This document shows, in pieces, positions 1 to 64,000 of a DNA stretch of 64,000 bases. The notes beneath the pieces are model-generated. The model was not told the origin of the DNA and searched no databases. It was given only the letters and a program-made list of their open reading frames with translations. The position numbers and the translations under genes are program-made. The first letter of the stretch is position 1; each line of letters starts with the position of its first letter. The stretch comes from Bacteroidia bacterium (GTDB taxonomy: Bacteria > Bacteroidota > Bacteroidia > M30B66): contig OZ257142.1 of assembly GCA_965279035.1 (NCBI GenBank), forward strand, positions 2,400,001-2,464,000. The letters run 5' to 3'.

Positions 1-863
1 TAACGTCCAAAAACTCCTAGTGGTAATTGTTGTCCACTGGTAGATGGTAAATACAATTCACCAATCTCCAATTTTGAATTAGGATGTGGTGTTTGAATGA
101 AGTGGTTTTGAAGAATTAAAGAAGAAAAACCAAGCGAATAGGTATTCAAAATCAAGAAATGTTCTTCTGGATTTAATAGTTGAAGTACATCTTTAATTAG
201 TTCATTGAGTTGTTTTTCGAGTTTCCAACTTTCACCATTAGCGCCATGTCCAAAAGCTGGAGGATCCATGATAATTCCATGGTAAGTATTTCCTCTCCGA
301 AGTTCGCGCTTCACAAATTTCATGGCATCTTCAATCACCCAACGGATATCACTCAAGCCCGAATGTGTTTGATTTTCATTGGCCCATGTAACAACCTGTT
401 TAATCGAATCAACATGTGTCACATCTGCACCAGCCGATTTTGCCGCAAGTGAAGCTGCTCCTGTGTAAGCAAAAAGATTTAGGAATTTGGGTTGTTGAGT
501 TTTAAGCTTGCTGATACTGTTTCCTATATGATCCCAATTCACCGCTTGTTCAGGAAAAACTCCAACATGTTTAAACGAAGTGAGTGCTAAACGTAATTTT
601 AATTTAACGTTTTTCTTCTCATACCGAATCATCCAGCGATCGGGCATGGGTTTAATCTTTTCCCAGATTCCTGAAGAACTACTTTTTGCTACAAAACGAA
701 CATGGGCTCGCTTATTCCAATCGCTTTCTTTATATATTTTATCCCAAAGTGCCTGTGGTTCAGGACGTATCGTAATGTATTCTCCAAAACGTTCTAGTTT
801 CTCGAAATTGCCTGAATCGATCAGTTCGTAATCAGCAAATTGGGTAGGGTGTAGTAAAAGCAC
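1..863 (-). CDS. Class I SAM-dependent methyltransferase (RlmI/YwbD-like), 3' end runs off the window
   Basis: Missing from the ORF track. Manual translation from GTG at 863 gives MLLLHPTQFADYELIDSGNFEKLERFGEYITIRPEPQALWDK..., then TSFKHVGVFPEQAVNWD, LNLFAYTGAASL and ...LPLGVFGR at the window edge, matching recalled family motifs. Confidence 0.85.
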   Translation of the reverse strand, partial: MLLLHPTQFADYELIDSGNFEKLERFGEYITIRPEPQALWDKIYKESDWNKRAHVRFVAKSSSSGIWEKIKPMPDRWMIRYEKKNVKLKLRLALTSFKHVGVFPEQAVNWDHIGNSISKLKTQQPKFLNLFAYTGAASLAAKSAGADVTHVDSIKQVVTWANENQTHSGLSDIRWVIEDAMKFVKRELRRGNTYHGIIMDPPAFGHGANGESWKLEKQLNELIKDVLQLLNPEEHFLILNTYSLGFSSLILQNHFIQTPHPNSKLEIGELYLPSTSGQQLPLGVFGR

Positions 864-866
864 GCA

Positions 867-874
867 CAAAGATA
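867..874 (-). promoter_or_regulatory. Bacteroidota -7 promoter element TATCTTTG
   Basis: Exact TAnnTTTG match on the minus strand, 3 nt before the GTG at 863. Confidence 0.6.
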
Positions 875-911
875 CAAACTTGACTCAGGTAGAGAATGCT
901 CATTCGTTTAC

Positions 912-944
912 AAAAAAAAGGTCCGGATGACGAATCTACGGACC
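912..944 (-). terminator. Rho-independent terminator
   Basis: ggtccg...cggacc stem with an A8 tract (U8 on the minus strand) just past the stop at 961. Confidence 0.7.
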
Positions 945-960
945 ATTACTATTGAATTTT

Positions 961-3828
961 TTACTTCATCAACTTCATTGTTTGGATTTTACCATTCGAC
1001 ATACTCAAATTCAAAATATACAAACCATTGGATAAATCAGTAGTATCGAACCAAGAAGTTGATTGGATAATTCTCCGTTCAACCAAACGACCATCAGATT
1101 GAAACAATTGAACAATAATACGTTCTGATTGATTCAATTGAATTTGAAATCCTTCTGAAAAAAATGTTGGATTAACATGAATATTATCTTTCTCTAAATC
1201 AGAAATATACGTACAAACATCTACACTAATACTTCCGCTAGCGCTACTGCTACATCCATTGCTGGCTGTATAGGTATAAACCGGATTGTAAGTTCCTACA
1301 GACAAGCTGCTTGGATCGAAAAATCCATTGTTAACTGCCACACCCGACCATGTTCCACCTGAGGGACTACCACCTGATAATTCAACCAAACCACCATTGA
1401 TACAAACGGCAGATTGGAAATCAACGAAAACGATTGGAGCATCGGTGTTTTGAGTGATAGTAACAGATACAGATTTGCTACATCCGGCTTGAGTTACAAT
1501 AACTGTATAAAATCCACCAGTTGTAATTGTATTATTTGCCGTATTCAGCGATGAGCCAGCATTCCAAGAGTATGAACTTCCGCCACTAGCAGATAATTGA
1601 ATGGAAGGAGTGGAACAGGTTATTTCAGTTTCACCATTGGTATTAATAGTTGCTGATGGTAATGCAACAACATTAAATAATGTCGAACCAGTGCTAGTGA
1701 AATTGGGTGAGGTAGAATGAATTCGTACTGAATAAGAGCCACTTGTTAAATTGCTAGGAAGCGTTCCAGAAATCAAACCACCCGATTGTGCAGACAAACT
1801 TCCAATGACAACAGGTGTAGTAAATGTACCACCAACATTACTTAATTCTAAGTCAAACGTGTTTCCGGAATTATATTGTCCAGTACTTGAAAAATCAACA
1901 TTTACAACTGATCCAGCGCAATTTGATACCTGTGAAACCGATGATATGGATGCACTCACTGGTTGTGCTACTAAAAAGCAACAAGCGGAAGTCCAGTCGC
2001 TAGCTAAAGTGCCTTCTACAGCTCGAACTCGCCAGCAATAATTACTTCCTTGTGGAAGAGCACCTGTAGAATAGGTTGTGCCTGTTAAGCCTGTCACCGA
2101 TGGATTTCCGCTGAATGATAAGGAAGAATTTGTAATCTCTAATTGATAACTATTAGCAGTACCTGTTCCGGTCCAGTTAAGTGTTACACCCGAAAAAGGC
2201 TGATTAGTTAAACCGCAGTTTCCTGCTGCTACAGTAGGAGATGGAGGAAGCACAACAGGTGCATTTCCCGTCGAAAACCAACGTTGTGTCCATGCAGATG
2301 TATCAACACCATTTATAGCTCGAACGCGCCAGAAATAAACGGTATTAGCTAATAATCCAGTTAATCCTTGTTGGGTATCTGAATTTCCATCCGTAGAATT
2401 CACATAATTCTTGGTAACTTCCAGTAAATTGCCTGTATTAAACAAATTACTCACATCAATCTGCATTTGATAATACGTAACTCCCGAATGTGGTGCCCAA
2501 TTTAATGTTGGATTCAAACTTATATTTAATGCAGCATCAGCTGGATAAGATAAATTCACATAATTCCGAGTATTAATCGACCAAACAGTTGACCAAGTAC
2601 AGGTATCCACTGCATTCCGAGCTCTCACTCTCCAATAATAGGTTTTACCAAAATAGATATCGTACAAATAAGTTTGTGTATCGTTATTTCCATCGGTTGA
2701 ATTAATGTATGCATTCGAGCCAGTGCGAAAAGCAGGTGAAGTAAAGGATGCTAAAGTATCTGCTTGCCAATCATAATAAGAAACACCGGAATGAGGCGCC
2801 CAATTGATTGTACATCCAGTCCATTGATCTGTACCTGAAGTTGGACTTGATTGCGTCACATAATCACGCACATTAATCGTCCAGACCGTTGACCATAAAC
2901 ATGTATCTACCGCATTTCGAGCTCTCACTCTCCAATAATAGGTTTTGCCAAAATAGATATCGTACAAATAGGTTTGAGTATCGCTATTTCCATCGGTTGA
3001 ATTAATGTATGCATTCGATCCAGATCGAAATGCTGGAGAAGAAAACGAGGCTGATGTATCTGCTTGCCAATCATAATAAGAAACACCGGAATGTGGTGCC
3101 CAATTTAATGTACAACCAGACCATTGATCTGAACCTGAACTTGGACTTGATTGCGTTACATAATCACGTACGTTAATGGTCCATAGGGTTGACCAAGTAC
3201 ATGTATCTACAGCATTTCGAGCTCTTACTCTCCAATAATAGGTTTTGCCAAAATAAATATCGGTTAAGTATTGTTGAGTGTCATTATTTCCTTCGGTTGA
3301 ATTAATGTAAGCATTAGAGCCAGAACGAAATGCTGGTGAAGAAAACGATGCAGATGTATCTGCTTGCCAATCATAAAAAGAAACACCCGTATGTGGAGCC
3401 CAATTTAATGTTACCCCAGCCCATTGATCAGAGCCTGTTGTTGGTGAAGTTTGAGTTACATAATCACGTGTAATAAAGGTTGAATTGGTCCAAGTCGACG
3501 TATCATTTGTCACATAAGCCCGAACTCTCCAATAATAGGTTTTTCCAAAATACAGATTGGCTGGATAGTCTTCCGTGTCGCTATTTCCACTAGTAGAGTT
3601 GATATAGGCTTTAAAGTTATTTTGAAATACCGGTGAATTAAACGTTGCAACTGTGTCCCATTGAACTTGATATCCAGCCGAATTTGAAACTGAAGACCAA
3701 TTAATTGTTACACCAACCCAAACAGTTGAGCCATTTGTTGGAGAGGTTACACTTGGGGCATTCCAGGCAAACGAAAAGGGAATTAAAAGGACCATGAAAA
3801 GTCCAGTTAAAAGAATTTTTGATTTCAT
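961..3828 (-). CDS. T9SS-secreted protein with tandem FN3-like repeats
   Basis: Signal peptide; 5-6 ~100-aa units with TLNW...Y.WQ.D...YYWRVRA; Ig/SprB-like stalk; C-terminal T9SS type A tail (LSNGLYILNL...TMKLMK). Confidence 0.85.
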   Translation of the reverse strand: MKSKILLTGLFMVLLIPFSFAWNAPSVTSPTNGSTVWVGVTINWSSVSNSAGYQVQWDTVATFNSPVFQNNFKAYINSTSGNSDTEDYPANLYFGKTYYWRVRAYVTNDTSTWTNSTFITRDYVTQTSPTTGSDQWAGVTLNWAPHTGVSFYDWQADTSASFSSPAFRSGSNAYINSTEGNNDTQQYLTDIYFGKTYYWRVRARNAVDTCTWSTLWTINVRDYVTQSSPSSGSDQWSGCTLNWAPHSGVSYYDWQADTSASFSSPAFRSGSNAYINSTDGNSDTQTYLYDIYFGKTYYWRVRARNAVDTCLWSTVWTINVRDYVTQSSPTSGTDQWTGCTINWAPHSGVSYYDWQADTLASFTSPAFRTGSNAYINSTDGNNDTQTYLYDIYFGKTYYWRVRARNAVDTCTWSTVWSINTRNYVNLSYPADAALNISLNPTLNWAPHSGVTYYQMQIDVSNLFNTGNLLEVTKNYVNSTDGNSDTQQGLTGLLANTVYFWRVRAINGVDTSAWTQRWFSTGNAPVVLPPSPTVAAGNCGLTNQPFSGVTLNWTGTGTANSYQLEITNSSLSFSGNPSVTGLTGTTYSTGALPQGSNYCWRVRAVEGTLASDWTSACCFLVAQPVSASISSVSQVSNCAGSVVNVDFSSTGQYNSGNTFDLELSNVGGTFTTPVVIGSLSAQSGGLISGTLPSNLTSGSYSVRIHSTSPNFTSTGSTLFNVVALPSATINTNGETEITCSTPSIQLSASGGSSYSWNAGSSLNTANNTITTGGFYTVIVTQAGCSKSVSVTITQNTDAPIVFVDFQSAVCINGGLVELSGGSPSGGTWSGVAVNNGFFDPSSLSVGTYNPVYTYTASNGCSSSASGSISVDVCTYISDLEKDNIHVNPTFFSEGFQIQLNQSERIIVQLFQSDGRLVERRIIQSTSWFDTTDLSNGLYILNLSMSNGKIQTMKLMK
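2270..3765 (-). repeat. Intragenic tandem repeat with a 300-bp period
   Basis: Near-identical strings recur exactly 300 nt apart, e.g. ggtttt(a/g)ccaaaata at 2641/2941/3241 and cataat(c/t) at about 2558/2858/3158/3458. Confidence 0.9.
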
Positions 3829-3962
3829 ATGTTGAATGGGTTAATTGCTTGAAAAGTAGAGAAAAAAATAGAAAATCGTGTTTGAAAAAAGGGTTGATTT
3901 ATTCAACTATCTAAGACGAAACAAAAAGAATTCTCGTTATTTACATTCAATCAACAAGCAAT

Positions 3963-4871
3963 ATGAATTCAATCAAAACGCTATTTTTTCTGTTCATTTT
4001 AGGTTGTTATTTACCTTCATTGGCTCAGGATGCAGATCGAAAAGCTAGTATTTATTTTCCTTTCAATAGTTCTGTACCAGAGTTGGAATCACTGCAAAAC
4101 CTACAAAAGCTTCTTTCAATTGCACATTTCGATACACTTAAATTAACTGCTCATTGCGACGCAATTGGTTCGGATCATTACAATGATTCATTATCGAACA
4201 AAAGAAAGGATGCAGTAATTCATTGGCTCATTGAGCAAAAGCTGATAAATACTCAAACCATTAAAATTATCTCATCAGCACAAGGAGAACGGAAGCCTTT
4301 AAATTCAAATGCTACTGAAGAAGAGCGTCGATTAAACCGGCGTGTAGAATTGACTTGGAATAAAATCCGTCAGGTGATTGAAATTCCTAAAAAACCAGTT
4401 CATGATATTCAAGTTGATACCGTTGCTCAAACTGAAATCAAACAACCCATTGAATCTCAAACTAGTTCAATGGCAGAACAAATTGAGCAAGCAAAAGAAA
4501 CGGGCAAATCACTCATTTTAAAGAATATTAATTTTGTTGGTGGACGAGCTCAGTTTCTACCGATTGCATTTCCAACACTAAAAGAATTAGTTAAAATAAT
4601 GAAAGAAAATCCGGAATTGAAGATCGAAATTCAGGGACATGTTTGTTGTACGATGGATGGTGCTGATGGCCCAAATCTGGAAACAGGCGGTGAAGAACTT
4701 TCGGTTGATCGAGCCAGAGCGGTATATGATTATTTAATCTACAACGGAATTGAAAAATCGCGCTTACGCTACAAAGGCTTTGGTGGAAAAAAGCGATTAA
4801 TTTATCCCGAAATGTCTGAATCGGATCGTGTAACCAACCGACGTGTTGAAATAGTCGTATTGAAAGATTAA
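3963..4871 (+). CDS. OmpA-family protein with two peptidoglycan-binding OmpA C-like domains
   Basis: Signal peptide; two motif sets, HCDAIGS..YN..LS..R...NRRVE and GHVCC...LSVDRARAV...NRRVE. Confidence 0.85.
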   Translation: MNSIKTLFFLFILGCYLPSLAQDADRKASIYFPFNSSVPELESLQNLQKLLSIAHFDTLKLTAHCDAIGSDHYNDSLSNKRKDAVIHWLIEQKLINTQTIKIISSAQGERKPLNSNATEEERRLNRRVELTWNKIRQVIEIPKKPVHDIQVDTVAQTEIKQPIESQTSSMAEQIEQAKETGKSLILKNINFVGGRAQFLPIAFPTLKELVKIMKENPELKIEIQGHVCCTMDGADGPNLETGGEELSVDRARAVYDYLIYNGIEKSRLRYKGFGGKKRLIYPEMSESDRVTNRRVEIVVLKD

Positions 4872-5797
4872 AGATTTAGTGGACCTTGTTTTCTAAATTC
4901 TCCAGGGGTTTGTCCAGTAAGCTTTTTAAATAATATAAAAAAGTAATTGGTATTGTTGAAACCTGAACGGTAGCAAACATCCGTTAATGACAATCCTAAA
5001 TCGCACAGTAGCTTTTTAGCTAGATTAATGCGTTCCTTTTGAATAAATTCAACAGGTGTTAATCCTAATTCACGTTTGAATGCACGATGGAAATTAGCTT
5101 TACTCATGCATGCCATTTCGCTCAATTTATCAATGCATAACACATCTCCTAAATGGCTTTGTATATGAGAAATTGCATAGGCTAATCTATTTCGAGAACT
5201 GTTTTCACTGGCATGATCAATCAATACTTTGCGTGCTTGGGTTTGAAGCAAACGAACAATCAATTCTTGTATAGAAAGATTTGCCAATAAATCCCTTGAC
5301 TGATGGGGCTCTAAACTCAATTTAACCAAGCGACTTAATGTATCTGCCAACTGATCATTATTTCGAAAATGAAATTGATTCCAGGCAATATCCCAAAGTT
5401 CTCCGTCTTCCGATTTGGGATAATGTTCGTTTAATAATCCAATTGTCTGTCGAATAATATCCTGATTCACAGCTAATGCTAAACACTGTGTTGGATTGCT
5501 CTGTTTGGCTTCAGGAAAATCAATCAACATTTCTTCCCCTGGACCAAGAATAACCGATTCTCCAGGATAATATTCAAAGTGTGTATCACCTTTGAGATGC
5601 ATCACTTTTTTTCCAAGCAACATCGATGTAAATACCAAATCATCAAATTGTAATCGAACATTATCAGCCTGCAAATGCGTTTCGAAAACATTTAACTCAA
5701 ACTGTGGACGAGAGATCACCGTTCGGTTTTCAACTAAAGTCAATAAATCCTCTGGTTTTCGAAGTGATGGAGCAAAAGGAACAAACGATGACTGCAT
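4868..5797 (-). CDS. AraC-family transcriptional regulator
   Basis: C-terminal double HTH (LSEMACMSKANFHRAFKRELG; GFNNTNYFFILFKKLTGQTPGEFR); divergent from the aldehyde dehydrogenase. Confidence 0.9.
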   Translation of the reverse strand: MQSSFVPFAPSLRKPEDLLTLVENRTVISRPQFELNVFETHLQADNVRLQFDDLVFTSMLLGKKVMHLKGDTHFEYYPGESVILGPGEEMLIDFPEAKQSNPTQCLALAVNQDIIRQTIGLLNEHYPKSEDGELWDIAWNQFHFRNNDQLADTLSRLVKLSLEPHQSRDLLANLSIQELIVRLLQTQARKVLIDHASENSSRNRLAYAISHIQSHLGDVLCIDKLSEMACMSKANFHRAFKRELGLTPVEFIQKERINLAKKLLCDLGLSLTDVCYRSGFNNTNYFFILFKKLTGQTPGEFRKQGPLNL

Positions 5798-5950
5798 AGA
5801 TTTGGTTGATTATCTAAGGCAATTTAAAGATAATATCAATTTGTTGACGTTAAAAATAAACAATGAGAGTATTGTAAACTCCTTTGATACAATCATCAAT
5901 ACGATTCCATTGTAAGCTGGTTAATCTTGTTTAAACGAATCATCACTCTT

Positions 5951-7474
5951 ATGGAAACTTTAGAATCAACTCAAGTACTTGTGGCTCGACCACATTTTAA
6001 AAGTCGTTACGACAACTTTATTGGTGGCAAATTTGTCGCACCGGTAAATGGAGAATATTTCGATAATATTTCTCCAATCGATGGTAAGGCATTTACTCAA
6101 GCTGCCCGTTCAACCAAAGAAGACATCGATTTAGCTATTGAAGCAGCTTGGAAAGCATTTCCTTCTTGGTCGAAAACATCGGTTACTGATCGTAGTAATA
6201 TGTTGTTGAAGATTGCTGATGTGATGGAAAAGAATCTCGAACTTTTAGCAACAATCGAAACTATCGATAATGGTAAAGCCATTCGTGAAACACGTGCCGC
6301 AGATCTTCCTCTAGCAATTGACCATTTCCGTTACTATGCAGGCGTCATTCGTGGTGAAGAAAGTACCGTTTCAGAACTCGATCACAATACCTTGTCTTTG
6401 AATATCCACGAACCAATTGGTGTTGTTGGACAAATCATTCCATGGAATTTCCCTCTATTGATGGCTGCTTGGAAAATCGCTCCAGCATTGGCTGCAGGTT
6501 GTTGCACCATTGTAAAACCAGCAGAACAAACTCCAACAAGTTTAATGGTTTTAATGGAACTCATTGCTGGAATTTTGCCGGATGGTGTTCTTAACGTATT
6601 AACTGGTTTCGGTCCTGAAGCTGGAAAACCATTGGCTCAACATCCACGTTTGAGTAAAGTAGCTTTCACAGGAGAAACTACTACTGGTCGTTTGATTATG
6701 CAGTATGCTTCCGAAAACTTAATACCTGTTACCATGGAACTAGGAGGGAAGTCGCCCAATATTTTCTTCCCAAGTATTGTAGATGCTGATGATGAATTCT
6801 TCGACAAAGCCATTGAAGGTGCGGTATTATTCGCCTTAAATCAAGGGGAAGTGTGTACTTGTCCTTCGCGTGTTTTAGTTCACGAGAAAGCGTATGACAA
6901 ATTCATCGAACGTGTGATTGCTCGTACGAAAGCCATTAAAGTTGGAAATCCACTCGATCCAACAACCATGATGGGAGCTCAAGCTTCGAATGATCAATAT
7001 CAAAAAATTCTTTCTTACCTCGAAATTGGTAAACAAGAAGGAGCTGAGTTATTGACTGGCGGAGGTGCTAAACATGTCAACAGCGGTTGTGAAAATGGAT
7101 ATTACATCGAGCCAACGTTGTTTCGTGGCACGAACAAAATGCGCATTTTCCAAGAAGAAATTTTTGGACCGGTGAGCTCTGTTACTACATTCAAAACAAC
7201 CGAAGAAGCCATTGCCATTGCGAATGATTCGCTTTACGGATTAGGTGCTGGTGTTTGGACTCGCGATGCACATGAAATGTTCCAAGTTCCTCGTGCTATT
7301 CAAGCAGGTCGTGTTTGGGTGAATTGTTACCATGCATATCCAGCTCATGCTCCTTTTGGTGGCTACAAAAAATCAGGTTTCGGACGTGAGACGCATAAAA
7401 TGATGTTGAATCATTATCGTCAAAACAAGAACATGCTGATTTCATTTGACAAAAATAAATTAGGCTTCTTCTGA
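5951..7474 (+). CDS. aldB: NAD(P)-dependent aldehyde dehydrogenase (AldB/ExaC type)
   Basis: [37 protein letters not shown] and [12 protein letters not shown] motifs; ATG at 5951 preferred over TTG at 5927. Confidence 0.9.
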
Positions 7475-7499
7475 GCTTAAAATAATTAGGATTGACACT

Positions 7500-7539
7500 A
7501 AAACAGAGGACTTTTTAAAAGAAGAGTTCTCTGTTTTTT
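7500..7539 (+). terminator. Hairpin plus U-tract between aldB and DUF779
   Basis: aaaacagaggac...gttctctgtttttt. Confidence 0.6.
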
Positions 7540-7551
7540 AATTATGATACG

Positions 7552-7911
7552 ATGGAAAAGGAAGAAAATGTTTGTGCTACACCGGCTGCACTCGAACTAA
7601 TTGAAAAGCTTAAGTCAATGCACGGTGAATTAATGTTTCACCAAAGCGGCGGATGTTGCGATGGTTCGGCTCCCATGTGTTTCGAATTGGGCGATTTTAA
7701 AGTAGGGGAGAGCGATCTACTCATCGGACACATTGGTGGTAGTCCGTTTTACATTAGTGCAGACCAATTTGATTATTGGAAGCACACACAATTGATAATT
7801 GATGTTACACCTGGTAGAGGAAGCAGTTTTTCCATTGAAATTCCATTAGGTGTGCGGTTTCTTTTACGCTCTCAACTTCGCGAGCAGCCTATGTCAATCA
7901 TTGATAAATAA
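7552..7911 (+). CDS. DUF779 family protein
   Basis: FHQSGGCCDGSAPMC and QFDYWKHTQLIIDV.PGRG..FS motifs; usual neighbour of aldB. Confidence 0.9.
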   Translation: MEKEENVCATPAALELIEKLKSMHGELMFHQSGGCCDGSAPMCFELGDFKVGESDLLIGHIGGSPFYISADQFDYWKHTQLIIDVTPGRGSSFSIEIPLGVRFLLRSQLREQPMSIIDK

Positions 7912-7939
7912 AAAATCCTGCTTTTGGCGGGATGCTTTT
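7911..7939. terminator. Probable bidirectional terminator
   Basis: aaaaatcctgc-tttt-ggcgggat between convergent genes. Confidence 0.55.
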
Positions 7940-7954
7940 AAACGGAAATTAGGA

Positions 7955-9034
7955 TTAAACCAAGGCTAAAGTAGGATAATCGATATATCCTTTTTCACTG
8001 GGTGTGTAAAAGGTACTATAGTCGGGAGCACTTAGTTCAGCATCGGTTTTCATTCGTTCAACTAAATCGGGATTGGAAATAAATGGGCGGCCAAATGCAA
8101 TCAATTGAGCTTTATCATTCGCTAAATCACTTTCAGCGCGTACCTTATCGTATGCTCCGCTTAGAATTAAGGTTCCTTTAAATGCATTTCGAATAGCAGA
8201 AACTACTTCTTCACCAACGGCTGGAGTTCCCATAGAAGAATGATCAACCAAATGGATGTACACTAAATTCAATTTATTAAGCTCTTTTGCTAAATAAGTA
8301 TAGGTTTCTTCCACTTCAGGATAAGGAAGAATATCGTTAAATGCACCATTGGGTGATAAACGAATCCCAACACGATCAGCACCTATAGCTTCGCTAGTAG
8401 CTTTTGCTACTTCTATGGCAAATCGGCAACGCTTTTCAATCGATCCACCATATTCATCGCTACGATGGTTCGACATAGGAGCAATAAATTGTTCGATCAA
8501 ATATCCATTGGCACCATGCAATTCAACACCATCAAAACCTGCTTCTATTGCATTCTTTGAAGCTTGTACATATTCCGCTATAGATGAGTGAATTTCAGCT
8601 ATACTCATTTCTTTGGGTGCAGAATAATCAACCATTCCTGCATCATCGGTATAAATCTTTCCTTTCATCTGAATAGCCGATGGAGCAAGTATTACAGCTC
8701 CTTCAGGCAAACATGATTGATGACTAACTCGTCCGGTATGCATGAGTTGAAGGAAGATTTTTCCTCCCTTTTCATGAACTGCTTCGGTAACAGTTTTCCA
8801 AGCTGCAATTTGAGCATCATTATATATACCCGGAATACGCGGATAACCAACACCATTGGGAGAAGGAGAAGTTCCTTCACTTATTATTAAACCAGCAGAA
8901 GCTCTTTGACTATAATAAGTAGCAACCATTGCTTGAGGGACATTATCTCGCGAAGATCTATTTCGTGTCATGGGCGACATGACAACTGCATTCTTCAATT
9001 CAATTGAGCCTAGTTTGTAGGGTGAGAAAAGCAT
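7955..9034 (-). CDS. nemA: Alkene reductase, Old Yellow Enzyme/NemA family
   Basis: SPMTRNR, QLMHTGR, ELHGANGYLIEQF and FGRPFISNPDL motifs. Confidence 0.85.
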   Translation of the reverse strand: MLFSPYKLGSIELKNAVVMSPMTRNRSSRDNVPQAMVATYYSQRASAGLIISEGTSPSPNGVGYPRIPGIYNDAQIAAWKTVTEAVHEKGGKIFLQLMHTGRVSHQSCLPEGAVILAPSAIQMKGKIYTDDAGMVDYSAPKEMSIAEIHSSIAEYVQASKNAIEAGFDGVELHGANGYLIEQFIAPMSNHRSDEYGGSIEKRCRFAIEVAKATSEAIGADRVGIRLSPNGAFNDILPYPEVEETYTYLAKELNKLNLVYIHLVDHSSMGTPAVGEEVVSAIRNAFKGTLILSGAYDKVRAESDLANDKAQLIAFGRPFISNPDLVERMKTDAELSAPDYSTFYTPSEKGYIDYPTLALV

Positions 9035-9101
9035 GTGAATTTAGTTTAGAACACAAATATATGTTGAAACATGATTGTATGTACAAATATGTGAATTATA
9101 T

Positions 9102-9139
9102 AAAAAAAACGCCGGATAACTTGAATTACCCGGCGTTTT
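9102..9139 (-). terminator. gyrB terminator
   Basis: aaaaaaacgccgg-ataacttgaattac-ccggcgtttt. Confidence 0.8.
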
Positions 9140-9156
9140 AAACTTATGTCAATTGA

Positions 9157-11145
<1,989 letters not shown>

Positions 11146-11192
11146 TCAGTACGAAACGTATTGCTACGTAAGAAGCTTTTCTTAAAGCCGTG

Positions 11193-11200
11193 CAAATTTA
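11193..11200 (-). promoter_or_regulatory. -7 promoter element of gyrB (TAAATTTG)
   Basis: Exact TAnnTTTG match upstream of gyrB. Confidence 0.6.
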
Positions 11201-11407
11201 GCAAAATCGGGCATATGAGGAAGCGAAAGCGTATCAGTCTACTGCTTATTTTTTCACAGTTAATTAACATTTTAAAAACATTCTGAATGAACCCATTCAA
11301 CCCCAATTTTAAAATGCATATTCTTTAACAAGTTGATGTGAGTAATCTGTGTTTTTTGGAATGATTTGAATCAATCTAGCTTCTATCTTGTCGATAAATA
11401 CAAATCA

Positions 11408-12799
11408 ATGGATAGAAGAACGATACTACGACAACTTCTTTGGGGAATTCCAGCTGGAATAATATTGCCTTCTGTTCTTACTTCATGCAAAAAGGATTCT
11501 TTCTTGCCCGAAAACCAATTCAAAGGAAAAGTGATCATCATAGGTGCAGGTGCTTCTGGAATTTATGCGGCTCATCTTCTCCTAAACTATGGAATCGATG
11601 TAACGATATTAGAAGCATCATCTAAAACAGGTGGCCGAATTCAAGCTAATACCACGTTTGCCAATATTCCAATCGAATTGGGTGCTGAAGAAATTCATGG
11701 TAGAAAATCAGTATTGTATGACCTAGCTTCATTTTATGCACCTGAGAGAATAATGGAGTTTCCGGGTGAAGATTATTATTGGGTGAGCAATCAATTACGT
11801 ACAAATCAATACCTGCATGAAGCAGCCGATTTAAATGGTGCTGGAGCAACCATGTTTAATATTCTCGACAGTTATGGCTCTTACCCAGGAGAAAATATCA
11901 CTCTAAGTCAATATCTCATTAATTTTCCTTTGGACAGTCGACTTACAAAAATTGTAAATGCTCTTACTGGAAATGAATATGGAAGTAGCAATGATCGAAT
12001 AGGAATGCATGCATTAAAAGAAGCCGAAGCAGCATATTCATCCGGAATGGAAAGCTTCACTTTTAAAACTGGAACTTATTGGAGTCTTTTTGAATCTGCT
12101 TTTAGTGATGCATTAAATAAAGTAGTTTTAAACTCCCCTGTAGTTTCAATTAATTATTCGGGTTCTCAAGTGAGTGTAAGTACATCAAATGGTACAGTGT
12201 ATACTGCAGATCGAATACTTGTTACTGTTCCTTTAGCTATTCTTAAAAACTCCAGTATTGTTTTTAATCCAGCATTACCATCCGATAAAATTCAAGCAAT
12301 AAATAATATCGAAATGGGAAATGGAATTAAGGTGGTTCTCGAATTTAATGCTCCGTTTTGGACTTCTGATACAGGTTTTATAATAGGAGGAGATAAAGCT
12401 CCTGAATATTGGATTACTTCTGCCGGAAAAAATTCTGCAAACAGTTATATTACTGCTTTTATCATGGGGCAATCGGCCGATTATCTAGCTTCCATTCCCG
12501 AGTCTCAGGCAGTTCAAGAATTATTAAATGAATTAACTACATTTTACGGAGCTGGCAATGTTCAAAGTAAATTCACTGGAAATTATTTGTTTAAAAATTG
12601 GTCTGATGAACTTTATATCGGAGGAGCCTATTCTTTCCCATCAATGAATAGCACGGGACAACGTGAAATCCTTGCAGCTTCTGTTGAATCGAAAATCTTT
12701 TTTGCTGGTGAGGCAACCAATTACAATGGACATTTAGCCACAGTTCATGGAGCTATGGAATCGGGATATAGAGCTGTTAAAGAACTATTGGAAGCATGA
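11408..12799 (+). CDS. Flavin monoamine/amino-acid oxidase family protein, predicted Tat lipoprotein
   Basis: From ATG 11408: MDRRTIL...VLTS-C (twin Arg plus lipobox-like); IIGAGASG FAD motif; GGRI, ELGAEEIHG and FFAGEAT...TVHGAMESG. Confidence 0.85.
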   Translation: MDRRTILRQLLWGIPAGIILPSVLTSCKKDSFLPENQFKGKVIIIGAGASGIYAAHLLLNYGIDVTILEASSKTGGRIQANTTFANIPIELGAEEIHGRKSVLYDLASFYAPERIMEFPGEDYYWVSNQLRTNQYLHEAADLNGAGATMFNILDSYGSYPGENITLSQYLINFPLDSRLTKIVNALTGNEYGSSNDRIGMHALKEAEAAYSSGMESFTFKTGTYWSLFESAFSDALNKVVLNSPVVSINYSGSQVSVSTSNGTVYTADRILVTVPLAILKNSSIVFNPALPSDKIQAINNIEMGNGIKVVLEFNAPFWTSDTGFIIGGDKAPEYWITSAGKNSANSYITAFIMGQSADYLASIPESQAVQELLNELTTFYGAGNVQSKFTGNYLFKNWSDELYIGGAYSFPSMNSTGQREILAASVESKIFFAGEATNYNGHLATVHGAMESGYRAVKELLEA

Positions 12800-13521
12800 A
12801 AAAAATATATATCATACTATTGTTATCTGGTCTTTTTTTGAATGTTCATTCGCAAAACTATCTTCATTTATCAGGTGGTTATTCTAACATAAATCCAGAT
12901 CAATGGAATAGAACCATTTCTGCCTATAATTTTGCCCGTCCTTGGCTCAAAAATGAACTTCCGGCTATACATAATGCTTGGTCGTATGGATTTGGATATT
13001 CAGGTGTTATTGCACGTGGATTATTTCTATCACCCGAAATTAATTATTCACGATATTCATCTTCATCCACTAATAATACAACCAATGTGGATATAAAAAT
13101 AAATTGGCTTAGAGCTTCTTTGTATATCGATCTCTATCCAATGGAATTTAAACTCGATAGTGTGGGTGCGCGAATTCGTCCATTTATCCGACTTGGCGGT
13201 GGTGCATCGTCCTTGATTCCACGAATATCAATGAATGATTCTCTTACTACAGTGGATGATAAATTATATAAACCTTATGTTTGGTCCTATCAATTGACAG
13301 CAGGATTAGGATGTCGATTTAATATTGTAAAACATATTGATCTTATTCCCGTTTTCTTGTTGAATTATCAACCTTCGGTCAATTTAGAAGACTTTTCATA
13401 TGCCGTTCAAGGAAATCAAATCCTGAATTTATCAGACAAACAAAAAATAATCAACCCACAATTCCTTCTAACATTATCTATTCGTATTGGAAGAAGTGAA
13501 GAAACTCGGGCTAAATTATGA
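12796..13521 (+). CDS. Hypothetical outer-membrane beta-barrel protein
   Basis: Signal peptide; alternating aromatic/Gly strands (RPFIRLGGG, YQLTAGLGCRF); ATGA overlap with the upstream gene. Confidence 0.6.
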   Translation: MKKIYIILLLSGLFLNVHSQNYLHLSGGYSNINPDQWNRTISAYNFARPWLKNELPAIHNAWSYGFGYSGVIARGLFLSPEINYSRYSSSSTNNTTNVDIKINWLRASLYIDLYPMEFKLDSVGARIRPFIRLGGGASSLIPRISMNDSLTTVDDKLYKPYVWSYQLTAGLGCRFNIVKHIDLIPVFLLNYQPSVNLEDFSYAVQGNQILNLSDKQKIINPQFLLTLSIRIGRSEETRAKL

Positions 13522-13566
13522 AGGCATAATCCTTGTGGTCAAAAATCAAAATAAACTAAAATCAAA

Positions 13567-13983
13567 ATGAAAAAAATCATTGTCATTGCTTCTGCCATCC
13601 TTTTTAGTTTTGCAGTATCGGCGCAAACACCCGCCAGTAAGCCTACAACTAAACCTAAAACCACTCCAGCTCAAGTCAATCCGAGTAGCACACCAACAAC
13701 AAAACCCAAAACAAAAGCAGCACCTACTGAAGTTAAATCAACAACACCAACTAAGGAAACACCAAGTAAACAAGTTGCTCCTAAAGAACAACAAATCAAA
13801 GTAAGTCCTGCAACTCCTACAAAAGACAAAGTAAAAAAGGATGGAACTCCTGATAAACGATATAAAGAAAATAAACGTTTAAAGAAAGATGGCACTCCCG
13901 ATAAACGGTATAAAGAGCATAAAGAAGGAGCTGTGAAGCAACCAGAAACTAAAAAGTTACAAGCAAATCCTCCTAAAAAATAA
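13567..13983 (+). CDS. Secreted Lys/Pro/Thr-rich protein with two KKDGTPDKRYKE repeats
   Basis: Signal peptide ending AVSA-Q; low-complexity body; 48-nt duplication at 13834 and 13882. Confidence 0.8.
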   Translation: MKKIIVIASAILFSFAVSAQTPASKPTTKPKTTPAQVNPSSTPTTKPKTKAAPTEVKSTTPTKETPSKQVAPKEQQIKVSPATPTKDKVKKDGTPDKRYKENKRLKKDGTPDKRYKEHKEGAVKQPETKKLQANPPKK

Positions 13984-13999
13984 ATTAAATTTAATCGAT

Positions 14000-14033
14000 A
14001 AAAGCCCTGCAGCATAAGTTGTAGGGCTTTTTT
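14000..14033. terminator. Bidirectional terminator
   Basis: aaaagccctgca-gcataagt-tgtagggcttttt between convergent genes. Confidence 0.75.
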
Positions 14034-16992
14034 AATTTCGTGAATCAAGAGCTTTGTAAATCGCTTCTTGAATTTCAACGCGGGTAGCTAGTGTATTGAT
14101 CTTTTTATTTTCAGCATCTGGATATACTCTGTTCGAAAGAAAAATATAAATCAATTGTTGATCAGGATCTACCCAAGCAATTGTTCCTGTAAATCCAGTA
14201 TGACCAAAACTTAAAGAAGATACACACTTACATGTTGGACCCGTTTTTCCATAATTCATTTCGGGTTTATCGAATCCCAATCCTCTACGGTTTTCTTTTT
14301 CACAAAACTGACAACGAATAAATTCATCTATTGTAGCAGATGATAAATACCTTTTTCCACCATAAACACCTTTATTCAACACCATTTGCATTAGAATCGC
14401 TAAATCATTGGCATCAGAAAATATTCCAGCATGTCCACCAACACCTCCCATCATAGCTGCACCTTGATCATGAACATATCCATGAACTAATTGCTTTCTG
14501 AATAAATTATCTTGTTCTGTAGGAATTATTTCTTCTCTTGGAAATTTATTCAATGGATTATAAGTAATTCGATTTAAACCTAGTGGTTTGTAAAACTCCG
14601 ATTCAACGTAATTATCCAAAGTTTTTCCTGTATGATGTTCGATGATATATTTAAAAAAATAGTAGCCTAAATCACTGTATTTATATTCTTTGTTTTTACT
14701 AACATCACAGGCTGCAATCTGCGCCAGCATTGAATCTGGATAATCCTTTCGCAAATACATCCCATCTGCAACCTTTAATGGAAAACTATCACTCACTGTT
14801 TTTCTATAAAATTTATTTCGGGTAGTTTCAGATGAAATTGTTCGAGTATAAAAAGGGATCCAAGCAGGCAATCCCGCTTGATGTGCCAATAAATCACGTA
14901 GTCGCATACTTCCTTTATTGGTCGCATTTAAAAATGGAATATAATCTCCAACGGTTTTATCAATATCTATAAATTTTTCATCCGTAAGTTTCATAATAGC
15001 CATCGTGCTTGCCGCTACTTTGGTAATGGAAGCAATATCATATAAGTCGGTAGTTTTTACAGCAGCTGATGTTGAACTGTATGTTTGATTCCCAAATGCT
15101 TTATTGTAAAAAACTTTCCCATCTTTTGCAATTAATACTTGACAACCAGGAGTAGCTTTCATTCTAATTGCCCAATTAGCAATCGAATCAACGGCTTTCA
15201 ATTGTGCCGGTTTTATTCCCAATTCATCGGGAATAGTATATTTCATTCGAATAACATCGGACAAGATTTTGCCACTTCCAAATGGATATCTTGAATCTAT
15301 TGTAATTGGTAATTTTCCATTCGATATAATTCCACCAAAAATCAATTGTGCCGAAATTTCCTGACTTAATTCATTGTCCTCATACGAAACAATAATTCCC
15401 TCGGGATGTACAGTTTGATCGAGTTTGGCTAAACTATATGGATTCGCAAAAACATTCACAATAACCTTAGAATTCAATTGAATTGCTTGAATTAAATTGC
15501 TGATTTCACTGGTCATTCCTGCCGATTTTGACATACTGTTTTTAGGATTATGTATTCCTATTATGACCAAATTATATGATTTCAGTTTTTTTAATAATTC
15601 TCCTTGATGTTTTAGTAAATGTTCTTTTTCAATTTCAAATCCATCTACTTTGGAATAAAGATTTAATGTTTTATTGAAAATACTTTGAGCTTTATCATCA
15701 ATCGATAAAGAAGCAATACGTAATGTATCCAATCCATTAACAGGCATTATTTGATTGTTTTCTAATACGGTTAAAGAAGCCTCTGTCAATTGTCTCCTTA
15801 ATAATTCCGATTCACTTGTATGCAAATCAGTATATAAATTACTCAATTGAATTTTAGGTGTTTTCTTTAAACCTAACCAGGCTTTCGCTTCCAATATTTT
15901 TCGACAGCGACTATCAATTTCTTCTTGTGTAATTTTTTTCTCTTCAATGGCTTTTTTTATTTGGTGAATTCCTGTTGGTACATCTTCAGCAAAAAGTAAA
16001 ATATCATTTCCAGCAAGAAGGGCTTTCACATCAACAAATCCAGGTTGATTATGAGCAGAAATCCCTTTCATATTCAAGGCATCCGTAAATACTAAACCCC
16101 GAAATCCTAATTCATTTTTTAATAAATCAGTAACTACAGCATGCGAAAGTGTGGTAGGTCTTCCAACAGTGGTATCAAGCGCTGGTACAAATAAATGGGC
16201 AACCATAATACTACCCAGTCCTTGACGAATTAATTCTCTAAAAGGATAAAGTTCGAGTGAATCCAAACGTGCTCTTGTGTGAGGAATGATTGGAAGTGCT
16301 TTATGTGAGTCAACATCGGTATCACCATGTCCCGGAAAATGTTTTGCATTCGATAGCACTTTGGCATCTTGCATTCCTTTCATATAGGCAATGCCTTTAG
16401 CTGCAACTAAGTATTTATTCTCACCAAACGATCGCATATTAATAACCGGATTTGATGCATTATTATTGACATCTACCACAGGTGCAAAATTGACTTGAAT
16501 GCCCATTCTGCGACATTGACGCGCAATTTCTCCACCCATTTTATAGATTAACGAATCGTCTTGAATTGCTCCCAACGTCATTTGTTTTGGAAATGATTGC
16601 ATCGAATCTAAACGCATCGATAAACCCCATTCTCCATCAATAGAAATCATTAATGGCACATTGGAAATTTGCTGATAATAATTGCACAATCGAGCTTGCC
16701 GAATTGGCCCTCCTTGCATAAAAATTAATCCACCAATTTGATTGTCTTTAATCAATTTTGTTAGTTCATCCTGATGTGCTTTGGGTTTATTGGAGTATGC
16801 AGCAACCATGAATAATTGCCCAATCCGTTGATCTGGAGTAAGTACTTTCATCACGCTATCAACCCATGTTTTGTTATTTCCTTCAAATGGTGGTTTTATT
16901 GGATCAACCGATAGTTCATTTGGACTAGATGATGCCCAAACAATAAAAGCTGTTGATGCAATAATTAATGCCGGAATGATAAAACGTTTCAT
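14032..16992 (-). CDS. GH3 beta-N-acetylglucosaminidase fused to a beta-lactamase-fold serine hydrolase (NagZ-AmiE-like)
   Basis: GH3 motifs IDGEWG, KHFPGHGD and FTDALNM; C-terminal SITK (SxxK), YSD and GHTG motifs. Confidence 0.9.
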   Translation of the reverse strand: MKRFIIPALIIASTAFIVWASSSPNELSVDPIKPPFEGNNKTWVDSVMKVLTPDQRIGQLFMVAAYSNKPKAHQDELTKLIKDNQIGGLIFMQGGPIRQARLCNYYQQISNVPLMISIDGEWGLSMRLDSMQSFPKQMTLGAIQDDSLIYKMGGEIARQCRRMGIQVNFAPVVDVNNNASNPVINMRSFGENKYLVAAKGIAYMKGMQDAKVLSNAKHFPGHGDTDVDSHKALPIIPHTRARLDSLELYPFRELIRQGLGSIMVAHLFVPALDTTVGRPTTLSHAVVTDLLKNELGFRGLVFTDALNMKGISAHNQPGFVDVKALLAGNDILLFAEDVPTGIHQIKKAIEEKKITQEEIDSRCRKILEAKAWLGLKKTPKIQLSNLYTDLHTSESELLRRQLTEASLTVLENNQIMPVNGLDTLRIASLSIDDKAQSIFNKTLNLYSKVDGFEIEKEHLLKHQGELLKKLKSYNLVIIGIHNPKNSMSKSAGMTSEISNLIQAIQLNSKVIVNVFANPYSLAKLDQTVHPEGIIVSYEDNELSQEISAQLIFGGIISNGKLPITIDSRYPFGSGKILSDVIRMKYTIPDELGIKPAQLKAVDSIANWAIRMKATPGCQVLIAKDGKVFYNKAFGNQTYSSTSAAVKTTDLYDIASITKVAASTMAIMKLTDEKFIDIDKTVGDYIPFLNATNKGSMRLRDLLAHQAGLPAWIPFYTRTISSETTRNKFYRKTVSDSFPLKVADGMYLRKDYPDSMLAQIAACDVSKNKEYKYSDLGYYFFKYIIEHHTGKTLDNYVESEFYKPLGLNRITYNPLNKFPREEIIPTEQDNLFRKQLVHGYVHDQGAAMMGGVGGHAGIFSDANDLAILMQMVLNKGVYGGKRYLSSATIDEFIRCQFCEKENRRGLGFDKPEMNYGKTGPTCKCVSSLSFGHTGFTGTIAWVDPDQQLIYIFLSNRVYPDAENKKINTLATRVEIQEAIYKALDSRN

Positions 16993-17015
16993 GGATTGTA
17001 TTTGAAATCAAAACG

Positions 17016-17023
17016 CAAAAATA
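17016..17023 (-). promoter_or_regulatory. -7 promoter element of the GH3 gene (TATTTTTG)
   Basis: TAnnTTTG match 23 nt upstream of the ATG. Confidence 0.55.
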
Positions 17024-17164
17024 GACGGAGCAATACGTCAATCTTGAATAATCGGAAATAACTATCAACAGTGACAAGTGAACTGTTGGTTTTATAGAAA
17101 CACTATTTATAATTCCAATTCGTTTTTCAATTTTTGATGTTTGGCTTTTCGTAAATTGAGCCCA

Positions 17165-18712
17165 ATGAAAAAATACTTTCTTTCGATTTTTCTCTTCATT
17201 TCTTTCGATCATTCAATCATTGCTCAAAAAGGAATACAATGGGGAGGAGATATTTTTAAACCTTCGAGTTCAACCACTTTTCAGGTGATTGGAAATTGGC
17301 CTGATGGTGTTTTAATGCAAGCTAGAACTCGAACTAAATTATTTTCTCCAGGAAAAACGTTTATTCAACGTTTTGATAATCTTACCTTATTACCTCAATT
17401 CAACAAAGAAGTTAAATTAGAAACATCAAAAGGAAATAAAACCCTTGAATATGCAGTCCTTGAAAGAGTAGGCGACAAACCCGTTTTATTTGCTACCTAT
17501 TTCAATAAAGAAAAAGATAAAATTGAATTATACGGTCGTCAATATGATACCGAAGGTGAATCTGTTGGTAAGGAAAAGAAAATTGCTGAATTCCCTGCTA
17601 CTCGTAAAAGTCAGCTCGAGTCTCTCAATTTTGTCCAATCTTCAGATAGTAGTTCAATGCTCAGTTATTTCTCAGAAAAATTCGATCAGTATTCGAATGA
17701 GAAAATGGAATTCAATTTATTCAATCCACAATTGGATATTATTTGGAATCGTAGCATTGAGTTTCCATACAAAGGAAGAAACTTGGAAATTCATAGAACC
17801 ATTGTCGATAAAAACGGACGCGTATTTATGCTCGTACGAGTATTGTTCGATAAAGATGAACTCGAACAACGATCTGGTCCACGATATCGCTATAGTTTAG
17901 TAACTTTTGGAAGCGATACTTCCTTGGTCGAAGACTATGAAATTAGTTTGGATCAACGCTATATTTCTGATATTGATATGTTGTTGGATTCGAATAATCG
18001 CGTGGTTTGCAGCGGTTTTTATTCCGAAAGAGGGCAGGGGCAAGCTGCGGGTACATTTTATTTGGAAATCGATAGAAATACACGCATTGTTCAAGAAAAA
18101 ATATTAACTCCATTTGATAAAGCCTTTGCTACGAGCTTCATGGAAACGAGTCGAGTGAAAGGCAAAGTTGAACTAACGGATTTTAAATTGGATCATTTTG
18201 TCAAGTTTCGAGATGGTTCCTTTGGATTAGTTGCTGAGCAATATCTCATGGACGAAGTATGCTACCAAGATTTTCGTACTGGAATGTATAGCTGCAATTA
18301 CTATTATTATTACAACAACATTATCGTTGTTAAAATGGATCAAAAAGGAGAGGTTATTTGGACTGCCGATATACCCAAATACCAACAAAGTTCCAACGAT
18401 GGTGGATTTTATTCTTCTTATGCATTTGCATTTGATGGTGATAATCTACATTTTCTTTTTAATGATCATCCCAAAAACTTAACGGAAACTAATTTATCGC
18501 GTGCTCATATCATGAATAATGTACGCAGGTCTGTTCCTGTGTATGCTAGAATTAGCAATGATGGTCAATTTAGTCGACGACAAGTATCATCAGGAAAAAG
18601 CTCTCGCTTGTTTTTAGTACCCCAATATTCAACTCAAATTAGCGATCGTTCTATCTGGACTGTTGGTATGACAACCAATAAATACCGAACAGGAGTTTTA
18701 TTGCTCGATTGA
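17165..18712 (+). CDS. Hypothetical secreted beta-rich protein
   Basis: Long ORF; signal peptide from ATG 17165 (MKKYFLSIFLF...AQ); no recognised catalytic motif. Confidence 0.75.
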   Translation: MKKYFLSIFLFISFDHSIIAQKGIQWGGDIFKPSSSTTFQVIGNWPDGVLMQARTRTKLFSPGKTFIQRFDNLTLLPQFNKEVKLETSKGNKTLEYAVLERVGDKPVLFATYFNKEKDKIELYGRQYDTEGESVGKEKKIAEFPATRKSQLESLNFVQSSDSSSMLSYFSEKFDQYSNEKMEFNLFNPQLDIIWNRSIEFPYKGRNLEIHRTIVDKNGRVFMLVRVLFDKDELEQRSGPRYRYSLVTFGSDTSLVEDYEISLDQRYISDIDMLLDSNNRVVCSGFYSERGQGQAAGTFYLEIDRNTRIVQEKILTPFDKAFATSFMETSRVKGKVELTDFKLDHFVKFRDGSFGLVAEQYLMDEVCYQDFRTGMYSCNYYYYYNNIIVVKMDQKGEVIWTADIPKYQQSSNDGGFYSSYAFAFDGDNLHFLFNDHPKNLTETNLSRAHIMNNVRRSVPVYARISNDGQFSRRQVSSGKSSRLFLVPQYSTQISDRSIWTVGMTTNKYRTGVLLLD

Positions 18713-18841
18713 TTCATTTTTAGTCTTCTCTTTTTCGTGTTGCTGTTGGTCTTTTTCACACACAAATAGAACAAGCTTCAAAACCATCCATGGGATTGAT
18801 AATAATGCGATTCCAATTAAACTCAATTTCCAAATAGCCAT
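18698..18841 (-). CDS. Putative 47-aa small membrane protein
   Basis: Manual translation MAIWKLSLIGIALLSIPWMVLKLVLFVCEKDQQQHEKEKTKNESIEQ*; one hydrophobic helix plus a charged tail; starts 15 nt after the AlbA gene stop. Confidence 0.45.
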   Translation of the reverse strand: MAIWKLSLIGIALLSIPWMVLKLVLFVCEKDQQQHEKEKTKNESIEQ

Positions 18842-18856
18842 TTTAGCAAAGAACGT

Positions 18857-19495
18857 TTAGCTTTTCTCATCTCGCAAGAGAAATAAAAATCCTCCGGATT
18901 CTTCTAACTCAATATTTATAATTTCCCAACGAATAAAATTGGCAAGGGTGCGAGCAACAATGTGACGAGGAAGCTTGCTCCATTTCGTTGCTTGATTTAA
19001 ACTCAACCATTTTTTCTCCTGAAATACATGCAATACACGTAATTCTTTTTCTGAAAAATGGGCGGGTGGATTTTTATCTGGATTATTTAATCGCCATAAC
19101 TCGAGATGAACTGGTGTAGCCAAACGATTCGAAGCACCACAACGAATCCAAGCTTTCCATTCTCCTGGTTCGGTTTCGGCTTTTACTGGTAAAGAAATCG
19201 CTGCAGGAATAAAGGCTTCTAAAATCAGTTTTCCTTCAGCTTCTCTTCTTCGTATTTCCATCTTCACCGGTGAATTACAATACATACTAGCTGCTGCATC
19301 CAATACATAAATTTCTTCTTCTAAGCGGATTCCTGCTATCGCTCCATTGTCTTTCACTCCAACTAAAATAGTTCCTCCGCCGGCATTCGAAAATGCTGAA
19401 ATCGTTGATGCAATGCGTCGTGCTGAATTAAGTTCGAACTTAAATTCAAGGGTTTGACTTTCACCCCGTGCAATAAGTTCTTTGATTGATAGCAT
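18857..19495 (-). CDS. AlbA_2/Schlafen-like domain protein with a probable C-terminal wHTH
   Basis: GESQTLEFK and ISAFSNAGGGTILVGVKDNG motifs; ATG at 19495 preferred. Confidence 0.85.
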   Translation of the reverse strand: MLSIKELIARGESQTLEFKFELNSARRIASTISAFSNAGGGTILVGVKDNGAIAGIRLEEEIYVLDAAASMYCNSPVKMEIRRREAEGKLILEAFIPAAISLPVKAETEPGEWKAWIRCGASNRLATPVHLELWRLNNPDKNPPAHFSEKELRVLHVFQEKKWLSLNQATKWSKLPRHIVARTLANFIRWEIINIELEESGGFLFLLRDEKS

Positions 19496-19499
19496 GCTG

Positions 19500-19507
19500 C
19501 GAATATA
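19500..19507 (-). promoter_or_regulatory. -7 element variant TATATTCG of the AlbA gene
   Basis: One mismatch to TAnnTTTG; 4 nt before the ATG. Confidence 0.5.
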
Positions 19508-19587
19508 CTCAAGCGAAATGAACAGCCTTGTTAATAGGGATGTGAGCAATTCCATTTTCTTTTCGACACTTGCTCCATTCTGCGACT

Positions 19588-19595
19588 TAAATTTG
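19588..19595 (+). promoter_or_regulatory. -7 element TAAATTTG of recN
   Basis: Exact TAnnTTTG match, 4 nt before the ATG. Confidence 0.65.
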
Positions 19596-19599
19596 CTTC

Positions 19600-21261
19600 A
19601 TGCTTCAACGGCTTTCCATTCGAAATTATGCTCTGATTCAAGAACTCAGTATTGAGCTACGTCCAGGTTTTACCATTATTACAGGTGAAACGGGAGCTGG
19701 AAAATCAATTCTATTAGGTGCGCTAGCTTTATTATTGGGAGAACGTGCCGATCCAACTGTACTGCGCGATTCATCTAAAAAATGCGTTGTTGAAGCACTT
19801 CTCCTTGTTGATCAATACAATTTGAGTGATTTTTTTAAGTCCAACGATTTGGATGAAGAATCAATATGCATCATCCGTCGAGAGATTAATCCAGCCGGAA
19901 AATCTCGTGCTTTTATAAATGACACTCCCGTTAACCTCAATCAACTACGCGAACTCGGGGCACGATTAATCGATATCCATTCTCAACACGACACTCTTCT
20001 TTTAAATAGTTCTTCCTTTCAGCTTCAATTAGTAGATGCTCCTGCGGGAAATGCTTCCATATTAAATCAGTATAGAGAAATTTTTAGTTCTTGGAAAAAG
20101 AAAAAGAAAGAACTCGACGATTTGCGATCCGAAGAAGCACGCATGCAATCAGAACAAGATTTTCTTCAGTTTCAATTCGATGAATTAGAAAATGCCCAGC
20201 TTCGTCCCAATGAATTTCAACAAATCGAAGATGAATATTCAGCACTCAGTCATGCCGAAGAAATCAAAATTCAATTAGCTGCAGCTTCATTAGCTCTTGA
20301 TGATGAAAACCACGGCGTTGTTACTGGTTTAAGGCAGGTCTTGCTTTCTCTTCAACAAGCGGCAAAATATTCACCGAATATCCAAGTTCTTCATGAACGC
20401 GTTCAATCGGTAATGATTGAAGTTCGTGATATTTTATCTGAAACAGATCATCTAGCTGATCACCATGAAGCCGATCCTAAACGCTTGGATGAATTGCGAT
20501 TGAGACTTGATCAATTGAATCATTTGCTCAATAAACACCGTTGTTCCAATAGTGATGAACTCATTGAACTTCAACAACAATTCGAACAAAGACTCAATCA
20601 AACTGCAGGTTTGGGCGAAGACATTATTCGATTACAAAAGGAATTGGACCAATTATATAATGAAGTGCTTCAATTGGCAGAAACGATTTCAAGCAATAGA
20701 AAATCGGTGATTCCTATTATAGTACAAGAAAGTACCCATTTGCTTTCTCGATTAGGTATGCCCAAAACACAATTACACATTGAATTATCCAAACGCGAGT
20801 TGCCAGATCAAAATGGAATCGATAAAGTGAATGTGTTATTTTCTGCTAATGCGGGTTCTTCCATGCAGGAATTAAGCAAAGTAGCAAGTGGTGGAGAATT
20901 ATCGCGATTGATGTTGAGTTTGAAAAAAATCATTGCCGGTTCGGTTTCTTTGCCCACCATTGTGTTTGATGAAATTGATACGGGTGTTTCAGGTGCTGTT
21001 GCCGATAGCATGGGCGAAATTCTCAAAGAAATGGGAACTGAACTTCAAGTGATCGCTATTACACATCTGCCTCAAATTGCCAGTAAAGGAGACGATCATT
21101 TGAAAGTAATCAAATCAACAAGTGGAAAAGAAACAACTTCACAAATCATTCGACTAAATGAAACCGAACGGATTGATGAAATAGCAGGCATGTTAAGCGG
21201 TAAAGAACTTTCTGATGCAGCAATTTCCAATGCTCGTTCATTACTTGGGATTGGCTCTTGA
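19600..21261 (+). CDS. recN: DNA repair protein RecN
   Basis: TGETGAGKS Walker A; ASGGELSR signature; FDEIDTGVSG; ITHLPQIA. Confidence 0.96.
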   Translation: MLQRLSIRNYALIQELSIELRPGFTIITGETGAGKSILLGALALLLGERADPTVLRDSSKKCVVEALLLVDQYNLSDFFKSNDLDEESICIIRREINPAGKSRAFINDTPVNLNQLRELGARLIDIHSQHDTLLLNSSSFQLQLVDAPAGNASILNQYREIFSSWKKKKKELDDLRSEEARMQSEQDFLQFQFDELENAQLRPNEFQQIEDEYSALSHAEEIKIQLAAASLALDDENHGVVTGLRQVLLSLQQAAKYSPNIQVLHERVQSVMIEVRDILSETDHLADHHEADPKRLDELRLRLDQLNHLLNKHRCSNSDELIELQQQFEQRLNQTAGLGEDIIRLQKELDQLYNEVLQLAETISSNRKSVIPIIVQESTHLLSRLGMPKTQLHIELSKRELPDQNGIDKVNVLFSANAGSSMQELSKVASGGELSRLMLSLKKIIAGSVSLPTIVFDEIDTGVSGAVADSMGEILKEMGTELQVIAITHLPQIASKGDDHLKVIKSTSGKETTSQIIRLNETERIDEIAGMLSGKELSDAAISNARSLLGIGS

Positions 21262-21351
21262 ACAAAACTTTTACATTTACACCATCAAATTCAAATTGAT
21301 TTTTGAATACTTCTTCACATTGTCCATACTTCTAAAAACAATATTCAAGGC

Positions 21352-22158
21352 ATGAATCAGATTCTTAAAGGAAAACGCGGAATTATCTTCGGAGCATTAG
21401 ACGAACAAAGCATCGCTTGGAAAGTTGCTGAACAGGCTCATGCCGAAGGAGCTTCTTTTGTTTTAACTAACGCTCCTATTGCTATGCGTATGGGTGAAAT
21501 CAACAAATTGGCTGAAAAATGTTCTGCCCAAATTGTCCCTGCAGATGCAACTTCTGATGATGACTTAAATAATCTTTTTACCAAAGCCCAAGAAATTTTA
21601 GGTGGTAAAATCGATTTTGTGTTGCATTCCATTGGCATGTCTCCAAATGTTCGTAAAGCTCGTCCATACACCGATTTAAATTACGACTTCTTCCACAAGA
21701 CAATAGATGTTTCGGCAATGTCGTTACATCGTGTGTTGCAAGCTGCTCATAAACAAGATGCATTAAATGAATGGGGCTCTGTTGTAGCCTTAACATATAT
21801 AGCTGCTCAACGTACTTTCCCTGATTATAGCGATATGGCCGAAGCTAAAGCAATGCTTGAATCGATTGCCCGCAGTTTTGGTTACCACTACGGAAAAGCA
21901 AAACACGTTCGTGTCAATACCATTTCCCAGTCCCCTACATGGACAACTGCAGGTAGCGGTGTACCGGGTTTCAAAGAGTTTTACAACTATGCCGATACCA
22001 TGGCACCACTTGGAAATGCTTCTGCTTTAGATTGTGCGAATTATTGCATTAGTCTTTTCTCCGATTATACACGTATGGTTACCATGCAGAACCTCTTCCA
22101 TGATGGTGGATTTTCTAACATGGGAATCAATGCAGCCATGGTAGTTCCTAAAGATTAG
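21352..22158 (+). CDS. fabI: Enoyl-ACP reductase
   Basis: LKGKRGIIFGALDEQSIAW, HSIGMS, Y..M..AK and FHDGG motifs; recN-fabI synteny typical of Bacteroidota. Confidence 0.92.
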   Translation: MNQILKGKRGIIFGALDEQSIAWKVAEQAHAEGASFVLTNAPIAMRMGEINKLAEKCSAQIVPADATSDDDLNNLFTKAQEILGGKIDFVLHSIGMSPNVRKARPYTDLNYDFFHKTIDVSAMSLHRVLQAAHKQDALNEWGSVVALTYIAAQRTFPDYSDMAEAKAMLESIARSFGYHYGKAKHVRVNTISQSPTWTTAGSGVPGFKEFYNYADTMAPLGNASALDCANYCISLFSDYTRMVTMQNLFHDGGFSNMGINAAMVVPKD

Positions 22159-22159
22159 A

Positions 22160-22930
22160 ATGAAAAAGTCGCTTTTCTCCTGCTCAATATTTCAAAATAG
22201 CATTCTTTTAATGGCAATGCTTTTCATGAGTTCCTTTGCAATTGGGCAGGAGGGAAGTACACCTGTTAAACAACGAACCATTCCCTTTTCTTTTCGATTT
22301 GATGGAGGCTTAGGCTTTTTAACTAAACCTCGTGCAATGAAACTGACCTTCAACAGCGTTGGCGATGCAAACGTGGGAGCTTTCTTTCATATTGCCAAAG
22401 GAGTAAATGTAGGATTGAATTTCAGGTATACAGGATTTCAGGTTTCGCGTAATGCCTCGAATTTCAACGACTTCGATACCATTAACGGCACTGGTGGAAC
22501 AACGATCGTTTCAGTTCCTATTCACACAACTCACAATATGTTCACCCCGGGAATTACAATCGGATACGATAAATGGGTGAGCGGATATTCTTTATTCAAC
22601 TTCAATATCAATACGGGATATTCTATGGTGCGCTATGCACATATTCGAAGTCTGAAAAAAGATTATCCAGTTGACAAAATCCCTAATCGAGATATTTATA
22701 ATTACAACGCTTTGCTCATTGAACCAGCCATCAACTTCATGTATTTTTTCGAAGATCATGCTGCGATGACGATTAAACTTTCTTATTCACGGCTTTTTGC
22801 AGGTTTTCATCCCGAACAAATTGCATTGGATGGTGGCGCCATATCATACGAGAAAAGCGATTTAGGTGGACAAATCCAATACATCTCGGTTGGATTAGGA
22901 TTCGTTTATTCCTTCAAACGCATAGAGTAA
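22160..22930 (+). CDS. Hypothetical outer-membrane beta-barrel protein
   Basis: Signal peptide; amphipathic strands; C-terminal ISVGLGFVYSF resembling a beta-signal. Confidence 0.6.
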   Translation: MKKSLFSCSIFQNSILLMAMLFMSSFAIGQEGSTPVKQRTIPFSFRFDGGLGFLTKPRAMKLTFNSVGDANVGAFFHIAKGVNVGLNFRYTGFQVSRNASNFNDFDTINGTGGTTIVSVPIHTTHNMFTPGITIGYDKWVSGYSLFNFNINTGYSMVRYAHIRSLKKDYPVDKIPNRDIYNYNALLIEPAINFMYFFEDHAAMTIKLSYSRLFAGFHPEQIALDGGAISYEKSDLGGQIQYISVGLGFVYSFKRIE

Positions 22931-22931
22931 A

Positions 22932-23012
22932 GGGGTGGTTTCCGGGCTTTCATTCTAAGGCCGGCATTCCCACAAGCTTCGCGCTTCGGGCTTTCCATTC
23001 AATCCCTACCAC
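22932..23012. repeat. GC-rich REP-like intergenic element
   Basis: Direct repeat cgggcttt(c)cattc at 22943 and 22987; small hairpin aagc-ttcgc-gctt; short terminal IR gtggt/accac. Confidence 0.5.
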
Positions 23013-23054
23013 TTATTGCCATAAACTAAATACGTTACTCTACTTCATAAACAT

Positions 23055-23091
23055 AAAAAAGCCCCGATAGATTCAACTCTAAAGGGGCTTT
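23055..23091. terminator. Bidirectional terminator
   Basis: aaaaaagcccc...ggggctttt between convergent genes. Confidence 0.75.
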
Positions 23092-23107
23092 TGCTTTTTG
23101 CTAATTC

Positions 23108-25654
23108 TTATTCAGATTCAGCTTGATCTTCTGACTTTTTCTTCTTTTTGGGTTTGATGATTTTCACCTGAATTTCTTTCAGTACGTCATCGAACGATAA
23201 GTTGATAGAATCTCCTTCTGTCAATGTAGAACCAATGATATGTTCTGCCAAAGGATCTTCCACATATTTCTGAATTGCACGTTTAAGTGGACGAGCTCCA
23301 AATTGTGAATCATATCCTTTTTCCACAATAAAATCGCGAGCAGAATCTTCCAATTTAATTTTGTAACCCATGTTTTCAATCCGGCGATACAAATGTGAAA
23401 GTTCTATATCAATGATTTGATTGATATTTTCCTTACTCAACGAATTGAACATAATCACATCATCCACACGATTCAAGAATTCAGGAGCAAATGCTTTTTT
23501 CAAAGCACTTTCAACAACACCACGATCATGATCCGATGCTGTATTTGCTTTGGCTGAAGTCGTAAAACCAACTCCTTGACCGAAATCCTTCAACTGACGT
23601 GAACCAATGTTCGAAGTCATGATAATGATAGCATTCTTGAAATCGATTTTTCGTCCCAAACTATCAGTCAACTGTCCATCATCCAACACTTGCAACAACA
23701 AGTTGAATACATCAGGATGTGCTTTTTCAATCTCATCCAATAAAACAACTGAATAAGGTTTGCGACGAACTTTCTCAGTCAACTGTCCACCTTCTTCATA
23801 ACCAACATATCCTGGAGGCGCTCCAATCAAACGAGAAACTGCAAATTTCTCCATGTACTCACTCATATCTATACGAATAAGAGCATCATCGCTATCAAAC
23901 AAATATTTCGAAAGCACTTTGGCCAATTGAGTTTTACCAACTCCAGTGGGACCAAGGAATATAAAAGAACCAATTGGACGATTAGGATCTTTCAATCCAG
24001 CACGATTACGTTGGATTGCTTTTACTACTTTCTTAATAGCCTCATCTTGTCCGATTACTTTTCCTTGAATCTCATCGTACATTTTTACCAAACGAGAACT
24101 TTCGTTTTGAGCGATACGCTGAGTTGGAACTCCCGTCATCATTGCTACTACTTCAGCTACATTATCTTCGGTAACTGTTTGACGATTATTCCGAGTTTCT
24201 TCTTCCCATACTTTTTTAGCTGCATCCAATTGCTCAATGAGCGTTTTTTCTTTATCACGTAAACGAGCAGCTTCCTCGTATTTCTGACTTTTCACCACTT
24301 GAATCTTTTCTGCTTTTACTTCTTCAATCTTCGATTCAATGTCGAGAATACTCTGTGGTACATGTATATTAGTAATGTGCACACGAGAGCCAGCTTCGTC
24401 TAAGGCATCAATCGCTTTATCTGGCAAATGACGATCGCTAACATAACGCTGAGTTAGTGTCACACACGCTTTCAACGCCTCAGGAGTATAAATTACATTG
24501 TGGTGATCTTCGTATTTCCCTTTGATATTGTTGAGAATCTGAAATGTTTCTTCTTCAGAAGTTGGATCTACAATTACCTTTTGGAAACGACGTTCCAATG
24601 CTCCGTCCTTTTCAATATACTGACGATATTCATCCAATGTTGTAGCACCAATACATTGAATTTCTCCACGAGCCAAGGCTGGCTTAAACATATTCGATGC
24701 ATCCAATGAACCGCTTGCTCCACCAGCACCAACAATAGTATGTATCTCATCAATGAATAAAATCACATCAGGCGATTTCTCCAGTTCATTCAACACCGCT
24801 TTCATGCGTTCTTCAAATTGTCCACGGTATTTTGTACCAGCAACTAAAGAGGCAAGATCAAGCGTAATCACTCGTTTATCAAACAAAACACGCGATACTT
24901 TCTTCTGAACTATCCGAAGTGCAAGTCCTTCTGCAATAGCCGATTTACCAACACCAGGTTCACCAATTAATATAGGATTGTTTTTCTTACGACGAGAAAG
25001 AATTTGAGAAACACGTTCTATTTCTTTTTCACGCCCAACAATTGGATCCAATTTACCTTCGTCAGCAGCTTTGGTTAAATCTCTTCCGAAATTATCGAGA
25101 ACTGGTGTTTTAGATTTGGTATCCGAAACTTTTTTAGTTCCGCCTCCACCAAATGTACCTCCATCATCATCATTATCATCGTCGAGAGGATTGTTTGAAG
25201 CTTGAGCACGCGGCTCTTCTGTGAGCAAATTTTTAAGCTCATCACGAACGGTAATATAATCCACGTTGAATTTTTCTAAGGTTTTTGTGACAATATTGTC
25301 TTCATCTTTTAAGATTGCCAGCAGCAAATGCTCTGTACCAATCAAGTTTGTTTTGAATAAGCGAGCTTCAAGGTAGGTTACCTTCAACGCTTTTTCAGCC
25401 TGCTTAACAAGTGGTATTTGATTTAAATTGAGTGATTTACCTGAAGATACTTTAATTGAAGATTCAATTTGTTTTCGAAGATCAGCAATGTCAACCCCTA
25501 AACTCTTCATTATCTTAATCGCCATTCCTTCGCCTTCTCTGATAATTCCGAGTAATAGGTGTTCTACACCCATATAATCGTGTCCCAGTCTCAGCGCCTC
25601 TTCCCGGCTGTAGGAAATTACATCTTTAACACGTGGTGAAAATCTCGCTTCCAT
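23108..25654 (-). CDS. clpC: ATP-dependent Clp protease ATP-binding subunit ClpC
   Basis: Clp_N repeats; GEPGVGKS and GPTGVGKT Walker A motifs; UVR coil; [13 protein letters not shown]. Confidence 0.95.
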
Positions 25655-25684
25655 GATGGTTTGTGTCTATTTATCAGTCCTAGT

Positions 25685-25692
25685 CAAAGATA
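25685..25692 (-). promoter_or_regulatory. -7 element of clpC (TATCTTTG)
   Basis: Exact TAnnTTTG match. Confidence 0.6.
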
Positions 25693-25892
25693 CAGAATTG
25701 GAACTGAGCTTGGTTACAAATTTATTTGCAAGTAACAACGTTCGTCAGTTTATAATTGTTAATTACAAACAGAATTTTGTTAATACAAACGGGGTAAAAA
25801 ACTGCCTCGAATCGCTCAAAAAGCTATATTCGCAGCTTGATTTTGAACACGCATTTTAACAACAACCATACACTTCCGGTTTAACTGATTTT

Positions 25893-28412
25893 ATGGCAGA
25901 AGGAGAGAAGATAATTCCGATTAACATCGAAGAAGAAATGAAAACGGCTTACATCGATTATTCGATGTCGGTCATTGTGTCACGTGCATTGCCCGATGTG
26001 CGCGACGGATTGAAACCAGTACACCGCCGAGTTCTGTTCGGAATGCAAGAATTAGGTGTATCAGCATCTCGTCCACATAAGAAATCCGCCCGTATTGTTG
26101 GGGAGGTTTTAGGGAAATTTCACCCACATGGCGATACCTCTGTATATGATGCGATGGTTCGTATGGCTCAAGAATGGAGTCTTCGATATCCATTAGTTGA
26201 TGGACAAGGGAATTTTGGTTCTGTTGATGGTGATAGCCCAGCAGCAATGCGTTATACTGAAGCACGTTTGAAACGTATTGCAGAGGAAATGCTTGCTGAT
26301 ATCGACAAAAACACAGTCGATTTCAAACTCAACTTTGACGATTCCCTAGAAGAACCAACTGTACTTCCTGCAGCTATCCCGAATTTGCTTATTAATGGAG
26401 CATCTGGAATTGCTGTTGGTATGGCGACGAATATGCCGCCACATCAATTAGGTGAAGTAATCGATGGAACCGTTGCATATATCGACAATCGTGAAATTAC
26501 GATTGAGGAATTGATGAAGTTTATCAAAGCTCCAGATTTTCCTACAGGTGGAACAATATACGGGTACGAAGGTGTAAAAGAAGCCTTCGAAACTGGACGT
26601 GGACGTATTGTTATGCGCGCCAAGTCATCGATTGAGCAAGCAGACAACGGTCGCGAACGCATCATTGTAACGGAAATCCCTTACATGGTGAATAAAGCTG
26701 AGATGATTCGCAAAACGGCTGAACTCATCAACGATAAGAAAATTGAAGGCATCAGCGACATGCGTGACGAAAGTGACCGTGACGGGATGCGCATTGTATA
26801 TGAATTGAAAAAAGACACGATCACGAGTGTTGTATTAAACAATTTATATAAGCATACGCAGTTACAGTCTTCATTTTCAGTCAATAATATTGCGCTTGTA
26901 AATGGTCGTCCTGAGATGTTGAATCTCAAAACACTGATCAGCCATTTTGTTGAGCATCGTCATGAAGTACTTGTTCGCCGAACAAAATTCGATCTAGAGC
27001 AAGCAGAGAAACGTGCTCATATTTTAGAAGGTTTCTTGATTGCATTAGATAATTTAGATGCAATCATCACCTTAATCAGAGCTTCTCGCACACCAGATGA
27101 TGCACGTGAAGGTTTAATGGAAGGATTTAGTCTTTCTGAAATTCAGGCGCGTGCAATCTTGAATTTAACACTTCAACGATTAACTGGACTTGAGCGCGAT
27201 AAAATTCGCGATGAGTATGCAGAGTTAATGAAAACGATTGATCATTTGAAGGAAATCCTTGCGAATGAGACGTTGCGAATGACCATTATCAAAGATGAGC
27301 TCTTACTAATTAAAGAGAAATACAATGATGAGCGTCGTACGAATATAATTTATGCAGCCGACGGAGAACGCATTGAAGATTTTATTGCTGATGAGCCTTG
27401 TATTATCACGGTTTCTCATATGGGATACATCAAGCGTACGAACTTGAATGAATACCGTACTCAAAAGCGTGGAGGAAAAGGATCGATTGGTTCGAACACG
27501 CGTGATGAGGATTTTCTAGAGCATTTATTCTCAGCAACAACGCACAATTATCTTTTATTCTTCACGAAAAACGGTCGTTGTTTCTGGATGCGTGCTTTTG
27601 AAGTTCCAGAAGGTTCTAAAACATCGAAAGGACGGGCTATCCAGAATTTAGTGAATATGCCTCCTGATGATAAAGTAGTTGCTTATGTGAATGTAACGAG
27701 TCTAAGTGATCCGGAATACATCAACAACAACTACATTATAATGTGTACGAATAAAGGAACGATTAAGAAAACATCCTTGGAAGCGTATTCACGTCCACGT
27801 CAGAATGGTATAAATGCCATTACAGTAAGAGAAGGCGAGGAGTTGTTGGAAGCAAAAATGACCAATGGAACAAGCGAAATCATGATGGCCTTGAAGAGCG
27901 GTCGTGCCATTCGTTTTCCAGAAGCAAAAGTTCGACCTATGGGAAGAAATGCATCTGGAGTTCGTGGAGTTACGTTGAAAGACGAGCAAGATGAAGTCGT
28001 TGGAATGGTTTGCGCTGAAACAGTTAATACTCAAGTCTTAGTTGTTTCAGAAAATGGGTATGGAAAACGTTCCGATATTGAAGAATATCGTGTTACAAAC
28101 CGGGGTGGAAAAGGAGTGAAGACCATTAACATAACGGAAAAAACAGGTTCGCTCATCGCTATTATTGGTGTGAAAGACGAAGACGATTTGATGATTATTA
28201 CTCGTTCTGGTGTTACAATTCGTACTCCTGTGGAAGATTTACGAGTTATGGGACGAAATACTCAAGGTGTTCGTTTGATTACATTGAAAGGAAACCAAAG
28301 TATTGCTGCCGTTGCTTGTGTTGAAAAGGATGATGAAGTGGAAGAGGAAAATGGTGAAGAAGGCACAATTACTGGTAGCGCCGAAACAACCGAACCGTCA
28401 ACTGAAGAATAA
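25893..28412 (+). CDS. gyrA: DNA gyrase subunit A
   Basis: [21 protein letters not shown] and AAMRYTE motifs; GyrA box QKRGGKG. Confidence 0.97.
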
Positions 28413-28427
28413 TTTAAACCAATCGTT

Positions 28428-29588
28428 ATGAAACGAATTACCCTGATGTTCTTGGCGACTTCACTGGGGCTGCATCTTCAAGCACAACCAAATAAAGTTG
28501 TAAGTGCATATAATTATCTCAATTATTACTTGAAAGACAAGGAAGTTGAGAATTTAAAGAATGCTCGACAAAATATTGATGAAGCTGCAGAAAATCCTAG
28601 TACTTCAGTAAAACCAAAGACATGGTATTACAGAGGAAATATATACTGGGCAATTCAGGATAGTAAAGATCCCGCTTTATTGGAAGCGACTGTTAATCCC
28701 TTGTTAACTGCTGTTGAATCCTATAAAAAAGTATATGATTTAGATCCTAAATACGAATATGCTGAAGAGTCGTATCAAAAAGCGATGGTAGGTTATAAGA
28801 ATCTAGGAATCATGGCCTTTAATAAAAATGATTTCAATGGAGCTTTAACTTATTTTGAAAGCACATTTGACTTATCTGCAAAGAAGGGAGTAGTTGATAC
28901 TTCAGCACTTGAGAATTCTTCAATAGCAGCAATTAGAGCAAATAATCATGCTAAATCTCAACAGTATTTGAAGCAACTGATTGCTTTTAATACGGATAAA
29001 GATGGAACTCGCTATATGCAATTGATTCGTGTACAAAAAGAAGCTGGAGATACTGCTGCATCTGTAAAAACATTGATGGAAGGTCGACAGAAATTTCCTA
29101 ACGATCAGAAGTTGCTTACAGAGGAATTGAATAGTTATTTGCAAAGTGGGAAATCGGCTGAAGCAGAAAAATTATTAGCCATTGCGATTGAAAAAGATCC
29201 GACAAATCATTTGTTGCATTATGCCTCAGGAACCATTTTCGAAGATTTGGGTAAACGTGAACAAGCTATAGCTGCTTATAAAAAAGCGATAGAATTGAAG
29301 CCTGATTTCTGGGAAGGATATTTCAATTTAGGTGCTTTGTATAATAATGAAGCAAAACGTTTGCAAGATGTAGCTAATAATGAAAAGGATAATAAAAAGT
29401 ATGAAGCTGGTAAAAAACTAGCTGAAGCTGAATTTAATCTAGCATTACCAAACTTGGAAAAAGCGTTGGATTTAGCACCGAAAGACAGTCCAGATTTACA
29501 ACCGCTCCTCAAAACATTGAAACAAATTTACAGTCTACTCAACATGACTGATAAATACAATGAAATGAAAAAACGTTTGGGACAATAA
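28428..29588 (+). CDS. Tetratricopeptide repeat protein
   Basis: Signal peptide and TPR motifs (AIAAYKKAIELKPDFWEGYFNLG); usual gyrA neighbour in Bacteroidota. Confidence 0.85.
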   Translation: MKRITLMFLATSLGLHLQAQPNKVVSAYNYLNYYLKDKEVENLKNARQNIDEAAENPSTSVKPKTWYYRGNIYWAIQDSKDPALLEATVNPLLTAVESYKKVYDLDPKYEYAEESYQKAMVGYKNLGIMAFNKNDFNGALTYFESTFDLSAKKGVVDTSALENSSIAAIRANNHAKSQQYLKQLIAFNTDKDGTRYMQLIRVQKEAGDTAASVKTLMEGRQKFPNDQKLLTEELNSYLQSGKSAEAEKLLAIAIEKDPTNHLLHYASGTIFEDLGKREQAIAAYKKAIELKPDFWEGYFNLGALYNNEAKRLQDVANNEKDNKKYEAGKKLAEAEFNLALPNLEKALDLAPKDSPDLQPLLKTLKQIYSLLNMTDKYNEMKKRLGQ

Positions 29589-29596
29589 TCTCAACC

Positions 29597-29627
29597 AAGA
29601 TAGAGGACCTAAAAATCCTCTATTCTT
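29597..29627 (+). terminator. Terminator of gyrA-TPR
   Basis: atagagga-cctaaaaa-tcctctat hairpin. Confidence 0.55.
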
Positions 29628-29637
29628 GTAAATTTCT

Positions 29638-29665
29638 ATTTAACATAATATTAATTATATAACAT
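29638..29665 (-). other. dif-like XerC/XerD recombination site
   Basis: Minus strand reads ATGTTATATAA-TTAATA-TTATGTTAAAT: 11-6-11 layout, with the right arm identical to the E. coli XerD arm. Confidence 0.8.
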
Positions 29666-29924
29666 ATTGAAGTTTCTGAAATACAGTGTTAATAGGCTTT
29701 CTTGAATATAATTCAGTTAATATCTATTTGTGAATTAAGAAACGATAATGATTTCAGAGAAACGTATAGTTGAGTATTAAAAATGGAATCACCAGACTTC
29801 AAACGAATTTTAACATATCAATTAAAGAGTAAAATCTTTTCTGAAAAAATCATTCTGGTGATTTCTGTTGATTAACAAATTGTCTGTTTAACAATTAGAT
29901 AGATATTCAACATAGAGAAAAGCG

Positions 29925-29955
29925 TTTGTGGTTGTCGTGAAATCGCTTAGGTTTG
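29925..29955 (+). promoter_or_regulatory. accD promoter (-33 TTTG and -7 TAGGTTTG)
   Basis: Both Bacteroidota consensus elements present with a 19-nt spacer. Confidence 0.65.
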
Positions 29956-30017
29956 TAGCCCTTCATTGATGAATAGTTGAATTTATATTACTGTTTTTCA
30001 ATTACAACGTATTGCAA

Positions 30018-30899
30018 ATGAGCTGGTTTAGTCGTAAAAACAAGAACATTACTACATCTACTTTAGAGAAAAAAGAAACTCCTGAAGGTTTGTGGTATAA
30101 ATGCCCTTCCTGCAAGAAGATTTTTGCTTCGATTGATCATGAGGCCAATCTTTGGGTTTGCTCTAACTGTGGATATCACGAACGCGTAAACTCTCGTGAA
30201 TATTTCACTGTTTTATTTGATGATAATAAATACGAAGAAATATTGGACAATATTCGTTCAGCCGATCCATTGGTGTTTGAGGATACCAAAAAGTACAAAG
30301 ATCGTTTGGTTGCCAGTATGGCTAAATCGGGATATAAAGATGCTATTTCGGTTGGTGTTGGGCCAGTTGATGGAGTTAAAATGGTGATTGCCTGTATGAA
30401 CTTTGAGTTTATTGGAGGCTCTATGGGCTCTGTAGTTGGTGAAAAAATTTCCAGATCTATTGATTATTGCATCAAGTACAAGCTCCCCTTTATGATTATT
30501 AGTAAATCGGGTGGAGCACGAATGATGGAAGCTGCATATTCATTAATGCAGATGGCTAAAACTTCTGCAAAGCTTACCCAATTAAGCGACGCAGGTCTCC
30601 CCTACATCTCATTATTAACAGATCCAACAACTGGCGGTGTTACTGCATCGTATGCTATGCTAGGCGATTTGAATATTGCTGAACCAGGTTCACTTATTGG
30701 TTTTGCTGGTCCACGAGTAGTTAAAGAAACCATCGGTAAGGATTTACCAGAAGGATTTCAAACAGCAGAGTTTGTTTTAGAACATGGTTTTCTTGATTTG
30801 ATCGTTGAACGTCGCGATTTGAAATATAAAATTGCTCAGATAATGCGACTATTAACGAAGCAAAATTGCACACCGATCGTTAAAAATGCCTTTAATTAG
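30018..30899 (+). CDS. accD: Acetyl-CoA carboxylase carboxyltransferase beta subunit
   Basis: [12 protein letters not shown] zinc finger; [21 protein letters not shown] and PTTGGVTAS motifs. Confidence 0.96.
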
Positions 30900-30994
30900 G
30901 TAATACTAATTCGTATCAAAGTCAAATTCTGACTTATTCACATTGAGATTGTTAATTTTTTGATGCATGTTTATTTAGGCAAAGATTTTTTACT

Positions 30995-31002
30995 TAGCTT
31001 TG
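30995..31002 (+). promoter_or_regulatory. -7 element of rpsO (TAGCTTTG)
   Basis: Exact TAnnTTTG match 26 nt upstream of the ATG. Confidence 0.6.
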
Positions 31003-31028
31003 TGCTCCTGTAAAAGAAGACACAAAAA

Positions 31029-31298
31029 ATGGCATTGACGTCAGAATTAAAAAAAGAAATTTTCACCAAATTTGGTGGATCAGAGACCAACACAGGCTCT
31101 ACAGAAGCTCAGATTGCGATGTTTACTCAACGTATTTCTGATTTAACTGAACATTTGAAAGTCAACAAGAAAGACTTTGGAACACAACGTTCATTGATTC
31201 GTCTTGTAGGTAAACGCCGCAGTATGCTGGATTATCTTAAAGGACGCGATATCGAAAAATACCGTACAATTCTTAAAGAATTGAATATCCGGAAATAA
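31029..31298 (+). CDS. rpsO: 30S ribosomal protein S15
   Basis: 89 aa; NTGSTEAQIA...LTEHLK...LVGKRR; lies upstream of pnp. Confidence 0.97.
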   Translation: MALTSELKKEIFTKFGGSETNTGSTEAQIAMFTQRISDLTEHLKVNKKDFGTQRSLIRLVGKRRSMLDYLKGRDIEKYRTILKELNIRK

Positions 31299-31305
31299 AT
31301 TTCTG

Positions 31306-31334
31306 AAAAAGGCAATTCACGGATTGCCTTTTTC
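31306..31334 (+). terminator. rpsO terminator
   Basis: aaaaaggcaattc-acg-gattgccttttt. Confidence 0.8.
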
Positions 31335-31364
31335 CTTTTTCACACACTACATAATAGCCTCTAT

Positions 31365-33500
31365 ATGAATATTGGAGTGCGCAAGACATTTGCTATGCCC
31401 GATGGTAAGGAAATTACCATTGAGACAGGCAAACTTGCCAAACAAGCCCACGGCTCTGTCGTGATAACCATGGGTGGCACCATGTTGTTGGCAGCAGTTG
31501 TCAGCAATGAAGACGCAAAAGAAGGCGTTGATTTTCTTCCATTAACCGTTGAGTACCAAGAGAAATATGGTTCAACTGGTCGTTTTCCGGGTGGTTTCTT
31601 TAAACGCGAAGCGCGTCCATCTGAAAACGAAATTTTAATTTGTCGTTTGGTTGACCGTGCATTACGTCCACTTTTTCCAGATGATTATCATTCCGATACC
31701 ACTATTACCATCAATCTGATTTCTTCAGATCGTACTCAATTACCTGATTCATTAGCTTGTTTGGCAGCTTCAGCAGCTTTAGCCGTGAGTAATATTCCTT
31801 TTAATGGACCTGTTTCGGAAGTACGTGTTGCTCGTGTTGAAGGCAAATTGATTATCAATCCAACCATTGATGAGCTGAAAAATGCTGATCTCGATATAAT
31901 CGTTGCAGCATCAACTGATAGTATTGTGATGGTTGAGGGTGAAATGAAAGAAGTTCAAGAGCATGATATGTTGGAAGCAATTAAGCTTGCACATGAAGCT
32001 ATCAAAGTTCAAATCAACGCGATTACTGAACTTGCCAATCAAATTCCTGCTTCTCAACCTAAACGAGTTTATAGTCACGAAACTCACAACGAAGAAATTC
32101 GTGCAGCTGTCCACGCATTTTGTTTTGATAAATGTGTTGACATTGCTCGTTCTGGTAATGCTGACAAACACGCTCGTTCTGCAGCTTTCAAAGCTGTAAA
32201 AGAAGAGTTTGTTTCAACACTTTCTGAAGAAGAATTAGCTATTGCTAAACCTTTCATTGGTGTTTACTTCCACGATGTGGAGAAAAAAGCTGTTCGTCAA
32301 GTAATCCTCAATGAAGGAAAACGTTTGGATGGCCGGAATACAACTACCATTCGTCCAATTTGGGGCGAAGTAGATTATCTACCATTTGCTCACGGTTCTG
32401 CAATTTTCACTCGTGGTGAAACACAGTCTTTAACGACTGTTACTCTCGGAACTAAAATGGATGAGCAAACCATTGATGGTGCTATCTTAGAAGGAAAATC
32501 AAACTTCCTTTTACACTATAATTTCCCTTCTTTCTCAACGGGTGAATCTCGTCCAAATCGTGGAACAAGTCGTCGTGAAGTTGGACATGGAAATCTTGCC
32601 TTACGTGCATTGAAACCAATGATTCCTCAAGGAACAGAAAATCCATACACTATTCGTGTTGTTTCTGATATCCTAGAATCGAATGGTTCATCTTCTATGG
32701 CAACCGTTTGTGCTGGAACTTTAGCATTGATGGATGCCGGTGTGAAAATCGCTAAACCAGTTTCTGGAATTGCCATGGGATTGATTACCGATGATGGTAG
32801 CAAATACGCGGTGTTAAGCGATATCTTAGGTGATGAAGATCACTTGGGAGACATGGACTTCAAAGTAACCGGTACACGTGATGGTATTACAGCTTGTCAG
32901 ATGGACATTAAAGTTCAAGGATTGAGCTACGAAATTATGCTCAATGCATTGAATCAAGCGAAAGAAGGACGTCTTCACATTTTGGGTGAAATGAACAAAG
33001 TGCTTGATGCACCACGTGAAGATTACAAACCACACGCTCCTAGAATTGTTGAAATCCGCATTCCGAAAGAATTCATTGGTGCTGTAATCGGACCTGGTGG
33101 AAAAATCATTCAGGAAATGCAGAAGGATACTCAAACTGTTATCGTGATTGAAGAAGTAAACGAGCAAGGTGTTGTTCAAATTTCTTCTGCTAACAAAGCA
33201 AACATCGATAAAGCATTGGCTCGTATCCGTGCAATTACTGCAACACCAGAAGTTGGTGAAGTGTATTCAGGTAAAGTGAAAACGATAATGCCATTTGGTG
33301 CATTCGTAGAAATTATGCCTGGTAAAGACGGATTACTTCATATTTCTGAAGTGGAACATCGTCGCCTAGAAAACCTTGATGGTATTTTGAAAGAAGGAGA
33401 TATGGTGGATGTAAAACTCATTGAAGTAGATAAGAAAACAGGTAAATTGAAATTAAGCCGTAAGGTTTTATTACCAAAGCCTGAAGCAGCGGCTAACTAA
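31365..33500 (+). CDS. pnp: Polyribonucleotide nucleotidyltransferase
   Basis: [28 protein letters not shown] and GDMDFKV motifs; KH and S1 domains. Confidence 0.97.
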
Positions 33501-33519
33501 TCTCTACTTAATACTATTG

Positions 33520-33549
33520 AAAAGGCTGTCCAATTGGGCAGCCTTTTTT
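33520..33549 (+). terminator. pnp terminator
   Basis: aaaaggctgtcc-aatt-gggcagcctttttt. Confidence 0.8.
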
Positions 33550-33594
33550 GTTTTTCATCCATGTTGAATCAAGATTTCAGTTTCAATAGAGCAT

Positions 33595-33622
33595 AAAAAA
33601 GGCTGTCGATTGACAGCCTTTT
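33595..33622 (-). terminator. Terminator of the convergent T9SS gene
   Basis: aaaaaaggctgtc-gatt-gacagcctttt. Confidence 0.8.
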
Positions 33623-33650
33623 GAAGAATAAATTGGAAGTTTCAATCGAT

Positions 33651-36554
33651 TTATTGAATTATCAATTTACCTGCACCGATCTGTTTTCCATTACTAGAAA
33701 CACGGTAGAAATAAAGTCCTTTCGCCAAGCCTTCGCTCGATAATTGGATTTTATCCGAATTAGCATTCAACGTTTTAACCATTCTTCCTAATGCATCACT
33801 TATTACTAATTGAGAAGATGAGCTGCTAGGAAGTTCGAATGTAGTTAAGGATGTGAACGGGTTAGGATAGATTTTTACTCGATTATCGTGAGATGCATTT
33901 TCAGGAATTGCTGTAATGACCACATTTTCGATGAAGTCCTCCCCTATTGTGTGGAAAGTTGTATTGGTAAACACCGGCTCGTTAAAATCGAAATAAATTG
34001 CTGCTGTATTTTGGATAATACTTCCCAATGGATTTGAGTATTTCTGTTTGATTCTGTATTTGATAAAACCATGAGAAGAAGGTTCATTTACGAAGCTATC
34101 AGGCAATTGAATGTTGTTAAAGGTGAACTCAACTGCTTGAACATTGTCACCATAGTTTCTCCATGTATATGAATGACTTGAAGCTCCAGGTTGAATACTA
34201 CTTACATCGAGGTAATCAGAAATGGTGTCACGAACAACAATGGTAAAAGCTGTATCTGTTCCTGTGTTTTGAAAACGAATTAAGTATTCAAGCTCGGTGT
34301 TATCATAAATGAAGTGTTCTTCGCCGACTCCTTGAGGTGAAGGTGTTTTTTCATTTGGATCATAAGCACCAATATTGATTCTACAATCGATGTCTAAAGA
34401 TGGAGCTCCATCATAATTATCAAATTGAGTAATCCAAGCACCAGTGCTACTATCACCGCAAGCAGCAATGGCAATCGACACAATTGTATCTCCTAAGTAT
34501 GCTGGATAATCAACTGCTTGATTAACTTCCATTCGATAGGCAGAACCTATACTTGCAGAATAACCAATTTCACGTGTTTCACCACTTTGTAATAACACAC
34601 TTCCCGTTTGAGCAATTAATGTATCAATATAAATCACATAAGATTGTGCTACTTGCATAGCGCCATTGCTATTGTGAAGAATGAAAATAGCGCTATCATT
34701 TCTACATTCAGCATTCAAATCTACAGATGGACCAGTCCATTCGGGTAATAAGCAGCTTTGATTTGGGAAAATTTCGACCTGGCTGCAATGAGTTTGTCCA
34801 ATATAAGTACTACATGAAACAGTCACCGGAACTGCAATAGAACCGCAAGCTCCAATTGCTATGTTACCAATTGGAAAGCGAAGGGTAACTGAATCAATTT
34901 GCGTAAATGGAACTTGAATGGAAGATTCATCAACAATTAGAAAATCGTCAAATGTTGCATCAATGTAAGCGTTAGTTGCATCAGCAGTACCATTGTTACA
35001 ATAATGAATCATGTAGGTATAATCGAAACATCTTCTTAGAAAAGTAGTTCCCATATCAACAGTGAGTAATGGACAAAATGCTTCTGCTGTTTGGGCAAAT
35101 GAGGTATCAATTGTTGTCAGATTTTGAGGTATTGAAATCTGAAGCGTATCGTTTGTGCAGGAAATTGACCAATAAGTATTATCAGCAGCTGGGTGAAGTG
35201 TTAATTGATAATCACCTGTATCAACACGCATCCAATAATTTCCATTTACATCGGTTGAAGTGTAGAAAGTTTGAAGTCCACTAGCTTTCACCATCCAATT
35301 TGAAAACTGATGTTCTCCTACAGAATTAGCACAATCAGCATTGGCATCAGCAAATACATTTCCTTGAAGTGTATTTCCATAGATTTCACCAAGACTGTCT
35401 GTTTTAATCAAGTACATATTGGTGCGTGTGTAAGCTGTTTCCATTTTGGCACCACCAACGATATATCCACCATCACTTGTTTGGCGAACGCTGAACGATT
35501 TATAACTACCACTTCCAGTACCTTGATAATCTTTTATCCAATTGGGTTGTCCTTCTGAATCGGTTTTAATAAGTATAACATGGTTAGATGCAGATACCGT
35601 TCGGTAAGCTGTAATGATAAATCCCCCATCAACAGTTACATCGATATCAGAGCCAAATGCATAGCTTAGATTCGTTTGTGTGAAATTAATATCCCACAAA
35701 ATATCACCTGTTGATGTGGTTTTGAAAAGGAAAATTTCTGGGTTTCCAAAACTTACAGCATCATTACTAACAGCTACAATATTACCATCTGCTAGCTCAA
35801 CTAAACCACCTAAAGCTTCTGGAAAACTAGATTGTACACCATACATATGTTGCCATAATGAATCTCCTGTTGCATTCAATCGCCAAAGGAAATTATTCCC
35901 TCCAAACCCAATGTCTTTGTATCCCAACATGATTAAGTCACCATTATTGGCTTCCATAATTGCAATGGGAAGACGCTCTATTCCAGTTCCAGTATTGGGG
36001 TATTTTCTTAACCAATCAACTGTTCCATTTGCAGCTGTTTTGACTATGACAATCGTATCTTTTATTGTATTGTTGTCATAATAACCAACTTGAATATATC
36101 CGCCATCATTAGTTAAATCTCCACTATAAGAGTTTTGAGCTTCGGGGTAAATATTTAACCAAAGCTGATTTCCGTTGGCATCAATTCGTTGCAAGTAAAC
36201 TTCGCTCGCGTTTGTAGATGGATTATTGCGAGTTCCTTCGATGATATAACCACCATCAGTAGTAATTTCAATATTGTTTGCACTCGAATGCATGCCCATG
36301 TTAGGATATGACTGAGTCCATTGAATGTTACCCATATCATCCACTTTGACAACTCGATTATTTCCACCGGAAGTTGCGAACTCACTCACACCAGCAAGAA
36401 TATATCCGCCATCAGCTGTTTGGCGAACGGCTTCAATTCCATCACCGGTGGCACCTCCTAAAATTGGAGGATATATCTTTTGCCATCCGCCTTGTGCAAG
36501 AGCATTTAAATGAAGCAAGAAAAGCGATAGAATCAATGTAATTGTGAATTTCAT
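33651..36554 (-). CDS. T9SS-secreted protein: beta-propeller-like repeats, Ig-like domains and CTD
   Basis: Repeated T.DGGYI blades; YDPNEK...YLIRFQNTGTDTA...AIYFDFNEPV module; KIYPNP...GLYFY...KLIIQ sorting domain. Confidence 0.85.
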   Translation of the reverse strand: MKFTITLILSLFLLHLNALAQGGWQKIYPPILGGATGDGIEAVRQTADGGYILAGVSEFATSGGNNRVVKVDDMGNIQWTQSYPNMGMHSSANNIEITTDGGYIIEGTRNNPSTNASEVYLQRIDANGNQLWLNIYPEAQNSYSGDLTNDGGYIQVGYYDNNTIKDTIVIVKTAANGTVDWLRKYPNTGTGIERLPIAIMEANNGDLIMLGYKDIGFGGNNFLWRLNATGDSLWQHMYGVQSSFPEALGGLVELADGNIVAVSNDAVSFGNPEIFLFKTTSTGDILWDINFTQTNLSYAFGSDIDVTVDGGFIITAYRTVSASNHVILIKTDSEGQPNWIKDYQGTGSGSYKSFSVRQTSDGGYIVGGAKMETAYTRTNMYLIKTDSLGEIYGNTLQGNVFADANADCANSVGEHQFSNWMVKASGLQTFYTSTDVNGNYWMRVDTGDYQLTLHPAADNTYWSISCTNDTLQISIPQNLTTIDTSFAQTAEAFCPLLTVDMGTTFLRRCFDYTYMIHYCNNGTADATNAYIDATFDDFLIVDESSIQVPFTQIDSVTLRFPIGNIAIGACGSIAVPVTVSCSTYIGQTHCSQVEIFPNQSCLLPEWTGPSVDLNAECRNDSAIFILHNSNGAMQVAQSYVIYIDTLIAQTGSVLLQSGETREIGYSASIGSAYRMEVNQAVDYPAYLGDTIVSIAIAACGDSSTGAWITQFDNYDGAPSLDIDCRINIGAYDPNEKTPSPQGVGEEHFIYDNTELEYLIRFQNTGTDTAFTIVVRDTISDYLDVSSIQPGASSHSYTWRNYGDNVQAVEFTFNNIQLPDSFVNEPSSHGFIKYRIKQKYSNPLGSIIQNTAAIYFDFNEPVFTNTTFHTIGEDFIENVVITAIPENASHDNRVKIYPNPFTSLTTFELPSSSSSQLVISDALGRMVKTLNANSDKIQLSSEGLAKGLYFYRVSSNGKQIGAGKLIIQ

Positions 36555-36746
36555 AATAAGAGTGTTTGATACTAATGGATTGAGTAAAAAGGCTTTTGCA
36601 AAATGCTCTTGAATTCAGGATTTCAAAATTAGTTTTTTATGTGAATTAAAATAGGATGAAAAAAATGAACAACTAATTACTATCCAATTATTTATCAGAT
36701 ATTTTTTTGGGTTTGTGCAAATCTCAATATTCGATTTATTAAAAAG

Positions 36747-36782
36747 AAAACGCGCTACAATCAAGAATTGAAGCGCGTTTTT
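36747..36782 (-). terminator. Terminator after the M1 peptidase
   Basis: aaaacgcgct...agcgcgttttt. Confidence 0.7.
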
Positions 36783-36798
36783 AAACTGAATGATAGAA

Positions 36799-39228
36799 TT
36801 ACTTTCTAATCTTTTTTTCTAATTCATATTCCCAAGTCTGTTTGGCGTTCCATGTATTCAACTGAGAATCGATTTGGTTTTTCCATTCAGGTTTTAATTT
36901 ATAAGCCCAATTTAGATAACCCACACCTGCACTACTCATTCGATTATTTCCACTACGGGCTGCCTCCAGCGCATGTTTCAGAAACTCTTCGTTGAAAATT
37001 AATTCATCTTTTGCCAATGTCAATGCACCTCTTCGGGTATTGAATTCAAAAGAAACAGAAGATAGATCTGCTAATTCGGTGATAGATTGTTTATTTCCAC
37101 TTTTGATCGACCATTTTAGCCAAGTAATACGCACATTATGAGCATTGTTGCCCATTTCCGATTTCGTTTTTTCCAAGTAAGTCGCACGATCGGCAGGAAA
37201 ACTCAAGCAAAGTTTGTTCAGCACTTCTTCTTGAAGTTGGTAGCTTAATTCATTGAGTAAACCTTCGAATGACTTCTTAAACTCTTTAGGAATTGTATCA
37301 TAAGATGCAACAGCAGCTTTACGAATAATCAAATCAGAATCAGCAAAAGCGGAAGTGATTAAAGCACGTGATTTTTTGTTTTTATCCTTAGCCAATTGTT
37401 CAATAACCGCTTCTCGAACTTCATGAAAGGTTTCTTTTTTATAGACTTGAATGAGCACATCTCGTTTTTGATCAAGTGGTACATCACTCATGGCAATCAC
37501 CGCATCTAAACGATCAAGCATATAAGTTGCCGTAAGTGCCTGCAGTTTTAATTGCTCAAATGGTTTATTAAAAACGACAGCTTTAATAACCTGATTTCCT
37601 GGATCGAAAAGAGCATAAGCTGCTGTCTTTCCTGCAGGATGTTCAATTTTTACATTTTGCACTTTTTCAGAAATCCACACGGTTTTACTTTCCTTGCTGC
37701 CATCGGTAAAATGCACTTCAAACACAATAGGCATTTTGAACAAACCTACATAGGGTAGTTTTTCTTGTAATTGAGAAACAATGAACCGTGTTGATTCTTT
37801 GGTACTTTCGGATTCTACCTTGTAAATAGGTTCACCTCCTCTATAAATCCATTGATCCCAAAACCAATTGAGCGAATAACCCAATGTTTCGTGAAATGCA
37901 ATGAGTAAGTCTTCCGAATCCACATTATCATAAGCATGCGATTTCAAGTAGTGATTGATAGCACGATTGAATTCTTCACGGCCAACCACATACTTTAACA
38001 TTTCAAGCACAACCGCACCTTTGGGATACCAACGTGTACTTCCTGCGTCGCTACTCGCAACCGGATATAAATCACGATTCGATGCATTCAAAGCTGCATT
38101 TTGGGCGTTTCTTCTTGCTAAATCAAAATAATCTTGTCCAAATGCTTCACGCTCATACATCATATTATAATGTGTCGCGAAACTTTCCTGAAGCCAATGA
38201 TGCGTTTCGGTTCGAGCAGTTACCATATCACCAAACCATTGATGGGCAAGCTCATGCGCATTTACTCCCACATAGGAACGGTCGAGTAAACCACGAGTAT
38301 CGTTAAAGAAAAAGTCTCCAAAAACTGTTGCCGTCGTATTTTCCATCGCTCCATACATAAATTCTTGAACGGGAATTTGACTGTAGTTTTCCCATGGAAA
38401 TGGAACGCCAATCTCTTTCTCAAAGAATTCTATCATTTCTGTACTCTTAGCATACGTGCCAGCAACGCGATCTTTCCAATCGGGATAATACCAAAGATTA
38501 ACTGCCAAACCTGTTGCTGTTTTGCGTGAATCAATTTCATAATCACCAATTCCCAACATGATCAAATACGGAGCATGCGGCTTATTCATGCGGTAATGCC
38601 AGATTTGATTTGCTCCAGCATCTTTAACTCCCAGTTTTACTCCATTCGACAATACCTTATAGGGTTTTGCCATGGTGATGATCATTTCGGAAGTAATCTT
38701 ATCGTTCATGTTATCGAACATCGGTAACCAGCAACGATTGTCGGTTCCTTGTCCTTGCGACCAGATTTGTTTGCGTGCACGGTTTGTTGGATCGTTCCAG
38801 CCAACGAAATACAATCCGTGACGAGGAAAGGCCACATAACGAATGCTTAAGCTATCGGCTGAATTCCAATTGAGTGCTTTAGGAAATACTACTGTGAAAC
38901 CCGTTTCATACTTACGGATTGTTAGCTTTTGATCGTGGTAATTTACTTCCTGAACTTGAATATCAGGACCATCGAAAAAGAGTGTATCCACATTTTGTCG
39001 AATGGCTTGAAAACGATGTGTTACCAATCCGTTTACTTTTCCTTGAGTAGGTTCGAAGGAAGCCTCCAAGCGTAAATGTTGGAAATCAACGAAACGTTCA
39101 CGCGGAACGGATGCCGAATCGTACGGCATGGATAGGATAAAAGGTTTCACCGGCTCCTTTTGCGCAAAAAGGGAAACAGCCGTCAATAAAGGAACTCCAA
39201 TTAGAAGTTTCCGAAAGAGTTGGGTCAT
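36799..39228 (-). CDS. M1 family aminopeptidase with C-terminal HEAT-like repeats
   Basis: GAMEN, HELAHQWFGD and WLQESFA motifs; signal peptide. Confidence 0.92.
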   Translation of the reverse strand: MTQLFRKLLIGVPLLTAVSLFAQKEPVKPFILSMPYDSASVPRERFVDFQHLRLEASFEPTQGKVNGLVTHRFQAIRQNVDTLFFDGPDIQVQEVNYHDQKLTIRKYETGFTVVFPKALNWNSADSLSIRYVAFPRHGLYFVGWNDPTNRARKQIWSQGQGTDNRCWLPMFDNMNDKITSEMIITMAKPYKVLSNGVKLGVKDAGANQIWHYRMNKPHAPYLIMLGIGDYEIDSRKTATGLAVNLWYYPDWKDRVAGTYAKSTEMIEFFEKEIGVPFPWENYSQIPVQEFMYGAMENTTATVFGDFFFNDTRGLLDRSYVGVNAHELAHQWFGDMVTARTETHHWLQESFATHYNMMYEREAFGQDYFDLARRNAQNAALNASNRDLYPVASSDAGSTRWYPKGAVVLEMLKYVVGREEFNRAINHYLKSHAYDNVDSEDLLIAFHETLGYSLNWFWDQWIYRGGEPIYKVESESTKESTRFIVSQLQEKLPYVGLFKMPIVFEVHFTDGSKESKTVWISEKVQNVKIEHPAGKTAAYALFDPGNQVIKAVVFNKPFEQLKLQALTATYMLDRLDAVIAMSDVPLDQKRDVLIQVYKKETFHEVREAVIEQLAKDKNKKSRALITSAFADSDLIIRKAAVASYDTIPKEFKKSFEGLLNELSYQLQEEVLNKLCLSFPADRATYLEKTKSEMGNNAHNVRITWLKWSIKSGNKQSITELADLSSVSFEFNTRRGALTLAKDELIFNEEFLKHALEAARSGNNRMSSAGVGYLNWAYKLKPEWKNQIDSQLNTWNAKQTWEYELEKKIRK

Positions 39229-39237
39229 ATAGCGGTC

Positions 39238-40167
39238 TTAAAAGATCGCCGTAAAAGTATCAGAATTAGCGGATTTCCAGCCACGGTACATGCCTTCGGA
39301 ATTAAAAGGTAAACAGATATTTCCGTGTTTATCGATGGCAACCAATCCGCCTTCACCACCAAACTTAACCAGTTTATCGTTGACTACCTTACTACAGGCG
39401 TCTTCCAGACTCAAACCTGCATATTCCATTAAGCAACTAATGTCATAAGCAACAACTGAACGAATGAAAAATTCACCATGTCCGGTACAGGAAATGGCGC
39501 ATGTTGTATTGTTTGCATATGTTCCGGCACCAATAATAGGACTGTCTCCTGCCCTGCCCCAGCGTTTATTGGTCATTCCGCCAGTTGATGTTGCGGCAGC
39601 TAGATTTCCATGAACATCTAAAGCAACTGCGCCGACCGTACCAAATTTCTTTTCGTCAAGAGGGATTTCAACCGAATGATCGAGATGAGCACCACTTTCA
39701 TCAATTACCTGCATGAGCTGATTGTAGCGCAATTCGGTGTAGAAAAATTCGGGGGATTCAAGTGTAAATCCGTGTTCGACTGCAAACTGTTCAGCTCCTT
39801 TTCCACACAGCATCACATGTTCGGATTGCAGCATGATAGTTTTAGCTAAAGAAATTGGATGAGCAATTCCCGAAACACCAGCAACAGCGCCAGCCATGAG
39901 GTGTTTTCCTTCCATAATTGACGCATCTAATTCATGCGTTTTGTCGTGGGTGAAAACGGCGCCTCGTCCGGCATTAAACAGCGGACAATCTTCTAAAGAT
40001 CTCACAGCTGCTTCGACAGCATTGAGTGATGATCCATTATTTTTCAAAACAGTCTCACCCGCTAACAGGGCACTTGCAAGAGCAGCGTGATACGCAGCTT
40101 CTTTTTCGGGAGTGAACTGATGGCGGGCGAGCGTTCCGGCTCCACCATGAATGGCGAGGCTATACAC
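39238..40167 (-). CDS. iaaA: Isoaspartyl peptidase/L-asparaginase (Ntn hydrolase)
   Basis: IHGGAG, FNAGRG, GTVGAVALD, ATSTGG and SCTGHGE motifs; GTG start. Confidence 0.93.
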   Translation of the reverse strand: MYSLAIHGGAGTLARHQFTPEKEAAYHAALASALLAGETVLKNNGSSLNAVEAAVRSLEDCPLFNAGRGAVFTHDKTHELDASIMEGKHLMAGAVAGVSGIAHPISLAKTIMLQSEHVMLCGKGAEQFAVEHGFTLESPEFFYTELRYNQLMQVIDESGAHLDHSVEIPLDEKKFGTVGAVALDVHGNLAAATSTGGMTNKRWGRAGDSPIIGAGTYANNTTCAISCTGHGEFFIRSVVAYDISCLMEYAGLSLEDACSKVVNDKLVKFGGEGGLVAIDKHGNICLPFNSEGMYRGWKSANSDTFTAIF

Positions 40168-40169
40168 GA

Positions 40170-40613
40170 TTACTCAGCGCTTTCGTGAACAACAATTTTT
40201 TCAATCTTATCGCCTTGACGGATTTGATCTACAATGTCAACACCATCTGTTACTTTACCAAAACACGTGTGTTTACGGTCCAAATGAGAAGTATTGCGAC
40301 GGCTGTGGCAAATGAAAAACTGAGATCCACCTGTATCGCGGCCAGCATGAGCCATTGAAAGAACTCCACGGTCGTGATATTGATTATCGCCAGTTAGTTC
40401 GCATTTGATGCTGTAACCAGGTCCACCTGCACCAGTTCCAGTTGGGTCGCCACCTTGAACAACGAAATCAGGAATTACACGGTGAAATGTCAATCCGTCG
40501 TAAAATCCGCTTTTAGCTAAGCGAACGAAATTATCTACAGTGATAGGCGCGTCTTTATCGAAGAATTCAATCTTCATATCGCCGTACTGTGTAGTAAGAG
40601 TTGCAGTAGTCAT
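40170..40613 (-). CDS. Cyclophilin-type peptidyl-prolyl isomerase
   Basis: FYDGLTFHRVIPDFVVQGGDP, SMAHAGRDTGGSQFF and HTCFG motifs. Confidence 0.95.
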   Translation of the reverse strand: MTTATLTTQYGDMKIEFFDKDAPITVDNFVRLAKSGFYDGLTFHRVIPDFVVQGGDPTGTGAGGPGYSIKCELTGDNQYHDRGVLSMAHAGRDTGGSQFFICHSRRNTSHLDRKHTCFGKVTDGVDIVDQIRQGDKIEKIVVHESAE

Positions 40614-40629
40614 GAATTAAAATTTTGCG

Positions 40630-40637
40630 CAAAGATA
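40630..40637 (-). promoter_or_regulatory. Internal -7 element (TATCTTTG) for the PPIase-iaaA-M1 genes
   Basis: Exact TAnnTTTG match in the pgi-PPIase gap. Confidence 0.6.
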
Positions 40638-40651
40638 GTATTCGCCGACAA

Positions 40652-42307
40652 TCATTCAGACTTCATTGCTTTCCATCGATTGATGAGCAAATTAGTAGAA
40701 GAATCGTGGCTGTTGATAGATTCGTTGTTTCTTAATTCAGGAAGAATTCGGTTGGCGAGTTGTTTTCCTAATTCAACGCCCCATTGATCGTAGCTGAATA
40801 CATTCCAAATTACGCCTTGAACAAAGATTTTATGCTCGTATGCAGCTATTAAAGCTCCAAGATTATAGGCATTAATGCGTTTTAGCAGAAAGGTGTTTGT
40901 TGGACGATTTCCTTCGAATACGCGGAATGGTGAATGGAATTCAATTTCTTCCTCCGTCATTCCTTTAGCCTTCAGCTCCGCTTCTACTGTTTCTTTGTCT
41001 TTACCGTTCATTAATGCTTCGGTTTGAGCAAAGAAGTTCGACATCAAGAGCGTATGGTGTTCTCCAATAGGATTTTGCGAGATTGCTGGAGCGATAAAAT
41101 CAGCAGGAATTAATTGAGTACCTTGATGGATGAGTTGGTAAAAAGCATGTTGTCCGTTTGTGCCCGGTTCGCCCCAAATGATTGGTCCTGTTTGGTAATT
41201 AACGAGATGACCGTTTCGATCTACCTGTTTACCATTACTTTCCATGTCGCCTTGTTGAAAATAGGCAGCAAAACGATGCATGTATTGATCGTAAGGAAGA
41301 ATTGCTTGGGATGAAGCACCAAAGAAGTTGACATACCAAATTCCGAGAAGTGCCATCAATACTGGAATGTTATCGGCAAATGCTGTTTGACTAAAGTGAT
41401 TATCCATTGCATGAGCACCTTCGAGCAAGGACATAAATTGATCGAAACCAAGTGAGAGACAAATAGATAAACCTATAGCACTCCAAAGCGAATAACGTCC
41501 GCCAACCCAATCCCAAAACACAAACATGTTATCTGTATTGATTCCAAAAGCTGCCACTTCTTTCGCATTGGTTGAAACTGCTACGAAATGAGCTGCAACG
41601 TGTTGATTATCCTTTGCATGACTCAAGAACCAATCACGCGCTGTTAGGGCGTTTGACATGGTTTCTTGTGTAGTGAATGTTTTAGAAGCAATGATGAATA
41701 AAGTTGTTTCGGGATCAACTTTACGCAAGGTTTCGGCGATATGTGTTCCATCCACATTCGACACATAATGCATCTGGATGTTGCGATTCGAATAGGCTTT
41801 CAACGCTTCGGTAACCATGACGGGTCCTAAGTCGGAGCCGCCAATACCAATGTTTACTACATGTTGAATTGCTTTTCCAGAATAGCCTTTCCATTGGCCA
41901 GAATGAATAGCCTGAGTAAACTGTTTCATTTGATCAAGTACTGCACGGATGTCGTGCATAACATCTTTACCATCCACCAGAACAGGCTTGTTACCTGTAT
42001 TTCTTAATGCTGTGTGAAGTACGGAGCGGTTTTCTGTTACGTTAATACGTTTACCCGTAAACTGAGCATCGATGGCAGCTTTCAATCCACATTCTTCAGC
42101 AAGCGCAATGAGTAAACGTTTGGTTTCGTCGGTGATGCGGTTTTTAGAATAATCGAATAGAATATCTCCCAATTCAATGGAGAAACGAGCAGCACGAATG
42201 GTATCATCCTGAAAAAAATCACGCATGTGCTTATCGCGCATCCAAGAATAATGCTGACGTAAATCGCCGTAAGCAGTGGTTTTATCGAAAGTTACTGAAG
42301 GAAACAT
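40652..42307 (-). CDS. pgi: Glucose-6-phosphate isomerase
   Basis: [31 protein letters not shown] and DQWGVELGK motifs. Confidence 0.97.
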
Positions 42308-42323
42308 AGTGGTAAGAAATGCG

Positions 42324-42354
42324 AAAATCGACTATCGATTAAGACAGTCGATTT
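42324..42354 (-). terminator. Hairpin between fbaA and pgi (attenuator or stabiliser)
   Basis: Minus strand aaatcgactgtc-ttaatc-gatagtcgatttt. Confidence 0.55.
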
Positions 42355-42380
42355 ATCTGAATGTGAGTTGTTTAAATGAA

Positions 42381-43460
42381 TTAACCTAAACGGTTGATGC
42401 AATTCAAATCGTCGAATGCTTGTTTCAAACGTTTGATAAAGCTTTCTTCCCCTTTACGTTCCCACACACGTGGATCGTAGAATTTTTTGTTAGGTTTATC
42501 TTCACCTTCAGGATTTCCAATTTGTCCTTGCAGGTAAGCTTTATTGGCTTCGTAGTAGTTTTTAACACCTTCCCAGAAAGCCCATTGCAAGTCAGTATCG
42601 ATGTTCATTTTTACCGCTCCGTAAGAAATAGCTTCACGAATTTCTTCTACAGAAGAACCAGAACCACCGTGGAATACGAAATTGACAGGTTTAGCGCCAG
42701 TGTTGTATTTGTTTTGAATGTAGACTTGAGAATTATTCAGAATTTTCGGCTCTAGTTTTACGTTACCCGGTTTGTACACACCATGAACATTACCGAAAGC
42801 AGCAGCAATGGTGAAATTATCGCTGATTTTTTTCAATTCTTCATAAGCGAATGCTACTTCTTCGGGTTGAGTATATAGCTTTTTACTATCGAGATGTGAA
42901 TTATCTACTCCATCTTCTTCACCACCCGTAACGCCTAATTCAATTTCGAGCGTCATGCCCATTTTAGCCATGCGAGCTAGATAGGTTTTGCAGATTTCGA
43001 TGTTTTCGGTGATAGGTTCTTCGCTCAAATCGATCATGTGTGAGCTGAAGAGCGGTTTTCCGTGAATGGCGAAATATTTTTCACCTGCATCGAGTAAACC
43101 GTCAATCCAAGGAAGTAGTTTTTTAGCAGCGTGATCGGTATGAAGTACAACGGGAATATTGTATGCTTCAGCCATTAAATGCACATGATGCGCTCCCGAA
43201 ATAGCACCTGCAATGCTTCCTTGTTGTTGATCGTTTTTCAATCCTTTACCGGCAAAAAACTGAGCTCCACCATTAGAAAATTGAACAATTACAGGTGAAT
43301 TAAGATCCCGTGCTGTTTCTAACACGGCATTCACGGTGTGACTGCTAATCACGTTAACAGCAGGTAATGCAAAGCCTTGTTCGTTGGCTTGACGTAGCAA
43401 TCGGCTGAGCTCTGCTCCAGACAGAACTCCCGGTTTGAAAGTGGTAGTTGTTTCGGACAT
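42381..43460 (-). CDS. fbaA: Class II fructose-bisphosphate aldolase
   Basis: LHTDHAAKK, SSHMIDLSEE, GNVHGVYKPG, FHGGSGS and KMNIDTD motifs. Confidence 0.96.
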   Translation of the reverse strand: MSETTTTFKPGVLSGAELSRLLRQANEQGFALPAVNVISSHTVNAVLETARDLNSPVIVQFSNGGAQFFAGKGLKNDQQQGSIAGAISGAHHVHLMAEAYNIPVVLHTDHAAKKLLPWIDGLLDAGEKYFAIHGKPLFSSHMIDLSEEPITENIEICKTYLARMAKMGMTLEIELGVTGGEEDGVDNSHLDSKKLYTQPEEVAFAYEELKKISDNFTIAAAFGNVHGVYKPGNVKLEPKILNNSQVYIQNKYNTGAKPVNFVFHGGSGSSVEEIREAISYGAVKMNIDTDLQWAFWEGVKNYYEANKAYLQGQIGNPEGEDKPNKKFYDPRVWERKGEESFIKRLKQAFDDLNCINRLG

Positions 43461-43464
43461 GATC

Positions 43465-44847
43465 TTATTTTTTATAGGTGTACACGTAGTACTGCCAAGG
43501 CTCTAAGGTAAGTTGAATTTGATTTTTGAAAGCGACTTCTGGCTGTGCTCCGAAAATTTCTTGTGCAATCCCAGCAACATCGGGAGAATCGAGCTTAACT
43601 TTTTGTTTTTTATTGCTCAAATTCAACACAAATAAGACTTTGGAATTTTCTTTTTTACGCAGGAAGCTGAAAACGAAATCCTCTTTACCATTGGGAAGAA
43701 CAATCATTTCACCTCCATTTTCTCCACAACGCAATGCTGCTTCTTGTTTTTTCAATTTCAACATGCGTGAATAAAAGTCGGCCATCGGAAATTTCGAAAA
43801 GTCGATGGTGTCTTTATCGAAGAAACGGATGGTTTTAGCATTGGCTGCTTCTTGTCCGCTGTAGATGAGCGGCATACCATTCAATCCAAACGTTAAGACA
43901 GAAAAAGCCTTCACTCCTGCTCCAAACTTATCGTATTCACTTTTGCTCCAGGAGTTTTCATCGTGGTTGGAAGTGAAATACATGTGATAAGCATTTTTTG
44001 GAAATGACTTATTGGCTTCTAGGTATGCGGTGATGTCTTTAACTGTTTTCTTATTAGCAGCGATATCTACTAAGGTGTGGTAAAGTTTCCAACCATAAGC
44101 CATGTCAAACGCTTTTTCGTGCAGATTTGCTTCTTCTGCTTCGGCTAACATAAAGGTTCCTGGATGCAATTGTTCGAGTTGGCGACGTACATCTTGCCAA
44201 AAATCAACAGGAACCATGTAGGCCACATCGCAACGGAAACCGTCGATATTACTGGCTTTCATCCAGAATTTCATGGCATCAATCATGGCAGCGCGCATGT
44301 TCGCGTTGTCGTAATTCAAATCAGCTACATCTGACCAGTCGTCCACTGGAGATTTGATTTCGCCTTTATCGTTTTTGTTATAGTATTCGGGATGATTCTT
44401 AATCCAGGAATGGTCAAAAGCTGTGTGGTTTGCTACCCAATCAAGGATGACTTTCATTCCTAAACTATGTGCTTTGTTCACCAGATTTACCCAATCCTCC
44501 ATTGTTCCCATTTCGGGATTAACTGCCATGTAATCTTGGATGCTGTAATAGCTTCCGAGCGACCCTTTACGTTTGAGCTTTCCAATCGGTTGAATAGGCA
44601 TCACCCAAAGAATTTCTACGCCCATGTTGTGCAAGCGTTCGAGATGAGTGCCGAATTCGTTGATTGTTCCAGAAGGTGTGTACTGGCGAATGTTTACTTC
44701 GTAGATATTGCTAGTTGCGGCCCATTCGGGTGGATACGCAGTTTTCATAGCACCTGGAATTGAGGAAGACCGAGCTTTGATTTGAGGTTGAGCCATGGCA
44801 GAAATGGAGATTGCCAAAAGACAAAAGCTGAGAAGAGTTAAACGCAT
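43465..44847 (-). CDS. GH13 alpha-amylase-family hydrolase with signal peptide
   Basis: DWVANH, GFRCDVA, LAEAE and SNHDEN motifs; ATG at 44847 (MRLTLLSFCLL...AMA-Q). Confidence 0.9.
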   Translation of the reverse strand: MRLTLLSFCLLAISISAMAQPQIKARSSSIPGAMKTAYPPEWAATSNIYEVNIRQYTPSGTINEFGTHLERLHNMGVEILWVMPIQPIGKLKRKGSLGSYYSIQDYMAVNPEMGTMEDWVNLVNKAHSLGMKVILDWVANHTAFDHSWIKNHPEYYNKNDKGEIKSPVDDWSDVADLNYDNANMRAAMIDAMKFWMKASNIDGFRCDVAYMVPVDFWQDVRRQLEQLHPGTFMLAEAEEANLHEKAFDMAYGWKLYHTLVDIAANKKTVKDITAYLEANKSFPKNAYHMYFTSNHDENSWSKSEYDKFGAGVKAFSVLTFGLNGMPLIYSGQEAANAKTIRFFDKDTIDFSKFPMADFYSRMLKLKKQEAALRCGENGGEMIVLPNGKEDFVFSFLRKKENSKVLFVLNLSNKKQKVKLDSPDVAGIAQEIFGAQPEVAFKNQIQLTLEPWQYYVYTYKK

Positions 44848-44854
44848 ATGAATA

Positions 44855-47230
44855 TTAATTCGTGGCAATTTCAAATGAGATTGGATTGAGTTCGATGCTT
44901 AGTTTGGAGCCATTTACCGACAATTTGGAACCGAAGTTAGCTTTAAGCAGGTTGGCTTTGACATAAGAAGGAATTTCGATTTCGAGCTTTTGTGGTAGTC
45001 CGGAACGATTAAGAAAAAGGATTGCAGCTTGATCGAAATATTGACGTAGAATCACTAAATGATCTTTCCCAGCACTTAAAATTCGGGTATCTCCATAGCT
45101 GAGTGCTAAAGATGAACCACGCAATTTTCCGAGTTGAGCTGTTACTTTTTTAACTGATTCTTCTTCGGGAGAAAGTCCTGTAAAACGCATCATACGACGG
45201 TTATCCGGATCGTTTGCGCCTGGCATTCCGATTTCATCGCCATAATAGATGATTGGAATACCCGGAATACTCATGATAAAAGCATTGAGCATTTTCAAAC
45301 GTGCATATCCTCGCGGATCTTCCACTTTGATTTCACGCGACCAACCAGCTTCTTTCTCATCTTCACCCGGACGTTGTGATCCGCCAGCATAGTATAGAAA
45401 ACGAGGCATGTCGTGGTTTCCGGTAATGTTGCCCATCAAGGAATGACTTCCATTATACAAGGAAGATTCGTTTAGTGATTCTGCTACATTTTGGAACGAA
45501 AGATTCTCGCCAGCAAAAACGTTACGCGCATCGAAATACAAATTGAAATCGAACTGCGCATCTAACATTCCGCTACCAATGTAACTACCAATCAATTCGC
45601 GGCTTCCAAAGGTTTCACCAATCTGATACACATTGCGTTTTTCGCCTGTGATAACTTGATTTTTAATCTTCTTGGTAAGTGCTCTCCAGAATGTTTCCGA
45701 AACGTGTTTGGTAGCATCGTGACGGAATCCATCGATTTTAAATTTCTTCAACCAATACACTGCCGAATCCGAAAAAGCATCGACTGCTTCGGGTTTGTCG
45801 TAATTGATATCGGGCATAAAATCATCGAACCAAGTGGTCAAGCGTTGTGCATCCCAAATGCGAATGTTGACGGTACTATCCGCCAGGTACATCGAATTAA
45901 ACCAATCGGGATGTTGTTTGTAGAGTGGATTTTCTTTGTGGATGTGATTGGAAACGAAATCCATCACGACATTCATATTGTTAGCATGCGCTGTATTGAC
46001 AAGCTCTTCGAGCACAGCATCGGTTCCAAAACGGGTGTCAACTTTTGTTTCGAGCACTGGCCAATACCCGTGATAACCTGAGAACCAGCGCCTAGGCTTT
46101 GGGTATTCCTGCCAAGCTCCTTGCGGATTTTGTACAATTGGAGAAACCCAAAGTGTGTTGATGCCTAAACTTTTAAAATATCCGTCTTTAATTTTTTGAG
46201 TAATACCTGCAAGATCACCACCTTGATAATTGGCTTTGAAATCGATGCGAGGATCATCAACCGGTTTATCATTGAGCGAATCGCCATTGTTGAAACGATC
46301 GACCATCATGAAATACAAAATCGAAGTATGAAAATCGTCTCGTTTTAGTTGAGCAGTTTGAGTTGGAACGGCACCTTTTACTAATGGTATCAACAAATCG
46401 TTGCCTGCACCATTTTCGTTATAGCCCCAAACACGTAAGGTAGAAACATCTAATGAAGCTGCTTCTTTGGGAAGTGTAATGATGAGTTTGTTTCCTTCCG
46501 ATTTGAGCATTTCGGCAGGTAGGCGATAGTTTTCCCACACCACGAAATACTCTTTTACACCTTGTTCAGCAGCGATAGTAACTGTTCCATCGGTGTGAGC
46601 TTCAGTATGGAGGATTGGCGCTTTATCTAGCTTTCCGGCTGAGATTTTCATCACCGAATTCATCCCGCCCATTCCGTTCGGTTTGGTTTCGGTCTCGTTT
46701 GGATCGAGCATCCATTTGCCATCTGCAACTATCTGGTAGCTATAATTTCCCGGATTGAGTAGCATGCTTTTTTGCCATTTCCCATTTTCGAGCGTTAGCT
46801 GAGTCTGATCTGGTTGCCAGTTATTGATATCACCAGCAATTTGTACAGATTTATAAGTCGCGCCTTTAGGATCAAAGGAGAAGACAAATTTTTGCTTAAC
46901 CGATCGTTTCAGGATGAGTGAATACACATCGCCCTTGGACCAAATACGTAATTCGGAAATGGGTTGAACGGTAGCCGCATCCACGACTAGCGCTAGTTTT
47001 TCTTTATTGGCTGATAGTGTCGCTTTTACGCCAGTTATAGCCGAAACGGAATCGATTTGAGTTACATCAACCAAGTAGTCTTGCAGCAGAATTGTGCCCG
47101 TATCGATTGGTAATGTTAGTGGAGCCGCGATTCCAACCATAGCTGGTTCTACAGGAATATGGAAGCCATTTTTACCCGAACAGGCTGCTAATAGTATAAC
47201 GAATGGCAAATAAACAATACGATGTATCAT
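44855..47230 (-). CDS. GH13 alpha-amylase lipoprotein with a CBM48/AMPK-type glycogen-binding domain
   Basis: Lipobox LLAAC; VQIAGDINNW...YQIVADGKWMLDP; DFVSNH, GFRHDATKH, IGETF and GNHDMPR motifs. Confidence 0.9.
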   Translation of the reverse strand: MIHRIVYLPFVILLAACSGKNGFHIPVEPAMVGIAAPLTLPIDTGTILLQDYLVDVTQIDSVSAITGVKATLSANKEKLALVVDAATVQPISELRIWSKGDVYSLILKRSVKQKFVFSFDPKGATYKSVQIAGDINNWQPDQTQLTLENGKWQKSMLLNPGNYSYQIVADGKWMLDPNETETKPNGMGGMNSVMKISAGKLDKAPILHTEAHTDGTVTIAAEQGVKEYFVVWENYRLPAEMLKSEGNKLIITLPKEAASLDVSTLRVWGYNENGAGNDLLIPLVKGAVPTQTAQLKRDDFHTSILYFMMVDRFNNGDSLNDKPVDDPRIDFKANYQGGDLAGITQKIKDGYFKSLGINTLWVSPIVQNPQGAWQEYPKPRRWFSGYHGYWPVLETKVDTRFGTDAVLEELVNTAHANNMNVVMDFVSNHIHKENPLYKQHPDWFNSMYLADSTVNIRIWDAQRLTTWFDDFMPDINYDKPEAVDAFSDSAVYWLKKFKIDGFRHDATKHVSETFWRALTKKIKNQVITGEKRNVYQIGETFGSRELIGSYIGSGMLDAQFDFNLYFDARNVFAGENLSFQNVAESLNESSLYNGSHSLMGNITGNHDMPRFLYYAGGSQRPGEDEKEAGWSREIKVEDPRGYARLKMLNAFIMSIPGIPIIYYGDEIGMPGANDPDNRRMMRFTGLSPEEESVKKVTAQLGKLRGSSLALSYGDTRILSAGKDHLVILRQYFDQAAILFLNRSGLPQKLEIEIPSYVKANLLKANFGSKLSVNGSKLSIELNPISFEIATN

Positions 47231-47239
47231 AAGCGGTGA

Positions 47240-49663
47240 TTACCAAGTGATTTGAACTTCGCCCAATTGAGCAGGAAGTTCGATATACGGTAGATTTTTA
47301 ACCTGAATCGGATCTTGTGGCGGAACATGATAGGGATCGAAATCAGATATCGGCTCGACGAATCGGTAGTTTTGACTACTAACTGCCACTTCCTTTCCGT
47401 TTACAAGTAGTTTAGGTTGATTTGAGTTTTGTCCGTGCAGGTATAATTTCCAGGTTTTGATAGGTGAATGGAAGTTACCTTGACTAGCTCCAATCTGAAG
47501 TGAATTGCCGTTTAGCAAGAATTCACGGGTTGAGCTTTTGCCTTGTGCATATTCATACGTTGCACCATCATCTTCATACTGAACAAAACGAGTTGAAGCA
47601 CCCGGATATACATGAATTTCGAGTGTTTCGGCTGCTTTTTCCTTCATCAAACTCGTCACAGAATCCTGCATCAACAGTATGCTTCCAGCCTTCACATATA
47701 ATGGAAGTGTTTCCATTCCAGCTTCGAGCACCAATTCTACTCCACCCGCTTGAACTGCATCGTTGTAAATGTTGTACCATGTTCCCTCAGGGAAATAAGC
47801 CTTGTTATGAAGTTTGGTACTTTCACATGGAATGACCAAAATAGAAGCTCCGAACAAGTATTGATTCTGATAAGGATCACGGTAGATTTTAGCATCGTTC
47901 GTGTAATCGATTGCTAAAGAACGTGCTACCGGAATTCCTGTTTGAGAAGTTTCGTAAAACGAGGAATAGATATAGGGCATGAGTCGGTAGCGAAGCTTGA
48001 TGTAATTACGCGACACATCTTCTACCGCTTCACCAAATGACCAAGGCTCCGAATCGCGGCTGTTAACCATCGAATGCGAACGGAAGAAAGGTGAAAATGC
48101 ACCAAGGGCAATCCAACGAGCAAAAAGTTCTGGTGTAGCTTCTCCGGCAAATCCTCCAACATCGTAACCAGCGAATGCAACACCTGTCAAGCCCATACTG
48201 TTCACCAATCGAACGCCAGCTAACATGTGATCATCGGTACTAACATTATCGCCTGTCCACACCGCAGCGTGACGTTGAATTCCGCTGTATCCGGCACGTG
48301 TTAAAACAAACGGACGTTTCCCTTTCATGAGATTTTTCCCTCCTTCTTGCGTGCTACGAGCCATCTGCATTCCGTAAACGTTACGGGCTTTTTTATGCGT
48401 AGCACCTTCACCTTCGTAATCGAATTCAATTAGATCGGGAAGATGTTGTCCCCAAGCTGCTGGTTCATTCATATCGTTCCAGAAACCTTCTACTCCCACG
48501 TCTGTAATGGCATGCATTTTTTCTGCCCACCAAGTCCGAGCTTCTTCCTTCGTAAAATCAGGGAAAGCACTCCAACCTGGCCATACTTGTCCGTTGTATT
48601 CAGCGCCATCGGGATATTTCACGAACATGTCCAGCTTTTTGCCTTCATCGTATGCGTGATATCCGGGTTCTTTCTTAATACCCGGATCGAGAATTACCAC
48701 TACGTTGAATCCCATTTCCTTTAGCTCTTTCAACAAACCTTTGGGATCGGGAAAACGTGTAGGATGCCAAGTGAAAACTTTATAGGCTTCCATGTAGTGA
48801 ATATCGAGGTAAAGAACATCCGCAGGAATATCCTTCTCACGGAACGTACGCGCGGCATTGAGCACTTCTGGATACGGATAGTAGCTATAACGACATTGTT
48901 GAAAACCAAGGCTCCAAAGTGGAGGCATTTCCATTCTGCCGGTAAGCCAAGTATAGCGTTCAATGATGCCCGCAACTGTTGGTTGGTGGATGATGTAGTA
49001 ATTCATCTCCCCATCTTCGGCTTGGAAATACGAAAAACGATCGTTGGAGCAACCGAAGTTAAACGTGGTTTTGTGCGTATTATCAAAGAAAATCCCATAA
49101 GGACGACCTTCTACAATGCCCATATAAAACGGAGTACTCAAGTAAAGAGGATCACCATCGGTTGGATAAGCAAAATTATCGGTGTTCCAGTTAACGTAGG
49201 TTTTTCCACGGCGGTCGAGGTTACCAGTCTTCTCCCCTAGTCCGATAAAGCGCTCATCGGGTTGAAGTTGTTTATAGGTCGTGACTTCATTGGCTAACCA
49301 ACTAGTACCAAATGCAGGATCATCGGCAGTGAGGATTTTCCCATCCAAGGTATAAGCTGAAATTCGGAAAGGTGCTTTGCTGATGCGGATTTCGAGTGCA
49401 TGCGTTTTAAGAGAAAAGCCAGAAGCTGATTCACTAAAATCGAATGGTGTTGCTTGAGGTTCGTTAATTACAGCGTACGAAAATCCACTGAAGTTGCAGT
49501 CGTTCTTGGCTATCCGAACTCGAATAATTGCGTGATCGTAAACGCTTATGCGAATGTGAGCATTGCTTGTGTTGAATGTGATTTCTTGATTCGTAACCGA
49601 ATGACTGAGATAGTCGGAAACGGCCTCGTTAAAAGTTCCTCCTTGACGGTGCTGTAGCGCCAT
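47240..49663 (-). CDS. GH31 alpha-glucosidase, no signal peptide
   Basis: GLGEK, LDIHYM, WNDMNEP, WTGDN and GYDVGGF motifs. Confidence 0.92.
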   Translation of the reverse strand: MALQHRQGGTFNEAVSDYLSHSVTNQEITFNTSNAHIRISVYDHAIIRVRIAKNDCNFSGFSYAVINEPQATPFDFSESASGFSLKTHALEIRISKAPFRISAYTLDGKILTADDPAFGTSWLANEVTTYKQLQPDERFIGLGEKTGNLDRRGKTYVNWNTDNFAYPTDGDPLYLSTPFYMGIVEGRPYGIFFDNTHKTTFNFGCSNDRFSYFQAEDGEMNYYIIHQPTVAGIIERYTWLTGRMEMPPLWSLGFQQCRYSYYPYPEVLNAARTFREKDIPADVLYLDIHYMEAYKVFTWHPTRFPDPKGLLKELKEMGFNVVVILDPGIKKEPGYHAYDEGKKLDMFVKYPDGAEYNGQVWPGWSAFPDFTKEEARTWWAEKMHAITDVGVEGFWNDMNEPAAWGQHLPDLIEFDYEGEGATHKKARNVYGMQMARSTQEGGKNLMKGKRPFVLTRAGYSGIQRHAAVWTGDNVSTDDHMLAGVRLVNSMGLTGVAFAGYDVGGFAGEATPELFARWIALGAFSPFFRSHSMVNSRDSEPWSFGEAVEDVSRNYIKLRYRLMPYIYSSFYETSQTGIPVARSLAIDYTNDAKIYRDPYQNQYLFGASILVIPCESTKLHNKAYFPEGTWYNIYNDAVQAGGVELVLEAGMETLPLYVKAGSILLMQDSVTSLMKEKAAETLEIHVYPGASTRFVQYEDDGATYEYAQGKSSTREFLLNGNSLQIGASQGNFHSPIKTWKLYLHGQNSNQPKLLVNGKEVAVSSQNYRFVEPISDFDPYHVPPQDPIQVKNLPYIELPAQLGEVQITW

Positions 49664-49680
49664 GTATGTGATTTCTTAGC

Positions 49681-50544
49681 TTATTTTTTAGCAAAATGTT
49701 GTTTCATGTGGTAGTTCACCAAACCGTAAATAGGCTTTTTGATGATGGTTCCTACCTGAATGCCCATATTTGATCCAACACGGCGCACATTATCTTCGAA
49801 ATGATAGGCAATTGAACCAATCAAATGAACTGGAACACGTTGGTAATTCTTGTAACAAGCGATGCTGCTCGTAAAGAAATCCTCCATGCCTTTATCTACT
49901 AATTTCTGAACCCAATCCAATTGTTTATTGTCGGATAAAACCTTCATAAACGAAGCTAGATATACATTTGCATGAGGTTTCATGTAGACGTTTTCTACGA
50001 TAATGTCGCGACTTAACTTGAAATCGTTCGCGAGAACGTTGTGGATTTCATCAGGTAAACTATTGGAAAGGAACTTCTTACACAGGATTTTACCATAGTA
50101 AGAACCGCTTCCTTCATCACCTAGAATATAACCGAGACCGAGTCCGCTGTTGGCTTGTTTCACGATATCACCATCGAAGTAGCAGGAATTGGAACCTGTC
50201 CCAAGAATTCCTGTAATGGCAGGATTTTCATCCCAAGTAGCGAAAGCAGCACCCACAAGATCGTGGTCGACATAGATATTCGCATTAACGAAAACCGATC
50301 GTAAAGCACGTTCAACAACCAGTTTTAATTCTTTACTGGAGCAACCAGCACTGTATAAAAACAACATGGTTACTTGTGGAGCCAATTCGCATAAACCAGT
50401 ATTCTGGCGGATGGCATTGGAGATAACCGCTTCGTTGTGGAAATAAGGATTGAATCCCATGGTGCTGAAACTTTGTGCCTCCTCGTTTTCTTTGAGAAGC
50501 ATCCAGTCGCACTTAGTAGATCCGCTATCGGCAATGAGTAGCAT
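49681..50544 (-). CDS. BadF/BadG/BcrA/BcrD-family sugar kinase (GlcNAc-kinase-like)
   Basis: LIADSGSTKCDW, GILGTGSNS and GYILGDEGSG motifs. Confidence 0.88.
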   Translation of the reverse strand: MLLIADSGSTKCDWMLLKENEEAQSFSTMGFNPYFHNEAVISNAIRQNTGLCELAPQVTMLFLYSAGCSSKELKLVVERALRSVFVNANIYVDHDLVGAAFATWDENPAITGILGTGSNSCYFDGDIVKQANSGLGLGYILGDEGSGSYYGKILCKKFLSNSLPDEIHNVLANDFKLSRDIIVENVYMKPHANVYLASFMKVLSDNKQLDWVQKLVDKGMEDFFTSSIACYKNYQRVPVHLIGSIAYHFEDNVRRVGSNMGIQVGTIIKKPIYGLVNYHMKQHFAKK

Positions 50545-50562
50545 AGGGTAATGTATTTAGGT

Positions 50563-52185
50563 TCAAAGTATAAAATCGGTCGACAAAAAATTAGACTTTC
50601 TGCCTTCGAGAATTTGAGTAAAAACGTGACGATTTTCTTCTGTGTCGCGCGTTGCAACCATGGTACGAATGGAGAAAACTCGTAGTGCATCAGTCACACT
50701 TAAGGTACCTTCGGCTGAGTCTTTTCGTCCATTAAATGGATAGTTATCGGGACCACGCTGACATTTAGTATTGATGTTAATCCGACAAACCTGATTAATC
50801 AGTGGATCAATCAATTGAGCGATTTCATCTGCATCATTACTGAAGATACTAACTTGTTGTCCGTAGTGGCTTTGTACAATGTATTCCACCGGTTCATCCA
50901 CCGAATCGAAAGCAATAACTGGAATGACAGGACCAAACTGTTCTTCCTGATATATACGCATGGTATTATTAACTGGGAAAAGCACGGTTGGAAAGTAAAA
51001 ACTAAGGTGACTTCTACCTCCACCTTCATTCAAAATGCTAGCACCTTTAGCTATTGCATCATCGACTAGTTCTTGCAAATAGGCCGGTTTACCTGGTTCG
51101 GGAAGTGGCGTGATATAGGCATCTTTTTCCCAAGGCATTCCAGCTTTTAGCAATTCTACTTTGAAGCACAATTGTTCTAGGAAAGCATCGACAATAGAAC
51201 GATGTACATAGATTAATTTAAGAGCAGTACAACGTTGACCATTAAATGCCAGAGCACCATTTAGGCATTCTGAAACGGCAATGTCCAAATTAGCATCGGG
51301 CAGAATGATAGCTGGATTTTTAGCATCTAATCCGAGAACCGAACGCAAGCGATTGGAATGAGGATGTTGTTTTTTGAGGATGTTTGCAACTTTGCTAGAA
51401 CCAATAAAGGCAAGAACATCTATTTTGCCCGTTTCCATGAGTGTTCCAGCGGTTTCTTTACCATCACCATAAATCACATTGATGACACCAGCAGGAAAAC
51501 ACGTTTTGAATGCTTCAAGTAAAGGATGGATGAGCAGGATTCCAAATTTAGCTGGACGAAAAATCACGGTATTTCCCATGATTAAGGCGGGAATTAGCGT
51601 GGCGAACGTTTCGTTTAAGGGATAATTATAAGGGCCCATACATAGCACCACTCCCAAAGGACCTCGCCGAACTTGAGCATAAATACCATGATGCAATTCG
51701 AGTCGTGATGTTTCGCGATCAAGATTTTTGACGGCATCAAGGGTATCTTCAATGTATTCGACAGTTCGATCGAATTCTACTTCTGAATCACTTTGATTTT
51801 TACCAATTTCGAACATCAGCCAACGTACAATCAGCTCCCGTTTTTCAATCATCTGACGAAGGAAATGTTCAATAGAAGCAATACGATCACGGACTTTTAG
51901 TGTAGGCCATTCACCTCGCCCCAAATTATACGCATTGAGCGCCGATTCGAGTACTTGTTGTATGTCATCTGGTCCCATTTCGGGATAGGAGCCTAAGCGT
52001 ATTTTTTCGAAAGAATCACCCTTTTGAACATAGATGGGCGAGTAAACATCTGTTTGCTTACCAGTCCATGGTTTTAGCTCACCATTACATAGAAATACAC
52101 GTTGATCGAGTACCTCGGGTTGAAGTCCGCTAGGTACCTGATTTACTTGGGGAAAAAGATCTATGTAAGAGCCGGTATGCAGCAT
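50563..52185 (-). CDS. gapN: Non-phosphorylating NADP-dependent glyceraldehyde-3-phosphate dehydrogenase
   Basis: ALDH fold with RRGPLGVVLCMGPYNYPLNE, FIGSS, LGLDAKNPA, FNGQRCTA, EEQFGP and CQRGPD.YPFNGRKDS; located in a glycolytic operon. Confidence 0.88.
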   Translation of the reverse strand: MLHTGSYIDLFPQVNQVPSGLQPEVLDQRVFLCNGELKPWTGKQTDVYSPIYVQKGDSFEKIRLGSYPEMGPDDIQQVLESALNAYNLGRGEWPTLKVRDRIASIEHFLRQMIEKRELIVRWLMFEIGKNQSDSEVEFDRTVEYIEDTLDAVKNLDRETSRLELHHGIYAQVRRGPLGVVLCMGPYNYPLNETFATLIPALIMGNTVIFRPAKFGILLIHPLLEAFKTCFPAGVINVIYGDGKETAGTLMETGKIDVLAFIGSSKVANILKKQHPHSNRLRSVLGLDAKNPAIILPDANLDIAVSECLNGALAFNGQRCTALKLIYVHRSIVDAFLEQLCFKVELLKAGMPWEKDAYITPLPEPGKPAYLQELVDDAIAKGASILNEGGGRSHLSFYFPTVLFPVNNTMRIYQEEQFGPVIPVIAFDSVDEPVEYIVQSHYGQQVSIFSNDADEIAQLIDPLINQVCRININTKCQRGPDNYPFNGRKDSAEGTLSVTDALRVFSIRTMVATRDTEENRHVFTQILEGRKSNFLSTDFIL

Positions 52186-52193
52186 GTTTTGTA

Positions 52194-53174
52194 TCAAACG
52201 GAAAGAATCGCAGCAATACGCAGCAGTTCGTTTTCGAAGTTATTTACGTTTTTAGTAGCCTGATCGAAGGCCGTAAATTTAACTTGATTATTGACAATGC
52301 CTATCATCACTCCTGATTTGCCTTCTAACAGACTTTCAACAGCTACAACTCCCATCCTACTTGCTAAAACACGATCGGCAACTGTAGGTGAACCGCCCCG
52401 TTGAACGTGACCGAGTATGGTAACTTTGGTATCGTAATGGGCAAAACGATCAGTAACTTGTTTGGCAATATCCATCGATCGTCCTGGTTTTCCGGCCTCG
52501 GCAACTACAACCAAACTGGATGATTTTTTTCCAACAGCTCCAATTTCGAGTAATTTAATTAGACCGTCAATATCGAGTGGACGTTCTGGTATCATAGTAG
52601 CTTCGGCGCCTGCAGCGATGGAGCTTTGCATGGCAATCATTCCAGAATCACGCCCCATCACTTCGATAAAAAACAATCGATTATGGGAAGATGCAGTATC
52701 GCGTACTTTATCAATTGCTGAACAAGCTGTATTTACAGCGGTGTCGTAACCGATGGTGAAATCTGTTCCATTCACATCATTATCAATGGTACCAGGTAAA
52801 CCTACTACTGGAATTCCGTATTCTTTAGAAAAAATTTCCGCACCTCGAAATGTACCATCGCCACCAATGGCAACCAATGCATCTACCTCAAATGATTTTA
52901 GATTATCGTAAGCTTTTTTCCGTCCTTCAGGAGTCATAAACTCCATGCTGCGTGCAGTTTTGAGGATAGTTCCGCCACGTTGGATAATATTAGAAACCGA
53001 ACGACTATCGAGTACTTTGATATCGCCCGAAATCATTCCATCATAGCCTCGGTAAATTCCAACGGGAGTTAATTTGTAAAAGATACATGCCCGAACAACG
53101 GCACGAATAGCAGCATTCATTCCGGGAGCATCACCACCTGAGGTAAAAATTCCTATGCGTTGAATCTTGGACAT
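52194..53174 (-). CDS. pfkA: ATP-dependent 6-phosphofructokinase
   Basis: TSGGDAPGMN, IGGDGT, PGTIDND, EVMGR and LGHVQRGG motifs. Confidence 0.97.
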   Translation of the reverse strand: MSKIQRIGIFTSGGDAPGMNAAIRAVVRACIFYKLTPVGIYRGYDGMISGDIKVLDSRSVSNIIQRGGTILKTARSMEFMTPEGRKKAYDNLKSFEVDALVAIGGDGTFRGAEIFSKEYGIPVVGLPGTIDNDVNGTDFTIGYDTAVNTACSAIDKVRDTASSHNRLFFIEVMGRDSGMIAMQSSIAAGAEATMIPERPLDIDGLIKLLEIGAVGKKSSSLVVVAEAGKPGRSMDIAKQVTDRFAHYDTKVTILGHVQRGGSPTVADRVLASRMGVVAVESLLEGKSGVMIGIVNNQVKFTAFDQATKNVNNFENELLRIAAILSV

Positions 53175-53196
53175 AGTCTTAAATAATTGGCTAAAT

Positions 53197-53217
53197 TAAG
53201 TGTTATAATGACACTTA
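53197..53217. promoter_or_regulatory. Putative NrtR-family operator 1 (pfkA operon)
   Basis: TAAGTGT-TATAATG-ACACTTA, perfect 7-bp arms, 22 nt upstream of pfkA. Confidence 0.75.
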
Positions 53218-53319
53218 GTTTCTTAGTAAGTGAAAATTATCAACATCTGTACTCATTTGTGGCTTGCAAGATGGAAAAAAATTGTGATAGAACCTGCAAT
53301 TATCTAAGTAAGTAGCTGT

Positions 53320-53340
53320 ATGGTGTATCATTGACACAAT
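53320..53340. promoter_or_regulatory. Putative NrtR-family operator 2 (autoregulation)
   Basis: ATGGTGT-ATCATTG-ACACAAT upstream of the regulator. Confidence 0.65.
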
Positions 53341-53374
53341 TCATCATAAAACAGTATATTTACCCACCTTTTCA

Positions 53375-54145
53375 ATGAATTTGCTACACTCTATGCCGAC
53401 GGCCGTAACTCGTACCGCTCAGCTTAATCCGCACGTTTCAGTAGACTGCGTCATATTTGGTTTTGACGAAGGGGAACTGAAAGTGCTGTTGATCGAACGC
53501 GACCTTGACATCACGGATCAGCGAACCCGTAAATTTTCTTTACCGGGCAACCTGATTGACGATAATGAAGATTTAGATACTTCTGCTAAACGAATATTAA
53601 AAGAGCTCACCAGTTTGGATAATATTTTCTTGGAGCAGTTTTATGCTTTTGGAGATCCCAATCGGGTAAAAAACAGTTCCGATGTGCAATGGTTAAATGC
53701 TGTTCGGGATGTTCCAACAGCTCGTGTAATTACAGTTGCCTATTATTCTTTGGTGAAAATTGGTGATTACCAACCATCAGCTGCATCCTTTGCACGTAAG
53801 GCTTTTTGGTGCCCTGTTTCTCAAGTTCCTGAATTGGCTTTCGATCATAATCAGATATTCAATCAGGCATTACTAAGTTTGAAAACCAAGCTTCGTATTC
53901 AACCCATTGGATTTGAGTTATTACCAGATAAATTTAGTTTAGGACAATTGCAGAAAGTGTATGAAACAATATTAGGTACAACACTCGATAAGCGTAACTT
54001 CCGCCGCAAAATTCTCAACAAAGGATTCCTTAAAGCTTTACAAGAAAAGCAGAAAGGTGTACCACACAAACGAGCTCGATTATTTGAGTTTGACAAAGAA
54101 GCATACGACCGACTCAAGGCCGATAAATTTTACTTCGAATTCTAA
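53375..54145 (+). CDS. NrtR/AraR-type transcriptional regulator (Nudix-like domain plus wHTH)
   Basis: SVDCVIFGFD..LKVLLIER, FLEQFYAFGDPNR, LAFDH, LLPDKFSL.QLQ.VYE.ILG and DKRNFRRK motifs. Confidence 0.92.
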   Translation: MNLLHSMPTAVTRTAQLNPHVSVDCVIFGFDEGELKVLLIERDLDITDQRTRKFSLPGNLIDDNEDLDTSAKRILKELTSLDNIFLEQFYAFGDPNRVKNSSDVQWLNAVRDVPTARVITVAYYSLVKIGDYQPSAASFARKAFWCPVSQVPELAFDHNQIFNQALLSLKTKLRIQPIGFELLPDKFSLGQLQKVYETILGTTLDKRNFRRKILNKGFLKALQEKQKGVPHKRARLFEFDKEAYDRLKADKFYFEF

Positions 54146-54150
54146 TAAAT

Positions 54151-54182
54151 ATCCCCGACTCGATCAGTCGGGGATTTTTTTT
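54151..54182. terminator. Terminator between the regulator and the T9SS gene
   Basis: atccccgact-cgatc-agtcggggattttttt. Confidence 0.8.
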
Positions 54183-56547
54183 ATTCGTTTACTAATTGAA
54201 TTCTTGAGTAATGTGTTCCGAATTGATTGGAAATCTCGATCAAATAAACACCTTGTGATTTGCCTACTAAATCATCTAAAATAATTGTTCCAGCTTGAAT
54301 GAATTTCTTTTCTGTAACGATTGCTCCCGTTGAAGTTCGAATGATGAGATGATCAATTTGAACATCAGAATGAAGTTGAAAATTTCCTGAAGTTGGATTT
54401 GGAAAAAGAATTATTGGCGAAAGTGAAATACTTGCTTCTATTCCAACATTAGTAACGTTTACAGTTGTAAAAGCAGTATCAGCACCACAGGCATTACTAA
54501 CAATTAAACGAATAATGTATTGACCAGGACTGGGATAAGTAAAACTAACATCACCCGCAGTAGTATTATCTACCGAACCGTTATTTTGGAAATCCCAAGC
54601 ATAATATGCAGTAAGAGTGCTTGCATTAGTAAAGTTTACAGTCAAACCATTTTGTTGCGTTGTGAAAGATGCAGTTGGACTTATGTTTTCTGTTACAGTA
54701 ATTTGATCTGATGCTGAACAACCAGCAGTATTGGTTACCGTTAATTCATAGGTGCCTGCAACTGCTGTCGTAAATGTTTGAGTTGTTGCACCATTTGACC
54801 AATGATATGAAGCAAATCCTCCTGTTGACACAATAAAAACAGGTTGATTATTACAACTTGTTTTGTCGGGACCGAGATTAAGAATGGGATTTGGAGAAGT
54901 GATCACAGCAATCGTATCATTTACTGAACAACCCAATTGACTGCTCATACTCACCCAATAAGTACCTGGCGTTGTGACCATAATGCTTGCAGTACTTTCG
55001 CCCGTTGACCAAAGAATTGAATCGTAACCGCTTGTTTGAATCGTAGCTGTAAGTCCTGCAAATGGGGAATAAGGAGGATTTTGAGAAAGACTTAGAAAAA
55101 TATCATTTCCATTTTCATCTTTACCTGTTGATGTTCCAGTTGCATTTCGAAATACCATGAATAGACCGTTCACCGATGAATCTGGATTGATTCCATAATA
55201 ATCGTAAACATTGATTGTAATGGACCAAAGATCTTCCCCAATGTTAGTCATTTCGCCCAATCCATCGTTCACACCCCAATTACCTACCCATGGGCTAACA
55301 GGTCCACCCATTGGTGCATATTCGAAACTAGAATGCATATAAACACTGTTCGATCCGCTCAGATCAGATTGACCTTGTGTGGCATCATAGACAATGGTTA
55401 ATGAATCTCCCAAAGGGGTGATTTTTACACCCGGAAATAATTCAAGAGGTGCACCACCGCATATTGTACCCGTTACACCTAGGTCAATTGGAGCTAAAGT
55501 AAGTTCAGAAATAGTGATAGAATCTCGATGTGATTCTGCACCAATAGTAGCTTCTAGCCAATATGTACCAGGCGTATTGACAAATAAAGTTGAAGCAGTT
55601 GAACTATCCGACCATAAATAGGAATCGAAAGTACCAGCAGTTTGCAAGGTATCCTGAATGTTTCCGGGACAAGAAAGGATATCATCACCCAAACCAAACG
55701 AAAGAAATGGATCTACAACACCGTATAGAAAATTATAACCATCATCGTTTAAGAAATCGAGTGTGAGCAAATCGTAGTTAGAGGTTGGATTATCGATCGT
55801 AGTTGAAAAGTAATAATAAGAAACAGCTAATCCAGCCGCAAAGCCCGGAATAGTCGCTGTACCCGTGGTACCTACAACCGAAACAGGAATGATGTGGCTT
55901 GTTGCGTAATAATCGGTGCTATAACGTAAATAAAATTTCTCTTCGGGTGAAGGTATTGCGCTAAGAAGAAGAGTTGCAGTAACAGGAGTTTGAGGACCAA
56001 CTGTTGTTCCGATTATGTTAATAGATTGACTAAGAAGCGAAACGGGTTCATTACTAGTTTCCATGAAAATGGCTCGGTTTGCTTGGTAGCCTATGTCTTG
56101 CCAATTCATGGTGTACACTTTATTGTTTTGTACAGTGATACTATTATCTGCTCCAGTATTGTATTGATAAGATTGCAATGAATCAATGATGACGTTAACT
56201 CCTGCCCATTTGTTGGCAAAAGGAGTAGCATTAGGTCCTGATGTAAATAAGAAACTATACGTCCCAGCCGAAGTATCAGCATTGGAATTGGCAATGTGGA
56301 TTCGGGTTTGCCAGCGACGTGTGCCGGTGTTTATGGGATGAACGGTGCCGAGAGCTTGGGTTGAACTTCCGTAAACCGATCCTGTTGTTGGTGGATTAAC
56401 AAAACTGTTCCATTGTCCGGGAAGATTTAATCCTTCGAGTTCGTATATCTGAGCATTGACCAATGAAAATGAAGTGCTCAAACACAGAAATAAAAGTAAT
56501 TTGAAACTGTTCAGAATTCCTGAACGATAAGCATAACGGTGTTGCAT
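54181..56547 (-). CDS. T9SS-secreted non-catalytic protein with a putative glucan-binding module, SprB-like repeats and a PKD domain
   Basis: Signal peptide; three LG.D...C...WS.G...V..PGTY repeats; PKD motif (VNFTNAS...YAWDF...FTYPSPGQY); LFPNP...GVYLIEI CTD. Confidence 0.8.
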   Translation of the reverse strand: MQHRYAYRSGILNSFKLLLFLCLSTSFSLVNAQIYELEGLNLPGQWNSFVNPPTTGSVYGSSTQALGTVHPINTGTRRWQTRIHIANSNADTSAGTYSFLFTSGPNATPFANKWAGVNVIIDSLQSYQYNTGADNSITVQNNKVYTMNWQDIGYQANRAIFMETSNEPVSLLSQSINIIGTTVGPQTPVTATLLLSAIPSPEEKFYLRYSTDYYATSHIIPVSVVGTTGTATIPGFAAGLAVSYYYFSTTIDNPTSNYDLLTLDFLNDDGYNFLYGVVDPFLSFGLGDDILSCPGNIQDTLQTAGTFDSYLWSDSSTASTLFVNTPGTYWLEATIGAESHRDSITISELTLAPIDLGVTGTICGGAPLELFPGVKITPLGDSLTIVYDATQGQSDLSGSNSVYMHSSFEYAPMGGPVSPWVGNWGVNDGLGEMTNIGEDLWSITINVYDYYGINPDSSVNGLFMVFRNATGTSTGKDENGNDIFLSLSQNPPYSPFAGLTATIQTSGYDSILWSTGESTASIMVTTPGTYWVSMSSQLGCSVNDTIAVITSPNPILNLGPDKTSCNNQPVFIVSTGGFASYHWSNGATTQTFTTAVAGTYELTVTNTAGCSASDQITVTENISPTASFTTQQNGLTVNFTNASTLTAYYAWDFQNNGSVDNTTAGDVSFTYPSPGQYIIRLIVSNACGADTAFTTVNVTNVGIEASISLSPIILFPNPTSGNFQLHSDVQIDHLIIRTSTGAIVTEKKFIQAGTIILDDLVGKSQGVYLIEISNQFGTHYSRIQLVNE

Positions 56548-56578
56548 AAACTCCGTAGTTTAGGGTTATTAAAACGAA

Positions 56579-56599
56579 TGAGTGTCAAAAATACACTTT
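56579..56599. promoter_or_regulatory. Putative NrtR-family operator 3, overlapping the -7 element TATTTTTG (56586-56593, minus strand)
   Basis: TGAGTGT-CAAAAAT-ACACTTT. Confidence 0.7.
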
Positions 56600-56655
56600 A
56601 ATAGGACATCTGATTAATCAATTCAACTTGATTTCAGCTGCTAAATTAAATTACA

Positions 56656-57054
56656 ATGGAAATAAACCTCACTACTCCCGCCCTGCTCTTTCCAGCAATT
56701 TCTTTGTTATTACTGGCTTATACAAATCGATTTCTTGCAATTGCCAATTTAATTCGAGGCTTGAAAAAACAATATGAACATGAGCACGATTCGAATCTAT
56801 TGGAGCAAATTATAAATCTTCAAAAACGTATTATACTAATTCGAAATATGCAGGCAGCGGGAATAGCAAGTATTATGTGTTGTATGCTGTGTATGTTCGA
56901 ATTGTATTTAGGCTATCAGCTTTCGGCAAAATTCCTCTTCGGTATTAGTTTGATCTTGATGATGATATCACTTTTCTTGTCATTTCGTGAAACGATGATT
57001 TCTGTTCATGCCTTGAATCTCGAACTAAAACAATTACTAAAAAGTAAAAGTTAA
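56656..57054 (+). CDS. DUF2721 membrane protein
   Basis: LTTPALLFPAISLLLLAYTNRFL motif; three hydrophobic helices. Confidence 0.85.
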   Translation: MEINLTTPALLFPAISLLLLAYTNRFLAIANLIRGLKKQYEHEHDSNLLEQIINLQKRIILIRNMQAAGIASIMCCMLCMFELYLGYQLSAKFLFGISLILMMISLFLSFRETMISVHALNLELKQLLKSKS

Positions 57055-57099
57055 ACTTCCGATAAACAGTATATGATGCAGATTATGAACGAAATAAAA

Positions 57100-59538
57100 T
57101 CATTTCAATAATTCCATTCGGGCAGGTAATTTCACAAGTGCAAACTTGCCAATTTCGATAAAACGTTTAATCCAATCAAGCTTATTGCTTTGTTGCTTGA
57201 ATCGAAGTAACTCCGTGTTTTCGAGAAGCATTTTCCCTTTCGAGAAGAAATCATTTTGAAATTCTACCAAATCGGGTTCAATATCGAGTGTTTTTAAAAC
57301 CTCGAAAATCTGCACCAGCGAATCCAAGGTCTTTAAATCAGAATCATCGTATTTTAATGTTCTGAGCATTTGAAGCAATTTATTACTTGCTGCAAATCCA
57401 ATAGTGGTTTTATCTAGCTCAACTTCCCATTTCTGAGCATCACTTGCCAATTGATTTAATCGTGAAGTATTAACAAGTCCATTTTCGAATACATGCCGCA
57501 AATCGGTATTGATTACATTTTCCAAATTCTTTATCAATACAGGCGGAATAGGCAATCGAGCATCACTCATTACTGTCATGATGTTGTAATTCCGATTGAA
57601 AATACTTCGGAACGAATCTTCCGCTTGCAAAACATCTTTTTGAATAATCTGATTCAATACTTTACGTTGTTCATCCTTGAACAAATTCCATAAAGAAAAC
57701 TTCTCTGGACCAAAGTAAATCTGCATGATACCAATCACCTCGGCTACATTACTCTCTTGAAATGCCAGCGTGATTTCTTTCTGCATTTGAGCATAATCTT
57801 CCTCCTCAATAAAACTACTTGAATTGCCAATGATGTGGTTTTGTCCAAGCCAGATTACAGCAAAATAGAACTTCTTTACACTGTATGTAATCAAAGAATT
57901 AACGGTTGTTTTGCCAATTGCAACGCGCAAAGAACCAGCATCTAAACGTAAATAATGATCATTGCTAGCTCGGTAGTTACATATTTGAAGATTCTCAGGA
58001 ACTTCTTCGAATAAAGAAGCTACGGCATAATGAGAACCAACGCGCGACAAGGTTAATCGTGAAGGTTGAACGAATTTTTTATGAATGATAGCTCCATTTT
58101 GATAAGCAGGAACATTGCTTGGAGCGGTTTTCAAACGTTGAAGAAACTCTTTTTCCAATACAATACTACTTTCGCTTTCAGCTAACTGAATGGCTCGATC
58201 GGCATACTGCAAAATTTGGGTGGTTTCAATGCCCGATATCTCATCGAAAAACCAACCACAACTTGTATACATTAACATAGCATGGCGCTGCATTTCGAGC
58301 ATGCGCATCACACGTGTTTTATGATCGCCTTCGGGAATCATGCGACAATGTTCAGAAAGAAACTGGTTTACCGATTTATCGCTTCGATCTAATACAATGG
58401 AGATATAGGCGTTTCGTGCAGTCCAAGGATCTTGCATGTAACGACTTAACTCCTTTTCATAAACAATTGAAAGTTGATCACGCAACCAATTTAAGGAATC
58501 TCTCAAAGGCGCTCTCCATGCTTGATTCCATTCGGGATTCATGCCTGAACTACAACCACAATCGGCTTTCCAGCGCTCAACTCCATGCACACAACTCCAG
58601 GAACTATTTTCGAAAATTTCTACTTCCCATTCAGCTGGAACGAGATCTAAAAACTGACCATAATTGGTAATACTGGCTAAGTTGTTTTGTTCAATATAGT
58701 CGATGCAATAAGCTAAAGCCATATCTCCGCGAAGGTGATGATGCCCATAACTTTCTCCATCAGTAGCTACATGAATTAAACGCTTTCCTTCACCTGAATT
58801 CAATTCACACAAGCGAGTTGCAAATTCTTTCCCATCGATCAACAATCCTTTAAAGGCAATGTCTTGAGAGATGTTTCCATCATAAAAGAACAATACGATG
58901 GATTTTCCAGAAGGAAGTTTACAGATATAGGGTTTTGTGGAGTCAATCCGTTCTCCTGAAACATCGGTCCAATCGGAATTTGGTGCTTTCACTTTAGATG
59001 CCTGACGCGGAGCTAAAATGGTAAAACGTATTTCGTTTTCGGCTAAGACCTCTAACGTTTCAGTATCAACAGCAGTTTCGGCTAGCCACATTCCCTCAGG
59101 CTTGCGATCAAAACGTGATTCAAAATCACGAATTCCCCAAATCACTTGGCTTTCCTTATCGCGTCGATTAGCTAAAGGCATGATCAAATGGTTGTACACT
59201 TGAGCCAAGGCATTTCCGTGACCACCAAAGTTTTTTCGGCTTACTCGATCAGCTTCCAAAACCCGCTGATAAGCAGCAGGAGTATGTTGCTCCATCCACT
59301 GCAATAGTGTAGGACCAAAATTGAAACTGATCTTTTCGTAATTATTTACAATGTTGATGATTGATTGTTCATCATCTAAAATGCGAGATGTTCCATTGGG
59401 ACCATAACATTCATGAGCAATGCGTTCATTCCAGTCGTGGTAAGGATATGCTGAATCTTGCTGTTCTATGACTTCTAACCAAGCATTTTCACGAGGCGGC
59501 TGATAAAAATGGCCATGAATACAGACATATTTCTCCAT
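57100..59538 (-). CDS. GH57 glycoside hydrolase with DUF3536
   Basis: CIHGHFYQPPRENAW, GMWLAETAVD, ATDGESYGHH, SWSCVHGVERW and MYTSCGWFFDE motifs; no signal peptide. Confidence 0.9.
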   Translation of the reverse strand: MEKYVCIHGHFYQPPRENAWLEVIEQQDSAYPYHDWNERIAHECYGPNGTSRILDDEQSIINIVNNYEKISFNFGPTLLQWMEQHTPAAYQRVLEADRVSRKNFGGHGNALAQVYNHLIMPLANRRDKESQVIWGIRDFESRFDRKPEGMWLAETAVDTETLEVLAENEIRFTILAPRQASKVKAPNSDWTDVSGERIDSTKPYICKLPSGKSIVLFFYDGNISQDIAFKGLLIDGKEFATRLCELNSGEGKRLIHVATDGESYGHHHLRGDMALAYCIDYIEQNNLASITNYGQFLDLVPAEWEVEIFENSSWSCVHGVERWKADCGCSSGMNPEWNQAWRAPLRDSLNWLRDQLSIVYEKELSRYMQDPWTARNAYISIVLDRSDKSVNQFLSEHCRMIPEGDHKTRVMRMLEMQRHAMLMYTSCGWFFDEISGIETTQILQYADRAIQLAESESSIVLEKEFLQRLKTAPSNVPAYQNGAIIHKKFVQPSRLTLSRVGSHYAVASLFEEVPENLQICNYRASNDHYLRLDAGSLRVAIGKTTVNSLITYSVKKFYFAVIWLGQNHIIGNSSSFIEEEDYAQMQKEITLAFQESNVAEVIGIMQIYFGPEKFSLWNLFKDEQRKVLNQIIQKDVLQAEDSFRSIFNRNYNIMTVMSDARLPIPPVLIKNLENVINTDLRHVFENGLVNTSRLNQLASDAQKWEVELDKTTIGFAASNKLLQMLRTLKYDDSDLKTLDSLVQIFEVLKTLDIEPDLVEFQNDFFSKGKMLLENTELLRFKQQSNKLDWIKRFIEIGKFALVKLPARMELLK

Positions 59539-59606
59539 ATGTAATGTTAATTCTAAAAATGCGTAAAGCCGTTTTGAAATTTTAGAAAGGAGGGCAATGT
59601 TAGGGA

Positions 59607-59627
59607 AATTTGTCTAAATGACACTTT
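59607..59627. promoter_or_regulatory. Putative NrtR-family operator 4 (GH57)
   Basis: AATTTGT-CTAAATG-ACACTTT; shares AATGACACTT with operator 1; one core mismatch. Confidence 0.55.
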
Positions 59628-59844
59628 GAAACCATTCCTCAGAACTTCAAAAGAACCAAATTGTGGATAAAATCTTGAAGATATCCAGCTTTTTTCAATC
59701 CTTGAAATCGTTTATTTTCAAGCCATACAACTACAAAACACGCAGTTTCAAGTCCTTGCTAATAGTTCATTTTTTCTGTTCAAAACTTCATAACATTCGC
59801 GGTCTTTATTTGTTAGTTTTGCAGAAACCAATTCATGGCGGAGT

Positions 59845-61254
59845 ATGAATGAATTTTCAGAAGAAAATGAGAATCCGGAATTCGCTGTTAAACGGTTCGA
59901 ACGCATGCTGCGTCTCAATGAACAATATTATTTTGAGCGTGATGACCTTGAAAACATCGTAGAATTTTACATTCACGAAAATCATCATCAAAAAGCACTG
60001 AAAGCCATCAAGTTCGCTTCAGGACAATATCCCGATTCAACCTATTTCATTCTTAGAAAATCTCAACTCATGTCGGCCGAAGGGCATTATGAGGATGCAT
60101 TAAAACTGCTTAATGAGATTGAAATATTCGAACCAGGAAATCCCGAAATATTTGTCACGCGTGGTGGAATTTATGCCATGCTTGGACGACCTTCTGAAGC
60201 TATTGAGGCGTATAAAGCAGCATTACGAATTGACCGTCGTATTGAAGAAATTTACTTATTCATCGCGTTCGAATTTCAGAATCAGAGTAAATACGGGAAA
60301 GCAGCACGCTACTTACGTCGCTGTTTGAAGTTAAATCCTGAGAACGAATCGGCTTTATATGAAATGTCGTTTTGCTTTGATGTAACCAATAAATTCACTG
60401 AAGGCATTCGATTTTTCAATGGATTTTTGGATGAACAACCTTATGCAAAAGTGGCTTGGTATGCTTTAGGACATTTATATAGTAAGCAACAAAACTATTT
60501 AAAAGCCATTGAAGCATTTGATTATGCTACTGTTATTGACGAAACCTTTGCCAGCGCTTGGTTTAATAAAGGAAATTGTCAAGCTGCTACCGAACAATAC
60601 GAAGAGGCGATTGAGTCATACAAAGAGATTTTTAAATTAGAAGAGCCCGATGCCATGACATTTCTCTATATCGGAGAGTGTTATGAGAATTTGGATAAAT
60701 ATCCCGAAGCGCTAAAATACTATCAACGAGCATCTGCTTTGGATGAGTTTTTACCGGATGCATGGATAGGAATTGGTGTAGTTCTCGATTTTATGGATCG
60801 AAGTAATGAATCACTTTCCTATGTGAAGAAAGGCATCAATCTCGATCCAACACGCGGAACATTTTGGTTTATTTTGGGTGATCTTCAGTTGAAAATGGGA
60901 TTTGTGAATGAAGCCGAAGAATCCTATACGAAAGTGTTGGAATTTGAACCAGAGAATGAAGATATCTGGGTTTTCATGAGCAATTTGTTATTAGAACAAA
61001 ATCGTGCAGAAGAAGCAAAAAGCATAATGGCTGAGTGCTTTAAATATCATCCAGGAAATGCACGATTAACTTATCAATCTTGTGAAGTTGAGTTACACAA
61101 TGGCAATACACAAGAAGCATTGATCTTAGCAGAAATTGCAATTTCAGAAGATGCTGCCATGGGAATATTGATGTTAGAAGAATTGCCACGATTTGGAATG
61201 AACGCTGATATTCAGCGACTTGTTGAACGTTATAGAGATCAAGAAAAGAAATGA
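59845..61254 (+). CDS. Tetratricopeptide repeat protein
   Basis: Multiple TPRs (AWFNKGN, AWIGIG, AWYALG); no signal peptide. Confidence 0.88.
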   Translation: MNEFSEENENPEFAVKRFERMLRLNEQYYFERDDLENIVEFYIHENHHQKALKAIKFASGQYPDSTYFILRKSQLMSAEGHYEDALKLLNEIEIFEPGNPEIFVTRGGIYAMLGRPSEAIEAYKAALRIDRRIEEIYLFIAFEFQNQSKYGKAARYLRRCLKLNPENESALYEMSFCFDVTNKFTEGIRFFNGFLDEQPYAKVAWYALGHLYSKQQNYLKAIEAFDYATVIDETFASAWFNKGNCQAATEQYEEAIESYKEIFKLEEPDAMTFLYIGECYENLDKYPEALKYYQRASALDEFLPDAWIGIGVVLDFMDRSNESLSYVKKGINLDPTRGTFWFILGDLQLKMGFVNEAEESYTKVLEFEPENEDIWVFMSNLLLEQNRAEEAKSIMAECFKYHPGNARLTYQSCEVELHNGNTQEALILAEIAISEDAAMGILMLEELPRFGMNADIQRLVERYRDQEKK

Positions 61255-62039
61255 ATTCACTATTACCTTATTTGCCTGAGCGCAGCGAACAGCCCCGTGA
61301 ATCGGGAGTTACTATGATGATGGATAAAGGGCTGAGTTTTCGTCAAGCAGAAGATTTCATCACCCATTCTGGACATTTAGCCGATGTGATTAAACTCGGA
61401 TTTGGAACGTCCATCGTTGCTCGAAATGTGAAAGAAAAGATTAAACTTTATCGTGATGCTGGTTTACGTGTGTATGTTGGTGGAACATTATTCGAAGCTT
61501 TTATTATTCGTAACAAGTTTGATGATTACCGAAAATATATCGACAATTTAGGTTTAGATACCTGCGAAGTATCAGATGGATCAATTGTTTTAGATCATAG
61601 CAAGAAGTGCGATTATATTGCAAAATTGGCTAAAGATTACCGTGTGCTTTCGGAAGTTGGATCGAAGGAAGCTGGAATTTTAATTGCTCCAGCAAAATGG
61701 ATTTCGATGATGAAATCGGAATTAGAAGCGGGTTCTTGGAAAGTAATTGCAGAAGCACGTGAAGCTGGAAATGTAGGAATCTATCGACCAAATGGAACAG
61801 CTCACGTTGTTTTAGTAAACCGAATTCTTTCAAAAATTCCTTCTGATAAAATTTTGTGGGAAGCTCCTGCAAAATCACAACAAGCTTGGTTTATCAAACA
61901 CATTGGAGCAAATGTGAATTTGGGAAATATCGCTCACGATGATGTCATTCCTTTGGAAACATTGCGTCTTGGATTACGTGGTGATACCTTTTTCCAATTT
62001 CTTCCTGAAGAATTTCACAAACTCAAACAAACTGTATAA
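61251..62039 (+). CDS. comA: Phosphosulfolactate synthase (ComA family)
   Basis: PRESGVTMMMDKGL, KLGFGTS, GGTLFE, EVSDG, SEVGSK, IAEARE, WEAP, VNLGNI and LETLRLGLRGDT motifs. Confidence 0.9.
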   Translation: MNSLLPYLPERSEQPRESGVTMMMDKGLSFRQAEDFITHSGHLADVIKLGFGTSIVARNVKEKIKLYRDAGLRVYVGGTLFEAFIIRNKFDDYRKYIDNLGLDTCEVSDGSIVLDHSKKCDYIAKLAKDYRVLSEVGSKEAGILIAPAKWISMMKSELEAGSWKVIAEAREAGNVGIYRPNGTAHVVLVNRILSKIPSDKILWEAPAKSQQAWFIKHIGANVNLGNIAHDDVIPLETLRLGLRGDTFFQFLPEEFHKLKQTV

Positions 62040-62041
62040 TC

Positions 62042-62356
62042 ATGAAGGAAATCTCCGTTTCCGATCTGAAAAACTGGCGCGATCAAGGCAAAGAACATCA
62101 ACTCATCGATGTGCGTGAAGAATACGAATACGAAGCTGCCAATATCCAAGGCGAACTCATTCCCATGGGAAGCATTCCTTCTCGTTTAGAAGACATTAGA
62201 AAAGATATTCCAGTTATCCTACAATGTAAATCAGGAAGTCGTTCTGCAAATATTTGTCGATATCTTGAGCAACAAGGGTTTGATAATGTTTACAATTTAA
62301 CTGGAGGCATTTTTGCCTGGATTGATCAAATTGATCCAACCATGAATAAGTACTGA
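62042..62356 (+). CDS. Single-domain rhodanese (sulfurtransferase-like)
   Basis: LIDVRE..EY, active loop CKSGSRS and NLTGGIFAW motifs. Confidence 0.9.
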   Translation: MKEISVSDLKNWRDQGKEHQLIDVREEYEYEAANIQGELIPMGSIPSRLEDIRKDIPVILQCKSGSRSANICRYLEQQGFDNVYNLTGGIFAWIDQIDPTMNKY

Positions 62357-62359
62357 ACA

Positions 62360-63148
62360 ATGCGTCAATACGGACTTATTGGTCAAACACTTACTCATAC
62401 CTTCTCCCCTGCTTGGTTTGCCGAAAAATTCCGGAAAGAAGGAATTCTCGATGCTCAATACGATGCATTTGAACTTAAAAGTATCGATGACTTACCTCGC
62501 TTATTAATAAAAACCCCGAACATCAAAGGGTTTAACGTGACTATTCCTTATAAGACATCGGTTTGTGGGTATTTGGACGAATTGTATGGACCAGCGGCTG
62601 GACTTCAAGTAGTTAATACTGTAGTTGTTGAAGTAGCAGAAGAGGCCTTTCCAGGACAGAAAATTCCTGGCTTTCGATTAAAAGGGTTCAATACTGATAT
62701 TTTCGGATTTAAAGAATCGATCAAGCCATTGATGCGCCCTTGGTTTGAACGAGCATTGATTTTAGGAACTGGCGCAAGTGCATCTTCTGTAGCTTATGTA
62801 CTTTATAAATTAGGAGTTGATACTTTATTTGTAAGTCGAGAACCAGAAGGAGAACAAGAAATTGCATGGGCAGATGTGAATGAACATGTGATGCATTTTC
62901 ATCCTTTGATCATCAATACAACACCCATTGGGCAATTTCCTGATGTATTGAATTCACCCCAAATTCCTTATAGTAAATTAACCGATCAACATTTAGTGTA
63001 CGATCTGGTTTACAATCCAAGTGAAACAGAATTTCTAAAAAAGGCAAGAGAAGCTGGCGCGATGATTCACAATGGACAATCGATGTTAGAAATGCAAGCT
63101 GAACAAAGTTGGAAAACTTGGCAAAATGCAGAAATGGGAAAGTCTTAA
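62360..63148 (+). CDS. aroE: Shikimate dehydrogenase
   Basis: HTFSP, GFNVTIPYK, VNT, GFNTD, LGTGA, INTTPIG and YDLVYNP motifs. Confidence 0.92.
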   Translation: MRQYGLIGQTLTHTFSPAWFAEKFRKEGILDAQYDAFELKSIDDLPRLLIKTPNIKGFNVTIPYKTSVCGYLDELYGPAAGLQVVNTVVVEVAEEAFPGQKIPGFRLKGFNTDIFGFKESIKPLMRPWFERALILGTGASASSVAYVLYKLGVDTLFVSREPEGEQEIAWADVNEHVMHFHPLIINTTPIGQFPDVLNSPQIPYSKLTDQHLVYDLVYNPSETEFLKKAREAGAMIHNGQSMLEMQAEQSWKTWQNAEMGKS

Positions 63149-63687
63149 TTCCCTAAACGTGCTTCCACTTGAATTTTAATACTTGCCGACATTTCAATGG
63201 GATCAGGTAATATTTGAAGATCGTTTCTACCATAAAACGCAAAGCTAAGATCACCTTGTTTGAAATACTCTTTCAAGTCAACATCAAAGGGTGTAATGCT
63301 TGTACTCGTTTGTGTATAGGTATCAGGTAAATCTATTGAGGCAAAAATCACGTTGCCTGCACCTTGATTGCTTAATCGTACTTCTAATTTTTTAAAATAA
63401 TCCAATGTCTTATTCGGACTAACTACCGAAAGTGTGATGGAAGTTACTTTTACTGACTTTAAGTTATTAATTGTAAAACCATTATCTGCCAAGTAATTCA
63501 CGATATCAGTTTGAACATCTTTCGTTCCTAGTTCATAGTCTCCAGTAGTTGAAGTGGTATCAACAATGAAATTCATACTTGCATACTCCTTTTCGTAACT
63601 CAAAGGTTTTGCAGATTTTTTACAAGCAGAAATTGAAAGGAATATGATGAAAGCAGAAAATAACAAACGTGCATTGAGCAATTGCAT
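63145..63687 (-). CDS. Hypothetical lipoprotein
   Basis: Lipobox ISA-C followed by KK; beta-rich body. Confidence 0.7.
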   Translation of the reverse strand: MQLLNARLLFSAFIIFLSISACKKSAKPLSYEKEYASMNFIVDTTSTTGDYELGTKDVQTDIVNYLADNGFTINNLKSVKVTSITLSVVSPNKTLDYFKKLEVRLSNQGAGNVIFASIDLPDTYTQTSTSITPFDVDLKEYFKQGDLSFAFYGRNDLQILPDPIEMSASIKIQVEARLGN

Positions 63688-63809
63688 GGGTTCTTAATTT
63701 TTTACGAATTTAGAAAAAAAGCATTCCCTAACTTATAATTGAACAGGAATCATCACACATTCATTCATTACATTTGATTTTCGAAAAATTCAATCCGAAT
63801 AAACATCCA

Positions 63810-64000
63810 ATGAATTACAAACTTTTTGGTCATAGTGGACTACGTGTTTCAGAATTGTGCTTGGGAACTATGACCTTTGGTCTTGAATGGGGCTGGGGAT
63901 CAGACAAAGAACAAAGTGCTCAAGTTTTTGAAACATACGCAAATGCAGGTGGTAATTTTGTCGATACAGCCAATCGATACACCGAAGGAACTAGTGAAAA
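63810..64000 (+). CDS. Aldo/keto reductase, 3' end runs off the window
   Basis: Manual translation MNYKLFGHSGLRVSELCLGTMTFG...GGNFVDTANRYTEGTSE; -7 element TACATTTG at 63769-63776. Confidence 0.9.
   Translation, partial: MNYKLFGHSGLRVSELCLGTMTFGLEWGWGSDKEQSAQVFETYANAGGNFVDTANRYTEGTSE

Follow-up and report, generated by a model that had tools for sequence, protein, structure and literature searches.

Four intergenic palindromes (O1 to O4) in the window, the whole 64-kb stretch of DNA analysed here, are, judging from sequence, very probably the binding sites of a neighbouring sugar-sensing repressor. In the complete reading, an AraR-branch repressor that responds to sugar has four operators over alpha-glucan use and upper glycolysis, and we put its probability at roughly 0.85. 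What the computation shows of this model is the family membership of the regulator, the operator motif together with where it lies and how it is conserved, and what the regulon contains across genomes. Such a target set, combining starch-type sugar breakdown with the first steps of glycolysis, would be new for a known regulator family.

Table 1. Positions of the regulator, its putative operators and the surrounding genes in the window
Feature	Position	Strand	Basis or remark
Glucose-6-phosphate isomerase (pgi)	40652..42307	-	73 bp after fba
Class II fructose-bisphosphate aldolase (fba)	42381..43460	-	Domain matches
GH13 alpha-amylase	43465..44874	-	Domain matches
GH13 enzyme with glycogen-binding AMPK1_CBM module	44855..47230	-	Domain matches
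GH31 alpha-glucosidase	47240..49663	-	Domain matches
BadF-type sugar kinase	49681..50544	-	Domain matches
Aldehyde dehydrogenase, GapN-like (non-phosphorylating glyceraldehyde-3-phosphate dehydrogenase)	50563..52197	-	Solved-structure matches
pfkA, ATP-dependent 6-phosphofructokinase, leading the target operon	52194..53174	-	TIGR02482, 402.6 bits, above cut-off
O1, putative operator, 21 bp (TAAGTGT-TATAATG-ACACTTA)	53197..53217	.	-43 to -23 from pfkA start codon; 24.9 bits
O2, putative operator, weak (ATGGTGT-ATCATTG-ACACAAT)	53320..53340	.	-55 to -35 from regulator start codon; exact core; 12.0 bits
NrtR/AraR-type regulator, 256 aa, degenerate Nudix plus winged helix	53375..54145	+	Domain matches, alignment to BtAraR
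Two-way terminator hairpin between regulator and T9SS gene	54151..54175	.	10-bp stem, T run
T9SS-secreted protein, 788 aa, DUF4961-like domain	54181..56547	-	Homologue comparison
O3, putative operator (TGAGTGT-CAAAAAT-ACACTTT)	56579..56599	.	-52 to -32 from T9SS-protein ATG; 18.9 bits; exact TAnnTTTG in spacer
GH57 + DUF3536 alpha-glucan enzyme	57100..59538	-	Domain matches
O4, putative operator, one core mismatch (AATTTGT-CTAAATG-ACACTTT)	59607..59627	.	-89 to -69 from GH57 start codon; 11.2 bits

The palindromes and their promoter positions

The sequences and gene calls agree with the preliminary description, in which the four palindromes were all intergenic and carried TGACAC on one strand each. 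The spacers that hold them span 53175-53374 (O1 and O2), 56548-56655 (O3) and 59539-59844 (O4). O1 is a perfect 7+7+7 palindrome, while 6/7 arm pairs match in O2, 5/7 in O3 and 5/7 in O4, whose core mismatch reads TTGT. The window has 3 copies of the exact core GTGT-N7-ACAC where 0.56 would be expected, a count attained in 1 of 100 shuffles. A 23-bp scoring matrix was trained on 52 unique sites (scores 14.0-30.9 bits) that lie ahead of orthologues of the regulator in other genomes. Over the whole window this matrix gave only four matches of at least 8 bits, namely O1, O2, O3 and O4, of which O2 and O4 fell under the training range. Matches of at least 11 bits averaged 0.37 in whole-window shuffles, with none of the 60 reaching 4, and 0.027 (maximum 1) when only the window's intergenic DNA, 4,829 bp in all, was shuffled 300 times. 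When up to 2 mismatches were allowed, the pattern AGTGT-N7-ACACT showed no enrichment in the window (24 found vs 22.85 expected); therefore the signal is carried by the exact core and its flanks, for which TTA/TAA-GTGT is preferred here.

TAnnTTTG is the consensus of the Bacteroidota -7 promoter box. An exact copy, TATTTTTG, lies inside the O3 spacer in the orientation of the T9SS gene and spans -46 to -39 relative to the ATG of that gene. At O1, the -7-like sequence TAATTTAG shares the last two bases of the palindrome and occupies -24 to -17 from the pfkA ATG. Sites in related loci lie mostly 28-40 bp ahead of the first gene, and many have T-rich spacers resembling promoter elements. Both promoter placements had been noted before as repressor geometry, and the operator positions support repression as the probable sign of regulation. 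The right arm of O2 also reads as the TTGACA of a sigma-70-like pattern.

Sites and targets in related genomes

The motif was conserved in orthologous promoters. Among 160 related loci, 75 pair the regulator divergently with pfkA, a sugar kinase or GH13, and the shared spacer holds a site of at least 14 bits in 74 of these; in an independent test set of loci outside the training data, the same was seen in 41/42 divergons. The BadF-type kinase was the commonest divergent neighbour (39 loci). Only 28 of the 83 loci without a glycolytic neighbour had an upstream site of at least 14 bits. The core of our matrix was predetermined by the choice of training sites, which is answered in part by an unbiased enumeration of all 4-mer palindromes, where GTGT-N7-ACAC ranked first (67/75 divergon vs 14/613 background spacers). 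In 49/80 genomes, the 300 bp ahead of the regulator contained exact cores, whose density there was 2.09 per kb vs 0.0216 per kb elsewhere, and matches of at least 12 bits numbered 140 in 219 kb of intergenic vs 11 in 1,834 kb of coding DNA. In L081, L001, L083 and L084, the closest relatives, no site was found upstream of the regulator, which there closely trails another gene.

Genome-wide, exact AGTGT-N7-ACACT was found 8, 9 and 6 times in G003, G008 and G004, against 0, 1 and 1 for a control pattern; in G001, the closest genome, the strict pattern was without excess (2 vs 2). Of the 23 places examined in the first three genomes, 21 were intergenic and 14 adjoined alpha-glucan genes, pfkA or a DUF4961-like gene. 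G001 has a 26.6-bit site 34 bp ahead of pfkA, with the regulator encoded elsewhere. There is one NrtR-family gene in each of G008 and G001, therefore one candidate binder for their sites, and two in each of G003 and G004. Paralogues of the AraR/XylR types share the core motif, and may cross-bind the window sites. Genome-wide sites in relatives also precede amylases, starch-binding secreted proteins, GH57 and pfkA, and sites outside the training set stand ahead of GH65, SusC-like receptors, pullulanase-type GH13, CBM20/48/X25 proteins, a secreted amylase, gap, zwf and an MFS transporter. The scan supports alpha-glucan use plus glycolysis as the regulon content in relatives.

The pfkA operon stood as the probable target of O1, which is kept in L082 and has an equivalent position in the 75 related divergons. 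The 11 best solved matches of its GapN-like product are all NADP-dependent GapN (4e-73 to 1e-55). The nearest solved relatives of the BadF-type kinase are GlcNAc and MurNAc kinases (about 1e-49), and from context only we infer a glucokinase role. Gene order through fba recurs in L004 and L008. No convincing terminator was seen in the fba-pgi gap, and pgi comes after GH13 genes in L108 and L161; pgi is presumably a member of the operon. O3 had been assigned to the T9SS gene together with DUF2721, and only the former part held. Upstream sites were present in 14/17 assessable loci of T9SS-protein homologues and in 0/8 DUF2721 orthologues, which supports O3 as probably serving the T9SS-protein gene rather than DUF2721. 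The DUF4961-like domain (residues 381-489) of this protein is common to secreted amylases (3e-15), and the protein probably binds alpha-glucan.

The assignments of O2 to the regulator and of O4 to GH57 stood in part. It is possible, though unlikely, that only O1 and O3 are functional and that O2 and O4 resemble operators by chance in AT-rich spacers, leaving a regulon of the pfkA operon and the T9SS protein. The low scores of O2 and O4 point this way. So do the lack of an O2 counterpart in L082, the sole close relative with the same layout, the sigma-70-like reading of the O2 right arm, and the 9/10 GH57 orthologues that have no upstream site. Against it stand the 0.027 matches of at least 11 bits expected in all window intergenic DNA and the roughly 0.004 exact cores expected at the background rate per 200-bp spacer. 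In addition, several relatives have second sites in the regulator spacer (e.g. L022, L069, L072, L123), and in G001, the one GH57 orthologue of ten with an upstream site, a 15.4-bit site lies 36 bp ahead of a GH57-GH13-pgi string. With its exact core and position, O2 is a probable autoregulation site of the regulator gene.

The regulator protein

The protein has the NrtR-family architecture of an N-terminal Nudix-like domain and a C-terminal winged helix (NUDIX, residues 19-160, 9.6e-7; NrtR_WHD, 179-239, 3.7e-25; AraR_C, 176-252, 5.8e-13), in line with the NrtR-family assignment of the preliminary description. The closest solved relative is BtAraR (4e-44), and the next is the MutT/nudix family protein 3gz5 (3.9e-14). 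In Bacteroides thetaiotaomicron, BtAraR (BT0354) is the NrtR-family repressor that responds to L-arabinose (PDB 5bs6, 5dd4, 5ddg and 5deq; available text of PMC4666351). Its DNA contacts K179, R180, N181, K204 and R205 are identical in the regulator (K206, R207, N208, K232 and R233), and K184 is replaced by R211; all of these except R233 were invariant across 28 homologues. The sugar hydrogen-bond triad R34, R86 and H131 of BtAraR is kept as R42, R97 and H158, also invariant in homologues. The Nudix signature, GX5EX7REUXEEXGU, is impaired in the NrtR family, so the domain binds a ligand rather than catalyses. Residues 59-81 of the regulator depart from it at N59 (G), I74 (E), L78 (E) and S80 (G), in a pattern that resembles BtAraR in the alignment. 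The regulator belongs to the AraR/XylR sugar-responsive branch of the NrtR family.

We considered an AraR orthologue and rejected it. The regulator gene lies beside pfkA, gapN, a kinase, GH31 and GH13 rather than araMPRDAB or arabinan genes, and the pocket-lining residues F36, G48 and F49 of BtAraR are L44, N59 and L60; therefore the regulator is not an AraR orthologue. It also has a 14-residue insertion (V98-R111) after R97. In a quick tree with a midpoint root, the regulator fell in a 120-row clade (SH-aLRT 100) that includes all 39 kinase-linked and 27/34 pfkA-linked regulators; the other seven pfkA-linked rows sit in a second clade, and all six same-genome paralogues lie outside the 120-row clade. 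At the K206 position, N or S is present in all 6 loci with an upstream GCGT-N7-ACGC, and this sequence was upstream of 0/136 regulators with K or R there. This co-variation, which gives indirect support to specific DNA binding, is confined to a single clade and could reflect just one event.

It is very improbable that the regulator is a classical NrtR, sensing ADP-ribose or NAD and tying glycolysis to NAD status. The sole NCBIfam match of the regulator is an ADPR-responsive repressor model, but at 120.8 bits it falls far below the cut-off of 400. The pfkA operon does encode an NAD(P)-linked GapN, and a site precedes NAD synthase in the distant planctomycete relative L064, but an NAD-synthesis gene adjoins 0/75 glycolytic divergons and the regulator is much nearer to BtAraR than to 3gz5. 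Residues contacting the ADP-ribose phosphates in the Shewanella regulator are named in the available text of PMC4666351, which describes the nucleotide cleft as filled in AraR; the corresponding positions here are L44, L78 and T115, as in AraR. Least credible of all is that another factor binds the palindromes, or that they are promoter or terminator features beside the regulator by coincidence: O3 holds a -7 box and many sites have promoter-like spacers, but the motif tracks the regulator gene across orders (49/80 and 74/75), matches the operator solved in complex with BtAraR, and becomes GCGT where the DNA-contact lysine differs, and three sites near GH57 in relatives, first read as lying between convergent genes, actually precede a small CBM48 gene.

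Proposed mechanism and comparison with known systems

By analogy with BtAraR, a dimer of the regulator would bind 21-bp operators with the GTGT-N7-ACAC core, placed over or slightly downstream of Bacteroidota-type promoters. Occupancy of O1 would block the pfkA-gapN-kinase-GH31-GH13-GH13-fba(-pgi) operon, O2 would be a weak site at the regulator's own promoter, and occupancy of O3 and O4 would block the genes of the secreted, probably glucan-binding protein and of GH57. A small sugar in the catalytically dead Nudix pocket would free the DNA. Release would jointly turn on the capture and hydrolysis of alpha-glucan outside the cell, the phosphorylation of sugars and upper glycolysis. DNA binding, repression and the effector are what we infer here. 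The kept R42/R97/H158 triad, the replaced phosphate contacts and the degenerate Nudix box support a sugar rather than a nucleotide as the likely effector. D-glucose is our best guess, at roughly even odds, because of the presumed glucokinase role of the kinase; otherwise we would guess a malto-oligosaccharide or a hexose phosphate.

In the available text of PMC4666351, the BtAraR EMSA and crystal oligos contain GTGT-N7-ACAC, with contacts that "define GTGT". BtAraR and the window system share the degenerate Nudix plus winged helix, the core within a 21-bp palindrome, five of six DNA contacts (the sixth being K to R), the R/R/H sugar triad, and sites placed at catabolic-operon, SusC-type and glycoside hydrolase promoters. 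The described BtAraR targets are araMPRDAB and arabinan loci, whereas the predicted ones here are genes for alpha-glucan use together with pfkA, gapN, fba and pgi; the pocket residues, the V98-R111 insertion and the preferred flank also distinguish the window system. BtXylR (BT0791) and the NrtR groups Bacteroidetes-1a/1b/1c belong to the same Bacteroidetes-only branch, have 21-bp palindromes with a GT-N7-AC core and regulator genes that cluster with sugar-catabolic genes, and are predicted for xylose, for arabinose and also for the pentose-phosphate pathway, according to the available parts of PMC2330246 and PMC3878776. These regulons are thus pentose-pathway ones, and XylR is set apart by its described regulon, not by alignment. 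The earlier statement that NrtR-family members regulate arabinose and xylose use in Bacteroides through 21-bp palindromes agrees with the parts of these three papers available. The words "glycolysis", "glucose", "glucokinase" and "amylase" each have 0 occurrences in PMC2330246, and the accessible accounts of the Bacteroidetes groups there and in PMC3878776 list no glycolysis, glucokinase or amylase targets.

The classical NrtR proteins (Shewanella SO1979, Synechocystis Slr1690) resemble the regulator in domain architecture, GT-N7-AC palindromic operator and repressor positioning, but sequence similarity is weak, and they sense ADP-ribose and repress NAD synthesis; their ADP-ribose phosphate contacts are replaced here. 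Bacillus subtilis CggR, the proteobacterial Cra/FruR and HexR, and SusR/MalR-type starch regulators are metabolite-released repressors of central glycolytic and/or starch-utilisation genes; CggR, Cra/FruR, HexR and SusR belong to the unrelated SorC, LacI, RpiR and SusR families. We know of no Nudix fold or GTGT-N7-ACAC operator in these regulators. Our literature search found no description of an NrtR-family regulon for alpha-glucan use plus glycolysis, and to this extent the preliminary claim of a new regulon holds. Published BtAraR operators share the GTGT-N7-ACAC core, in the text available; therefore the motif is not new, and the novelty lies only in the regulon and its likely effector.

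Probable operators and regulator in the window

The preliminary description had placed four GTGT-N7-ACAC palindromes in the window, all between genes, and the sequences were indeed found at those positions, in three intergenic gaps (see the table). The palindrome of site 1 is perfect (7+7+7), exact GTGT-N7-ACAC cores are present in sites 2 and 3, and one arm of site 4 reads TTGT. The exact core occurred three times in the 64-kb window against 0.56 expected, and a loose pattern with two mismatches was not enriched there (24 observed, 22.85 expected). We derived a 23-bp matrix from 52 unique sites upstream of orthologous regulators, taken from other genomes only. In the window, scores of at least 8 bits were reached only at sites 1 to 4 (24.9, 12.0, 18.9 and 11.2 bits, respectively). 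Shuffled whole windows held a mean of 0.37 matches of at least 11 bits, and none of 60 shuffles reached four; for shuffled intergenic DNA (4.8 kb) the mean was 0.027, and none of 300 reached four. A copy of AGTGT-N7-ACACT with one mismatch inside the gapN-like coding region was treated as a chance occurrence because it scored below 8 bits.

Features of the window, with gene order of the pfkA operon
Feature	Coordinates	Remark
Site 1	53197-53217	
Site 2	53320-53340	
Site 3	56579-56599	
Site 4	59607-59627	
Gap with sites 1 and 2	53175-53374	between pfkA and the regulator gene
Gap with site 3	56548-56655	between the T9SS gene and the DUF2721 gene
Gap with site 4	59539-59844	upstream of GH57
Operon gene 1, pfkA		
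Operon gene 2, GapN-like aldehyde dehydrogenase	50563-52197	11 best solved matches all non-phosphorylating GAPDH
Operon gene 3, BadF-type sugar kinase		nearest solved relatives are GlcNAc and MurNAc kinases
Operon gene 4, GH31 alpha-glucosidase		
Operon gene 5, GH13 enzyme		with glycogen-binding module
Operon gene 6, GH13 amylase		
Operon gene 7, class II aldolase		
Probable operon gene 8, pgi		73 bp beyond the aldolase gene
pgi, then cyclophilin, asparaginase-2 family and M1 peptidase genes	36799-42307	very short gaps
AGTGT-N7-ACACT copy, one mismatch	50684-50700	inside the gapN-like coding region
Sigma-70-like TTGACA-18-TATATT	53331-53360	11/12 positions
Regulator gene	53375-54145 (+)	256 aa
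Hairpin	54151-54175	behind the regulator gene
T9SS protein gene	54181-56547 (-)	788 aa
ComA-type (2R)-phospho-3-sulfolactate synthase gene	61251-62039	2.9e-86; after a TPR gene

TAnnTTTG is the promoter box consensus used for reading the site geometry. The -7 box that had been claimed for site 3 is an exact TAnnTTTG within the spacer, at -46 to -39 from the ATG of the T9SS gene. The -7-like box claimed at site 1 was also found, and a near-consensus box overlaps or adjoins each of sites 1, 2 and 4. A sigma-70 promoter scan of the window, which is uninformative in this phylum, returned 32 matches against 44.1 expected. One sigma-70-like pattern shares bases with the right arm of site 2 and offers an alternative reason for the half-site there, one that is probably irrelevant in this phylum.

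The regulator contains NUDIX, NrtR_WHD and AraR_C domains. Its closest solved match is BtAraR (4e-44), the L-arabinose repressor of Bacteroides thetaiotaomicron, followed by the MutT/nudix family protein 3gz5 (3.9e-14). PMC4666351 gives GTGT-N7-ACAC in all the BtAraR oligonucleotides used for EMSA and crystals and states that contacts of K179, R180, N181, K184, K204 and R205 "define GTGT". K179 forms a hydrogen bond with the first G. In an HMMER alignment these residues correspond to K206, R207, N208, R211, K232 and R233 of the regulator, and all but R233 are invariant among 28 homologues (57-84% identity). The core of the two operators is identical. The 2008 family paper (PMC2330246) describes most NrtR motifs as 21-bp palindromes with a GT-N7-AC core. 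Since the BtAraR oligonucleotides and this description both match, the motif is typical of the family and its core is the same as that of AraR. The earlier claim of a new regulon therefore divides: the gene set could be new, and the operator motif is already known as the AraR type.

Conservation and co-variation of the operator

Related loci were taken from species-representative genomes (80 loci, 45-67% identity to the regulator) and from metagenome contigs (80 loci). Of the 80 species-representative loci, 49 had an exact core no further than 300 bp upstream of the regulator, and the exact-core rate was 2.09 per kb upstream of the regulator versus 0.0216 per kb in the remainder of the same loci. 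Upstream DNA was sufficient in 158 loci, and in 75 of them the divergent neighbour was pfkA (35), a kinase (39) or GH13 (1). Conservation in orthologous promoters, a check named in the preliminary description, was borne out in these divergons: a site of at least 14 bits was present in the shared spacer in 74 of the 75. Among the 42 metagenome divergons, which had no role in training, 41 had a site at the 14-bit threshold and all 42 had one at 10 bits. As a control for circularity, every 4-mer half-site was counted with spacers of 3 to 11. GTGT-N7-ACAC ranked top, being present in 67 of 75 divergon spacers (mean 89 bp) versus 14 of 613 background spacers, and the runners-up were the same motif in shifted registers. 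Matches of at least 12 bits across all loci and the window numbered 140 in 219 kb of intergenic DNA versus 11 in 1,834 kb of coding DNA. The sites usually lay 28-40 bp ahead of the first gene.

Loci with other neighbours had a strong upstream site in only 28 of 83 cases. Among the closest relatives, no site was found upstream of the regulator in L081 (81% identity), L001, L083 and L084 (64-67%) or L010, where the regulator stands in a co-directional gene string, close behind another gene. Locus L082 (79% identity) has kept the pfkA divergon and site 1 and has not kept site 2. A quick maximum-likelihood tree of 162 sequences placed the window regulator within a clade of 120 sequences (SH-aLRT 100) that includes all 39 kinase-linked and 27 of 34 pfkA-linked regulators. 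Six same-genome paralogues fell outside this clade, and seven pfkA-linked sequences formed a second one.

In six loci (L057, L078, L118, L122, L153 and L157) the operator upstream of the regulator carried GCGT-N7-ACGC instead of GTGT-N7-ACAC, and the operator of this subclade reads TTAGCGT-N7-ACGCTAA. At the position of K206, the counterpart of BtAraR K179, each of these six regulators has N or S, and GCGT-N7-ACGC is absent upstream of all 136 regulators that have K or R there. The six loci belong to one clade, so the switch was probably one evolutionary event and the association is suggestive, not statistical. The change at K206 together with the GCGT core may be a natural switch of the recognition code, and the pairing of lysine to asparagine/serine with GTGT to GCGT is a testable specificity switch. 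Three further loci (L142, L147 and L155) have N at this position and neither core; an ATAC-N7-GTAT palindrome lies upstream in all three and may be a third operator type.

Probable target genes

The pfkA operon is a tightly packed gene string opposite the regulator, beginning 33 bp from the centre of site 1. No convincing terminator was found from pfkA to pgi, and the sole strong hairpin lies behind the regulator. As no convincing terminator follows pgi either, the pfkA transcript could extend 16 kb into unrelated genes, those that follow pgi at very short gaps. The GapN gene points to a bypass of lower glycolysis that would yield NADPH and share this control; a GapN-type non-phosphorylating GAPDH also lies between pfkA and the kinase in a Chitinophagales locus (L012:7274-8842, 62% identity). 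Glucose is only a putative substrate of the sugar kinase at 49681-50544. The ComA-type gene of the window is unrelated to the regulon.

Site 3 precedes the gene for the T9SS-secreted protein and site 4 that for the GH57/DUF3536 enzyme. The T9SS and DUF2721 genes had been proposed as a target pair, of which only the T9SS gene was retained. Among 17 assessable loci that match the N-terminal or central part of the T9SS protein, 14 carry a site no more than about 220 bp upstream. In genome G010, a full-length orthologue (42% identity, residues 12-725) has one of 23.6 bits, 26 bp ahead of the first ATG. Twelve loci matched only through the PKD/C-terminal part had no site, and they are not a fair control because the gene start lies outside the locus in 11 of them. 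DUF2721 orthologues, present in 8 of 32 genomes, had no site of at least 10 bits within about 1.5 kb in any of the eight, the single match (9.1 bits) being inside the gene. Site 3 was therefore assigned to the T9SS gene.

The T9SS protein is probably a surface alpha-glucan-binding protein. Its residues 381-489 share 34% identity (3e-15) with the DUF4961-like N-terminal domain of a site-preceded secreted amylase, and a G029 homologue of its N-terminal domain carries CBM20, CBM48 and X25 modules. An Atlas search gave leads below 0.9 only (DUF4961, CBM48, CBM25). Homology to the site-bearing X25/CBM48 T9SS proteins of G004 and G008 was rejected (best E 2.7 and 0.14).

The site ahead of GH57 is not widely conserved. 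Among orthologues in 10 of 32 genomes, an upstream site recurred only in G001, the nearest genome (15.4 bits, 36 bp ahead of a GH57-GH13-pgi string). In three of the ten, a nearby site lies just past the GH57 3' end and precedes a 101-aa CBM48 gene, and in six no site was found within the flanks. Stand-alone CBM48 (glycogen-binding) proteins of about 101 aa adjoin GH57 in three Flavobacteriales genomes (L173:1147-1452, L176:1140-1445 and L166:3984-4290), and operators of 15.5-21.2 bits lie ahead of such genes in L163, L165 and L166.

In other genomes, sites with no part in training precede genes for a GH65 phosphorylase, SusC-like receptors (five loci), a CBM48-GH13 enzyme, a 1143-aa protein with CBM20, CBM48 and X25 modules, a secreted DUF4961-amylase, a lactate/malate dehydrogenase and an MFS transporter, as well as gap and zwf. 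The strict pattern AGTGT-N7-ACACT was counted in four genomes with its reverse as control. It exceeded the control in G003 (8 vs 0), G008 (9 vs 1) and G004 (6 vs 1) and showed no excess in G001 (2 vs 2). Of these 25 places 23 were fetched, and 21 of the 23 were intergenic. Fourteen of the 23 lie beside an alpha-glucan gene, pfkA or a DUF4961-like gene: GH13 (5), small stand-alone CBM48 (2), X25/CBM48 T9SS proteins (2), pfkA (2), and GH57, GlgE-like and DUF4961-like (1 each). The others adjoin gdhA, amtB, pckA, a DEAD-box helicase gene, groES (only 7.7 bits) or unknown genes, or fall within ORFs. G001 and G008 have one NrtR-family gene each, so that the sites there have a single candidate binder. 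The pfkA gene of G001 is preceded, at 34 bp, by a site of 26.6 bits, and the regulator is located elsewhere. Sites of 16-26 bits in G001 (L178) and G008 (L172 and L192) precede pckA, glutamate dehydrogenase and ammonium transporter genes, a hint that control by the regulator may extend to gluconeogenesis and nitrogen assimilation in some lineages.

Effector and relation to known regulators

The triad that hydrogen-bonds arabinose in BtAraR is kept in the regulator as R42, R97 and H158. On the C4/C5 side of the pocket, F36, G48 and F49 of BtAraR are replaced by L44, N59 and L60, and a 14-residue insertion follows R97. Hydrophobic or small residues occupy the positions that bind the ADP-ribose phosphates in the Shewanella regulator, and this speaks against a nucleotide effector. 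By analogy with BtAraR, the apo dimer would bind operator DNA and let it go when a sugar bound in the Nudix pocket rotates the winged helices. The effector is probably new relative to the known AraR/XylR-type regulators. D-glucose is our guess, at about even odds; it is favoured because the sugar kinase and pfkA recur most constantly among the targets and those that vary are glucan-degrading.

Taken together, the family, the operator, its conservation, the site positions and the regulon content, all obtained by computation, describe a real, well-conserved regulon, a new target set under a regulator that belongs to the known AraR/XylR type of the NrtR family and uses the known operator. One conserved operator ties the capture of starch-type glucan to a sugar kinase and to glycolytic genes in 75 of 158 assessable related loci, and it provides a ready rule for predicting glucan-sugar-responsive genes in uncultured Bacteroidota. 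The AraR/XylR type is thereby extended from pentoses to the control of hexose use and glycolysis. The parts of PMC2330246, PMC4666351, PMC3878776 and PMC7641319 covered by the analysis describe NAD, arabinose, xylose and pentose-phosphate regulons only. Our full-text literature search found nothing on NrtR-family control of glycolysis, glucose or alpha-glucans, in agreement with the preliminary description; the supplementary tables of PMC2330246 and PMC4666351 and RegPrecise, outside its scope, could list such a group.

A broader reading is tentative, and we give it roughly three chances in ten: the clade would be the missing central-carbon regulator of non-Bacteroides Bacteroidota, a glucose-sensing Nudix-fold repressor coordinating four layers of sugar use. 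It may cover Flavobacteriales, Chitinophagales, Cytophagales, Saprospirales and Sphingobacteriales. The first layer would be extracellular glucan capture by T9SS-secreted binding proteins, SusC-like receptors and amylases, and the second, sugar phosphorylation and upper glycolysis (pfkA, fba, pgi, gapN and gap). Glycogen turnover by GH57, the GlgE-like enzyme and the small CBM48 protein would form the third, and in some lineages zwf, pckA, gdhA and amtB a fourth. Central sugar-metabolism regulation is poorly charted outside gut Bacteroides, and a passage of a 2020 paper (PMC7641319) calls the PUL regulatory pathways of marine Bacteroidetes unknown. If this reading is true, a single helix residue would reveal the recognition code, with K for GTGT and N or S for GCGT. 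The regulator would then be the functional equivalent of CcpA, Cra or CggR, with a dead Nudix enzyme as its scaffold.
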